The position numbers were made by a program, and so were the translations under genes. The notes beneath the pieces are model-generated. The model did not search any database. It was not told the DNA's origin and was given only the letters and a program-made list of their open reading frames with translations. From assembly GCA_040954595.2 (NCBI GenBank), contig CM082584.2, positions 4,158,110-4,222,109 of the forward strand: a stretch of 64,000 nucleotides of DNA, read 5' to 3'. This document shows positions 1 through 64,000 of the stretch, piece after piece. The stretch's first letter is position 1, and each line of letters begins with the position of its first letter. Origin of the DNA: Balanoglossus misakiensis (lineage: Eukaryota; Animalia; Hemichordata).

Positions 1-1253
1 CAAAATCTACATATAGACACATTCTAATGTGACTCTCACTCAGACAGAAACGACTTGCGCACGTACCTATAAAATTGTTGTAATGTTGATGAAAGGGATA
101 TCGACATGTTTTATTATAAACACATCCATTCGCAAGTAATTGTGTGACTGTCACAACGTGACGCGCCATTGAAACTGGTAGTATAAGTCGAGTGTGCGAT
201 GTCGTTTTAGAATACACAACTATAAGCATGTGTAATTCGAATGATCAACCTGCAATCCATTGATTGACACCTAATGGCCATTCCGGTTCCCCAAAGTGGC
301 TACAAATATTGCAGTGGCATAATTTAATCCAGTAAACGTTTATAAATCCAAGTTGCATCCAACCCATCCCTCATTGAATATCTTCGATTCTGCATCTGTC
401 CATCGCGATAAATTGGTGGAAAATAGCGAACATAAACGTTTCACATGTGACAATTAAAGCTTAACCAAATACCAATTGCCTCTAGTAAAACCTAAATGTA
501 TAGTTTTGAACGAAACCATGCAGCTTTCGTTCATAGCACACTTTCAACTCATATCGAAGCCATGGATATCATGGGTACTAGTATATTCTTCTAAAATTGT
601 TATACTTCATACTGGAACACAATTTTGAAATCCCTATAGCTACTATTATATTACTGTCATGCGCATGTTAACATGTGTTATGTATACTATTCCACGTTCA
701 CCGGGATCATACAAAATAAACAGAATATGCCACTGTTGGACCAAACAATTGACAGAATTCAGATGTAACAGATCTTGTACGTTATATCTGGTGATGGTCT
801 GGAAATTGCGATGTTGTGCAAATTATTTGAACTCATAAGATATTTGGCAGCTTCATTTGCTCAAATCTTACTTCTATGACACTCATACTGCACATTATTT
901 TAAAGTTTTCAAACGGCATTGTTCTCTTTCCAAATTATAAACATGTATAAGTCAAGAGTCTGGGTATAGTTAATGTTGTCGCATTGATGCCATCTGTAGA
1001 ATGTGATTTCTTTTCTTCTATATCCTGTTACTATAGGCAACGGTGAGATCCAATTATTAAGCGGAGTGTTTCTTCTATCACGTCACTTTTTACATTCAAC
1101 ATAACACTGAGAAGAGCACCATGCATTATATTTGTAACAAAAACTTCGTACTGTGCTGTAGTGTATATTTGACATTTCCATTTAATGTCATAATCTTTAA
1201 TCGTTAAGTCGTAGTTGAGAGTTACCAACTACAGATTTGTTTATTTTATCCAG

Positions 1254-1335
1254 GAATATTTGGAATGATCATAATTACTGGCGATCTTATGTGGCACAAG
1301 TGAAGAAAGAATTGGCTGCAAAAGGAGTGATGTAA
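1254..1335 (+). CDS. Last coding exon of nested TRIM-DTC gene, copy A (upstream exons lie before the window)
   Basis: Acceptor ttttatccag|G; reads (G)[26 protein letters not shown]. The ending matches the Deltex DTC terminal helix (Y..RV.EEL.AKG). Homologous to 31481-31556. AATAAA at ~1635. Confidence 0.8.
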
Positions 1336-2503
1336 ATGTCAAGACGCCCTCACAACGTGGTTGTAGCCACCACATGGAATGCATAATGAGAAAGACCTCA
1401 AGTGAATGTCAAGTACTCCATGACGAATAGTCATTCTCTCTCAAATTATTTGGAATTTTAGAAATATTTTATTGTATTCTACAGAATAAGATTTGGTAAA
1501 GGAAATCTAGTGTAGAATAGGATTTTGTCAAGAAAAATGTTGAAGATAAGGATTACTGTGTGTGTAGTCACGGTATATTTCAAGTACAGAATTATCGCTG
1601 ATCTGGTTCAGTTCATTTGGGATAATTGCATAGTAATAAACTTTATAAAACTCTCAGCACAGTACATGTAGCCTACACACTCGACATTTGGTCAGAAATA
1701 CCACATTATCCCAAAGTACAACAAATACTAATTGTTTTTACCCATTGATTTGTAATATAAAAGAAGTTCATTTTTCTTATACTTAGCACTCAAATCTAAT
1801 TCTTGCATATATCCAAGTTATTTTACACAGTGAATGGGGTTTTAACACATTACTACACCAAGTATAGATTTGAAAGCCATATGTTAATTTTTGCACAAAT
1901 AATTTTGAAGATTTTTTAATTCCATCAATACGAATGATATCAATTTATCACATGATAATATGGTTTCTTGAATATAGTCTAACAAGTATTTTTTTTAATC
2001 AATTATGTACATAAAATTTGTAACATGGGAAATAAATTACCAATAAAAATCAAAACTTATGGCTTTGTTACATCTGTAAATCTAATAAAGCTATTGTCTC
2101 CAAAGTTTTCATCTCAGCCACACATTCTTACAAGAGGAAAAACTCAATTGCTCAGTGATTCGTTGTATACTTTTGAAGAAATAACAAAAGTTTTAATACA
2201 TCTCTATTATGCATACACTTTTATTTTTCATCCCCTAATTTCCCAGTCGTACTTCTGCATTTAGTTAACGTCGGATCCTATGTATCTTGCGAATAATCTG
2301 TTCTGAACCTCTAGGCTAACGTATATCTAACTTTATATCAAGCTAGAAACAGAAGTGATATCCTGTTAAATAAAAACAAATGTATAATAAGGTATGGACG
2401 TTGGAGGCAGCAATCTATCCGATCATCCCTTTTTTTCCCGTACATGTTTCCAAAACTCTATCTACATGTCTACTAAGGTACTTTTCTGTTCTTATGTTTT
2501 TAG

Positions 2504-5500
2504 GAATAATGAATCAAACAAAATCAGACTTGGGCAAGAAAATGCTAAGGTAAACATGTAGTTGCAAATGTGAGAAAAAAGTCGTGAATGGTGAGAAGAT
2601 TTTTGTATTATCCAAACTTGCAAACAAACATGAACCAGTACATTACAAGTTCCCCTGGATAGTCGCAAATAAAACTGTTTGACCGTACAACTGTATTTCT
2701 CCTGGCTAGAGCCCAGGGGTCTGAACATTGAACATTTACCAGGGGAATGAGGGGTTCTCTTGTCCTAGCATCCACCTTGGTATGTTAAAAACTGTCGTGC
2801 AGTAGATTTGCTAAACTAGAACATTTTATTTAATGAGAAGTAAAAGGATTGTGTTATACATACCTGATGTATAAGATGATAAGAAAATATTAAATGGAAA
2901 AAAAAATGTTGACAAACTTCAATATTACCTACTTCTATTATCCTCATCAAATTTTTATTTCAACTGTAAAAATCAGCCGGGACTCTAAATAACAGGATAT
3001 TGCCTCATAGATTAACCCTTTCACCACTAGGGTCTGGTCCAAATCCATTGTTTTCTATGGGAAGGATGGACCTCTATAGAGGGAACTGGGGGTAAAAGGG
3101 TTAATGGAAGTGGGGCCTTTGCCTGCAGGAGCAAGGCCTCTACCAAGAGAAATACAGTAGATTAAGTTTGTTTGAACCAATATTACAATGGACAAGATAT
3201 GTTTTGACCGGACAATTTTCAACACATCCTACGGGTAAAGATAGAATTGGATAAATGACAATATTACATACAAACATACATGGAATCCAAACACCATTCA
3301 CATCTTCATCAAGTTTTCAAAACCAAGAACCCCTTCCCATTTACTATAATGCTCTGTCCCAAATTGTTTTGATTTGCTCAGGATGTGGTTTTTGAGACCT
3401 GTACAGGATATTGATCTCCTGAAGGAAAGACAAGCTGCAATCAGTTTTTTTGTCTCACCAAGAAATATTGAAGTATGCTCATCTCTACAAGACGCTCTAC
3501 GGAATATCAAGAATGTCGCTGTACGTACATTGTGTATCTACTAAGTATATTTAAGTATTTTACAATTTTGAATGACAATTTTTCAACTTCATTATAGTTC
3601 ATGCCAATTTTGTCACAAGTAAACATATACTGTATACTTACTTATAACAAATATAACTTGTGAGTAGAAGTTTTTTTTTCAAAAATACCATATATCCGCT
3701 ATTAATTTTAGATAAATTCTCTTTTGATTTGGATTTTCTTTGATAGTTTGTATTGTGTGTGTGCATTGTATGTGTTAGAGTGAAAGGTCCATTGTTTGAG
3801 GGCACTCCCTATGCTAGTGCCCTTGAATGATGGATCCTGTGTGTGGAAGAACCAAATACATTAGTTTTATCAGACGCATGTAGTATATCACAAACATGTA
3901 CTGGTAGATTATGCATTATTGTTCCTTTTTTTATTATTTCTAGAGAGTGTTGGGTCGGATGAAAACAGCTCAAGCCTCAATTGGGGACTGGCAAGCCTTA
4001 TACCAGGTAATATACCAAGCTTATCTACTGGTCAAGTAAACAGTCTTCCAATAACTAATTCCCCTTGCGTAGTAGTTGTGGTCTTGCATCTTAATTATGC
4101 TCTTAAAACATTCTGAACTAATTTCGGAATTCCCCAGTCTGAAAATAACACCTTCCCTATTTGAAAACATTCAAAAATTGATGAAGGAATAATAATTAGA
4201 GGTTTATAAAGGTGACATTAATCTTTGTTCAAGCCTATAATTTGCGCCAAGTCAATTCTCTCCAAGTTTCACACGACTTAGTAAATAAATCTACAATAGG
4301 TACGCACTTTACAGATAACTGAGATCATTAATGAAAGAGATATCTTGTCTTATATTATTTATTGCGTGTTACTTGTAGACTGCCTACAATGCAATATACA
4401 TTGGTGATATATGCAGAGCTCAGACTGTTGATGTGGCCATCTTTAAGAAGGTAAGGAAACTTTTATAAGCAATTTACATATACTGTTTTGTATTGGTTTT
4501 AGAAATGTAACAAATGAGTCTGTTAATGTGTAAGAAAGAAGTCGAGACTTTCTAAAATAGTCAGTGTTTGCCAATGTCACCTGTGATTTTTATTCCTGTA
4601 CACCTATTTCTGTGTAATTCCCAAATGGGACCACAGTGTCCTTGATGCTATGTTTTTCTGTTGATTGTTTGAAATTTGGGTTACAGGTTCCTGATAGATA
4701 TATGTGCAACTTTTATTTAATTGTAATACCTCAGGTGCATGACCTCAGGTGACCTTTGACCTACTTTTCCATATCTTGGCATCCAGAGCAGATATGCTTA
4801 TTGCTATGTTGCTATGTGCTATGTCCTCAAATGGGACCACAGTGTCCTTGACGCTATTTTCTTTATTTATGGTCAAAAAGCACTAATTGATTCAATGGAT
4901 GCAAAATGCAAACAATAGATATGCAATGCAGAGGGCCATCTGAAAGTCTTCTTTGCACCTGCACTGCAATGGTTGAGACCAGGTCACATGGTACACCAGT
5001 CACACTTGGCACTTTTTCAAAGAATGCGCTATTTTGAAGCCCTACAAATTCATTCTTTCTTTATTTTTGGTCAAAAAGCACTATTGATTCAACTGGATGC
5101 AAAATGCAAACAATAGATATGCAATGCAGTGGCCCATCTGAAAGTCTTCTTTGCACCTGCACTACGATGGTTGAGAGTTGAGACCAGGTCATAGGCCAAG
5201 AATGCACTATTTTGAAGCCCTACAAATTTATTCTTTCTGTGATTTTAGTGAAAACAGGTGACTTGTGGTTGGTGAAAAGGACTTGTTTGGGCTAATCAAC
5301 TTCCCAGGACACACACACAAAAATCATCCCTGGTACCCTTCCCCTATTAAAATATTACACACTGCAATCTGAATGACAGCTTTGTTGCATGTAACTCCAG
5401 TTTCATTACGACAGGGGGTGGCTGTTTTCTTGATATGCTCTTTGTGCTAACACATTTATTCCAAACAGAGATGCTCACAAATAGCTGCATGTCCTGACAA

Positions 5501-8500
5501 TGTGTCCTGACAATGTTATTTTCACAAGCAATATATTTACACGTAAATATAGCTGTGAATGAACAATGTATGATGTACTACATTGTTTTACGTGAATATT
5601 AATTCTCGCGTAACAGTGGCCTCTCTCCACATCGCAAAAATTTCAACTCGAAAAAATAACATGTTTTACAGTATTTACAGGCATTGTAATATTTTCCTTT
5701 TTTGTTATTTTCCCCTTTTTTTTCGACAGATAAGCAGAACATTCACTGAGGATTTACATTATATTGCCGGCCTGATTATCAAAATTGTAAGACCTGGTTA
5801 TTTTGTTTTAATGTCCTCCAGACAAACCTAGGATAGAGACATAGATTATCATAAGGCCAAAATAAAAAATATGTGCTGTTCCGATTACCCGACCTACCCT
5901 AATTTTAACCCACCGACCCTAAACTTTTTAGAGCTTCATTAACCTGTAAGTAAAAATAACGTCAAATATACAAAATTTATAAAAAATTGCGCGAACCATG
6001 ATGAAATCGCGCGCATCACGCAAGAACTATGACATCTTTCTTCTACACTAACGCTGCAAGAGAAATAAAAAAAAATGCAAAATAAAAAAATTTCCTACCT
6101 ACCTACCATATTTTCGAAAACAATGTATAATCGGAACAGTAAATATTATTTTTTTGGGCCTAATATCAATTATAATTTCTGTCCATGTACACTTCTGTTT
6201 ATCTGCAACCATTGAATAGACATCAGTGAAAAGTACAGGATAAGTACCGGGCAACAGCAATATAGTTTTCAAATATGAAACCTGTAATTGAGAATGACTT
6301 GATTTAATACATGGATATATTGGTGATGATCTAATGTCTTTACAATGGTAAAATGATAGTTTTGTTCATTTACTTAGTTATATTATAATAAGACACAGTA
6401 TACATATTTTCATGACTATCTATGGATGGGAAAAGATGCAATAAATTGATTTTTCAGTGATGAGAATTTCTGAAGTGAAGTCAAGATGTTATTTAGCTAA
6501 ATGCTTAAAGAGAAAAAAAATTCACTTGTTATTTCCAGGTGGATTTTGAAGAATCTGCTGTTCTGAACAAGTTTGTTGTGAAACCAAACGTAGACAAGGC
6601 TCTGGATGAGAGTGAGTTGACAATAGTAGATACATGTTTCAACTATTAAAGGGACAGTCTTTCTCGCTGCCCTTTTTCCATTAATTATTTTTGATACAAG
6701 ACAATGTTTATGTTATTCTACATGTGGATATATAGTGAATGAACATTCAATCACACACACCTTCCATCCCACTTGCAGACACAAAAGTGAAAAACTCGCC
6801 AAAATGAATAATAAGTTCTCTACCATTTATTCATTCTGGGCGAGTTTTTACTCTCATATCATCACACCACAGTATCAGCATGAGGTATATTATAATGTAT
6901 GATAGAACGCCATAGGTTATGCCAGTAGGTGTATAATAATATTTATTGGCAATGACTGTATTCCAGAGAAGGAAACCTACAATGGATTGCCAGATTTTAT
7001 GACCAAGATTGCCCGAGAGGAGTTGAAGAAACTTGGTGATGACATCAAGGAATGCAATGTGGTGTATTTACCTCAGCTGGGTTATCTACTGGCTATTCCA
7101 AGATCCTCAATTATGTCAGAGAAGCAAGACTTTCAAATGCCATCGCTTGAGTTTGTGGTGAGTCAACTTTGATAGTCTTGGTTCTTATAGAAAACCGTAC
7201 CGCGTAAGTAAAAGATGTCGCCGTTCCCTACATATACATCTGATTTTAATCAGATTGGGTTCTACCACAGTATAGGACATTGATAACATTATGATTTTAT
7301 TATGATTTGTTGTTTTAACTGTTTAATTTTAAATGTTGCCACCAAGTCAATTAAAGGGATACAGTCACCCCCAATTTACATACGCCCATATATGTCAGAA
7401 ATGGCGTATTTGAGTGTTTTAAAGAACATAAGGTGGCGCTTTTTTTTTTCGTGTGTGCCACCCACTGAAAATCTGTGATTGGCTAGATCTCAATTTGCCA
7501 TGGTAATTTTAGCTAAATTTACACACGTGACTGTATACCTTTAATTTTTGCAACTAACATTATAACAAATTTCATACAAATTTACAAACCTGTTCTATCT
7601 GTTTGCTGGAATCATTTTTTTTTCTAAACTCACTGTAATAGTTATTTATTGTTTCCTCACTTGCAACCAAAATATAGTTCTTCTCTTTCCATTATGCATT
7701 TTAGCCATTGTTTTGTTGCTAGCTGTATAAAGCACAGTATTGAACTATTTTTCCACTTAGACTTATTCTGAACATCTTTGCATGGCTCATATTTAGAGAA
7801 TTTGACCTACATAGGTATGGCACAGCTGGGCAGTTTGAATCCCCTTAAAATGCACCAAATCTCACTGTTTTGCACTGTTTTGATTGGCTAGTTAAATAAT
7901 AACACATGATAGCGAGGGCAATATCACGATTTGAAGCCTGCACGAGGGATGGTGATCTCTGACCATAATATTGATGATACCCTCGCCTGCGGCTCGGGCA
8001 TCATCAATATTATGGTCAGAGATCACCATCCCTCGTGCAGGCTTCAAATCGTGATGTTGCCCGAGCATAATGTGTTATTAATTTTATTACGCCGAACATT
8101 TGAACGTACATACACTGCAGCATGTAGCATGTAGACTCGCGTCCATATGTCGTACGTTGCTGAGAATGTAAAATGTCTCGATCTCCCAAGAATTATACGA
8201 TACCTACTTCGAACTTAGATTATTTTGAAAATACTGCGCTGTTGGTTGCGATTTTGGTGTATTTACTGCCCGTTTGCAGTAAAATATCATCCAGTTGAAC
8301 AGGTGTTAAGCCTGTGTGTCGCTTTGAAGCCATATAGATGCGGGAGTTGACTGATCGTGAAGGAAGCCATTGAACGACAGTTTGGAACGCGCAGAAGTCG
8401 CGCGCAGAACACCAAAACAACCCAGCGGGCAATATCAGCGCACGCGACAGGGCTTTATCAACTCTAGCCATGTTATATCACTTTTTTTTCTATATCACGT

Positions 8501-11500
8501 GAGCGTGTCTCAGCCAATCACGAAAACGGTATAATACGTGAGGTGTAATAATCATCTATATAGGCCCCACTGAGTTGCACACGCTTTACAGGTTAACAGG
8601 TCTGGGTGCTGAAAGTTTATGCCCCATCAAACCAGTTACAGCCGGTTTGGTAAGAGAAGGGTTACATTTCCTATAACCAAATGATGTATCGGATATTATC
8701 CAAACAGTGATATTTTCCATGTTCACTTTGTAGTTCTTGTCAAATAATACGGTTCATTACAAGAGTGCCAGTACAAGAGGTGAGTAAATGTTGGACTGTT
8801 TCACACAGAGTTTAACCATTCCTGGAAAAAACTTTGAAAGTTCTTAAAATGTGAAACCTGGAAAATCTGTAAGAGTTAATAAAAATCACTGCTTGAGAAT
8901 TCCATCTATCGTGATGCCATAAACTGGAAAATGTTTTAACCGGAAGCAATGACTGGCCTTTTCAATCTGTTGATCTAACAGGGAATATGTCAATGACCTT
9001 GACTTGTTATGACGTTACTTACCAGTAACAGTTGGGGAGAAATAATGAAAAGCTGAGATGTTTATATGGCTGGCCTGAGTGGTCATATGTTTGTAACATG
9101 TTTAAAGTTCAAGCAACCCTTTGATAGTTCTATAAATTTTTGTCTGGTTCTTGGCCAATTTTACAGCGATGGAGTTCTGTTCTACCTTATATTATTGCAA
9201 ATAGCCATAATAAACACCCTATTTTTCTCCATATGTGGGATTTTTTAAAAATTGTTAATACAATGCTTTGTGTCTAGATTACATGATTATAGTTTTATTA
9301 ATCTATTTTATTTTAAATTGTTTACTTTGAATATGATGTAAAATTGATTCACTGTATTTTATGTATTATTTATGCTTGATTTACATTGTGGTTGTTTTAT
9401 TTGTTGTTTTGTTTTGTTTTGTTTTGTTTTGTTTTGTTTTGTTTTGTTTTATTTTGTTTTGTTTTGTTTTGTTTTGTTTTGTTTTTGTTTTTGTTAACTG
9501 CCATGCACAGAGTTGCCTGAAGGGGGATGATAAAGAATAATGTTATTGGTGTTTGGTGTAAACTTCAATCTTCAGAATTGGATGCAATACTGGGAGATAC
9601 TCAATGTGAAATAACAGGTAATATTATTTTACTTGAAACATTCTTATGTATTTTACTGTCCTTCTTAACAATAGCATAATGAAAAAGTGTTTTCAGATTA
9701 TGATCAAAGCTTGGTTCTCCGTGGGTTTTTTCAAAAATATCAAATAAACAAACAAACAAACAATTATTTGTTTGTTTATTATGCCAATCAATAATAACAA
9801 ACAAACACAGGAGCGCCCCCTGTGCTGAAACATGAACACAGATAGTATCTTGATAATCAAGATACCTAGTCTGATTTGTATTTAATTGAATTGAATTGTA
9901 TTGTATTGTATTGTATTGTATTGTATTGTATTGTATTGTATTGTATTGTATTGTATTGTATCGTATTGTATTGTATTGTACATGTATTTTGTTGCAGACC
10001 ATGAGACAACTATCATGCATAGACTTCAAAATACTATCTTAGAGCACAGTGAAGTCTTAAATGCAGTTCTGGAATATGCTGCTGAACTGGATTGGTAAGA
10101 TGTCAGATAAGTACAAAAAAATATTTTCAAATATTTGTACTTGTGTGAATTCAATGGGATTCATCACAAAATATGTGCATTGTACAGATGGTAATTTTGA
10201 GCTATAAAGTGGCTATTTGTAGTGTAGTAATAAAAGCCTTCTTGCAATATTTGTAAACCAGAGTCTCTCTATCAACAGAGATCATGAGTAAACTATTTAT
10301 TATAGTATGTTCGTGAACATGTATTGTTTTGTTAACAATTTAGTCAGCAGAAATTGACAGGTATAGAATATTAAAACCAACATACATATGTATTTCTTTT
10401 CAGTCTAATATCACTGGCTGTATGTGCAAAGGAATATAACTACACACAACCAGTATTAACACAAAACAATGTAATACACATCAGAGGTGGCAGACATCCA
10501 CTACAAGAACTTTGTGTCAGTCCATTTGTACCAAACGATACTCTATCTGGTGACAAAGGCAGCAAAATTAAATTCCTGACTGGTCCAAATTCAAGTGGTA
10601 AAAGTGTCTACATAAAGCAGGTAATGTACAATTCTCCCTACCTTAAATACCTAAGTGAGTGATGAAAATCTCATATGGTCGACACAATTTCAAGATGGCC
10701 GATTTTTGGCATGTTTAACAAACAGGAGTTCATAAGCTAAAGTGATGACAGGTCATTTTGAAACTTTTTAACAGAAAAAATATCAAAATGTGAAAAAAGT
10801 TTAATGAGTTAAAATGTTTGACTAAAGGAAGTCATGAAATACAGTAAACATATCATATTTCTTCTATCTCTTTAGTGGGTTGTCGACTTTTCGCCCAGAA
10901 TGCAATGTGATTTGACCCCCTAGCGCAAAGTGAATACCTATTTAAGGCAGCCAGAATTGGAAGCATAATGATATCTGTCAGAAAAAAATTGAGAAGCCCT
11001 GCGCTCCTAACCCAATCTGATTAACATCAGATGTAGAGTTAGGCGGTGTCTTTACTTTTGCTGATTCTTGGCTGTTCTGTTTGGAAGGGGGCCAAGACAG
11101 AGAACAGAATAGCCAAAACTATCGTACCAGCGCCTAACTCTGCATCTGATTTACAAGCAAAAAATAAAGAAACAACAACCACTGTGTCATGATAAACAAC
11201 GCGGTGTCTTGAATTGAGCCGCCCACTCACGCGATCGAGCAGCTGACACAAGTAGTGGCTTGTGTCAAAGTCCCATCTTACGTAGTATGTAGCTGTATAC
11301 CAGCAGATCCTTTCTATTTTTATCAAACTCTATGTACCGGGTATATGTTGTTAACAGATCTGGGTGTTGGTAACCTGTGTTGTGAGGGCTACTATGAAGT
11401 TGGAAATTTTGCACGTGTCTTTAACTTTTCATGCCATAACATAACCTACATTTTGACAGGTTGGTCTGATTGTATTTCTGGCTCATATTGGGAGTTTTGT

Positions 11501-14500
11501 ACCAGCCGAGTCTGCCCACATTTGTATGCTGGATAGAATCTTTACCAGGATTCATTCCAGGGAATCTGTCACCACTGGCCTCTCCACATTCCTCATTGAT
11601 CTCAATCAGGTGAGAATGCATGTTACAAGATATTTGGTTTTAAAGGGTGTGACGATCGTCTTATGCGCACGTGAGACTCAATGGTTACAGGAATTGTTAG
11701 TCTCGGTTACCCAGAGCCCTCTGCTTCTTCCGTTAGGCACTCCAGAAAGAGGGTCTGGGGAAACCCGGTAGACAAACCGTCAGGCGGAATCGGGACAGCT
11801 GCGATGCATGACGGGAGATTAATATTCGATATGATATTATGATATGTCGATATTAGAAAACTATTTACCGAACTTCTCTCTCTCTTTTCAATTTGTATAC
11901 AGTTTTAGCAGGTCTAGCACTTCTCAGCATGTTTTCTTTATCGTATGTCATACATGTCGGCCGTGAGGTTCGCGCGCAGGACGTCGCCATTATGGAATAT
12001 TAATCTCCCGTCATGCATCGCAGCTGTCCCGATTCCGCCTGACGGTTTGTCTACCGGGTTTCCCCAGACCCTCTTTCTGGAGTGCCTAACGGAAGAAGCA
12101 GAGGGCTCTGGGTAACCGAGACTAAGGAATTGTATACAGTCAATGCCATAATTAAGGCAGTGTTCTGTCCTGACAACAGACAAGATGGCAGAGACCATAG
12201 TCTGTGTTCGGAGACCAGGAAAAGACAGCAAATTGGGGGGGAAGAAGGGACAAAACTGAAGTCTACTGATATGATATGCATGAAATATCGAAGGAAGTGA
12301 AGGCAGTCCACTATTGCGTTGAACGCAAAATTTGCAGAACATTTGGATTGGACGTAATGTTAAAAATTGTGCACACGACATTACGCATATACGCATACGT
12401 TGATTGTCAGCCTTTAACAGTATGTATTTCCATGTATTTCTGTGTGTATATTATTTCATAAATGGATTCATTAGCCAACAGATGAAAAAGCTCAGTTGTA
12501 GAATTCATTACCCACCCACAATTCCTGGATAATATACAATGAAGAAACTTGAGAAAGTAAATTATAAACTAGCTTTGAAACAATGAAATTTTACACCAAA
12601 ATATAAAAATTCACTTGAACAATATCTGAAAACAATTGTTTCTCTAGGATGTGCATGATAATAGAAAATTATAAAAACTTTGTCTACTGTAAAATGGGTT
12701 ATTTTCGCGACAGGTAATTTTCCCGATATCAAAAGAGGCAACTTTTATGAGAGGATTAATTTTTGTGTTCTCGTATTTCACTAACTGCATCGTTATCTCT
12801 GAAAAACATTTTATGTGACTTTTTATTTACACGTTTTTTGGCTCTCCCGACGTATTTCGCGAAAATTTATTGCTCGCGAAAATAACCCCTTTTACAATAT
12901 TTTTTCATAAATTTAATTTTGTTACATTCCATTGCTGTCGTTGCTGGTTTCAAATATATAATATTTTCTTTATAGATTTGTGTGGCATTAAAGTATGCAG
13001 GTGAGCGTTCATTGGTGTTGCTGGATGAGTTTGGAAAGGGTACACAGACAATGGATGGAATAGCCTTACTATGTGGCTGTTTACAGCATTGGATAAACCA
13101 GGCCAAGAATTGTCCTCATGTCTTGGTATCTTCTCATTTCCATACCATTGTACATCAACATCTGCTGTCAAGGTCATCCATCATCCAATTTCAGGTCGGT
13201 CAATCTTTGCATCTCTGTTTTCGTGTCGCTATATTCAAACTGGGGTGTTCACATGAAATAAAATTAGAAGACATCAACTTGTGATGGCCACTAGCTCTCA
13301 TTAAAGTAGTATGCTTCGGAAATCAAAGTCAAAGACTTTTCTCATATTTTGCTGAAGTATTCTCTCTTAAAGGTTGAGAATAAAAATTAAAGGCCCACCT
13401 TGCAGAATTTTGAATGATCAGAGAACAAAATTGTCTCAAATTTGAAATTCAAAATGGCCGCACCAGTCTCTGTGTTTACTCTATGGAAAATATTTATAAT
13501 ACTGATTATTATGAAAACAAGATAGCAAACACCCTATTTTCTTCTTTATTTTCAAAAAGACTCCTCACACACTTTAGCAAATAATTAAAATGAATTGAGG
13601 ACTGTCATATTTCTGATTATCTTTCTCCAAGGCACATTCTACCTTAATTATTTTATTCCTCTCTGATAGATGATGGAAGTTTTGGAAGACAAGGATGAAT
13701 TGGTGTCCCTCTATCAATTAATTGATGGCCATAATAGCAGCAGTTATGCCCACCATGTTGCCAAAGTTGCTGGATTGCCGACCAAGATACTGGTCAGAGC
13801 ACAAGAGGTCATTTTCAATTATTCTTTATTTCATGCAGTGATCTTTAACCCTTTCACCCCCAGTTTCCACTATAGAGGTCTTACTCATACCATAGAAAAG
13901 AAGGGTTAAAAATGCAGTTTTATACTGTTCTGAGTCTGCTTAGACAAACCATGGTATGTTTGTGTGAATAGGAACATCCCTACTTTAAAGCCCCTATAGC
14001 TGTCAAATTTCAAATATTTTTTTCCACACAAAAAAACATCAAATATATTGCCTATCCTCTAAAATCTTCACCATTAACCCATATAACTTGCATTTGCATC
14101 AGTTTGTCATCTCTTGGCGATGCATACCACGATAGCTGCGTACTGTTTGTATGGAGGCTGATTAAATCGGTGTGGCACCTGTTTAATGCATAGTGTGTTC
14201 AAATTGCAACATGCAGTCACAATCAGGCATCGATAAGGTGTTCATGTATACCTATCAGGAAGCTTATTTAGATGAATCAATTTAAGTTGGAAAATAAAGT
14301 CATGAAAATAATGCAAAAAGTGGCAGCTAAGAGGCTTTAAAATATCCTTTGGTGGCGCAAGACTACAGATAACGTGATTGAAAGGCACTGTCTTGTAAAA
14401 AGAAGTATGCCGTGCAATCAATAAATCTCAATTTATTTAATACTGCTTTGTGCACACTCTAAGATTACACACACAACAGGAGTGATTTCAAGGAATGATT

Positions 14501-15107
14501 TTGTGTACAAAACATTAATGTATTTTTCAAAGGTACAGGACTGATGGTGATGCGTATTTATTTTTTATTTTTCAAGAACAAAAGTCGTGACAACAATGTT
14601 TGTTAGAAGGCACACTGACTGATGTGGTGTGCTCATTTAAAGAGTTTGGACAGATACAGACTTACTGTAAAACGGATTATTTTCACGACAGGAAATTTTT
14701 CGCGATATCAAAGGAGGCAACTGTTACACGAGAATTAATTTTTTGCGTTCTCTTATTTTTACTGGATAGTTATCTCCGAAAAACGTTTTATGTGACCTTT
14801 TATTTTCACATTTTTTTGGCTCTCGCGTATTTCGCGACAATTTATTTCTCGAGAAAATGACCCGTTTTACAGTATTCAGCCTCAGCTTGCTACAGTGATT
14901 CATTAACATGTGACTATCCTTCGGTGATTACAGGTCTGGTCGTTGCTTCAACAGAAGAAAGCAATACACATTCCGCATGTATCCAATGATGACAAGAAGA
15001 AGAGCTATGAAGCAGTTGTTCGACAATTTCTGAAGTTGAATTTTGAGAAAGATAATCTGCAATCGTTTCTTAATCAATTGATTACCATTGTTTCTCAGAA
15101 AACATAA
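2504..15107 (+). CDS. MSH5: MutS homolog 5, copy A, 5'-partial (coding exons 8-22)
   Basis: Exons 2504-2549, 3382-3520, 3944-4006, 4379-4450, 5730-5786, 6539-6611, 6967-7157, 8734-8779, 9576-9617, 9998-10094, 10404-10620, 11460-11609, 12976-13194, 13670-13807, 14934-15107 (TAA). All GT-AG with compatible phases. Motifs: GRHPLQE, Walker [27 protein letters not shown], Walker [13 protein letters not shown]. Confidence 0.93.
3012..3104. mobile_element. Tiny piggyBac-like MITE (TTAA-CCCTTT...AAAGGG-TTAA); also 33795-33887, 13845-13909, 44098-44162
   Basis: TIR ttaaccctttcacc / ggt(g/a)aaagggttaa with TTAA flanks and CCC termini. Confidence 0.7.
4621..5240 (+). repeat. Local tandem duplications in a copy A intron
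   Basis: caaatgggaccacagtgtccttga at 4622 and 4827; a ~200-bp unit (ttctttattt..ggtcaaaaagcact..gaagccctacaaatt) at ~4858 and ~5058. Single-copy in copy B. Confidence 0.8.
5852..6163. mobile_element. PIF/Harbinger-like MITE; ortholog at 37426-37735
   Basis: TAA-GGCC..aatatgtgctgttccgatta / taatcggaacag..atatt..GGCC-TAA termini. Confidence 0.7.
6646..6860. mobile_element. Truncated TTAA MITE family B (full orthologous copy at 38225-38576)
   Basis: Left end ttaaagggacagtct..tctcgctgccc is present; the right end is lost. Confidence 0.7.
7351..7544. mobile_element. TTAA MITE family C (Kolobok-like); also 38960-39153 (opposite orientation) and 46235-46425
   Basis: TIR ttaaagg(g/t)atac(a/g)gtcac / gtgactgtatacctttaa; three copies. 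Confidence 0.8.
7895..8552. mobile_element. Hairpin-plus-arm non-autonomous element, copy A specific
   Basis: ~185-bp near-perfect palindrome at 7895-8081 centred on cctcgcctgcggctcggg, followed by an arm bounded by ttattac..gtaataa. Absent from the copy B intron. Confidence 0.65.
9403..9492. repeat. (GTTTT)n microsatellite
   Basis: Direct reading; a degenerate version lies at ~39895-39953. Confidence 0.95.
9884..9980. repeat. (TATTG)n microsatellite upstream of MSH5 exon 17; shorter in copy B (40603-40667)
   Basis: Direct reading. Confidence 0.95.
11698..12124. mobile_element. 427-bp non-autonomous DNA transposon with ~130-bp TIRs, TAG..CTA ends and 9-bp TSD (AcademH- or Mutator-like)
   Basis: TSD aggaattgt at 11689-11697 and 12125-12133; empty site in copy B at ~42392. 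Confidence 0.9.
12685..12899. mobile_element. TA-flanked MITE family G (tactgtaaaa..ttttacagta); also 14663-14874, 42942-43150, 45341-45551, 60595-60750
   Basis: Repeated ~200-bp TIR element. The 60595 copy is absent at the orthologous site ~24050, showing a TA duplication (Tc1/mariner-type TSD). Confidence 0.8.
13301..13647. mobile_element. Degenerate TTAA MITE family F; ortholog ~43556-43900
   Basis: Ends ttaaagtagtatgc .. gcacattctaccttaa. Confidence 0.6.
13985..14340. mobile_element. TTAA MITE family E (Kolobok-like); also 23045-23357, 44238-45015, 59588-59918
   Basis: TIR ttaaagcccctatagctg / cagct..agaggctttaa; four copies at two loci. Confidence 0.8.
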
Positions 15108-16409
15108 ATTTTGATATAAAGTTTTACCCGAGGAAATCTGTTAAAGGATGAAGTCATCAGATCCTTATCTCCACATCTGTGCTCATAAACGATGCATTTT
15201 ACCATCAATATTTTTAGTGTGATAAAATCATAATACATATGTACCTGGAAAATCTAAGTATATATAATGCATGAGTTCATCAAGGCAAATGAATGCATCC
15301 ATTGTGAATCTCGCAGATGCACTTTGTTCATTGTTTAACAGGAGTTTGGTATTTGAAAATGTTGCTTGTAAATTATACCACTCTTTGTGTAGTGTTTTCA
15401 TGAGTACTGGCATAAAGTACATAGAAACTATACATGGATTGTTGCTTCAATCAAGTACCATATAAAGCAGGTGTGTCTGTCTGAGGAATTTTACTCAAGC
15501 AAGACTTTTTTAAAGTAGACTAACCAGGGCTAGGTTGAGATTTGAAACAACCAATTTTGATTATCCATCTTTTTTCAATGCCATGTTGTGCATTGCTTTG
15601 GATAAGTTGTAAGAACTTTGAAAATGTTTAAATGTTCTTTCATATATTGTTGATTTCAGTGACTGACATTTTGTAGTCATGGAGCTTTATATGTGTTTTT
15701 ATGTTGACAGAAAACATCCAAGAATTTTATGACAAAATAAAATGATACAGTTCATTACAGGTATTTTGCTCATATATGTGTATGTATGTGATGAGGACAA
15801 TTCGATCGATGGTCATTAGAATGAAAAAAAACACGAGAGAATGACGTTATATGCATGCATGTAAAAACTTGAATGGTAAGGGTTCAGCAATTGTTTGGGG
15901 GGGGGGGGGTCACTTAAATTTTGAAATCCAAAAGGGGGGTACATCTTTTTTTTGGAGAGGTTTAGGGGGGTCACATACTTTTGCCACCGAACTTTTGCTT
16001 GGACACCCCCTCCCACACCCACCCCCTTCATGCATTCTTTGCCACATCTAGTGTACCAGGACAGAGTTCTTGCCACCCCACCCCACCGATGCTTACTTTG
16101 AGTGGAGTGGCAAAAGTAAAATAGGTCCTCCAAGCATTTAGTTAATTTGCTTTTGAGTTCATTAAAATGCAACTTTGAGCTCCATATTTTACAAAATTTT
16201 CTTTCCCACCCCCTTCATTCTTCACCACATCTACCCAGGGCGGAGTACTTAACCCTCACCCCCACCTATCCATGCTAACTTTGAGTGCCTAAAGTAAAAT
16301 TAAATTAATAGCGAAACCAGAAAGCTTCTGTTGAATATTTTATCATAAAAACGTACAGTCCCTATGAAAATATATCACCATTTGATTATACTCCCCATTC
16401 CTTGAATAG

Positions 16410-16645
16410 GCTAATCCACATTACGTCATTACTAAATTTACAAAGAACGAGAACTCCCTCTACGTCATTGTAAATTTGCAGACCGATTGTTCAATTCGGG
16501 GTAAATGACCTTTGATTTCTTTGAACAGCTACGTCAAATCTTCCATTTACAGCAAGGATTTGGTAATCGCGGCCACTGGGTCCAAAGTTTAGGCAGTTAA
16601 CACCATCTTTGGCATGTAGTTGTTTACTTTCACGAAAGGTGAGTT
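16410..16645 (+). promoter_or_regulatory. Putative promoter and non-coding first exon of MSH5 copy B
   Basis: CpG-richer block with three TACGTCA CRE-like sites (~16422, ~16461, ~16530), GGCAGTT MYB-type motif (16592-16598) and a strong donor AAG|GTGAGT (GT at 16639). Conserved at 48900-49140. The ATG exon at 18193 has an acceptor, so an upstream UTR exon is required. Confidence 0.55.
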
Positions 16646-16935
16646 AGGTAGGCGCGGAACGGGACGTTTTGTATTCCATAGGAAATGCGATAGTGACAGG
16701 CATCGGCCATTGTGACCTCCATGGTTCATGATCAAAGCTAGCTGCAATGATTGTAGCGGGTGCTACTAGGTGCATAACCGCTACAAGGCCTTGTGTGTAA
16801 TTTTCCAATCAACTTTCGGTCGTCAGCTCAGTTACGGGGTTTAACTCTTACCTCCGATAACATTTGAAAACCGGACGGGTGCATCCCCCCAACACCTCCG
16901 ACGCCCAAATTTCCCCCAAAATTGTCCTGCTTCCA

Positions 16936-17053
16936 TTAAAAAAACGATAAATCCACTGAAGTTTCGCCGATGTGTTCCGCCATGTTGGAGCAAACATGGC
17001 GGACAAAGTTTGTAAACATCGGCGAAACTGCAGTGGATTTATCGTTTTTTTAA
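16936..17053. repeat. ~118-bp palindrome or collapsed MITE flanked by TTAA
   Basis: ttaaaaaaacgataaatccactg.agtttcgccgatg..ccgccatgtt / aacatggcgg..catcggcgaaact.cagtggatttatcgttttttttaa. Confidence 0.75.
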
Positions 17054-18195
17054 GGGAATTAGCTGGGAGATGTATTAGGCTGGTGAGAGTGGAATATTGA
17101 TAGTAAAGTTGAAATCATCTTCAACAGTTTTTTTCTGCAACATTTTTGTATCATGTCTGCCATTTCTCTCATTTGGCTATGGTGACTTATTCACAAATAT
17201 AATTTCTATCGTTTTTGTTTTTTAATACACTTCCATTTATCTATTTATGTCATTTATTGTTCTCGCTTGATTTTTCCCCTACATTTATTTCTGTTTTTCA
17301 TGTTAAAGTACAGTCCTTTTCCATTTTATATGTTATTTCTTTAAAACTTTTTAGGGTTTTTCCAAAAATTAACAATATTCCACTGTCCTGTAACTTCCTC
17401 TATTCTTAGTGAAGTCATGTTATTTTCAAAACTATCCATGATATCATGCAATAAAGCTGTTTTCTCTTTTAGTGTACAAAATGTATGGCAAATACCATTA
17501 TTTTCTTAAAAACTGAAAGTGGTTGTCTGCTCATCTCACCATGTACAGCAAATTAAGATGCTGATTGGTTAAATTGGAAAATTATCTTTTATACCTTGAG
17601 ATTATATTTCCCAATTCCCCAAATTTCACATCCACATTTTAGTATAAGTTGCTTACTTTTGACATCATTTTGATCGTATTAGTTTCTTTTGATAGATGAT
17701 TTGTGTTGTTTGCTGAAAAATGGAAAAATCACTGCTTGTTACCAGTCACGATTGCTACAAAATTGTGACTCAGGGCTGCATGGTTAACTTTACATGTCTC
17801 TGGCTGCAACTGAAAAATGTATGTACCAAACATGATGACACTACAGTAAATGATATTGTAATAGCTCTTGTCTCAGGCTGTGTAAGGGGGGCATTATATT
17901 AATAAAATATCTTTGTTTTGCCACCTGTTTGCTGTTCATTTTTTCAGAGAAAATGAAATGCAGATTATGCTGTAGGATAAAAAAACGTGATATTTTCCAT
18001 ACCGTTGACCATCCAATGAGAAACTGGGTTTATGTATTTCCAGTACACTTTAATTTCCTTGTTTATTCAATTCTTGGCTGGGTAAGATTAGGGAAAATTG
18101 CTGATGGCTATAAACAAAGGATTTTATTTAATATGTGATCTCTTTTTTTCTGAATACCCATAACATTAACACAATACATTTTCCATATTTAGACA

Positions 18196-21100
18196 ATGAG
18201 TGAGCAGTTACCTGGTACGAGCAGAACTGGGTGTTTTCCAAGGACAAGAATCCACCAACCAGGCAACAACACTGATATGACTACTTTATCAGAGACATCA
18301 GACAATAATGTTTTACCAGATATGTCTGAAACGGATATTGAAAACAGAAGTCAACGTCAAACTTTTAACAATGATGAGGATGGCTCTCAGGTACTGTATT
18401 TATATTTATATTGTCCTTCTTCAAACTCAGTGGTCTAGCTGCATAGTAAGTGTGTAGTTATTCAAGCACATGGGTGATGCAATTTAAGTTCATTATCAGC
18501 CTGCATCGAAATAAATTTTTAAAAAAATATTTACATGGGTTTTAGTCCACGTAGATTAGGTAATTCAAGAACGGATTGAGTAGGTCAAGTTAGATTCGTA
18601 ACGTTTTTCACTCTGAAAATATCTGTGTCCCTCCAGAAACTGAACTGTTAAGTATATAAATGACATCAACACCATTTGGTAGTTTGTACTACTGTACTAT
18701 AGAAAGTAGGGACTGTCGCTATGGCTGTTTTGGATCATTCGGTCCATTTCTGTTGAGATTACAGATTCATTATATGCAACTGTTGAGGGCGCTGTTTTCA
18801 TCTGTATTTCTTGTGCTCCCTGTTTAGATATCTAGACGTACATAGGCTCCTCTCTGAAACCTTAGTTTCAGGGAGGAACCAACATCTAGGGACAAGACGT
18901 GCAACCTCTTGGCCCCTTTGAATGCAGATTAACAAACAAACAAATCTGCCGCATGGACTTTTTCCTAAACCTGGTGTGACATTAATGATTTATGAATTCT
19001 GGGCTTGATCATGAAGGTGACTAAGGGGTCAAAATGAAGCAATTGCCTCATCACCTCGGGCTTATAATTCCTTGGCAAACCCCTCCCCCCCCCCACATTT
19101 GTCCTGTATCGCCCGAAGTGGGCTCCCTTGGGGATAAGATGACATCGACTGCTGCATCAGGGGTCCAGTGTTCTCCCCAGGAATTTCTGACAGAGTGGTG
19201 GCTAATTTACATAACAATGTGGATAATTGTTATGTTAAAGAGTTTCTATTGTTTACCAAAAATTACAGAGTGTTGGCCGTGCTCTGGGGAGAACACTACA
19301 GGGGGGTCATATTGCATTGTCTGTTTGCTAATGTCACCATACATGTCTGAATTTAATCAAGCAAGAACTATTATCTGTTAGTCTTGAAAATTTGTAATTT
19401 TGCTTTTTCATAGATCATTATGAGTGTGATATGGGGTGGAGGTAAAGTTGGACTGGCTTATTATGACACTGAGACATGCCATATTCATCTGATGATGGAC
19501 ATTGCAGAATCTGATGATTTTCCGATGACTAGAAGTGGTAAGATTCATTCATTATACATTCATTTAGCTATTAAATGTTCTGTTGAAATATGCTGTTAGG
19601 GAGGGAGGGGCCATTCAGGTTTTTGTTTTTATTTGTTTATTTATTTATTTATTTGTTTATTGGTTTATTTATTTATTTATTTATTTATTAATTTATTTAT
19701 TTATTTTTTTTTGGGGGGGGGGGCAAACTCTTTATAGAAAAAAACACCCACTACCCTCAAAATATCAAAATAACAGTGACACCTCAGGTGGAATTTTCAA
19801 GATTGTCAAGTATTATACTAGTAATACAAATTATCAGCAGAAACTTTAAAAGGTAAAAAAAGCTTGTAAAGGGTAAAGTGTTACTGCTATAATATTTTAG
19901 TTGTTTACTTGTATTTGCCATTTTATTTGACTGTTGTTCAATACTCCCTCCTCCCCAGCAATTTTTAATACTGCATTTTTCAAAATTATTTGTTCCGAAA
20001 TTAGTTCAGAATGTGTTCCAACTTTTATGGTGACAGGTCATTCTCTACAGGAGCACCACGGTTGTGGAATAAGCTACCAATTTCACTCCGTAGCAGTGAG
20101 AATTTTAATGTTTTTAAATCCAACCTTAAAACGTTTTTATTCAGGGAATGACGTTTTATCCCAATTTTTAACCATTGTCTATTTTATTACACATTTGTAG
20201 CATTTTATTTGTCTTTGTATTTTTTAGCAGCTATGTACAGCGCTTTGGGATGTCTTTTTACATGGAAAGCGTTTTTTAAGAATTAAATATTATTATTTTT
20301 AACTATTTTACTCCCACCATGATGATAGCATTTGATTCTGTGGCCAGAGAGCATTCTGGGATACATATCCTAATTGTATTTGAAAAGGAAATGTCAGATT
20401 ATTGTATGACAGAAATTGTTAAAATTTAAACTTCAAATCTGAAACTGCCACCGAATCTCCTCTGACAGACCAACTATAACAATATGATTGTCACAATATG
20501 TTTATGGCATTTGATCTTGTCTTTCTAGTCGGCCAGCCTTAAAAGAGACATCCTTTGATTCTTAAAGGGGCAATTTTTCAATCCCTGGCTCTTGTTGATA
20601 CTGGTTAAATGTTTATCTGGTGCAAAGCTGTTGATTTCCATTGAAATCTTTATCAATCTATTTGCTTAAATTAGCTGAAGCTGACAAAGAAGGTTCCCCT
20701 TTAAAATGAGTCTTCAGAAATAACAAGTTCAGAGATTTCTAACATAGAATTGTTTTTTTGTCAGTTTCAAAGCAAATCATCCCAACATGTGTTATCACAA
20801 GCAGCAAACAAGATGAAATAATGTTACATTGTCTGTCTGAAGAAGGTATGAACAAATCTGGATATTAATTGTTTGTGACAACCTTATGCTGAATATGTCC
20901 ATTGTGGTTGAATTTGCCCTCTAGGGCTTCATAAACTACATGTAGTAGTAAATGCATTCTTATTAAAAGGAAAAAAGCACCAAGGTGTTTTTTCACATGA
21001 TATGGCAGGGACCTCACACCAGGCTGTACATATGAACAATTCATAGTCATATATGATGCTTAAATTGTGGTGATCAAAACACTTTACTCGTGTTGTTTGT

Positions 21101-24100
21101 GCTCTCATCTCATGTCTGCCCTTTTATTGATAACATTTAATTCATTTTACAGTGACTGCTCTTCAAGAATCAACTAGTAACTCTGTCGATCTACAAATCT
21201 TGCCAAATATTGATTTCTGTGAGTATACCGTGATTAGAACCCCTAATTTACCTAATATAAGCAGTGTTAAGGATGTACGCGCAGAACATAAACCGGAAAC
21301 TGCGAGCACTCGTCTTTTTCCCATAGGATTACATTTATAAACAAACTTCTACTATTGTCATTTTCACGAAATTTCACTCAAAGCTCAGTCCAGAAAATAT
21401 AAATTCATTGGTCAAATAAAATATAGGGGTCACTGCACTCTATTTTGAGATAAATTGCGTTAAAAATTTTGCCCATAGACAAACCATTGGTGAAAAATGC
21501 TGAGTCAGCAATTTTCTTCTATTATCGACTAAATTCATGGCTCTGTATTTCAAACAAGCACGGTGACCCCTATATTTTATTACGGATTTTCATTATACAT
21601 ACAAAGGAGAATCCAAAAATCCACAATTAAAAAAAATGACAATACTTTCAATTTTACTGAACGTACATCCTTAATGTAAACTTTAAGAACTTCATGAAGA
21701 AATTATATAAGGGCTCCAAAACATGAATTATGGCAACAATGGTCTATCATTTATGTAGTGGAATAGATAATATAATTGTTTTAAAATATTTTTGGTGTAT
21801 AAAGTCATTCAGATATCTGTATGTGTTGTTACATTACTGAAAACTTCAGAGACGAAAATAATTGCAAAGACGCATCCCCATTTGTTATGCATTTCTGTGA
21901 AATATTAATGTCTCATTTTGTTTTCATCAAAGCCTTGGAAGCTAGCAAGAGGAGAATCATGAATTTAAATCTAACCTGCGTCCCGGATCACTATACTGAA
22001 GATCAAAGACTTATTTATATGTCTTCATTAGTGCCATTCGAACAAATCAACATGGTAAGGTGGTTGGTGAAATAGTCATTGATAGATAAAGAGCATTGTT
22101 TTCCCCCTACTTTAAAGGGAGGTGTTTTCATTGAGCAAACTCCAACTAGGACCTAGTCATGACTAAAATAATCCTTACTGGTGAATATATTTGGTCCATG
22201 TCCACTTTTAGTTGAAGTCAGTGCCTTTATGAAAGTCATCACAAATCAAGTAATTTTCCAGCATTAATGGAAGTCATGTGTTATATCACTTTTCACATGT
22301 ATTCATGTTTCAGGTGCGTGCAGCCGGTGGTTTGCTGAAATATTTGGATAAGAACAGAATTGGAGTGGAACTTGAAGATCAAAGTGTCATAGTTCCAGTA
22401 ATTGGTCTTCAAGTATTCACTTTGTAAGTAGACTTTAGTGATTTTGCTGCTGTTATTGAAACAAAACATGTAGTGTCTAAAAGGGGCAAAGTTGCTCTCT
22501 TTTGATCTTTTTATGCTCCCCTGTCATACTGGGGGGGGGGGGGGGCAGGGGTTGGGGAGGGGGTATGTACATGTATATGGCTGGGGGGATATTCGTATAG
22601 CCTGTCTGTATTATGTAAGGGGAGGACCATTTGATTTCGGGGGGGGGGGAGGGTTTGGATTTAGTATAGTTTTCATGGTTTAGTATGATACATGTATAGC
22701 ATGGTACAGTATGGCGGCCCATTGCTGCCTTTGGTAAAATGCATAAATGTATATCTATAGTTTGTGTGTTTTTGTTTGTGTTTTTGTTTGTTTGTGTGTT
22801 TTTGTTTGAAAAGAAAATGAAAAGAAATTAAAAACAAAACAAAATAAAAATATAAATAAAATAAAAACGAAATTAAAAACAAAATTGAATAAAAAAAAAT
22901 TTGAAAAGAAAAGAAAACAAAAGAAAATGAAAAGAAATTAAATACTGGTCAACTGTTAAAAAAAACTATTACAAACTCCACTCTGCCTGTAGACAGACAA
23001 GATTAAACGTTCAAAGAATGAGTGTTCGATCTATCAAGGTAGTATTAAAGCCCCTATAGCTGCCAACTTTCACACATTTTTTTCCACAGTAAAATACTTC
23101 AAATATATTCCCTATCCTCTAAAATCCTCACCATTAAGCCATATTACTTGCATTTGCATCAGTTTCTCATCTCTTCATACTGTTTGTATGGAGGCTGATT
23201 AAATCGGTGCTGCACCGTTTTAATAAATAGCGGTCACAATCATGCATCGATAAGGTGTTCATGTATACCTATCAGTAAGCTTATTTAGATAAATCAATTT
23301 AACTTGGAAAAAAAATCATGAAAATAATGCAAAAAGTGGCAGCTCTAGAGGCTTTAAGGTGTGACATACAGCAAGGACTGCAGTAGACAAAGTATACATG
23401 GAGTATGTGTGTTGGTTCATCTGGTGAACATTCCAGTTGTAGGAAATAAAGTGTTTGATCTGGAGTAATTTCAAACACATGGCCGCGACTTGATCATGTG
23501 TGTGTTTTGGTAGTTATGTTTCTATACTTCATGTCATCGTTGTTGTTATTGTTATTGTTATTGTTGTTGTCTTTAATCTAGTGAGATAAAAAAAGTTATT
23601 GCGATTTTTTATGTTGAATCTTTCAGGAACAAGATGTTAATGGTTGACCACAATACTTACAATGCCTTGCAGATCTTTCAGAAGGAACTTCATCCATCCA
23701 TTTATAAATTTGGCAGCAGTGGTTCAAAGGAAGGTTTGAGTTTATATGGTAAGTTATTGTGTGCATGTATTATCATTTCATTCGTCAGTCAGTCTCATTA
23801 TATTGAACACCTATTGCCTGGCCATGAGGGCCATAGCAGCCGTTTATTACCCCCAAGGGGCTGTGAGTTACCAGAATCACATGCTATTTCCCCGAGGCCG
23901 TATATTTTTTTTTTCCTGCTATTTCCCTAGGGATTCATTCTATTTTCCATATCATGTGACGGATTCTGGCGAATCATGTCACAGTATTACCATGAGGTAT
24001 ACATGTATTATAAAATCCAATATGGTTGTCAAGGGGCAAATTCATGATCTATTTTCTATGTCTGGAGTGATTACTAAGATATGCCTTTGGGACCGTCTCA

Positions 24101-27100
24101 GATTGTCACATAAGCTCAACAAACGAAATAACTATGTTTCATGTCAATTTGTTTAGTGTACTTCACTTTCACACTTGTTTAGATGACCACAAAATTCCCT
24201 GTTATGTTTTTATTAAAGCAAAAACTAGTGGTGTACCAAAGAATCTACCTACATTCTGCCTCTCACTCTTGAAGTTCTCTGTTAATTATTCGATTTGATT
24301 AATTTACTGCGATTTTCTCACTCTGCAAGTGATCAGAGGCAAATGTTACTCAAAATCTTCAGCCAATCTTCAACATTGTAGTTTATTTCGGATATCAACA
24401 CTTAATTTTTCACACTTTTGAACTTTTGTTTAAGGGGAAGGGGTTTGGATCCAAACGAATACATTTTGTTTGTTGAGCTTAGGTGACTCAGACAACCTGA
24501 AATGGTCCCTTAGAGATCATTGGCCTTTATAGATAAACATTGTGCAATATCATACATTTTTTGTATCGTGTCTATTTTACTATCCAAAATATTGTAATGA
24601 AACAAAGACCACATAATTATAAACAAGATGGATGCCTCCAATGTCCATACGCCAATGAGAGCCATGTTTACAAAAGCCCGTGCCTGACCCTTTCCCTTTA
24701 GCGTAGCGCAGCCAGCGGTGGGAATGGGGCAGGGGACCAGACTACACCACCACCACCACCAACGACAAACATTCTGTTTGCTTTCGTTGTGTCACTGTTT
24801 CATGACATTTTAGTCGCAGGTGCACACATTATCCACACTCAGTAAAGAATATATGCATGGCGAACGGGAGGGGGGGGGATATTATGGGCGTGTCCCTGCC
24901 CAATTCTCCCTTTATATGATTGGACGTTCCACACATAGTGCCATGAAGCGTTTAGGGACTATGGACAGACTGTCCAAAATGTAGAACACATCCTGCACGC
25001 GTGTGACCAACAGATCGTATTGTCTGTGACCTACTTTACACTATTAAATGTATACTTTGAACCTTGTTGCACAAAACGTGTTACGCATGCGCTGACTGCA
25101 TTACCAAGGCTGTAGCGAATGCTTCTCTGGATCTGGTACCCGATCGAACAAGGCATCATTTGGCAACTAAGGTAAGGTTTCCTAAGTTGTTCATACGTCG
25201 ATTATTTTGGATGATGGTAGGAAACAATGATGATATTTTTGTTGTCCGTACAACCTTGAAAATCCCCTCATTTAAGCGAAAGATCTCTACAATACGTTCC
25301 GACTGAAACAAAATTTAACAAAAACACTTCCTGGTTCAGTAAACTTACACCCCAACAGTCTAAATGGTTGTATTGTTTTTACAAGATGAATCGCATTCCA
25401 CTAATTACGGACTATCACAAAACGTATCTTGACAATTTGATCAATGACATTATTGTGCAATCAATTTGAAATAATCATATCAAATCAAGAGTAAATACAA
25501 TTATTTTTTCCGTCCTCATGCGCGTAGATATTTGAGGTGTTATACATGAAAACAGTGTACATGGATATAGGTCATCCCTGCCTAGCATTTTGACCACACA
25601 ACTTTGACCACAAACATCATGATTCGCCCAAATCACGATATGTCATGAAATATGAAAGTGAAAGGGCAGTATGTTTACTATACAACTTTTATTTTTTTGG
25701 CTTGACAGTTTTTTAAAGAGATTTGAATCTTGCATGGATTTAGTGTTGTGTGTGCATTTTTTGTCAACCGTTTATCAACATACCTGTCACAAGTTCCAGA
25801 AAAAATCGACTCCCTTTAGCCTTAATACCAACGGATACATTTGTACACATTCCATAAAACTGACTTTACAGTAAAGAAAACGATTGTGAAATTGGCTAAA
25901 GTAGTGATTGCTTATTATCCGTATAAAAAATCTTTTGACCACAAGAATAATAAAAATAATTTGAGTACCTCAAAGCTAAAATCCTGTCCTGCACTAATTT
26001 TATGCACTTGTTGTTGATTTTTGTGCATTCCTTGATCACCTGAAAAGTCTAAAATTTCACCTCAATATTTTCGTTCAATAGATCGTAAACCCTAAGACAA
26101 GATGGCCACCGCAAATCCCGGGAAATCGTTTTCACAGCAGTTAATGACCGACATCGATGAGAAGATCTTGATTTGTCCAATCTGTCAAGATCGGATGACT
26201 AGACCCAAAATTCTACAGTGCGTGCACACCTTCTGTGAGAAATGTCTCCAAAAATGGGTCAGACAGAGAGGAGGTACCCTCGAATGTCCGACGTGCCGCT
26301 TTGTCACTCCGCTTCCCGAAAAGGGGGTCGAAGGTCTCGGTAATAACCTATTCATCAACGATATTATCGACATCTTTGACAAGCTGCAACCAACTGCTCC
26401 AGATTCGGTGACCTGTGACCTCTGTGACAAAAAAGCCGACAACTGGTGTAAAGAATGCGCTCAGTTCTTATGTGATGGATGTTGTCTGACACACATGAAG
26501 TTACGAACCACGAGAAATCACAAAGTCCTAACACTGGAAGAGTATAACAACATGGCCGAGTCTGGTCGGGATCACCTGATTCGTCCACGATTCTGCACAG
26601 TTCATCAGGACAGCCAGCTGGAACTCTTCTGCGACCACTGTCAGAAAACGGTTTGCGTGAAATGCGCAATAATCGGCCATAAAGGCACTGCGCACAACTT
26701 GGAATCGCTAGAAGATGCGTCGAAGAAATACACTCCCGAGATGCAAATCCTGGTCGACAAGTTAGCAACCATAGTGTCTTCACTCCGCGAAACTCAACAA
26801 GAGACAGATAGATTCATCAGAGAATACAACAAAAAGAAGAGCAAGGTGCAACAACAGATCAGACAGAAAGCATCTGACGTCATCAAACGAGTTCACAAAG
26901 AAGAACAGCGATTGCTGGATGAAGTGACGGCAATTGATGGAAAGATCATGAAGGAAGTGCAGGCAAAGGTCGAAAAACTGGAGTTTGATCTCGGCTGTGC
27001 TGAAAACATGAATGTCTACTCGCGAAGTCTGCTGCAACACGGCAATGCAGCTGATATACTTTCCCAGAAGAAAGAACTGATGCAGAGATTGAATGAAATC

Positions 27101-30100
27101 ATAAATGATCGTTCAACAGACCGATACGTTCCTCCACAAAACACCCGCCTTGTTTTTCAAGAGAACAGCCAGTGCATGCAACTTTCTCTTGGAGAAGTAA
27201 TCGACCAATCAGAAGTGACACATGCTGCACGTGTCAGCCAATCAGTTGATCGACAGAGACTACAACAGCAACCTGAGGCAACGACCGAGAAATCTGCGAT
27301 TAAAAGAGAAATGACCGACCAATCCGGGGTGTCAAGTATGTCACGTGTCAGCCAACCAACTGTCAAGAGGAAACAACAAAGACCTATTACTCTGGCCCAG
27401 AAGACTTCTGCTCCTGGAGTTGTTACTGGTAATATGCCAACGGGAACTATGGACGACACCTCTGATAAATATTCTATTTACATTACATATACGTTTGCAG
27501 ATGGAATACAAGGAGTAAGTAGTACAATGAAAATGGTTTGAGATGCACAGAAGGAATGTACTGACCATCGATTTGTTTATCAACATAGTCAAAAGAAAAC
27601 ACTCTTTTCACATTCAAGGTTAGACTTGCTCCAAGTCTATAGGCTTAAATTTCAGCAAAATTTGTTCTGATTTAATATAGCGTGTGTGGAGTGAACGCAT
27701 TAAGTTGTGGCATCGCGATAGTGATGAACAGTAACCGAAACTCAGTACCGAAATTCAACCAAGGCAAACAAACGTGTGAAGGGTAATGAGTAAAACTAAG
27801 AAACGAGGAACACCTGAATTAGTCAAGCGAATAGTGGGCTCAGTCTAATCCAAGGTGAAGATGAAAAACCGCGACTAGACCACAATGCATGCTTTAGTGA
27901 TAAGAATGTATCACCCTAAACAAACAATCTGTTATGAACTGTAACAATGAAAAAAATCACTGGTCTGTACATTTCTTCTGTGCATCTCAAACACCCTTTT
28001 TATCATTGTTGTTGTATATGTTTGAAGTAATGGTTTGGCTAAATGCGTTGCATACCTTGCAGTCCCAGCTTCTCTGTTTAAGTAAATTTTGAACTGTTCC
28101 TGGCTTGTCAATATCAATGTCAATATGGGGTATGATATAGAGGGCTGAAAAGTGGTCATGTTTAGTACCTAAGTCTTGCTGTTTCATTCACACACACGAA
28201 CACTTATCAGCTATTATATCGACTTAGTTAACTTCTTCGCAAATAATTTTTGTTTGTCAAACTTGGTATGCTAACAACAGAGATTCGTGTATCAATACAA
28301 ATTATTCACGCTACATGAATAAGTGTATTGGAAATGTTTCCTTAATGTCATCATAAACCTGAAAGTTTTGACAGAAAAAGACAGCCAGCCCATCTTGACT
28401 TGATGGCCGAAATCTCACAGAAAACGCTACAATCCATGTGTGGCTACACTTCATTGTTAGTGATGTTTTCGACTGTCACATTTTGATGATCAAAATGAAA
28501 GGAAACAGTCACCTCCCAAAATTGCACCTTCATGATTTCACCTTTTGTGGAAGGAATCAGATCATAATTGATATGAATATTTATTCCCCGCAGAATCCAA
28601 TATTTATTCTTAAAAGTTCAGTTAATAAACGCATCAAACACGAATGATAACTCAACGATTGGTGGGGAACTAACCAAAGCCACACGTCTTTCTCACTTTT
28701 CAAAATCTGAAATGTTGACAAGCGCAAGTTGTTTGTTTGAGAGAGAAAAATCTGCCGAAGCGCCCTCAACGGCTGTACGTAAGTGTGTGTCTGCCAAGAG
28801 AGTAACAAACTCCGTGATCAAGGAAACATGGGTTTATATCTTTCAAATTATTCCCTCAGTAAATTTTCCGCCAGATTCCAGTGTGATAAACAATTATTTA
28901 TATTTATTACACCTGATACGACATAAATCAGGACAACGTCATACAATGCTTCACAAGACTTGAATTATTATTTTAATTTTATTATTTTTTTATTTTATCA
29001 ACTCAAAAATAACTAAATACATATAAATTTGTAAATAGTTTTTTTTATAATTAGCCAAATTTTATTGTAGTATGACTAATAAATCATACGTTATTGTTAT
29101 TATTCTTACTAGTTATTTTTCATTTCCAAACCCTACATCTAATCAAGTATTTGTGTGGTTTAGAATGATGTTTTTTGCTTTGAATCCTTTGTCAGAAATA
29201 TTTCGATTTCGTCATATAATTTTGGTAAAATCTGACACCATACTCTACAAATTTAAAGAGTTAAGTACCAAAACTCCCAAGTCACGTGATTTACATGCTG
29301 CTTGTTTTGCAGCCTGAACATCCGAACCCTGGACAGCCATACAGTGGTGGTGAGTTCATAGGATTCATACAGGGCGATGACGAGGGTCGTGAAGTGCTGC
29401 GGCTGTTGAGGATTGCATTTGATCGCCGACTGACTTTCACCATCGATGGGGAATCAAACGAAGTAGTCTGGAATGGCATAACACATGACCAATATGGGTA
29501 AGTTTGATTTCCATTATTGCTATTTCATCACACTAACACCCATTTAATTTCAATTAACCAACAATACGTTACTTTTTTGTGATGTGTATCAGAAATTTAA
29601 AGGGCTCTTCAATCATGTCAGCTCTTGTTTCCCTGTGTGGTTTTGATGGCGAACTGGGAGAAAAAAACATACATTGTAGGTCATTGGAATAGTTATCAAA
29701 ATTAAAACAACACCGTTCCGGTGCCAGGAAAAGAGACACGTAACGTGAAATACATTTCGAGATCTCTATATGGAATGATTTTATGGAAATGCATAGGAAT
29801 CCAGCCCTGAAGGTCTAGGTCTCTGGTAGTGACAAAAGGGTACATACATAGGTTATAGCAAAAAAAAAAAAAAATCAAAGTATTTTGATCAGTTAGCCAA
29901 CAAATCAATAGTACCACAAGTCAAAATAGCAACGGCAAAGAACATACATGTATTGAAGCTCATTGAACATGTTTGAGCTCACCCGCTGATGGTGATAGTA
30001 TCTGTGCAGGTAACCATCTTACTTAATTTTCACATCTTTTGGTTTTATTGAACTACGCCTCTCGCACCTAAGTGTGTTCCTTGTAATGGGTACTAATGAC

Positions 30101-33100
30101 GTCAATAATCAAGTTATCAATTCTTTCAAAATATTAAGGGAATTGAAAATCAAAATCTACATATAGACACATTCTTATGTGACTCTCACTCAGACAGAAA
30201 CGACTTGCGCAGGTACCTATAAAATTATTGAAATGTTGATGAAGGGGATATTGACTGTTTTATTACAAACACATCCATCCGCAAGTAATTGTGTGACTGT
30301 TACAACGTTACACGCCATTGAAACTGGTAGTATAAGTCGAGTGTGCGATGTCGTTTTAAAATACACAGCTATAAGAATGTGTAATTCAACCTGCAATCCA
30401 TTGATTGACACCTATTCAGGTTACCCAAAATGGCTATAAATATTGCAGTGGCATGAAATATTCCAGTATTATAAATCCAAGTTGCGTCCAACCCATCCCT
30501 CAATGAATGTCTTGTATTTTGCATCTGTCCATCGCAATAAATTGATGCAGATAGAGAACACTAGCGCTTCTAACGTGACAATCAAACAAATACCAATTGC
30601 CAGATGGTAAAACTAACATGTATAGTTTTGATTGAAACCATCTGGCTTACGTTCATGGCACACTTTCAGCTCATATCGAAGTCTTGAGAATCATGGGTAT
30701 ATTCTTCAGAATTGTCATACTTCATTCATACTGGGATGGAATTTTGAAATCACTACATGTATTATATGGTTGTCCTTTGCATACTTACCCGAGTTAAATA
30801 TACTATTCCACATTCATCGGGATCATACAAAATAAACATAATATGTCTAGTTTTCAGTCCAAACACAAGACAGAATTGAGGTTTAACAGCTCATTGGACG
30901 TTCTTTGCCTGGGGATGCTCAAGAAATTGTGTTATTACACAAATTATTTGAACTCAATGCCATGAGACATTTGGCAGCTTCATTTGCACAAATATATCAC
31001 TAATTTGCTGCACATCATTTTAGAGTTTATAAACAGAGTTGTAAAATTTTCCAAATGCTAAACGTGTTAGTCAAGAATCTAAGTACAGTTAATGTCATCA
31101 CATACGAACAGGTATATTAGTGCCAAGTGTGGAATATTATTTCCTTCTATATCATGGATTAGGCATTGGTGAGATCCGATTATTAAGTGAGGTGTTATTT
31201 TTATAATGTCACTTTTAGGGTATAACTTGCTTCACAGAAGAGCACAATGCTGTATTTTTGTTATAAAACTTTGTTCTGTACTGTAGTTGTGTATATTTGA
31301 CATCTTCGTTTAATTTAATAATATTTCACTGTTGGCAACCAACAGTGGTTTGGCATCACGGACCATCAAAATTATTATTAGCTGCACAACGCGTATCACA
31401 CACTTGTGGGAGTGAAATCATTTCGTGCACAGTAATGGGAAAACTAATACATGTAATACTACACATTTATATTTCTCCAGGGGTTTGATCAGCTATGATT
31501 GGTCATCTTATGTTTCAAAAGTGAAGAAAGAATTGGCTGCAAAAGGAGTGGTGTAAATGTCAAGACGCCCTCACAACGTGGTTGTAGCCACCACATGGAA
31601 TGCATAATGAGAAAGACCTCAAGTGAATGTCAAGTACTCTGTGACGAATAGTCATTCTCTCTCAAATTATTTGGAGTTTTAGAAATATTTTATTGTATTA
31701 TACAGAATAAGATTTGGTAAAGGAAAGCTAGTGTAGAATAGGATTTTGTCAAGAAAAATGTAGAAGATAAGGATTACTCTGTGTGTAGTCACGGTATATT
31801 TCAAGTACAGAATTATCGCTGATCTGGTTCTGTTCATTTGGGATAATTGCCTAGTAATAAACTCTATAAAACTTTCAGCACAGTACACGTAGCCTACACA
31901 CTCGACATTTGGTCAGAAATACCACATTACCCCAAGTACAACGACTACTAATTGTTTTTTACCCATTGATTTGTAATATAAAAGAAGTTCATTTTTCTTA
32001 TACTTACCACTCAAATCTAATTCTTGCATATATCCAAGTTATTTTATGCAGTGAATGGGGTTTTAACACATTACTACACCGAATATAGATTTGAAAGCCA
32101 TGTCAATTTTTGCACAAATAATTCTGAAGATTTTTAAATTCCATCAACACGAATGATATCAATTTATCACATAATAATACGGTTTCTTGAATATAGTTTA
32201 ACAAGTAATTTTTTTAATCAATTATGTACATAAAATTTGTAACATGGGAAATAAAAGACCAATAAAAACCAATACTCATGGCTTTGTTACATCTGTAAAT
32301 CTAATAAAGCTTTTGTCTCCAAAGTTTTCATCTCAGCCACACATACTTACAAGAGGAAAAACTCAATTGCTCAGTGATTCGTTGTATACTTTTGAAGAAA
32401 TAACAAAAGTTTTAATACATCTCTATTATGCATACACTTTTATTTTTCATCCCCTAATTTCCCAGTCGTACTTTTGCATTTAGTTAACGTTGGATCCTAT
32501 GTATCTTGCAAATAATCTGTTCTGAACCTCTAGGCTAACACGTATCTAACTTTATATCAAGCTAGAAACAGAAGTGATATTCTGTTAAATAAAACAAATG
32601 TATAATAAGGTATGGACGTTGGAGACAGCAATCTATCCCATCATCCCCTTTTTTCCCGTACATGTTTCCAAAACTCTATCCCTATAAAATTTACCATCAC
32701 CGGCGGTCAATAGCCTAGTCTGGTCCTCTGCCCCATTCCCGCCACTGGCTGTGCTATGCTGAAAGACCCAAGGGTCAGGTATGGACTATTGTTAATATGG
32801 CTCTTATTGGTCAATAAATACGAACATTGTGATTGATGGACGAAAGCTATTTCAAACATTACAACCTCGAAGTTTGAGTTTGTTTGCCAATCAAAATATG
32901 CTTTGGTGAAGTTGAATAAGAAACATTCCTTATCAAACTATCGAATAGTCTGGTCCTCTGCCCCATTCCCACCGCTGGCTGCGCTACGCTAAAACGAAAG
33001 GGGTCAGGTACGGTCCGGTCTTGGCCAAAAACCTGGCCAGCATATTAAAATGAAACAAAGACCACGTGATCATAAACAAGATGGATGCCTCCAATGTCCG

Positions 33101-36100
33101 TATGCCAATGAGAGCCATGTTTACAAAAGCCCGTGCCTCAGACCCTTTCCTTTAGCGTAGCGCAGCCAGCGGTGGGAATGGGGCAGGGGACCAGACTAGT
33201 CACATAACAGCTTGTCTGTGTGCGCATTTACACACTCTCGATCCCCCACTCCCAGTGGCCAGGAGTGTGATATAGAAACCACATCCAAAACAACTTAGGT
33301 ACTTTTCTGTTCTTATTTTTTAGGAATAATGAATCAAACAAAATCAGACTTGGGCAAGAAAATGCTAAGGTAAACATGTAGTTACCAATGTGAGAAAAAT
33401 TAGTGAATGGTGAGAAGATTTTTGTATTATCCAAACTTGCAAACATGAATGAACCATGACATTACAAGTTTCCCTAGACAGTTGCAAACAAAATTGTTTG
33501 ACTGAGTGTATTTCTCCTGGCTAGAGCCCAGGGATCTGAACATCGAACATTTACAAGGGGAATGAGGGGTGCTCTTGTCCTAGCACCCACCTTAATATGT
33601 TAAAAAACTGTTGTACAGTAGATTTGCTAAAATAGAACATTTTATTTACTGAGAAGTAAAAGGATTGTGTTATACATACCTGATGTACAAGATGACAAGA
33701 AAATATTAAATGGGAAACCTACTTCTATTTTACTCATTTATTTCAACTGTAAACATCAGCTGGGGCTCTAAATAACAGGATATTGCCTCATAGATTAACC
33801 CTTTCACCACTATGGTCCGGTCCAAATCCATTGTTTTCTATGGGAAGGTTGGACCTCTATAGAGGGAACTGGGGGTGAAAGGGTTAAAGGGACAAAGTCT
33901 CTCTCTCGCTGCCCTTTTTTCCATTAATTATGTTTGATACAAGACACTGTTCATGTTAATGTACATGTGGATATATAGTGAATCAATGATCAACCACACA
34001 AAACTTCCATCCCACTTGTATGATATGAGAGTAAAAACTCGCCCAAAATGAATAAATGGTAAAGAACGATTATTCATTTTGGCGAGTTTTTTCACTCTCC
34101 TGTCTATAAAAGGGATGGAAGTTGTGTGTGGTTGAACGTTCATTCACTGTATATCCACATGTAGAATAACAAACAGTGTCTTGTATCAAATATAATATAT
34201 GGAAAAAAGGGCAGCGAGAGAGAGACTTTGTCCCTTTAATGGAAGTGGGGCCTTTGCCTTCAGGAGCAAGGCCTCTACCAAGAGAAATACAGTAGATTAA
34301 GTTTGTTTGAACCAATATTACAATGGACAAGATAATTGACTGGACAATTTTCAACATATCCTACGGGTAAAGATAGAGTTGGATGAATGACAATATTACA
34401 TACAAACATACATGGAATCCAAAGACCATTTATATCTTCATCAAGTTTTCAAAACCAAGAATCCCTTCCCATTTACTATAATGCTGTGTCCCCAATCATG
34501 AAAAATTGTTTTGATTTGCTCAGGATGTGGTTTTTGAGACCTGTACAGGATATTGATCTCCTGAAGGAAAGACAAGCTGCAATCAGTTTTTTTGTCTCAC
34601 CAAGAAATATTGAAGTATGCTCATCTCTACAAGACGCTCTACGGAATATCAAGAATGTCGCTGTACGTACATTGTGTATCTATCTACTAAGTATATTAAA
34701 GTATTTATAAATTTTGAAAAACAATTTTTCAATTTCATTATTGTTCATACCAATTTTGCAACAAGTAGACATATAAATTGTACTTACTTATAACAAATAT
34801 AACTTGTGAGTAGATGTTATTTTCAAAAATACCATATATCCGCTATTAATTTTAGATAAATTCTCTTTGTGTTTGGATTTTCTTTGATAGTTTGCATTGT
34901 GTGTACACGTGCATTGTATGTGTTAGAGTGAAAGGTCCATCGTCTGAGGGCACTCCCTATGTTAGCGCTCTTGAACGAATTGGATCCTGTGTGTGGAAGA
35001 ACCAAATACATTAGATTTATCAGAAACGTGTAGTACATGTATCTGTAGTATATCGCAAACATATGGATTATGTATTATTGTTCTTTTCTTTATTATTTCT
35101 AGAGAGTGTTGGGTCGGATGAAAACAGCTCAAGCCTCAATTGGTGACTGGCAAGCCTTATACCAGGTAATTTATACCAAGCTTTATATCTACTGGTCAAG
35201 TAAACAGTCTTCCAATAACTAATTCCCCTTGCGTAGTAGTTGTGGTCTTGCATCTTCTATTACTCTTAAAGATGTACTCGCAGAACATAAACCGGAAACA
35301 CTGCACGCCCTGTCTTTTTCCCATAGGATTACATTGATAATCGGTAGAAAACAAACTTCTACTATTGTCATTTTCACGAAATTTTACACATAGCTCAGTC
35401 CAGCAAATATAAATTCATTGGTCAAATAAAATATAGGGGTCACTGCGCTCTTTTTTGAGATAAATTGTGTTAAAAATGTTGGCCATAGACAAACCATTGG
35501 TGAAAAATGCTGAGTCAGCAGTTTTCTTCTATTATCGACTAAATTCATGGCTCTGTATTTCAAAAACAAGCGCGGTGACCCCTATATTTTATTACGGATT
35601 TTCCCTATACATAATATGACAGAACCCCATGGCTCGATCGTGCAAGCACGCCGTAACGGTAGTATTTGCATCGAGTGTCTGGCGGTGTATTCTTGCGCCC
35701 GTCCCCCGCACTCGCTGTCGCTCGTGCGGGGGGCAGCAAGAATACACCGCCAGACACTCGATGCAAATACTACCGGTACGCCGTGCTTGCACGATTGAGC
35801 CATGGGGTTCTGTTTTTATTACATATGTTCATCCCATTTTGAAAAAAAGACTGAAAATGAAAGAAATGAGACCGCGAATGATATTGCTTGTTTCTTGAAC
35901 AGGCCACTCATTTGCATACAGGTATGGCATAATGTTTTTGGTATTGCACTGAGTGCAAATACCGATGTTACGCGCGCGCTCGGTGCAAGTAATCGACGGT
36001 ACATATGTAATAAAAAGGAGAATCCAAAAATCCACAATTAAAAAAAATGACAATACTTTCAATTTTACTGAACGTACATCCTTAACACGTTCTGAACTAA

Positions 36101-39100
36101 TTTCGGAATTCCACAGTCTGAAAATAATACCTTCCCTATTTGAAAACATTCATAATTGATGAAGGAATAATAATTAAAGGTTTATAAATGTGACATTAAA
36201 TTTTTGTTTGTAAGCCTATAATTTGTGCCACATCAATTCTCTCCAAATTTCACAAAGTCACAAGTTAATATTTTCAGAAGACTTAGTAAATAAATCTACA
36301 ATAGGTACGCACTTTAAAGATAACTGAGATCATTGATATGAAAGAGATATCTTGTCTTAAATTATTTATTACGTGTTACTTGTAGACTGCCTACAATGCA
36401 ATATACATTGGTGATATATGCAGAGCTCAGACTGCTGATGTGGCCATCTTTAAGAAGGTAAGGAAACTTTCATAAACAATTTACATTTACTGTTTTGTAT
36501 TGGTTTTAGAAATGTAACAAATGAGTCTGTTAATGTGTAAGAAAAAAGTCGAGACTTTCTAAAATAGTCAGTGTTTGTTAATGTCACCTGTGATTTTTAT
36601 TCCTGTACACCTATTTCTGTGTAATTCCCAAATGGGAGCACAGTGTCCTTGACGCTATGTTTTTCTGGCTGATTGTTTTGAAATTTGGGTTACAGGTAAA
36701 ATATACATATATGTGCAACATTTATTACATTGTAATATCAGAAATTATTTAGCTAGTTTGTAATTTTCTTTATTTATTGTCAAAAAGCACTACATGTATT
36801 GATTCAATGGATGCAAAATGCAAACAATAGATATGCAATGCAGTGGGCCATCTGAAAGTCTTCTTTGCACCTGCACTACAATGATTGAGAGTTGAGAACA
36901 GGTCACAGGCCAAGAATGCACTATTTTGAAGCCCTACGAATTCATTTGTTTCCTGTGATTTTTATATGAAAATGGGTGACTTGTGGTTGGTGAAAACAAC
37001 TTCTATTGGCTAACCTTGCAACCTCCCAGGACAGATATATGCAGAGATCACCCTTGGTACCCTCCCCTATTAAAATATTACACACTGACTGCAATCTGAA
37101 TGAATGGTAAGAAGTGACACCTTGGTTGCATGTAACTCCAGTTTGTGTTTCATTATGACCGGGATGTGGCTGTTTTCTTCATATGCTCTTTTCACTAACA
37201 CATTTATTCCAAACAGAGATGTTCACATAGCTGCATGTCCTGACAATGTGATATTTACAGGCCTAATTGTAATTTTCTCCTTGTTGTTATTTTTTGACAG
37301 ATAAGCAGAACATTCACTGAGGATTTACATTATATTGCCGGCCTGATTATCAAAATTGTAAGACCTGGTTACTTTGTTTTAATGTCCTCCAGACAGACCC
37401 AAAATAGAGACATACTAGATTATCATAAGGCCAAAATAAAAAAATATGTGCTGTTCCGATTACCCGACCTACCCTAATTTTAACCCGCCGACCCTAAACT
37501 TTTTAGCGCTTCATTAACCCAGAAGTAAAAATAATGTCAAATATACAAAATTTATAAAAATTGCGCGAAATATGATGAAATCGCGCGCATCACGCAAGAA
37601 CTATGACATCTATCTTCTACACTAACACTGCCAGTTAAATAAAAAAAATGCAAAATAAAAAAATTTCCTACCTACATACCCTATTTTAAAAAGCAATGTA
37701 ATCGGAACAGCACATATTATTTTTGGGGGGCCTAATATCAATTATAATTTCTGTCCATGTACACTTCTGTATATCTGCAGCCATTGAATAGACATCAGTG
37801 AAAAATACAGGATAAGTACCGGGCAACAGCAATATAGCTTTCAAATATGAAACATGTAATTGAGAATGACTTGATTTAATACATTGATAAATTGGTGATG
37901 ATCTAATGTCTTTACAATGGTAAAATGATCAAAATATATTTTTGTTCATTTATTTAGTTATAATATAGTAAGAGACAGTATACCATATTTTCATGACTGT
38001 CTATGGATGGGAATAATGCAATAAATGCATTTTTCAGTGATGAGAATTTCTGAAGTGAAGTCAAGATGTTATTTAGCTAAATACTTGAAGAGAAAAAAAT
38101 GCACTTGTTATTTCCAGGTGGATTTTGAAGAATCTGCTGTTCTGAACAAGTTTGTTGTGAAACCAAATGTAGACAAGGCTCTGGATGAAAGTGAGTTGAC
38201 AATAGTAGATACTTGTTACTTCTATTAAAGGGACAAAGTCTCTCTCTCGCTGCCCTTTTCCCATTAATTATTTTTGATACAAGACAATGTTTATATTATT
38301 CTACATGTGGATATATAGTGAATCAACATTCGACCACACACAACTTCCATTCCGTTTGTAAGATATGAGAGTAAAAACTCGCCCAAAATGAATAAATGGT
38401 AGAGACCGATTATTCATTTTGGCGACTTTTTTCACTCTCGTGTCTACATGTGGGATGAAAGTTGTGTGTGGTTGAACGTTTATTCGCAATATATCCACAA
38501 TGTAGAATAAAATAATCAGTGTCTTGTATCAAACAAAATTAATGGAAAAAGCGTGAGAGAGACTTTGTCTCTTTAATAATAAATATTACACACACTCTCT
38601 ATCACATGCATATGATTATATTGTATGATAAAACGCCATAGGTTATGCCAGTAGGTGTATAATAATATTTATTTGTAATGACTGTATTCCAGAGAAAGAA
38701 ACGTACAATGGATTGCCAGATTTTATGACCAAGATTGCCAGAGAGGAGTTGAAGAAACTTGGTGATGACATCAAGGAATGCAATGTGGTGTATTTACCTC
38801 AGCTGGGTTATCTACTGGCTATTCCAAGATCTTCAATTATGTCAGAGAAGCAAGACTTTCAAATGCCATCGCTTGAGTTTGTGGTGAGTCAACTTTGAGG
38901 GTCTTGGTCCTACCACAGTACAGGACATTGATAACATTATTATTTGTTGTTTTTGCTATTTAAAGGTATACGGTCACCTACAGAAATTTAGCTATAGTTA
39001 CCATGGTAAACTTGAGATCTAGCCAATCACGGATTTTTAGTTCGTGGCACACGCGAAAAAAAGAGCGCCACCATATGTTCTTTAGAACATTCAAATATGC

Positions 39101-42100
39101 CATTTCAGCCATATACGGGCGTATGTAAATTGGAGGTGACTGTAAACCTTTAAGTTTATGTTTATACCATATAACCAAAGATGTTTTGAATATTATCCAA
39201 ACAGTGATCTTTTCCATGTTCACTTTGTAGTTCTTGTCAAATAATACTGTTCATTACAAGAGTGCCAGTACAAGAGGTGAGTAAATGTTTGGCTGTTTCA
39301 CACAGAGTTCATACATTCCTGGAAAAATCTTTGAAAGTTTTTAAAATGTGAAACCTGGAAAATCTGTAAGAGTTAATAAACAAATCACTGCCAGAGAATT
39401 CCATCTATTGTGATGCCATAAACATGACATGTTTTAACCTGAAGCAATGACTGGCCTTTTTAATCTGTTGATCTAACAGGGAATATATCAATGACATATG
39501 ACTTGTTATTACGTTACTTACCAGTAGCTTTGTTACAGTTGGGGAGAAATAATGAAAAGCTGAGAAATTTATATGGCTTGCCTGAGTGGTCACATGATTG
39601 TACCATGTTTAAGTTCAAGCAACCTTTTGATAGTTCTATTTTGGTTTTTGGCCAATCTTACAGCAATAGAGTTCAGTTCTACCTTATATTATTTCAAATA
39701 GCCATAATAAACACCCTTCTTTTCTTAATATGTGGGATTGTTTTTAAAATGTTAATACAATGCTTTGTGTCTAGAGTACATGATTATTTTTTTATAAATC
39801 TATTTTATTTTAAACTTTTTACTTTGTATTTTATGTCAAATTGATTTACTTTATTTTGTTTTATTTATGTTCGATTTACATTGTGATTGTTTTATTTGTT
39901 GTTTTGTTATGTTTTGTTTTGTTATGTTTGTGTTTGTTTTTGTTTTGTTTTTGTTCTTAACTGCCACACAAAGAGTTGCCTGAGGGGGGATGGTAAAGAA
40001 TAATGTTATTGGTGTTTGGTGTACACTTCAATCTTCAGAATTGGATGCAATACTGGGAGATACTCAATGTGAAATAACAGGTAATATTATTTTACTTGAA
40101 ACATTCTTATGTATTTTACTGCTGTTATATCCTTCTTAACAATAGCACAATGAAAAAAAATGTATTCAGATTATGATCAAAGCTGGTTCTTCATGGGGGT
40201 TTTTGTTCAAAAAAGTTTCAAACCAGCATCCCAGATACCTTTGAATTGGTCTAAAGCAATCATGAATAGACCCCCAAAAATTATCTGAAGGATTGAAGGT
40301 TTTTCAGAAAAGCCTGGTATTGATGCCATTATGTAAATCAATTAATTTGCATATTTAATCAATTTAGTTAATTAAAGAGGTAATGTTCAAGTTGTTGCAC
40401 CACATTTGATAAAATTGCCTGTGATCATACAAATTGTTATTTGAGAACTAAGTTTACCCAGGATATGTGGTCTCTTGTCATAAAAGAAGCAATCTCATTG
40501 GCTGTTTCCTGGCTCTTGAGAATACTATGAGGTTATCACCCCATATCACCTCTTGTTGGGCCATATTTGCCGTGAGTGTGGGTTGTGAGCTGCATCACAC
40601 TATATTGTATTGTATTGTATTGTATTGTATTGTATTGTATCCCATTGTATCCTATTGTATTGTATTGCAGACCATGAGACAACTATCATGCATAGACTTC
40701 AAAATACTATCTTAGAGCACAGTGAAGTCTTAAATGCAGTTCTGGAATATGCTGCTGAACTGGATTGGTAAGATGATAACAAAAAATATTTTCAAATATT
40801 TGTACTTGTGTGAATTCTATGGGATTCGTCACAAAATACCCGGTATGTGCATTGAACAGTTGGTAATTTTGAGCTATTGTAAAGTGGCTATTTGTAGTGT
40901 AGTAATAAAAGCCTTCTCGCAATATTAGTAAACCAGAGTCCCTCTATCAAGAGAGATCATGAGTAAACTATAATAGTATGTACATGAACATGTATTGTTT
41001 TGTTAATAATTTAGTACACCGGTAGTCAGCAGAAATTGATATAGAATATTAAAGCCAACATGCATTTGTGTTTCTTTTCAGTCTAATATCACTGGCTGTA
41101 TGCGCAAAGGAATATAACTACACACAACCAGTATTAACACAAAACAATGTAATACACATCAGAGGTGGCAGACATCCACTACAAGAACTTTGTGTCAGTC
41201 CATTTGTACCAAACGATACTCTATCTGGTGACAAAGGCAGCAAAATTAAATTTCTGACTGGTCCAAATTCAAGTGGTAAAAGTGTCTACATAAAGCAGGT
41301 AATGTACAATTCTCCCTACCTTAAATAGTGTTTTGCTACCTAAGTGAGTGATGAAAATCTCATATGGTCGACACAATTTCAAGATGGCCGATTTTTGGCA
41401 TGTTTAACAAACAGGAGTTCATAAGCTAAAGTGATGATGGGTCATTTTGAAACTTTTTAACAGAAAAAATATCAAAATGTGAAAAAAGTTTAATGAGTTA
41501 AAATGCTAACTACAGACAATATGTTTGACTAAAGAAATTCATGAAATACAGTAAACATATCATATTTCTTCTATCTCTTTAGTGGGTTGTCGACTTTTCG
41601 CCCAGAATGCAATGTGATTTGACCCCCTAGCGCAAAGTGAATACCTATTTAAGGCAGCCAGAATTGGAAGCATAATGATATCTGTCAGAAAAAAATTGAG
41701 AAGCCCTGCGCTCCTAACCCAATCTGATTAACATCAGATGTAGAGTTAGGCGGTGTCTTTACTTTTGCTGATTCTTGGCTGTTCTGTTTGGAAGGGGGCC
41801 AAGACAGAGAACAGAATAGCCAAAACTATCGTACCAGCACCTAACTCTGCATCTGATTAACAAGCAAAAAATACAGAAACAACAACCACAGTGTCATGAT
41901 AAACAACGCGGTGTCTTGAATTGAGCCGCCCACTCACGCGATCGAGCAGCTGACACAAGAAGTGGCCTGTGTCAAAGTCCCATCTTACGTAGTATGTAGC
42001 TGTATACCAGCAGATCCTTTCTATTTTTATCAAACTCTGTGTACCGGGTATATGTTGTTAACAGATCTGGGTGTTGGTAACCTGTGTTGTGAGGGCTACT

Positions 42101-45100
42101 ATGAAGTTGGAAATTTTGCACGCGTCTTTAACTTGCCATAACATTACCTACATTTTGACAGGTTGGTCTGATTGTATTTCTGGCTCATATTGGGAGTTTT
42201 GTACCAGCCGAGTCTGCCCACATTTGTATGCTGGATAGAATCTTTACCAGGATTCATTCCAGGGAATCTGTCACCACTGGCCTCTCCACATTCCTTATTG
42301 ATCTCAATCAGGTGAGAATGCATGTTACATTAGATATTTGGTTTTAAAGAGTGTGACGATCGTCTTATGCGCACGTGAGACTCTATGGTTACAGAAATTG
42401 TATACAGTCAATGCCATAATTAAGGCAGTGTTCTGTCCTGACAACAGACAAGATGGCAGAGACCATAGTCTGTGTTCGGAGACCAGGAAAAGACAGCAAA
42501 TTGGGGGGAAGGAAGGAAGTCTACTGATATGATATGCATGAAATATCGAAGGAAGTGAAGGCAGTCCACTATTGCGTCGAACGCAAAATTTGCAGAACAT
42601 TTGGATTGGACGTAATGTTAAAAATTGTGCACACGACATTACGCATATACGCATACGTTGATTGTCAGCCTTTAACAGTATGTATTTCCATGTATTTCTG
42701 TGTGTATATTATTTCATAAATGGATTCATTAGCCAACAGATGAAAAAGCTCAGTTGTAGAATTCATTACCCACCCACAATTCCTGGATAATATACAATGA
42801 AGAAGCTTGAGAAAGTAAAGTATAAAATCTTTGAAACAATGAAATTCTACACCAAAATATAGAAATTCGCAGTTGAACAATATCTGAAAAGAATGTTTCT
42901 CTAGGGTGTGCATGATAATAGTAAATTATAAAAACTTTGTCTACTGTAAAACGGGTTATTTTCGCGACAGGTAATTTTCCCAATATCAAAACAGGCAACT
43001 GTTATAAGAGGATTTATTTTCGCATTGTCGTATTTCTCGTGCATCGTTATCTCTGAAAAACATTTTATGTGACTTTTTATTTACATGTTTTTTGGCTCTC
43101 GCGTATTTCGCGAACATTTAGTGCTCGCGAAAATAACCCCTTTTACAGTATTTTTTTCATAAATTTAATTATGTTACATTCCATTGCTGCTGTTACTGGT
43201 TTCAAAAACATATAATATTTTCTTTATAGATTTGTGTGGCATTAAAGTATGCAGGTGAGCGTTCATTGGTGTTGCTGGATGAATTTGGAAAGGGTACACA
43301 GACAATGGATGGAATAGCCTTACTATGTGGCTGTTTACAGCATTGGATAAACCAGGCCAAGAATTGTCCTCATGTCTTGGTATCATCTCATTTCCATACC
43401 ATTGTACATCAACATCTGCTGTCAAGGTCATCCATCATTCAATTTCAGGTCAGTCAATCTTTGCATCTCCTGTTTTAGTGTCGCTATATTCAAACTGGGA
43501 TGTTCACATGAAACAAAATTAGAAGACATCAACTTGTGATGGCCGCTAGCTCTCATTAAAGTAGTATATGCTTCGGAAATCAAAGTCAAAGACTTTTCTC
43601 ATATTTTGCTGAAGTATTCTAGCTCTCTTTAAGGTTGAGAATAAAAATTAAAGGCCCACCTTGCAGAATTTTGAATGATCAGAGAACAAAATTGTCTCAA
43701 ATTTGAAATTCAATTTGAAGTCTCTGTGTTTACTCTATGGAAAATATTTAAAATACTGATTATTATGAAAACAAGATGGCAAACACCCTATTATCTTCTT
43801 TATTTCAAAAAGACTCCTCACACGCTTTAGCAAAGAATTAAAATGAATGGAGGACTGTCATATTTCTGATTATCTTTCTCCAAGGCACATCCTACCTTAA
43901 TTATTTTATTCCTCTCTGACAGATGATGGAAGTTTTGGAAGACAAGGATGAATTGGTGTCCCTCTATCAATTAATTGATGGCCATAATAGCAGCAGTTAT
44001 GCCCACCATGTTGCCAAAGTTGCTGGATTGCCGACCAAGATACTGGTCAGAGCTCAAGATGTCATTTTCAATTATTCTTTATTTCATGCAGTAATCTTTA
44101 ACCCTTTCACCCCCAGTATTCACTATAGAGGTCTTACTCATACCATAGAAAAGAAGGGTTAAAAATGCAGTTTTGTACTGTTCTGAGTCTGCATAGGCAA
44201 ACCATGGTATGTTTGTGTGAATAGGAACATCCATACTTTAAAGCCCCTATAGCTGTCAAATTTCAAATATTTTTTCCACACAAAAAACATCAAATATATA
44301 TTGCCTATCCTCTGAAATCTTCACCATTAAGCCGTATAACTTGCATTTGCATCAGTTTGTCATCTCTTGGCGACGCATACCACGATAGCTGCGTACTGTA
44401 TGGAGGCTGAATAAATGGATGTGGCACCTGTTTAATACATAGCGTGTTCAAATTGCAACATGCAGTCACAGTCGGGCATGGATAAGGTGTTCATGTATAC
44501 CTATCAGGAAGCTTTATTTAGATGAACCAATTTAAGGATGTACGTTCAGTAATATTGAAAGTATTGTCATTTTTTTTAATTGTGGATTTTTGGATTCTCT
44601 TGTGTATACATAATGAAAATCCGTGATAAAATAATAGGGGTCACCTCGCTTGTTTTTGAAATACAGAGCCATGAATTTAGTCGATAATAGAAGAAAACTG
44701 CTGACTCAGCATTTTTCACCAATGGTCTATGGGCAAAATTTTTAACGCAATTTATCTCAAAATATAGCGCGGTGACCCCTATATTTTATTTGACCAATGA
44801 ATTTAAATTTACTGGACTACTAGCTTTGTGTGAAATTTCGTGAAAATGACAATAGTAGAAGTTTGTTTTCTAGCAATTATCAATGTAATCCTATGGGAAA
44901 AAGTCGGGTCGCGCAGTTTTCTGGGTTTTGTTCTGCGCGTACATCCTTAAGTTGGAAAATAAAGTCATGAAAATAATGCAAAAAGTGGCAGCTATAGAAG
45001 ACTAAGAGGCTTTAAAATATCCTTTTTGTGGGACAAGACTACAGATAACGTGATTGAAAGGCACTGTCTTGCAGTTGTAAAAATGAGTAGCCATGCAATC

Positions 45101-45784
45101 AACTAATCTCAGTTTAATTAATACTGCTTTTTGCACACTCTAAGATTACACACACAACATGAGTGATTTCAAGGAATGATTTTATATACGAAAAATTAAT
45201 ATATTTTTCAAAGGTACAGGACTGATGGTTATGCATATTTTTTTTATTTGTCAAGAACAAAAGTCATGACAACAAGTTTGTTAAAAGGCACACTGACTGA
45301 TGCAGTGTGCTCATTTGAAGAATTTGGACAGATACAGACTTACTGTAAAACGGGTTATTTTCGCGTCAGGAAATTTTCGCGATATCAAAGGAGGCAACTG
45401 TTACGCAAGAATTAAATTTTCGCGTTCTCTTATTTTTACTGGATAGTTATCTCCGAAAAACGTTTTATGCGACTTTTCATTTTCACATTTTTTTGGCTCT
45501 CGCGTATTTCGCGTAAATTTTTTTCTCGCGAAAATAACCCGTTTTACAGTATTCAGCCTCAGCTTGCTACAGTGATTCATTAACATGTGAATATCCTTTG
45601 GTGATTACAGGTGTGGTCGTTGCTTCAACAGAAGAAAGCAATACACATTCCGCATGTATCCAATGATGACAAGAAGACGAGTTGTGAAGCAGTTGTTCGA
45701 CAATTTCTGAATTTGAATTTTGAGAAAGATAATCTGCAATCGTTTCTTGGTCAATTGATTACCATTGTTTCTCAGAAAACATGA
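18196..45784 (+). CDS. MSH5: MutS homolog 5, copy B, complete (22 coding exons, 2544 nt, 847 aa)
   Basis: Exons 18196-18390, 19414-19537, 20765-20845, 21153-21218, 21933-22054, 22314-22423, 23627-23748, 33324-33369, 34524-34662, 35103-35165, 36386-36457, 37301-37357, 38118-38190, 38693-38883, 39231-39276, 40039-40080, 40671-40767, 41082-41298, 42162-42311, 43230-43448, 43923-44060, 45611-45784 (TGA) splice into one open frame. MSH5-typical segments: [87 protein letters not shown]. Confidence 0.95.
20110..20300 (+). mobile_element. Probable L2-clade LINE/SINE 3' tail fragment, copy B specific
   Basis: tgtacagcgcttt..aaagcg stem followed by a (tat)n tail; lies within a ~300-bp block absent from copy C (~56145). 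Confidence 0.45.
21267..21674. mobile_element. TTAA MITE family A (Kolobok-like, ~400 bp); ortholog 57472-57880
   Basis: TIR ttaaggatgtacg / cgtacatccttaa; five copies in the window. Confidence 0.9.
24089..24512. mobile_element. Degenerate TIR element (gggacc..ggtccc); ortholog ~60788-61212
   Basis: Inverted ends gggaccgtctcag..gtcacataagctcaacaaac / gtttgttgagcttaggtgac..ctgaaatggtccc. Confidence 0.55.
24860..25177 (+). promoter_or_regulatory. Putative promoter and non-coding exon 1 of the nested TRIM gene, copy B
   Basis: CCAAT/ATTGG boxes and TTTATA at ~24900-24922; strong donor AAG|GTAAGG (GT at 25172). The TRIM ATG exon begins with an acceptor at 26082. Conserved at ~61590-61893. Confidence 0.45.
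26102..31556 (+). CDS. TRIM (RING-Bbox1-Bbox2-coiled coil) E3 ubiquitin ligase with C-terminal Deltex DTC-like domain, copy B, nested in the MSH5 intron after coding exon 7; 557 aa
   Basis: Exons 26102-27514 (donor GGA|GTAAGT), 29313-29497, 31481-31556 (TAA). [21 protein letters not shown]; B-box1 CDLC..CKEC..LCDGC..H..H; B-box2 CTVH..FCDHC..VCVKC..H..H; coiled coil. Then [21 protein letters not shown]|[53 protein letters not shown], matching the DTX3/DTX3L DTC pattern. Confidence 0.9.
32716..33198. mobile_element. TAG..CTA TIR element(s), copy B specific; right-end fragments at ~24597-24744 and ~61310-61456
   Basis: tagtctggtcctctgccccattccc (twice, at 32716 and 32946) / gggaatggggcaggggaccagacta. 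Block absent in copy A at ~2462. Confidence 0.75.
33884..34239. mobile_element. TTAA MITE family B (Kolobok-like, ~350 bp); also 38225-38576, 56404-56759 and a deleted copy at 58318-58387
   Basis: TIR ttaaagggacaaagtctctctctcgctgccc / gggcagcgagagagagactttgtccctttaa. Empty sites at 3101 and 20562 show a single TTAA. Confidence 0.9.
35266..36085. mobile_element. Family A MITE interrupted by a nested hairpin-plus-arm element (~35613-36016)
   Basis: Family A ends with TTAA TSD (empty site at ~4104); internal ~195-bp palindrome at 35619-35813 plus an arm ttattacatatgt..acatatgtaataa. Confidence 0.85.
44532..44950. mobile_element. Family A MITE (reverse orientation) nested in a family E MITE
   Basis: TTAA TSD; empty site at 14282. 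Confidence 0.9.
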
Positions 45785-46984
45785 ATTTTGATATAAAGTT
45801 TTGCCCGAGGAAAGATCCTTATCTCCACATCTGTGCTCATAAACGATGCATTTTACCATCAATATTTTAGTGTGATAAAATCAAAATACCTATGTACCTG
45901 GAAAATCTAAGTATATATAATGCAGAGATCATCAAGCCAAAACGAATGCATCCATTGTGAATCTAGCAGATACACTTTGTTCACTGTTTAACAGGAGTTT
46001 GGTATTTGAAAATGTCGCTTGTAAAATATACCACTCTTTGTGTAGTGTTTTCAAAGTACTGGCATAAAGTACATAGAAACTGTCGAAGTACACATTAAAA
46101 AAATACTGTTTTAACCACTGTTTGTGGGTTCTATATGCATGATACAAGGTCCATCACTCAAGTTCCACACTTCCATTCACCAGAATTGTAATAAGTGTAT
46201 TGCACTCCTTTTTATGCAAAACTCCAATGATCCTTTAAAGGTATACGGTCACCTCCAATTTACACACGCCCATATACGTCAGAAATGGTGTATTTGAGTG
46301 TTTTAAAGAGCATATGGTGGCGCTCTTTTTTCATGTGTGCACCCACTGAAAATCTGTGACTGGCTAGATCTCAATTTTCCATGGTAACTGTAGCTATATT
46401 TGTATAGGTGACTGTATACCTTTAATGTATTGGTGACGGAAGTCTCCCCAACCTTTGAGAACATGTCATTTACAGACTCCCGAAAGAGACAATGAGAGGC
46501 TCCATTTATTCCCATGTCAGTTTTCAATTATAATATCCTCCTGTCTTTCATGCAAAATGCATTGAACGAGAGAAAGCCTGCAGTCTCAATTTTTATGATT
46601 ATCTGTTGAATTCAGGTTGATATTTACTTTCTTTATAAATAGATGACAAAAGTTTGCTATGTGGATAAGATTTTGCAGTGATTTTACTAAGGTTGGGAAA
46701 CATTGGTTTTATACCCATGGGAAAATTAGGGCATTAGACTGGAAAGGTTGGTCACTGCAACTCACTGATAATCATGATTCGTTCGTGAGAGAGGGAGAGG
46801 GAGAGGGAGGGAGGGTGGAGAGTGCCCTCAAAACAACATGTCTTTCAGTCAGACCAACCAACCAAGGATTGTAGCTTCAATCAAGTACCATATAAAACAT
46901 GTGTGTCTGTCTAAGGAATTTTACTCTAGAAAAACTTCTTTGAGGTAGTGATCATCACAAATGTCAAAAGAGAATCAACAGGGC

Positions 46985-47597
46985 TTAAAGCCCCAGTATT
47001 TCTCGTGTGCATCCATTTTTCATCATCGAAAAAAGCCCGTTTTTCCAGTACATCCATCATGGAATACTATATAATGAAGATGTAAGAAAGGTTTGGGCAA
47101 TTGTAGCTACATGCAAGCCGAAAATATCGCCCGTAACACTTGAAATGATGCGCGGGTTTGTTTACAACGGAAATGTTGTACATGTCGATCAGCAAACGTG
47201 CCACTTTGACATTTTGATGGTCAGACCATTTTCGGATTTGATCTGGTTCCATCGACTGATATTTCTCCCATAAAGTTATCTTCCCAAAATTTCGCCGAAT
47301 TAGTGCGCATTTCTTCGCTGAGTCGCTTGATTTGGGGCGACCAAACCTCTTCCGCATAGATTCACATTTGAGTGCGCATGCGCACTAGTCACGTGTGTCA
47401 ACATTAGCCTGACTCACGTGACTTTCTGTCCGGACAGAAAGTCATTCTTCACTCGTTATATTGTAAATTGTATGAGTTTATCAGCAGAGCTGGGGATGAT
47501 GACTGTTCGATTCAGTATCAATTATCATCTACTTTTAGAAATTATAGATGCCGTTTCAAACAAAATTTTGCCCCTACGAGAAATACTGTGGCTTTAA
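46985..47597. mobile_element. TTAA MITE family D (~610 bp, Kolobok-like)
   Basis: TIR ttaaagccccagtatttctcgt / acgagaaatactg(t/g)ggctttaa; absent at the orthologous site ~15530. Confidence 0.9.
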
Positions 47598-47914
47598 GGT
47601 TGAGATTTGAACAATCAAAATTTGATTATCCATCTTTTTTTCAATGCCATGTTGTGCACTTTGGATAAGTTGTCAGAAATTTGAAAATGTTTAAAAGTTC
47701 TTTCATATATCGTTGATTTCAGTGACTGACATTTTGCAGTGACTGAGTTTTATATGAGTTTTTATGTTGAAAAAAACACCCAAAGAGTTTATAACAAAAT
47801 AAAATGATACAGTTCATTACAGGTGTTTTGCTCATGTATGTGGATGTATGTGATGAGGACAATTCGATGGTCATTAGAATGAAAAAACAACAACAACAGA
47901 ATGACGTTATATGC

Positions 47915-48301
47915 TAGTCTAGAATCTATCCGTTCGTAGTCGCATTCACCCTACTACCGTCTAGGACCGCAGAACCAAAATCTAGTAAGGCCATAAAAAT
48001 GGTAATTTGAATGTGAATAGTCTCCAACTGAGCAGTCTGACGTCAGAGAAGTCAATCACTTACGTTGACCGACTACTGATTGGCCGTGAGGTGATGACGT
48101 TGAATGTTACTTATGTTTACAATGTAGCTCCGCCCCGAATGATACATAATCATGATCACGTGGTGACGCTTGACGTCAGATTGCTCAGTTGGAGACTATT
48201 CACATTCAAATTACCATTTTTATGGCCTTACTAGATTTTGGTTCTGCGGTCCTAGACGGTAGTAGGGTGAATGCGACTACGAACGGATAGATTCTAGACT
48301 A
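47915..48301. mobile_element. 387-bp non-autonomous DNA transposon with ~130-bp TIRs, TAG..CTA ends and 9-bp TSD
   Basis: TSD gttatatgc at 47906-47914 and 48302-48310; empty site at 15846. Confidence 0.9.
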
Positions 48302-48894
48302 GTTATATGCATGCATGTAAAAACTTGAATGGTAAGGGTTCAGCAATTGTTTGGGGGGGGTCACTTAAATTTTGAAATCCAAAAGGGGGTCATCTTTTTT
48401 TTTTTTTGAGATGTTTAGGGGGGTCACATACTTTTGCCACCGAACTTTTGCTAGGACACCCCCTCCCATACTCACCCCCTTCATTCTTTGCCACATCTAG
48501 TGTACCAGGACAGAGTTCTTGTCACCCCACCCCACCAATGCTTACTTTGAGTGGAGTGGCAAAAGTAAAATTGGTCCTCCAAGCATTTAGTTAATTTGCT
48601 TTTGAGTTCATTAAAATGCAACTTTGAGCTCCATATTTAACAAAAATTTCTTTCCCACCCCCTTCATTCTTCACCACATCTACCCAGGGCGGAGTACTTG
48701 CCCACCCTCCCCCACCCACCCATCCATGCTAACTTTGAGTGGCTAAAATTAAATTAAATTAAAGTTCACCTTATATATATATATATCAATAATAGCGAAA
48801 CCAGAAAGCTTCTGTTGAAAATTTTATCGTAAAAACGTACAGTCCCTATGAAAATATAGCACCATTTGATTACACTCCCCATTCCTTGAATAGG

Positions 48895-49140
48895 CTAATC
48901 CACATTACGTCAGCTTAAATTATACTAAATTTAGAAAGAACGAGAACTCCCTCATACGTCATTGTAAATTTGCAGACCAATTGTTCAATTCGGGGTAAAT
49001 GACCTTTGATTTCTTTGAACAGCTACGTCAAATCTTCCATTTACAGCTAGGACTTGGTAATCGCGGCCACTGGGTCCAAAGTTTAGGCAGTTAACACCAT
49101 CTTTGGCATGTAGTTGTTTGCTTTCACGAAAGGTGAGTTT
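48895..49140 (+). promoter_or_regulatory. Putative promoter and non-coding first exon of MSH5 copy C
   Basis: Homolog of 16410-16645: TACGTCA x3, GGCAGTT at 49086-49092, donor AAG|GTGAGT (GT at 49133). Confidence 0.55.
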
Positions 49141-50215
49141 AGGTAGGCGCGGAATGGGACGTTTTGTATTCCATAGGAAATGCGATAGTGACAGGCATCG
49201 GCCATTGTGACCTCCATGGTTCATGATCAAAGCAGAAGAATTTTGGATCGCGCGAAGGCTGTTTTGCTAATTGCTAACCATTGATGACTCAAGTCTTCAA
49301 TGTTCTAGAGATTGTAGTCGAGCTATAAAAAAAAAAAGATCCGCTTGAGCGAACGATGGTCTTGCCACCAAAACAACAACTCTCCCGGGCCCAGGCTCCT
49401 GATTCGTATTCGCATGCATTGAGGTTCCTTCTGTAGTCAGTAGCTCTCTGCGTGGCATGGGATGTGTGTCTTCCGGCGATGCTTCGAAACATCTCCGCGC
49501 CGTTTAGACAAACAGCCCCGCCACGTAGAACTACTTCTGTGGTACCTCCATGCGTAGGGCTAGCCTCCACCACATGGAAAGCAAGATGGGTCTGTGACCT
49601 GGTACTCGATTATGGAGTGAGATTCCCGCCAAAACAGATTAATATTCTTATTTATTTATTTATTTGCTTGTTATGTATCATCATGTTTTTGCAATTTATT
49701 GCAGTTGTTTGATTATTTCAGTTTATTTTATCATTAAATTTTTTACAATATTTTTCGATCTCGTTCAGTAGTATTTTTCTTTTTATTTTATCAGTTTATC
49801 ATTCAAATAATTTACATGATTTATTTTATTATTTCTATGACTTCATTAAAGTTGACTTTTTACAAATTTAACTTCTTTTTGCATGAGTATCAGGCAAATT
49901 ATTCTCTCAATTTGTCATTTCATCCGTTCAGTCATTATTTTTCATTTCATTTCAGTTTTTCATTCAAATAATTTGCATGATTTATTTCAATGTTTCACTA
50001 AAGTTGATTTTTTAAGCATCTAATTTCTGTTATATCCTTACAATATGAAATTGTGTGTACTCAAATTACTGTCAGTTACACCAATTACCATGTCTAAAAT
50101 TCTTACAAATGGCTTTGACTACCCCCCCCCCCCCCCCCCCCCCCCCCCGGGTATATGCAACACCTAACTATAAACAAAAGAGAACAAAAGCCCTTTTTTT
50201 TTTTATAATCCAAGT

Positions 50216-50817
50216 TTAAAGCCCCAGTATTTCTCGTAGGGGCAAAATTTTGTTTGAAACGGCATCTATAATTTCTAAAAGTAGATGATAATTGATACTG
50301 AATCGAACAGTCATCATCCCCAGCTCTGCTCATAAACTCATACAATTTACAATATAACGAGTGAAGAATGACTTTCTGTCCGGACAGAAAGTCACGTGAG
50401 TGTTGACACACGTGACTAGTGCGCATGCGCACTCAAATGTGAATCTATGCGGAAGAGGTTTGGTCGCCCCAAATCAAGCGACTCAGCGAAGAAATGCGCA
50501 CTAATTCGGCGAAATTTTGGGAAGATAACTTTATGGGAGAAATCAGTCGATGGAACCAGATCAAATCCGAAAATGGTCTGACCATCAAAATGTCAAAGTG
50601 GCACGATTGCTGATCGACATGTACAACATTTCCGTTGTAAACAAACCCGCGCATCATTTCAAGTGTTACGGGCAATATTTACAGCTTGCACGTAGCTACA
50701 GTTGCCCAAACCTTTCTTCTATCTTCATTATGTAGTATTCCATGATGAATGTACAGGAAAAACGGGCATTTTTCGATGATGAAAAATGGATACACACGAG
50801 AAATACTGGGGCTTTAA
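50216..50817. mobile_element. Family D MITE, inverted relative to 46985-47597
   Basis: Reverse complement of the 46985 element; TTAA at both ends. Confidence 0.9.
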
Positions 50818-53478
50818 GCAGTAAGTCATTTAACCCGGCGGCATCAAAAAAATAAAGCCACACCACACTTCCTACAGTCCTTTTTTCTGCAGTGGAGGTA
50901 CAAAGTGCACACAAACGACTGCACCTTAGAAGTCTAGGATGTTCTTATGCAGAGAGAAACTTTAATGTCCAGTGTCCAGTACAGAACAAATGAATGATCA
51001 AACTCACAGCTCTATAGGAGTATCTTGTATATTTATCACACGTGTATACAACATTTTATTATGGTATGCCTCATATTTGTTTACAAAAATAGCTCATAAA
51101 ACTTAACTTTGTGTGGTTTACTGGGAAAACTAGTTCAAAGATATCCGTAGTGCTGGCCTAATATTTGTGTTCCAGAAAATTATGTTATATGAAATCCAGG
51201 TGGCATTGTCAAGTCTAAAATGCTTAGGAAGGCCATTGTACTGGTATAGACTCTCTCACAGCCCCTCTCGCTGTTCATGCAGGCTTATAGCCTGATTGCA
51301 TGTGTCGCTACACAACACCATATGGGGCTTCTCCTTTGCTAAACGGTTGAGGGCGCATCAGTGAAGAGCCTTGTAGTGAAACTTGGGCTGTGAGAGAGCC
51401 TAGTACTGGTAGTGCTTATAATGTAGGTACATGTATATTGTTAATGGACATTTTCACTCAAAAAGTCAAGAACATGAAAGAAAGATATTTTATTCCAGCA
51501 AAAACACTGATTGGTGATGATGTCATTGTCAATTATTTTAAAACAGTAAGAAAATCCTCCCCCCCCCCCCCGCACCTCCCATGTGGCACCCGTCATATAT
51601 CAACCATTACTTCAAAATACAAAGCAGTCACACACTGAATGCAACTGTCAATGATGCCAGTATTTGTTTACTTGTCCACTAGCTCATGATCAACTGCCAA
51701 AAAGTGTTTGGATGTAGAAACAAGTCTTTTTCTGCAATAACCATAATAAGTTTGCAAAATCAGTACATGCTCTTGTATAGGGAATTAGCTGGGAGATGTA
51801 TTAGGCTGGTGAGAGTGGAATATTGATAGTAAAGTTGAAATCATCTTCAACAGTTTTTTTCTGCAACATTTTTGTATCATGTCTGCCTTTTTCTCTCATT
51901 TGGCTATGGTGACTTATTCACAAATATAATTTCTATCGTTTTTGTTTTTTAATACACTTCCATTTATCTATTTATGTCATTTATTGTTCTCGCTTGATTT
52001 TCCCCCTACATTTATTTCTGTTTTTCATGTTAAAGTACAGTCCTTTTCCATGTTATCTGTTATTCTTTCGAACTTTTTAGGGTTTTTCCAAAAATTAACA
52101 ATATTCTACTGTCCTGTAACTTCCTCTATTTGTAAAGTCGTGTTATTTTCAAAACTATACACTGTAATTACCATGCACTAAGCTGTTTTCTCTTTTAGTG
52201 TACAAAAAGTATGGCAAATACCATTATTTTCTTAAAAACTGAAAGTGGTTGTCTGCTCATCTCACCATGTACAGCAAATTAAGATGCTGATTGGTTAAAT
52301 TGAAAAATTATCTTTTATACCTTGAGATTATATTTTCCAATTCTCCAAATTTCACATCCACATTTTAGTATAGGTTTAAAAGGACTAGTTTGCTTACTTT
52401 TAACATCTTTTTGATCGTATTAGTTTCTTTTGATAGATGATTTATGTTGTTTGCTGAAAAATGGAAAAATCACTGCTTGTTACTATCACATTCTGTATAA
52501 ACTAGTCTCATCATTCATTGAAAACCACAATCTTTTAGCGGCAACACATAGTTTCTGCATTATGAGCCAGAGGTAGATGACTATGGCCCGCGAGAATGAC
52601 CCTGTATATAGATTATTCAACGTAATTTTGGTATTTGCCTAAAATTAAGAGACGGAAGTATTCATTTGTTATTTCAAGTCCATTTTACAGGCCATGATCT
52701 GAGCGTTGGCAAAAAAGTCATTAGACATATTCAAGTAGAATTTACATAAATAATTTCTCATAAGAATAAAATGATGAGAATAATGTCAAAAGTGGGTGAC
52801 TTTGTCCCTTTTTATCACAAAATCGTTGTCCATTCACGATTTTAAAAGTTTAGACATTGTTATGATCTGCCGAATACAACAGGATGCTTTTAATGCCTCA
52901 TTATATAACATTTCTCTTGCTTAATGCTAAGTCCATTTTTTCCATTAGATTAAAATTCTATATCTAAACTTTTAACCATTTCCAATTCCAGTTTTTGGTT
53001 TATTTTTATATAAATTGCCATTGGTCTTGGTTTAATTCCAGATTTTTTTTAAGTCAAAAAATATTTTATATAACGATTACTACAAAATTGTGACTGGGCT
53101 GCATGGTTGAATTTATATGTCTCTGGCTGCAACTGAAAAATGAATGTACCAAACATGATAACACTACAGTAAATGATATTGTAATAACTCTTGTCTCAGG
53201 CTGTGTAAGGGGCATTAATAAAATTCTTTGTTTTGCCACCTGTTTGCTGTTCATTTTTTTCAGAGAAAATAAAATGCAGATTATGCTGTAGAATAAAAAA
53301 ACACAATATTTTCCATACCGTTGACCATCCAATGAGAAACTGGGTTTATCTATTTCCAGTACACTTTAATTTCCTTGTTTATTCAATTGGTAGCTGGGTA
53401 AGATTAGGGAAAATTGCTGATAGCTAACAAAGGATTTTATTTAATATGTGATCTCTTTTTTTCTGAATACCCATAACA

Positions 53479-53899
53479 TTAAGGATGTACGCGCAGAACA
53501 TAAACCGGAAACAGTGCGCGCCCGGTCTTTTTCCCATAGGATTACATTGAAAATTGCTAGAAAACAAACTTCTACTATTGTCATTTTCACGAAATTTTAC
53601 ACATAGCTCAGTCCAGCAAATATAAATTCATTGGTCAAATAAAATATAGGGGTCACCACGCTCTATTTTGAGATAAATTGCGTGAAAAATTTTGCCCATA
53701 GACAAACCATTGGTGAAAAATGCTGAGTCATCAGTTTTCTTCTATTATCGACTAAATTCATGGCTCTGTATTTCAAAAACAAGCGCGGTGACCCCTATAT
53801 TTTATTACGGATTTTCATTATACATACAAAGGAGAATCCAAAAATCCACAATTAAAAAAAATGACAATACTTTCAATTTTACTGAACGTACATCCTTAA
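53479..53899. mobile_element. Family A MITE, copy C specific
   Basis: TTAA TSD; empty site at 18166. Confidence 0.9.
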
Positions 53900-53925
53900 C
53901 ACAATACATTTTCCATATTTAGACA

Positions 53926-56900
53926 ATGAGTGAGCAGTTACCTGGTACGAGCAGAACTGGGTGTTTTCCAAGGACAAGAATCTACCAACCAGGCAACAAC
54001 ACTGATGTGACTACTTTATCAGAGACATCAGACAATAATGTTTTACCAGATATGTCTGAAACGGATATTGAAAACAGAAGTCAACGTCAAACTTTTAACA
54101 ATGATGAGGAAGGCTCTCAGGTACTGTATTTATATTTATATTGTCCTTCTTCAAACTCAGTGGTCTGCATAGTAAGTGTGTAGTTATTCAAGCACATGGG
54201 TGATGCAATTTAAGTTCATTATCAGGCTGCATTGAAATAAATTTAAAAAAAAAATATTTTACATGGGTTTTAGTCCACGTAGATTAGGTAATTCGATAAT
54301 GGATTGAGTAGGTCAGTTTAGTCAATTCTGGTAACTGATTTGGTAATGTTTTTTACTCTGAAAGTAACTGTGCATGTCCCTCAAGAAACTGTGTACTGTT
54401 AAGTATATGACGTCAACACCATTTGGTAGTTTGTACTACTGTAGAAAATAGGGACTGTGGCTATGGCTGTTTTGGATCATTCAGTCAATTTCTGTTAAGA
54501 TTACAGATTCATTATATGCAACTGTAGAGGGCGCTGTTTTCATCAGTATTTCTTGTGCTCCCTGTTTAGATACCTAGACGTACATAGGCATCTCTCTGAA
54601 ACCTTAGTTTCAGGGAGGAACCAACATCTAGGTACAAGACGTGCAACCTCTTGGCCCCTTTGAATGCAGATTAACAAACAAACAAATCTGCCGCATGGAC
54701 TTTTTCCTAACCTGGTGTGACATTAATGATTTATGAATTCTGCGCTTGATCATGAAGGTGGTTTGGTGGTCAAAATAAAGCAATTCCCCCCCCCCCCCTC
54801 GGGCTTAGTTCCTTGGCCAATCTGATTAAAACCATGTCGCCGTTCCCTACATCTCATTTTAATCAGATTGTTCCTTGGCAAACCATGCCTAACCCCCCCA
54901 CACACATTTGTCCTGAATCGCCCGAAGTGGGCTCCCTTGGGGATTAGATTACATCAACTGCTGCATCAGGGGTCCAGTGTTCTCCCCAGGAATTTCTGAC
55001 AGAGTATTGGCTAATTTACATAACAATGTGGATAATTGTTATGTTAAAGAGTTTCTATTGTTTTCCAAAAATGACAGAGTGTTGTCTGGGGAGAACACTG
55101 CGGTGGGTCATATTGCATTGTCTGATTGCTAATGTCACCATACATGTCTGAATTTAATCAAGCAAGAACTATTATCTGTTAGTCTTGAAAATTTGTTATT
55201 CTGCATTTTCATAGATCATTATGAGTGTGATATGGGGTGGAGGCAAAGTTGGACTGGCTTATTATGACACTGAGACATGCCATATTCATCTGATGATGGA
55301 CATTGCAGAATCTGATGATTTTCCAATGACTAGAAGTGGTAAGATACATTCATTTAGCTAGCGCCATTAGCTGTATCTTTTCGCTATGTTTTCAGCAGTT
55401 TTGTTTTGCGTACCTACTACAGTTTCTTGTTCAAATTCCGGAAACACGATGAAATACCCAGTATTTAGCTTATCAACACAAACATATATATGTATAGTCA
55501 GCATTGTTTATGTGCAAAACTTGAATTCAAGTCCGGACAAGAATTCATTTGTCAATAATAACAATGGCCTTTTATTATACACATACAGGCTATATGTTGA
55601 CAACGGAGTATATTAGCATGCTATTTGGATCAGAACAAGAAATTGCATAACAAACATACTGAAAATACAGCCGAAAAGTTACAGCTATAAATGTTCCTTA
55701 AATATTGTGTGGAAATGTGCTGTTAGGAAGGGAGGGGCCATTCTGGTTTGTTTTTGATTTGTTTGTTGTTGTGTTATTTTTTTTTTTTTTTGGGGGGGGG
55801 AGAGGAAAACTCTTTATATGTGACAGAAAAGAAGCACCCACTACCCTAAAAATATAATGGGAACCCCCCCCCCCCCCCTGAAAATATCAAAATAACAGAG
55901 ACACCCCAGGTGGAATTTTCCAGATTGTCAAGTATTATACTACAAATTGTGTTGACAATATTATCAGCAGAAAAGGTAAAAAAGCTTGTAAAGGGTAAAG
56001 TGTTACTGCTATAATACATTGGTTGTTTACATGTATTTGCCATTTTGGTGGACTGTTATTCACTACTCTCTCCTCTCCAGCAATTTTTGATTCTGTATTT
56101 TTCAAAATAATTTGTTCCGAAATTAGTTCAGAATGCATTCCAACCGAGCTTACTTGCAACATGATGATAGCATTTGATTCTGTGGCCAGAGAGCATTCTG
56201 GGATAAATGTCCTAATTGTATTTGAAAAGGAAATATCAGATTATTGTATGACAGAAATTGTTAAAATTTAAACTTCAAATCTGAAACTGCAATTAACTCT
56301 CCTCTGACAGACCAACTATAACAATATGATTGTCACAATATGTTTATGGCATTTGATGTTGTCTTCCTAGTCTGCCAGCCTTAAAGGAGACATCCTTTGA
56401 TTCTTAAAGGGACAAAGTCTCTCTCTTGCTGCCCTTTTTTCCATTAATTATGTTTGATACAAGACACTGTTTATGTTAATGTACATGTGGATATAAAGTG
56501 AATAAATGTTCAACCACACACAACTTCCATCCCGTTTGTATGACATGAGAGTAAAAACTCGCCCAAAATGAATAAATGGTAAAGAACGATTATTCATTTT
56601 GGCGAGTTTTTTCACTCTCCTGTCTATAAGAGGGATGGAAGTTGTGTGTGGTTGAACGTTCATACACTATATATCCACATGTAGAATAACAACCGGTGTC
56701 TTGTATCAAATATAATTAATGGAAAAAAGGGCAGCGAGAGAGAGACTTTGTCCCTTTAAAGGGGCAATTTTCAATCCCTGGCTCTTGTTGATACTGGTTA
56801 AATGTTTATCTGGAGCAAAGCTGTTGTTTTCCATTGAAATCTTTATCAATCTATGTGCTTAAATTAGCTGAAGCTGACAAAGAAGGTTCCCCTTTAAAAT

Positions 56901-59900
56901 GAGTCTTCAGAAATAACAATTTCAGAGATTTCTAACATAGAATTGTTTTTTTTTGTCAGTTTCAAAGCAAATCATCCCAACATGTGTTATTACAAGCAGC
57001 AAACAAGATGAAAGAATGTTACATTGTTTGTCTGAAGAAGGTATGAACAAATCTGGATATTAATTGTTTGTGACATTAACTTTATGCTGAATATGCCCAT
57101 AGTGGTTGAATTTGCCAGCTAGGGCTTCATAAACTACAATGTACTAGTAAATGCATTTTGATTAAAAGGGAAAAAGCACCAAGGTGCTTTTTCACATGAT
57201 ATGGCAGGGACCTCACACCAAGCTGTACATATGAACAATTCATAGTCATATATGATGCTAAATTGTGGTGATCAAAACACTTTACTTGTGATGTTTGTGC
57301 TCTCATCTCATGTCTGCCCTTTTATTGATAACATTGAATTTCATTTTACAGTGACTGCTCTTCAAGAATCAACTTGTAACTCTGTCGATCTACAAATCTT
57401 GCGAAATATTGATTTCTGTGAGTATACCGTGATTAGAACCCCTAATTTACCTAATACATGTATAAGCAGTGTTAAGGATGTACGCGCAGAACATAAACCG
57501 GAAACTGCGAGCACTCGTCTTTTTCCCATAGGATTACATTGATAAACAAACTTCTACTATTGTCATTTTCACGAAATTTCACACAAAGCTCAGTCCAGAA
57601 AATATAAATTCATTGGTCAAATAAAATATAGGGGTCACCGCACTCTATTTTGAGATAAATTGCGTTAAAAATTTTGCCCATAGACAAACCATTGGTGAAA
57701 ATGCTGAGTCAGCAATTTTCTTCTATTATCGACTAAATTCATGGCTCTGTATTTCAAAAACAAGCACGGTGACCCCTATATTTTATTACGGATTTTCATT
57801 ATACATACAAAGGAGAATCCAAAAATCCACAATTAAAAAAAATGACAATACTTTCAATTTTACTGAACGTACATCCTTAATGTAAACTTTAAGAACTTCA
57901 TGAAGAAATTATATAAGGGCTCCAAAACATGAATTATGGCAACAATGGTTTATCATTTATGTAGTGGAATAGATAATATAATTGTTTTAAAATATTTTTG
58001 ATTTATGAAGTCATTCAGATATCTGTATGTGTTGTTACGTTACTGCAAACTTCAGAGACGAAAATAATTGCAAAGACGCATCCCCATTTGTTATGCATTT
58101 CTGTGAAATATTAATGTCTCATTTTGTTTTCATCAAAGCCTTGGAAGCTAGCAAGAGGAGAATCATGAATTTAAATCTATCCTGTGTCCCTGATCACTAT
58201 ACTGAAGATCAAAGACTTATTTATATGTCTTCATTAGTGCCATTCGAACAAATCAACATGGTAAGGTGGTTGGTGAAATAGTTAATGATATATAAAGAGC
58301 ATTGTTTTCCCCCTACTTTAAAGGGACAAAGCAATCAAACATAATTAATGGAAAAAGGGCAACGAGAGAGAGACTTCGTCCCTTTAATTTTCATACACAG
58401 TATTTCTATTGAGCAAAATCCAACTAGGACATAGTCATCATGACTAAAATAATCCTTACTGGTGATATATATTTGGTCCATGTCCACCTTTACTTGAAGT
58501 CAGTGCCTGTATGAAAATCATCACCAATCAAGTAATTCTAAGTCAAGGATAAACTTTTCGACTCAGTGTAATGTATTCACTCAAAGTGAAAGTTCAGTTG
58601 ACCTATACTGAAATTGCAAAAGTATGGTAAAATAAGCAGAAATATTTGTCCAACATGCAAACAAATTGATGAACAAAAACATCATTGTGTATGTAACTTT
58701 ATTTCATTATACACTGATTTCTAGTGTAGTGTTCAGGACAGTAGATGTATAATAATCATGTATACTGGTGGTAGTAAACAAAAGTTAGATGTCTGTAGGA
58801 TCAGAATGTTCCAGCATTAATGGAAGTCATGTGTTATCTAGCATTTTCACATTGTATTCATGTTTCAGGTGCGTGCAGCCGGTGGTTTGCTGAAATATTT
58901 GGATAAGAACAGAATTGGAGTGGAACTTGAAGATCAAAGTGTCAGAGTTCCAGTAATTGGTCTTCAAGTATTCACTTTGTAAGTAGACTTTAGTGATTTT
59001 GCTGCTGTTATTGAAACATTAAACACGTAGTGTCTAAAAGGGGCAAAGTTGCTCTCTTTTGATCTTTTTATGCTCCCATGTCATACTTGGGGAGCAGGGG
59101 TTGGGGAGGGGGTATGTACATGTATGGCTGGGAGGATATTCGTATTAGCCTGTCTGTATTATGTAAGGGGAGAACCATTTGATTTCGGGGGGGGGGGGGG
59201 ATTTGGATTTAGTATAGTTTTCATGGTTTAGTATGATACATGTATAGCATGGTACAGTATGGCGGCCCATTGCTGCCTTTGGTAAAATGCATAAATGTAT
59301 ATCTATAGTTTGTGTGTTTTTGTTTGTGTTTTTGTTTGTTTGTGTGTTTTTGTTTGAAAAGAAAATGAAAAGAAATTAAAAACAAAACAAAATAAAAATA
59401 TAAATAAAATAAAAACGAAATTAAAAACAAAATTGAATAAAAAAAAATTTGAAAAGAAAACAAAATAAAATGAAAAGAAATTAAATACTGGTCAACTGTT
59501 AAAAAAAACTATTACAAACTCCACTCTGCCTGTAGACAGACAAGATTAAACGTTCAAAGAATGAGTGCTCAATCTATCAAGGTAGTATTAAAGCCCCTAT
59601 AGCTGCCAACTTTCACACATTTTTTTCCACAGTAAAATACTTCAAATATATTCCCTATCCTCTAAAATCCTCACCATTAAGCCATATTACTTGCATTTGC
59701 ATCAGTTTGTCATCTCTTCATACTGTTTGTATGGAGGCTGATTAAATCGGTGCTGCACCGTTTTAATAAATAGCGGTCAGATTGCAACATGTGGTCACAA
59801 TCATGCATCGATAAAGTGTTCATGTATACCTATCAGTAAGCTTATTTAGATAAATCAATTTAACTTGGAAAAAAAATCATGAAAATAATGCAAAAAGTGG

Positions 59901-60308
59901 CAGCTCTAGAGGCTTTAAGGTGTGACATACAGCAAGGACTGCAGTAGACAAAGTATACATGGAGTATGTGTGTTGGTTCATCTGGTGGACATTCCAGTTG
60001 TAGGAAATAAAGTGTTTGATCTGGAGTAATTTCAAACACATGGCCGCGACTTGATCATGTGTGTGTTTTGGTAGTTATGTTTCTATACTTCATGTCATCG
60101 TTGTTGTTGTTGTTATTGTTATTGTTGTTGTCTTTAATCTAGTGAGATAAAAAAGTTATTGCGATTTTTTATGTTGAATCTTTCAGGAACAAGATGTTAA
60201 TGGTTGACCACAATACTTACAATGCCTTGCAGATCTTTCAGAAGGAACTTCATCCATCCATTTATAAATTTGGCAGCAGTGGTTCAAAGGAAGGTTTGAG
60301 TTTATATG
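53926..60308 (+). CDS. MSH5: MutS homolog 5, copy C, 3'-partial (coding exons 1-7; the gene continues beyond the window)
   Basis: Exons 53926-54120, 55215-55338, 56960-57040, 57352-57417, 58139-58260, 58869-58978, 60187-60308. Same lengths and splice sites as copy B; frame open. Confidence 0.92.
54818..54870. mobile_element. 53-bp mini TIR element with 9-bp TSD
   Basis: caatctgattaaaa..ttttaatcagattg flanked by ttccttggc on both sides; empty site at ~19068. Confidence 0.8.
55368..55687. mobile_element. TIR element, copy C specific
   Basis: tagctgtatcttttcg..tgttttcag / ctgaaaataca..cgaaaagttacagcta; absent at ~19566. Confidence 0.7.
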
Positions 60309-62810
60309 GTAAGTTATTGTGTACATGTATTATCATTTCATTCGTCAGTCAGTCTCATTATATTGAACACCTATTGCCTGGCCATTAGGGCCATAGCAGC
60401 CGTTTATTACCCCCAAGGGGCTGTGAGTTACAAGAATCATATGCTATTTCCATATTTTTTTCTGCTATTTCCCTAGGGATTCATTCTATTCATATCATGT
60501 GACAGATTCTGGCGAATCACGTCACAGTATTAGCATGAGGTACATTATATAATTATAAAGTCCAATATGGTTGTCAAGGGGCAATTTCATGATCTACTGT
60601 AAAACACTTTATTTTACACGATTTGAATTTTTTGCGATATCGAGAGAGGCCACTGTTTCGCGAGTATTAATATTCGCGTTCTCTTATTTCATTCACTGCA
60701 TCGTTATCTTAAAAAAAAAATTGCTCGCGAAAATAAAATGTTTTACAGTATTTTCCATGTCTGGAGTGATTACTAAGATATGCCTTTGGGACCATCTCAG
60801 ATTGTCACATAAGCTCAACAAACGAAATAACTATGTTTCATGTCAATTCGTTTAGTGAACTTCAATTTCACACTTGTTTAGGCGACCAAAAATTTCCTTT
60901 TATGTTTTAATTAAAGCAAAAACTAGTGGTGTATCAAAGAATCAACCTATATTCTGCCTCTCACTCTGGAAGTTCTATGTTAATTATTCGATTTGGTAAA
61001 TTTACTGTGATTTTCTAACTGTACATCATGTGATCAGAGGCAAACGTTACTCAAAATCTATAGCCATTCTTCAACATTGTAGTTTATTTTGGGCATCAAC
61101 ACTTAATTTTTCACACTTTTGAACTTTTGTTTAAGGGGAGGGGGTTTGGATCCAAACAAATACATTTTGTTCGTTGAGCTTAGGTGACTCAGACAATCTG
61201 AAACATTCCCTTAGAGATCATTGGCCTTTTAATAGATAAACATTGTGCAATTTCATACATTTTTGTGTCGTGTCTATTTTAATTACTATCCAAAATATTA
61301 CATGTATAATGAAACAAAGATCATGTAATCACAAACAAGATGGATGCCCCCAATGTCCATACGCCAATGAGAGCCATGTTTACAAAAGCCCGTGCCTGAC
61401 CCTTTCCTTTTAGCGTAGCACAGCTAGCGGTGGGAATGGGGCAGGGGACCAGACTACACCACCACCACCACCAACGACAAACATTCTGTTTGCTTTCGTT
61501 GTGTCACTGTTTCATGACATTGTAATAGTCTCGTTCAGTCGCAGGTGCGCACTATATCCATCTTCAGTAAAGAATATATGCATGGCGAACGGGAGGGGAT
61601 ATTATGGGCGTGTCCCTGCCCAATTCTCCCTTTATATGGACGTTCCACACATAGTGCCATGAAGCGTTTAGGGACTATGGACACACTGTCCAAAATGTAG
61701 AACATGTCCTGCACACGTGTGACCAACAGATCGTATTGTCTGTGACCTACTTTACACTATTAAATGTATACTTTGAACCTTGTTGCACAAAACGTGTTAC
61801 GCATGCGCTGACTGCATTACCAAGGCTGTAGCGAAAGCTTCTCTGGATCTGGTACCTGATCGAACAAGGCATCATTTGGCAACTAAGGTAAGATTTCCTA
61901 AGTTGTTCATACGTCGATTATTTTGGATGATGGTAGGAAACAATGATGATATCTTTGTGGTCCGTACAACCTTGAAAATCACCTCTTTTAAGCGAAAGAT
62001 CTCTACAATACGTTCCGACCAAAGTTCTGAAACAAAATTTAACAAAAACACTTCCTGGTTCAGTAAACTTACAACCCAACAGTCTAAATGGTTGTATTGT
62101 TTTTACAAGGTGAATCGCATTCCACTAAATATGGACTATCACAAAACGATCTCGACAATTTGATCAATGACATTATTGTGCAATCAATTTGAAATAATCA
62201 TATCAAATCAAGACTAAATACAATATTTTTTCCGTCCTCGGGAGTGTAGATTTTTGAGGTGTTATACATGAAAACAGTGTACATGGATATAGGTCCTCCC
62301 CGCCTAGCATTTTGACCACACAACTTTGACCACAAACATTTCACAATTCGCCCAAATCACGATATGTCATGAAATATGAAAGTGAAGGGCAGTATGTTTA
62401 CTATACAACTTTTATTTTTTGACTGGACACTTTTTTAAAGAGATGTGAATCTTGCATGGATGAAGTGTTGTGCGTGCATTTTTTAGTCAACCGTTTATCA
62501 ACATACCTGTCACAAGTTCCAGAAAGAATCGACTCCCTTTAACCTTATCCAATGGATACATATGTACACACATTCCATAAAACTGACTTTACAGTAAAGA
62601 AAACGATTGTGAAATGGCTAAAGTAGTGATGCTTATGATCCGTAGTCTTTTGACCACAAAAAAAATAAAAATAATTGTGTACCTCTAAAATCCTGTCCTG
62701 CACTAATTGTATGCACTTGTTGTTGATTTTTGTGCATTCCTTGATCACCTGAAAAGTCTAAAATTTCACCTCAATATTTTCGTTCAATAGATCGTAAACC
62801 CTAAGACAAG

Positions 62811-64000
62811 ATGGCCACCGCAAATCCCGGGAAATTGTTTTCACAGCAGTTAATGACCGACATCGATGAGAAGATCTTGATTTGTCCAATCTGTCAAGAT
62901 CGGATGACGAGACCCAAAATTCTACAGTGCGTGCACACCTTCTGTGAGAAATGTCTCCAAAAATGGGTCAGACAGAGAGGAGGTACCCTCGAATGTCCGA
63001 CGTGCCGCTTTGTCACTCCGCTTCCCGAAAAGGGGGTCGAAGGTCTCGGTAATAACCTATTCATCAACGATATTATCGACATCTTTGACAAGCTGCAACC
63101 AACTGCTCCAGATTCGGTGACCTGTGACCTCTGTGACAAAAAAGCCGACAACTGGTGTAAAGAATGCGCTCAGTTCTTATGTGATGGATGTCGCCTTATT
63201 CATCTGAAAACAAGAACCATAAAACATCACAAAGTTTTTACGATGGAAGAGTATAACAACATGGCCGAGTCTGGTCGGGATCACCTGATTCGTCCACGAT
63301 TCTGTGCAGTTCATCAGGACAATCAGCTCAAGTTATTTTGCGACCACTGTCAGAATACAGTTTGTATTGAGTGTGCAATAATCGGTCATAAAGGCACTGC
63401 GCACAACTTGGAATCGCTAGAAGATGCGTCGAAGAAATACACTCCAGAGATGCAAATCCTGGTCGACAAGTTAGCAACCAAAGTGTCTTCACTCCGCGAA
63501 ACTCAACAAGAGACAGATAGATTCATCGGAGAATACAACAAAAAGAAGAGCAAGGTGCAACAGCAGATCAGACAGAAAGCATCTGACGTCATCAAACGAG
63601 TTCACAAAGAAGAACAGCGATTGCTGGATGAAGTGACGGCAATTGATGGAAAGATCATGAAGGAAGTGCAGGCAAAGGTCGAAAAACTGGAGTTTGATCT
63701 CGGCTGTGCTGAAAACATGAATGTCTACTCGCGAAGTCTGCTGCAACACGGCAATGCAGCTGATATACTTTCCCAGAAGAAAGAACTGATGCAGAGATTG
63801 AATGAAATCATAAATGATCGTTCAACAGACCGATACGTCCCCCCACAAAACACCCGCCTTGTTTTTCAAGAGAACAGCCAGTGCATGCAACTTTCTCTTG
63901 GAGAAGTAATCGACCAATCAGAAGTGACACATGCTGCACGTGTCAGCCAATCAGTTGATCGACAGATACTACAACAGCAACCTGAGGCAACGACTGAGAA
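62811..64000 (+). CDS. Nested TRIM E3 ligase, copy C (large RBCC exon, runs off the window end)
   Basis: ATG GCC ACC GCA at 62811 after the acceptor at 62790; open to 64000 and collinear with 26102 (offset 36709). Missing from the ORF track because no stop falls in the window. Confidence 0.9.
   Translation, partial: MATANPGKLFSQQLMTDIDEKILICPICQDRMTRPKILQCVHTFCEKCLQKWVRQRGGTLECPTCRFVTPLPEKGVEGLGNNLFINDIIDIFDKLQPTAPDSVTCDLCDKKADNWCKECAQFLCDGCRLIHLKTRTIKHHKVFTMEEYNNMAESGRDHLIRPRFCAVHQDNQLKLFCDHCQNTVCIECAIIGHKGTAHNLESLEDASKKYTPEMQILVDKLATKVSSLRETQQETDRFIGEYNKKKSKVQQQIRQKASDVIKRVHKEEQRLLDEVTAIDGKIMKEVQAKVEKLEFDLGCAENMNVYSRSLLQHGNAADILSQKKELMQRLNEIINDRSTDRYVPPQNTRLVFQENSQCMQLSLGEVIDQSEVTHAARVSQSVDRQILQQQPEATTE

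What the first reader, a model, noticed from the sequence alone, without database searches (positions are those of the whole stretch)
23749..33323. Complete multi-exon gene nested on the same strand inside an MSH5 intron
Seen: MSH5 exon 7 (..KEGLSLYG) and the 46-nt exon 8 ([15 protein letters not shown], 33324) bracket a ~9.6-kb intron. It holds the TRIM gene with its own promoter-like region, four exons with strong splice sites and AATAAA signals (~31856, ~32229). The arrangement recurs in copies A and C. Known: nested genes are more often antisense to their host. Inference: MSH5 transcripts must skip the nested exons and read through their polyA sites, implying germline versus soma control or mutual interference between a meiotic gene and an E3 ligase.
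Basis: partly seen in the sequence, partly recalled or inferred. Interest (0 to 1): 0.75.

Follow-up and report, generated by a model that had tools for sequence, protein, structure and literature searches.

The report
Immune-type ligase nested inside meiosis gene
In a genome that is likely an acorn worm's, an intact ubiquitin-ligase gene with its own introns sits on the same strand inside an intron of the meiosis gene MSH5, and the pair is repeated head to tail at least three times; MSH5 likely still splices across it and was likely duplicated as a passenger of the diversifying ligase, but no RNA evidence was available.

Summary
The layout is real. Intron 23749-33323 (9,575 nt; the other 20 introns of this copy are 259-1,550 nt) splits MSH5 at a phase-matched GT-AG pair. 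Joined across it, 22 coding exons give an intact 847-aa protein colinear with acorn-worm and human MSH5. Both halves show purifying selection between copies (dN/dS 0.34 and 0.11). The nested gene encodes a 557-aa TRIM (RING, B-boxes, coiled coil) ending in a Deltex C-terminal domain that has lost the catalytic His582 equivalent. Corrections: no AATAAA at 32229; three of six nested splice sites are weak or middling; copies A and C each show half the layout. No RNA run was listed, so skipping and germline-versus-soma control are untested. Same-strand nesting is a known kind; this is an unusual variant.

The parts
16400..16638 (+). MSH5 copy B predicted promoter and non-coding first exon (donor after 16638); three TACGTCA motifs at 16422, 16461, 16530
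   Evidence: CpG o/e 1.07 and near-identity with copy C; motifs in both B and C, 6 of the 7 such sites in the window. Prediction only.
18196..23748 (+). MSH5 copy B coding exons 1-7 (18196-18390, 19414-19537, 20765-20845, 21153-21218, 21933-22054, 22314-22423, 23627-23748)
   Evidence: tblastn with hemichordate and echinoderm MSH5; GT-AG boundaries and open frame
23749..33323 (+). MSH5 coding intron 7 (phase 1, 9,575 nt), host of the nested gene
   Evidence: donor 10.4 bits and acceptor 8.5 bits in leave-one-out scoring
24850..25171 (+). TRIM predicted promoter and non-coding exon 1 (donor after 25171; start not determined)
   Evidence: top-ranked donor in the intron; more conserved between B and C than flanking intron; GC-box-, CCAAT- and TATA-like words seen in the sequence
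26082..27514 (+). TRIM exon 2 (ATG 26102): RING, two B-boxes, coiled coil, linker, start of the Deltex C-terminal (DTC) domain
   Evidence: Pfam zf-C3HC4 and zf-B_box above cut-off; 47% identity to Ptychodera flava P0105
26483..26677 (+). B-box tract of high divergence between copies B and C
   Evidence: 38 of 49 differences over 1,188 nt fall within 190 nt; 0 of 20,000 permutations reach this; dS 0.44, dN 0.075 for codons 101-205
29313..29497 (+). TRIM exon 3: core of the DTC domain; Thr at the position of DTX2 His582
   Evidence: Pfam DTC E=8e-15; alignments to DTX2, DTX1, DTX3L
31481..32330 (+). TRIM exon 4: DTC end (stop 31554-31556) and 3' UTR with AATAAA at 31856, 32250, 32261, 32303; true 3' end not determined
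32681..33292 (.). Insertion present in copy B only, holding a short inverted-repeat element (arms 32943-33013 and 33131-33201); a partial copy of the same element lies at 24584-24744
   Evidence: It is absent from copy A, so it is not a target-site repeat of the TRIM insertion.
33324..45784 (+). MSH5 copy B coding exons 8-22 (stop 45782-45784)
1..15107 (+). Copy A: end of TRIM intron 3, TRIM exon 4 (acceptor before 1254, stop 1333-1335), MSH5 exons 8-22 (2504-15107)
48790..64000 (+). Copy C: MSH5 promoter, coding exons 1-7 (53926-60308), TRIM exon 1 (donor after 61887) and exon 2 (ATG 62811) to the window end

Best explanation
An intact, intron-containing TRIM ligase gene with a degenerate Deltex domain lies on the same strand inside MSH5 coding intron 7, and MSH5 likely still makes full-length mRNA by splicing exon 7 to exon 8 across it, while the TRIM is likely transcribed from its own promoter and ends at its own polyA sites. 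Shown by sequence: the nesting, the intact frames, three head-to-tail copies, purifying selection on both genes, divergence peaks confined to the TRIM. Inferred: (a) the gene arrived as DNA, since it keeps introns, probably from elsewhere on the same chromosome; (b) in MSH5-expressing (meiotic) cells the strong exon-7 donor and exon-8 acceptor win over the weakly defined 1.4-kb TRIM exon 2, and any leak into TRIM exons 2, 3 or 4 stops within four codons in copy B; (c) the two genes are mostly used in different cells; (d) the whole 31-37 kb unit was tandemly amplified and is kept similar by recent duplication or gene conversion, except at the TRIM B-boxes and the loop beside the DTC nucleotide pocket, so the TRIM is the likely target of diversification and MSH5 the passenger; (e) the DTC domain, far from the RING and without His582, is predicted to serve as a variable target-binding domain, not to ubiquitylate ADP-ribose.
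For: Joined MSH5-B is 847 aa, no stop, 21 of 21 introns GT-AG, 72% identical to P. flava MSH5 over 840 aa with the same residues on both sides of the junction. dN/dS between copies: 3' half 0.11 (A vs B, p=3e-7), 5' half 0.34 (B vs C, p=0.048; 0.21 without the variable first exon, p=0.012). Both halves are CpG-depleted in exons (o/e 0.33 and 0.25) while the TRIM coding sequence is not (0.83), which fits two differently regulated units (the link to germ-line gene-body methylation is recalled knowledge). TRIM dN/dS 0.21. Unit divergence 5.9% (A/B, 13,168 sites) and 3.6% (B/C, 9,943 sites), with 15-21% windows only in TRIM intron 3 up to exon 4, and 38 of 49 exon-2 differences in the B-boxes. Such peaks are a described signature of selection against gene conversion (PMC3924837, passages). 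The window TRIM groups with P0105 (100/99) inside a five-row hemichordate clade (99/97); the three DTC-bearing members share a loop deletion and lack His582 and lie on the same contig as MSH5 in P. flava (45,689,849 bp) and Glandiceps talaboti (28,834,500 bp), against 0 of 5 other TRIM relatives looked up in those two species.
Against: No transcript of this organism was seen joining 23748 to 33324. Gene conversion from a functional copy could keep non-expressed copies looking intact, and the array ends are outside the window. The 5' halves carry changes at conserved sites (B: Ile at two positions that are Arg/Lys in most of nine orthologues; C: Arg at a Pro invariant in 9 of 9), a hint of relaxed constraint. 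dN/dS within the B-box tract is 0.17, so there is no direct sign of positive selection, and the tract could be a neutral conversion from an older paralogue. The early stop on mis-splicing to exon 4 is not kept in copy A (16 codons). Same contig is not nesting: accession numbers of MSH5 and the TRIMs are 876-880 apart in P. flava and 101 apart in Glandiceps, and in Saccoglossus the closest relative (P0255, no DTC) is on a different scaffold from MSH5. Cell-type separation rests on general knowledge of MSH5 only.
Confidence: 0.65

Rival explanations
1. The nested MSH5 copies are young or conversion-maintained passengers that make little full-length mRNA; the working MSH5 is a TRIM-free copy outside the window.
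For: Changes at conserved residues in the 5' halves of B and C; 5'-half dN/dS only marginally below 1 (p=0.048); array ends not visible; no genome held to search.
Against: No stop, frameshift or broken splice site in 44 coding exons read across three copies; dN/dS 0.11 between the two 3' halves, both of which lie behind a TRIM; promoter nearly identical in B and C while introns have taken many insertions.
Confidence: 0.15
2. The nesting is itself regulatory: in somatic cells the TRIM exons and polyA sites act as poison exons and a premature terminator that switch MSH5 off, and germ cells suppress them.
For: In copy B, splicing exon 7 to TRIM exon 2, 3 or 4 stops after 277, 274 or 275 residues, and the exon-2 stop is kept in copy C; human same-strand nested genes cause exonization and cryptic polyadenylation of hosts (PMC3192792, abstract and section 6).
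Against: The exon-4 stop is not conserved in copy A; off-frame stops are common in AT-rich DNA; MSH5 has its own promoter, which could restrict it without help; no expression data.
Confidence: 0.12
3. The halves work as separate units: the TRIM promoter and exon 1 splice to MSH5 exon 8 and give an N-terminally shortened MSH5 from the Met in exon 8, while exons 1-7 end in the intron.
For: TRIM exon 1 has the strongest donor in the intron and exon 8 has an in-frame ATG near its start.
Against: Exons 1-7 are as conserved against orthologues as expected (71% to P. flava over aa 66-274) and under purifying selection, with no terminal exon of their own; 10 of 11 orthologue models examined run straight through this junction, and the eleventh (an older Saccoglossus model) lacks exon 8.
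Confidence: 0.04
4. The tandem repetition is an assembly artefact of divergent haplotypes; only one nested locus exists.
For: 3.6-5.9% divergence with large indels could be allelic in a very heterozygous marine invertebrate (recalled, not tested); read depth could not be examined.
Against: Three MSH5 copies are seen, more than two haplotypes; the two junctions between copies are homologous and themselves diverged by substitutions and insertions. The nesting would stand in any case, as it is seen whole in B and in halves in A and C.
Confidence: 0.04

Closest known systems
Same-strand nested protein-coding genes in human introns, e.g. KTI12 in TXNDC12 and CHML in OPN3 (PMC3192792: abstract, outline and section 6 read)
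   Same: Independent protein-coding gene in a host intron on the same strand; interference by exonization and cryptic polyadenylation reported there.
   Different: Here the nested gene has its own introns and a terminal exon (the exon structure of the human examples was not given in the section read; KTI12 and CHML being intronless is recalled), the host is a meiotic gene, and the pair is tandemly amplified.
Mammalian host/nested pair catalogue (PMC11694760: 12 passages read)
   Same: Nested genes sit in long host introns; both orientations occur at broadly similar rates; co-expression is often tissue-specific, notably in testis.
   Different: Mostly counts all biotypes; it gives no case in MSH5 in the passages seen; testis co-expression there cuts against assuming strict germline/soma separation.
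Deltex E3 ligases DTX1/DTX2/DTX3L (RING-DTC; PDB 6Y22, 6Y5N, 3PG6; PMC7615817 and PMC11460948, passages read)
   Same: DTC domain by Pfam (E=8e-15) and by alignment; Glu608 equivalent kept; the fold is recovered for the Glandiceps relative (Foldseek E=4e-9 to 3PG6).
   Different: No RING next to the DTC (the only RING is at residues 25-65, about 370 residues upstream); His582 is Thr; the His594 loop is replaced and differs between copies A and B; a five-residue loop is deleted.
Hemichordate and amphioxus TRIM-DTC gene models (P0105, P0106, P0257; RING-DTC-retaining P0256, P0258, P0267; RefSeq names 'TRIM56-like' or 'uncharacterized')
   Same: RING, B-boxes, coiled coil, then DTC; P0105 is the nearest relative (47% identity); P0105, P0106 and P0257 share the loop deletion and His582 loss and lie on MSH5's contig.
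   Different: Whether they are nested in MSH5 could not be seen; P0256, P0258 and P0267 keep a second RING and the catalytic His.
Divergence peaks in gene-converting tandem duplicates, e.g. primate red/green opsins (PMC3924837: 2 passages read)
   Same: Low divergence along a duplicated unit with sharp local peaks in one gene.
   Different: Here only pairwise comparisons of two copies per region exist, no functional site is proven, and the unit includes an unrelated host gene.

Membership tests
Nested (intronic) gene pair | Guest gene lies wholly inside one intron of a host gene | tested here: met
   TRIM 25171-32330 lies between MSH5 exons ending 23748 and starting 33324
Nested (intronic) gene pair | Host halves form one gene (phase-matched sites, one open frame, colinear with orthologues, selected) | tested here: met
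   847-aa frame, GT-AG, dN/dS 0.34 and 0.11
Nested (intronic) gene pair | Host mRNA is actually spliced across the guest | not testable with these tools
   no RNA holder listed
Nested (intronic) gene pair | Guest has its own transcription start and 3' end | tested here: inconclusive
   conserved promoter-like stretch and AATAAA excess; no transcript data
MSH5 (MutS-gamma subunit) | Full-length orthology, with the ATPase Walker A motif | tested here: met
   best hits all MSH5; 72% to P. flava, 45% to human MSH5 over the whole length; motif visible in the alignment
TRIM (RBCC) ligases | RING, one or two B-boxes and a coiled coil in that order at the N terminus | tested here: met
   Pfam RING 25-65 and two B-box stretches; long helices after the B-boxes in the model of relative P0257
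TRIM (RBCC) ligases | Ubiquitin ligase activity | not testable with these tools
   needs a biochemical assay
Deltex E3 ligases | DTC domain | tested here: met
   Pfam PF18102 55.6 bits, cut-off 25; PDB hits
Deltex E3 ligases | RING joined to DTC by a short linker | tested here: not met
   single RING at 25-65, DTC starts near residue 436; feature from PMC7615817
Deltex E3 ligases | Catalytic His582 and Glu608 (DTX2 numbering) | tested here: not met
   His582 aligns to Thr (numbering fixed from the 6Y22 chain, where offset 387 places Glu608 and His594); Glu608 kept
Retrogene | Loss of parental introns | tested here: not met
   two introns inside the DTC coding region and one predicted 5' UTR intron; the RBCC part is one exon
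Selection-maintained divergence peak under gene conversion | Local excess divergence at functionally different sites with homogenised flanks | tested here: inconclusive
   clustering is significant but dN/dS in the B-box tract is 0.17 and no outgroup copy was available

The most novel reading that the evidence does not exclude
A rapidly diversifying immune-type TRIM whose target-binding end is a repurposed, catalytically dead Deltex domain is locked inside a meiotic crossover gene, so that selection for more and different TRIM copies multiplies MSH5 as a passenger, while the TRIM's exons and polyA sites double as a somatic off-switch for MSH5; the linkage may date back to the ancestor of two acorn-worm families.
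Probability: 0.2. Interest if true: 0.72.

Novelty: new variant of a known kind. Interest (0 to 1): 0.48.

Why it matters
It offers a compact natural test of how a host transcript ignores a same-strand guest with real splice sites and a terminal exon, with a host whose expression should be confined to meiosis and with three copies distinguishable by SNPs. It also shows how nesting can tie the copy number of a conserved recombination gene to that of a variable ligase. The guest defines a TRIM-plus-pseudo-Deltex architecture that I did not find described. If RNA shows only that both genes are made normally, it remains a good but ordinary example of nesting.

Tried and rejected
RNA evidence: no RNA holder listed for window:40600-44100, so no reads could be laid. 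No whole genome is held, so array ends and other MSH5 copies were not searched. Metagenome scan with MSH5 exon 9 gave 2 loci from 490 candidate stretches; both have no intron at this junction and resemble spliced cnidarian-like MSH5 sequence, so they say nothing on nesting. Accession-number adjacency as a proxy for nesting: inconclusive. Direct repeats flanking the TRIM (24584-24744 and 33037-33198) as marks of the insertion: rejected, the right copy is in an insertion absent from copy A and both are ends of one short inverted-repeat element facing the same way. Recursive splice sites: only the TRIM exon-1 donor matched the pattern, without a pyrimidine tract. TRIM-MSH5 fusion proteins: TRIM exon 2 or 3 joined to MSH5 exon 8 is out of frame (472 and 558 aa products); exon 2 would be in frame with MSH5 exon 10 by phase arithmetic, untested. 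CpG-to-TpG substitution rates between copies: too few sites to separate TRIM from MSH5. The structure model was of relative P0257, not the window protein; mean pLDDT 69, pTM 0.29, so only domain folds were used. Literature: no paper held all of MSH5, nested gene, intron; searches for TRIM with Deltex/DTC, hemichordate TRIM or nested genes, MSH5 tandem copies, multi-exon same-orientation nesting and MSH5 with intronic or overlapping genes listed nothing on this locus or architecture by title and abstract start; the DTX3L evolution preprint 10.64898/2026.04.23.720386 has no occurrence of TRIM, B-box, hemichordate or amphioxus in its main text (supplements not seen). Subscription journals and hemichordate genome-paper supplements were not searched.
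Full report
Observation. The window holds parts of three head-to-tail copies of one unit, 30.8 kb from exon 8 of copy A to exon 8 of copy B and 36.6-36.7 kb from B to C. Searches with one exon returned MSH5 proteins, best from hemichordates and echinoderms, and tblastn with them mapped the exons. Copy B is complete: 22 coding exons from 18196 to 45784, 21 of 21 introns GT-AG, an open frame of 847 codons. Coding intron 7 is 23749-33323, 9,575 nt; the other 20 are 259-1,550 nt. The joined protein is 72% identical to Ptychodera flava MSH5 over 840 residues and runs through the junction as 10 of 11 orthologue models do. The organism is likely an acorn worm; it is not P. flava, Glandiceps talaboti or Saccoglossus kowalevskii as annotated (64-72% identity).

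The nested gene. On the same strand, exons 26082-27514, 29313-29497 and 31481 onward encode 557 residues: RING, two B-box stretches, a coiled coil (helices in the model of relative P0257) and a Deltex C-terminal (DTC) domain (Pfam E=8e-15; DTX2, DTX1, DTX3L in the PDB). A non-coding first exon is predicted from a donor at 25171 that ranks first of 557 GT sites in the intron and from a stretch more conserved between B and C than its flanks (7 of 319 against 123 of 1,968 differences, p=0.002). Three of the six nested splice sites are weak or middling by a matrix trained on only 21 sites. Copy A shows the TRIM's last exon 1.2 kb before MSH5 exon 8; copy C shows exon 7 followed by TRIM exons 1 and 2. 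A simple tandem duplication of a TRIM lying beside an intact MSH5 would not place it between exons 7 and 8 in every copy, so insertion into the intron came first (inference).

Is the host alive across the intron? No stop, frameshift or broken site was found in the 44 MSH5 coding exons read (15 in A, 22 in B, 7 in C). dN/dS is 0.11 between the 3' halves (17 synonymous, 7 replacement changes; p=3e-7) and 0.34 between the 5' halves (6 and 8; p=0.048). Exons of both halves are CpG-poor (o/e 0.33, 0.25), the TRIM coding sequence is not (0.83), and TRIM introns are slightly richer than MSH5 introns (0.69 against 0.54, p=0.026); this fits a guest that escapes the host's germ-line gene-body methylation or arrived recently (interpretation from recalled knowledge). 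Against full confidence: three replacements in the 5' halves hit conserved residues, conversion can preserve silent copies, and no RNA was available. Mis-splicing from exon 7 into TRIM exons 2, 3 or 4 of copy B stops after 277, 274 or 275 residues; the exon-2 stop is in C too but the exon-4 stop is not in A, so I do not treat this as a selected feature.

What differs between copies. Collinear blocks differ by 5.9% (A/B) and 3.6% (B/C), mostly 1-10% per 300 sites, but by 15-21% over about 900 nt of TRIM intron 3 up to exon 4, and the first third of exon 4, the loop that carries DTX2 His594, is unrelated in A and B. In exon 2, 38 of 49 differences between B and C fall in 190 nt across the B-boxes (0 of 20,000 permutations), with dS 0.44 against 0.02-0.05 elsewhere and dN/dS 0.17. 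So the TRIM carries tracts much older than the rest of the unit. That is what selection against gene conversion leaves (PMC3924837, two passages), or what conversion from an older paralogue leaves; the data do not separate these.

The DTC domain. Deltex ligases need a RING next to the DTC and the His582-Glu608 pair to ubiquitylate ADP-ribose (PMC7615817, passages); DTX3L uses the same site for single-stranded nucleic acids (PMC11460948, passages). Here the only RING is about 370 residues upstream and His582 aligns to Thr. Of 22 relatives scanned with Pfam, 8 TRIM-like proteins carry a DTC hit together with a B-box (P0105, P0106, P0256, P0257, P0258, P0267, P0275, P0287), named from acorn worms and amphioxus. 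P0256, P0258 and P0267 keep a second RING and the His; P0105, P0106 and P0257 share with the window protein a loop deletion and loss of the His. A tree of the RBCC part of 20 rows (the window protein and 19 of the hits; the rest were left out) puts the window protein with P0105 (100/99) in a clade with P0106, P0257 and the DTC-less Saccoglossus P0255 (99/97). A model of P0257 matches DTX3L DTC and TRIM2 RING by Foldseek. The protein is therefore a TRIM, not a Deltex ligase; it likely uses the DTC as a binding domain.

Age. P0105 and P0106 are on the same 45,689,849-bp contig as P. flava MSH5, and P0257 on the same 28,834,500-bp contig as Glandiceps MSH5; 0 of 5 other TRIM relatives looked up in these species are. 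The linkage is thus older than this lineage, but chromosome-level synteny makes the two species one observation, accession numbers are not adjacent, and Saccoglossus P0255 lies on another scaffold than its MSH5. Whether the nesting is ancient or a local jump is open.

Comparison with what is known. Same-strand nesting is documented: 53 of 158 human protein-coding nested genes in an older count, 31 after re-evaluation, some interfering with their hosts (PMC3192792, section 6), and near-equal orientations in a 2024 catalogue that also reports frequent co-expression in testis (PMC11694760, passages). Earlier notes of this scan list other same-strand cases, one multi-exon with RNA support in Euglena (unchecked). 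I found no paper on this locus, on nested genes in MSH5 or on TRIM-DTC proteins in the searches, judged from listings; subscription journals and supplements were not covered.

Verdict. The feature is real and the host most likely still splices across it (about 0.8 for that step alone; 0.65 for the whole account including the passenger reading). The germline-versus-soma or interference idea is plausible but untested. Novelty: new variant of a known kind. Interest 0.48; 0.72 if the passenger-plus-off-switch reading (probability 0.2) holds.

Noticed in passing
window 16422, 16461, 16530 and 48906, 48955, 49024: Three TACGTCA (CRE-like, label recalled) motifs in the MSH5 promoter of both B and C; only one other such site in the 64 kb.
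   Followed up: partly
window 15107-16400 and 45784-48790: MSH5 copies are packed head to tail with only about 1.3-3 kb between stop codon and next promoter; MSH5 is usually single-copy (recalled).
   Followed up: partly
P0256, P0258, P0267, P0275, P0287, P0260, P0262: Close RBCC relatives in acorn worms and amphioxus end in different modules tied to ADP-ribose or RNA biology: RING-DTC, DTC alone, WWE-PARP, an OGFr fragment; suggests frequent swapping of the C-terminal module.
   Followed up: partly
window 11697-12125, 47914-48302, 46983-47607 and 50207-50819, 49233-51779: Several short inverted-repeat elements and a 2.5-kb insertion in the first intron of copy C, present in only one copy each.
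   Followed up: no
window 27192-27358: Two 53-nt imperfect direct repeats in the TRIM linker coding region, where relatives P0256 and P0258 have a second RING.
   Followed up: no
P0154: An older Saccoglossus MSH5 gene model skips the 46-nt exon 8 exactly at this junction, while the newer model P0010 has it; probably a prediction error.
   Followed up: no
window 44058-44060: In copy B the last bases of MSH5 exon 21 differ from copy A, changing Glu to Asp and weakening an already weak donor.
   Followed up: no

Follow-up and report, generated by a model that had tools for sequence, protein, structure and literature searches.

A predicted three-exon gene of Balanoglossus misakiensis appears to encode a TRIM ubiquitin ligase that ends in a Deltex C-terminal (DTC) domain. 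The gene lies in the stretch of 64,000 nucleotides analysed here (the window). Most of the residues with which Deltex proteins bind and tag ADP-ribose are missing from its DTC, which may thus have become a variable, target-grabbing recognition head; we give this reading as a whole about an even chance of being right. The gene lies entirely within an intron (23749..33323, + strand) of a MutS-family gene on the same strand. The flanking exons of this host gene were located, and its downstream exons match Pfam MutS_III and MutS_V; from its motifs, we take it to be MSH5-like.

Gene structure

The longest visible part of the gene is a 479-codon open reading frame starting at the ATG at 26102. The initial annotation had taken this frame to be only the first coding exon, and the GT/AG sites at 27514/29313 and 29497/31481 agree with that view. 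The frame consists of exon 1 plus a read-through of the first donor, and spliced translation of the three predicted exons gives a single open frame of 557 amino acids with its stop codon at 31554–31556. All features described below are on the + strand. Coding exon 1 (26102..27514, aa 1–471), delimited by the reading frame, splice sites, Pfam matches and an AlphaFold2 model, contains the RING, both B-boxes, the coiled coil, a linker and the first two DTC strands. Intron 1 (27515..29312; phase 0, GTAAGT...CAG) separates it from exon 2 (29313..29497), which holds the DTC core as judged by Pfam and alignment. Intron 2 (29498..31480; phase 2) is followed by exon 3 (31481..31556), encoding a remodelled pocket loop, the last DTC helix and the stop. 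The donors at 27515 and 29498 both read GTAAGT; each acceptor, ahead of 29313 and of 31481, is rich in pyrimidines and closes with CAG. Both junctions are traversed by database gene models of relatives, which supports the predicted splicing indirectly, and two Ptychodera isoforms diverge near the position of intron 2. Likewise in line with it, the model of a Saccoglossus paralog (P0203) terminates by reading through a donor at the position of the first one here.

The RBCC half

The N-terminal half has the domain order of a TRIM protein. A C3HC4 RING of the TRIM2/3/56-like kind (aa 25–65; 26174..26296) was matched by Pfam PF00097 (E 2e-10) and by TRIM3 in the PDB (E 2e-28); it is intact, with the linchpin Arg after its last Cys. 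The B-box region (aa 105–203; 26414..26710) comprises B-box 1 (PF22586, aa 105–142, 23 bits, below the cut-off of 27) and B-box 2 (PF00643, aa 162–203, E 7e-10). For the coiled coil (26708..27106), the AlphaFold2 model of exon 1 predicts a helix of 111 residues (aa 203–313, pLDDT about 90), which was aligned with the coiled coils of TRIM3 and TRIM28, and a return helix (aa 316–335). A linker predicted to be disordered follows (aa 372–442; 27215..27427; pLDDT <50). In some relatives a second RING sits here; it is absent from this gene, in which aa 366–441 contain no Cys. The RING and the DTC are about 375 residues apart, close to the 370 or so estimated earlier, and Pfam matched each of the domains expected at that stage (RING, two B-boxes and DTC). 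With an N-terminal RING, B-boxes and a coiled coil, the protein can be classed as a TRIM from its sequence and model, and ligase activity and dimerisation are predicted.

The DTC domain and its altered pocket

The DTC profile (PF18102) matched exon 2 alone with an E-value of 8.4e-15 (55.6 bits, cut-off 25), and exon 3 alone with 0.18 (profile positions 115–133). The spliced domain scored 102 bits over profile positions 1–133. As a check on chance matches, all 2926 stop-to-stop pieces from the six frames of the window were scanned. The three exon pieces matched in order on the + strand (profile positions 1–39, 38–103 and 113–133); the further matches were a paralogous last exon at about 1254 and four others with E-values of 2.8–8.7. 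The fold can be judged from the predicted structure of the DTC of a degenerate Saccoglossus relative (mean pLDDT 80), which gave Z scores of 13.9 to the DTX3L DTC (rmsd 2.9, 118 aligned) and 13.1 to DTX2, the next match having a Z of 5.8.

The ADP-ribose pocket of DTX2 is formed by R535, S567, S568, W578, H582 and H594 (PMC7442474). Alignment, with DTX2 numbering checked against the 6Y22 chain (7/7 positions agree), showed that only two of the seven pocket and catalytic positions are retained, W578 as W524 and E608 as E550. Within exon 2, R535 is replaced by F486 and the catalytic H582 by T528, and the S567/S568 loop is deleted; in exon 3, which encodes E550, the H594-GYPDP loop has been rebuilt without GYPDP. 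A search of all six frames of the window found no hidden exon that could supply the canonical pocket loop with His-His-Lys-Thr and GYPDP. Among 112 DTC domains from non-TRIM proteins, R535 is retained in 109, S568 in 110, W578 in 112, H582 in 91, P597 in 110 and E608 in 95. As 21 of the 112 do not have H582, its loss alone is not rare. Compared with a Deltex protein, the sequence thus has the C-terminal DTC, only the Glu of the catalytic His/Glu pair (H582, E608), only W578 of the five other pocket residues (R535, S567, S568, W578, H594), and no RING directly before the DTC.

Relatives and origin of the fusion

The same fusion is found in nine other genes, represented by RefSeq models from Ptychodera, Glandiceps, Saccoglossus and amphioxus (XP_070563511, XP_070563512, XP_070540329, XP_070540305, XP_077992667, XP_077982039, XP_006820645, XP_078684009 and XP_078668871) that carry the automatic names 'TRIM56-like' or 'uncharacterized'. 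Together with the Pfam matches, these relatives uphold the central claim of the initial annotation, that a TRIM (RBCC) protein has a DTC as its C-terminal domain. Its novelty had been left open: we found no description of an RBCC-DTC architecture in the literature, but the fusion was already in RefSeq, unnamed. The ESM Atlas listed no cluster pairing a B-box with a DTC for P0001 or P0141, in a resource where small families cannot appear.

A second RING lies right before the DTC in five of the nine relatives, and hence in five of the ten TRIM-DTC genes. Three of these five, XP_070540329 being a relative with an intact pocket, keep R535, W578, H582 and E608; none of the five genes without the second RING keeps R535 or H582. 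Since all five have lost both residues, ADP-ribose sensing by the Balanoglossus gene is unlikely on sequence grounds. Three relatives carry a Glu-to-Gln change known to impair DTX2 in vitro.

The earlier suggestion of a DTC able to sense ADP-ribose, NAD+ or nucleic acid in the manner of Deltex is not supported for this gene, which has only W578 and E608 of the seven positions. In that model, the DTC would still bind ADP-ribose or nucleic acid while E2~ubiquitin is delivered by the N-terminal RING, whether on that chain or on its partner. The retained E608 and W578, on which adenine stacks, would suit such a mechanism, as would the fold kept in a close relative, the long linker with its predicted flexibility and the intact pocket of three relatives. 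Set against these are the replacement of R535 by Phe and H582 by Thr, the deleted S567/S568 loop and the rebuilt H594 loop. The S568A/H582A/H594A mutant of DTX2 loses ubiquitination of PARylated substrates (PMC7442474), and substitutions of H582 and E608 impair Ub-NAD+ formation (PMC7615817). Moreover, Deltex chemistry uses a RING adjoining the DTC on a short linker (PMC7615817), and that RING is missing here. We therefore consider retained ADP-ribose or nucleic acid binding very unlikely.

In a tree of the RBCC region, the acorn-worm members formed one starred group (99/97), in which the Balanoglossus gene was sister to Ptychodera P0001 (98/96) and P0020, with a second RING motif and a decayed pocket, fell among the degenerate genes; the placement of the amphioxus members was unresolved. 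XP_070563511, the sister by RBCC, has the same layout of RBCC, linker and degenerate DTC. In the DTC tree, the degenerate members had long branches and the amphioxus members grouped with vertebrate DTX3/DTX3L-type domains (95/94, bootstrap not settled). A single clade of acorn-worm and amphioxus fusions was not rejected (p-AU 0.276).

With five relatives carrying the second RING and three a full pocket, the ancestor was likely a TRIM joined to a whole RING-DTC module. To judge from these sequences, the captured unit was most likely this whole Deltex module rather than a lone DTC, and the second RING was lost later. The domain shuffling proposed in the initial annotation thus holds for the fusion itself and needs revision for its history. 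A remnant of the DTX3L KH domain, sought between the coiled coil and the second RING of P0117 and P0177, was matched neither by Pfam nor among the compared proteins.

Tandem copies and selection

The gene is seen in three tandem copies in the window, if these are true duplicates rather than uncollapsed haplotypes, the two others being partial at the window edges. The last exon of the upstream copy (1254..1335, + strand) is open, 6 nt longer in frame and has kept its splice site; its pocket loop is different and its last helix near-identical. Exon 1 of the downstream copy (62811..64000, + strand) runs on for 396 codons without a stop until the window ends. Over these codons, and for exon 1 only, dN/dS against the central gene is 0.205 (Fisher p 1e-7), showing purifying selection on exon 1. 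Exon 2 occurs just once in the window. Divergence between the duplicates is highest at the end of intron 2 and in exon 3, where the top three of the 77 windows compared reach 14.7–20% against a median of 4.3%; it drops to 1–5% just past the pocket loop. The B-box block is an older divergence from the copy at 62811, with pN 0.074 and pS 0.35. Positive selection in this block is thus unsupported, and the difference is one of old ancestry or gene conversion, not of excess amino-acid change. The peak at exon 3 may likewise be neutral in origin.

The DTC could instead be a decaying leftover, the working protein being an RBCC-only TRIM, possibly the unspliced 479-aa form. This would account for the many pocket losses and the long DTC branches of degenerate members, and there is an in-frame stop nine codons beyond the first donor. 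Two Saccoglossus models also end without a full DTC, P0203 in read-through of exon 1 at the same first-donor position and P0180 earlier, so that DTC-less forms may exist. Decay is nevertheless unlikely, because the degenerate DTC is open at full length in Ptychodera, Glandiceps, Saccoglossus and the Balanoglossus gene, the last exon of the upstream copy has changed by an in-frame 6 nt with splice site and last helix kept, and the Balanoglossus domain retains 53% identity to intact DTCs.

A regulatory role, which we rate as rather unlikely, would have the protein use its coiled coil to pair with intact RBCC-RING-DTC paralogs or other host partners, whose activity or location it would tune; the pseudo-DTC would then be a module for host interactions, without an immune role. 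Hetero-dimerisation among TRIMs and regulation by pseudo-enzymes are established phenomena, and intact and degenerate paralogs coexist in Ptychodera, Glandiceps and amphioxus. However, the protein's own RING is intact with its linchpin Arg. A surface for host partners should also be conserved, and the pocket loop is markedly different in copies that are otherwise nearly identical.

Proposed function

For the reading that we prefer, a variable recognition head, the following course is proposed. An RBCC module would have fused to a DTX3/DTX3L-type RING-DTC module, and in one acorn-worm branch the pocket would have decayed and the second RING been lost with the fold retained. The coiled coil would dimerise, as in TRIMs in general; the pseudo-DTC, on its flexible linker, would grip a protein or other ligand with the remodelled face of its pocket, and lysines of the captured target would be ubiquitylated by the N-terminal RING. 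TRIMCyp has a known viral ligand. By analogy, the likeliest class of ligand would be a pathogen protein, for example one targeting Deltex ligases, for which the domain would serve as bait. According to a preprint (bioRxiv 10.64898/2026.04.23.720386), the DTX3L DTC of mammals is an interface between host and pathogen that has been under positive selection.

A wider proposal, which we regard as a tentative possibility, concerns a hitherto undescribed TRIM-Deltex chimera family in invertebrate deuterostomes. Its intact two-RING members would tag ADP-ribose or nucleic acid via the Deltex RING-DTC and build chains via the TRIM RING in one dimer. Parallel offshoots in acorn worms and amphioxus, the Balanoglossus gene among them, would have dropped the second RING and disarmed the pocket, becoming rapidly evolving baits for viral proteins that antagonise the ADP-ribose/Deltex pathway, and in one Saccoglossus member (model XP_006817883) a Tpt1 ADP-ribose transferase would have taken the place of the head.

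The Deltex family is known to ubiquitylate ADP-ribose and nucleic acids; its DTC is always beside a RING, and strict conservation of the His/Glu pair has been described. In the TRIM-DTC family the RING-DTC module appears to have moved onto a TRIM scaffold, giving a natural series of intact two-RING chimeras, loss of the His only, a decayed pocket with a RING, and RING-less pseudo-DTCs. This series makes testable a role of the DTC without ADP-ribose chemistry, a division of priming and chain building between two RINGs, and the DTC as a viral target. The C-terminal classes of TRIM ligases include filamin/NHL, SPRY, PHD-bromo, MATH, ARF and FN3. The DTC would be a new one, known here from sequence and models.

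Comparison with known systems

Among Deltex proteins the DTX3/DTX3L type is nearest (PDB 3PG6, 6Y22, 6Y5N; PF18102), having a DTC of the same fold at the protein end. W578 and E608 are shared with the Balanoglossus gene, and a RING 5–8 residues ahead of the DTC with its relatives. Where Deltex proteins have WWE, RRM/KH or macro domains at the N-terminus, the Balanoglossus gene has an RBCC module, and it is without the adjacent RING, R535, H582, the S567/S568 loop and the H594-GYPDP loop. TRIM2/TRIM3/TRIM56-type ligases (PDB 8AMR, 5JW7) have the same N-terminal order of RING, two B-boxes and long coiled coil, and differ in that the head of the Balanoglossus protein is a DTC. In TRIMCyp (TRIM5-cyclophilin A) and in the TRIM-MATH fusions described from amphioxus (Marin 2012, PMC3503706), too, an RBCC module has acquired a foreign C-terminal domain within a particular lineage. 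There the captured domain is a different one, whereas in the Balanoglossus gene an enzyme module would have been captured and then disarmed.

Structure of the TRIM-DTC gene

The gene comprises three predicted exons on the forward strand, 26102..27514, 29313..29497 and 31481..31556. An ATG at 26102 opens a reading frame of 479 codons. The splice donors at 27515 and 29498 both read GTAAGT, each acceptor (preceding 29313 and 31481) is a pyrimidine-rich stretch closed by CAG, and the exon lengths give intron phases 0 and 2. Joined, the predicted exons form a single open frame of 557 aa, as the initial annotation had proposed. In exon 1 Pfam detected a RING at aa 25-65 and B-boxes at 105-142 and 162-203, and in exon 2 alone a Deltex C-terminal domain (DTC; E 8.4e-15), with a weak DTC match in exon 3 alone (E 0.18); all the domains expected were thus found, and the proposed fusion of a TRIM to a DTC was right. 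A DTC profile built from nine intact domains was applied to the window's complete set of 2926 stop-to-stop pieces. Its matches were the three exon pieces, collinear and non-overlapping, and one paralogous last exon; the remaining four rows had E values of 2.8-8.7. In an AlphaFold2 model of exon 1 the zinc-finger domains were confident, residues 203-313 formed a 111-residue helix, the linker at 372-442 was disordered and the first two DTC strands were present. At the level of sequence the gene structure is well supported as real, with splicing predicted. The gene belongs to the TRIM family and, judged by the defining features of Deltex proteins, lies outside the Deltex family.

Relatives with the same fusion

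Searched against 3818 candidates, exon 1 had 19 matches. The best two, 47% and 36% identical, are models from Ptychodera flava that contain a RING, a B-box and a DTC, which points to an acorn worm as the source. Among relatives drawn from the best 150 of 864 exon-2 representatives and a profile search (26 matches), at least nine other genes, leaving out two isoforms, combine RING, B-box and coiled-coil (RBCC) parts with a DTC: four in Ptychodera, two in Glandiceps, one in Saccoglossus (P0024) and two in amphioxus; their number and their taxonomic range are minimum estimates. The P0024 model has nothing upstream of the coiled coil and is likely to be incomplete. A C3HC4 RING motif lies 5-8 residues upstream of the DTC in five of these nine; among the ten genes compared, no second RING precedes the DTC in the window's gene and four others.

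Three relatives from Glandiceps, Ptychodera and amphioxus (P0117, P0141 and P0091), 'uncharacterized' in RefSeq, have the order RING-B-box-B-box-coiled coil-RING-DTC and a fully intact ADP-ribose pocket. For ubiquitylation of ADP-ribose or nucleic acid these three are stronger candidates than the window's gene. Upstream of the second RING and downstream of the coiled coil, P0117 (aa 391-458) and P0177 (aa 402-468) share 67 conserved residues, a segment that had no match in Pfam or among the other collected proteins. In macrodomain-DTC models from oyster, sponge and Glandiceps (P0029, P0089 and P0116) Pfam calls no RING, and in the DTC of a snail protein (P0045) the pocket is similarly decayed; DTCs that are disarmed or apart from a RING also exist outside the TRIM-DTC family.

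No description of a TRIM-DTC fusion was found in the literature searched, and mention in supplementary tables of genome papers is possible. The main texts lack 'Deltex', 'DTC' and 'Saccoglossus' in Marin 2012 (PMC3503706), which describes TRIM-MATH shuffling in amphioxus, 'TRIM' in a Deltex review (PMC8424196) and a DTX3L preprint (bioRxiv 10.64898/2026.04.23.720386), and 'Deltex' in PMC8195603; that of PMC13224862 mentions TRIM25 as the only TRIM.

The ADP-ribose pocket

In DTX2, ADP-ribose is contacted by R535, S567, S568, W578, H582 and H594, and with S568A/H582A/H594A PARylated substrates are no longer ubiquitinated (PMC7442474). H582 and E608 form a catalytic pair called strictly conserved, and E608Q alone already impairs the reaction (PMC7615817, PMC10810221, PMC11460948). 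A single numbering offset placed 7/7 pocket and catalytic residues correctly in chain 6Y22. In the window's DTC, R535 is replaced by Phe486 and H582 by Thr528, the Ser loop is deleted and the H594-GYPDP loop is rebuilt; W578 and E608 are kept. With these losses the ADP-ribose sensing suggested in the initial annotation is unlikely for this copy, and we consider it improbable that the DTC, even with W578 and E608, has retained it.

The pocket was surveyed in 123 near-complete DTC domains, from the 182 of 205 collected proteins with a DTC, a set gathered by searches with the window's gene and not a random sample. Among 112 non-TRIM domains, R535 was kept in 109, S568 in 110, W578 in all 112, H582 in 91, P597 in 110 and E608 in 95. 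None of five TRIM-DTC genes without the second RING kept R535 or H582. R535, W578, H582 and E608 were all kept in three of the five with it; of the other two, one lacks the His only, and the pocket of P0020 has decayed. Gln stands at E608 in three relatives, P0115, P0024 and P0020. The closest of the DTC domains compared with the window's is that of Saccoglossus (55%). Its model (pLDDT 80) matched DTX3L with Z 13.9 and DTX2 with Z 13.1, the next match scoring 5.8; as modelled, the DTC fold survives in this degenerate domain.

History of the fusion

An RBCC tree of 22 rows and 370 columns placed the acorn-worm members together in a single starred group (99/97). Within it, an intact-type branch (100/99) stands beside a degenerate one (94/93). 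A Ptychodera gene (P0001) is the sister of the window's gene (98/96), and P0020 falls in the degenerate branch. On the simplest reading, RBCC was fused to a whole RING-DTC module, after which the pocket decayed and the second RING was lost, more than once; we infer this order of events, because the root is a midpoint only. Of the two amphioxus members, one is intact and the other is disarmed and RING-less. In a rough DTC tree the amphioxus DTCs fall with vertebrate DTX3/DTX3L-type domains (95/94), a placement that hints at a separate amphioxus fusion; a single clade of acorn-worm and amphioxus fusions was not rejected (p-AU 0.276).

XP_006817883 of Saccoglossus kowalevskii (P0179), inside the degenerate branch (100/99), has a Tpt1/KptA C-terminus (Pfam E 1e-61) and no DTC. 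Either a swap of the head or the merging of gene models may explain this; unless merged, this RNA 2'-phosphotransferase domain is a second NAD+/ADP-ribose module on the TRIM scaffold.

Tandem copies and selection

The window spans approximately two repeats of a 30-37 kb tandem unit, near-duplicates of each other (4.9% mismatch over 23,157 aligned columns), and parts of three TRIM-DTC copies are visible. Each is nested, on the same strand, in one intron of a MutS-family gene, the full copy in the intron at 23749-33323 (+). We take the host, from motifs only, to be MSH5-like; the MutS exons checked encode identical protein in both units. Some tandem copies could be uncollapsed haplotypes, or a normally single-copy meiotic MutS gene may have been carried along with the nested TRIM. 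Dispersed elements of ~360 nt with inverted arms occur in several copies (33884-34246, 38218-38583 and 56397-56762), and a 135-nt near-perfect inverted pair lies at 11697-12125 in one unit only; both are probably non-autonomous transposons.

Exon 1 and its downstream copy (62811..64000, +) differ at 27 synonymous and 22 non-synonymous positions over 396 codons. The dN/dS is 0.205 (p 1e-7), and the gene is therefore functional. Of 77 windows along the duplicate, the three with the highest divergence (20, 18 and 14.7%, versus a median of 4.3%) span exon 3 together with the end of intron 2; directly past the pocket loop, divergence falls to 1-5%. In the last exon of the upstream copy (1254..1335, +) the pocket loop is different and 6 nt longer, in frame, and the last helix is nearly unchanged. 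That the DTC is a decaying leftover on the scaffold seems to us distinctly doubtful. The B-box block is a second divergence island (pS 0.35, pN 0.074): 26400-26700 and 63110-63410 are 15-17% different, other parts of exon 1 0-2%. These differences are mostly synonymous, which argues that an older segment recombined in. Selection that keeps variants apart would fit such islands, and so would neutral gene conversion with an older paralog as donor; with two copies only, the two are indistinguishable.

Proposed function

The gene has a TRIM scaffold with an intact RING, is under purifying selection and has a variable pocket loop, and its DTC sequence is without most ADP-ribose contacts and without an adjacent RING. 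We propose that the protein would form a dimer bearing pseudo-DTC heads, whose rebuilt pocket face would catch a ligand for ubiquitylation by the N-terminal RINGs. A pathogen protein would be the likeliest ligand class in view of the number of copies, the variability of the loop, what TRIM heads generally do and the positive selection that the preprint reports for the DTX3L DTC (bioRxiv 10.64898/2026.04.23.720386). We give this ligand-catching head an even chance; a role as host regulator on the same scaffold is rather unlikely.

The larger find is a family of TRIM-Deltex chimeras whose intact members have two RINGs and whose offshoots were disarmed repeatedly. In Deltex proteins a RING stands just before the DTC, as it does in five TRIM-DTC relatives, whereas the window's gene is without it.
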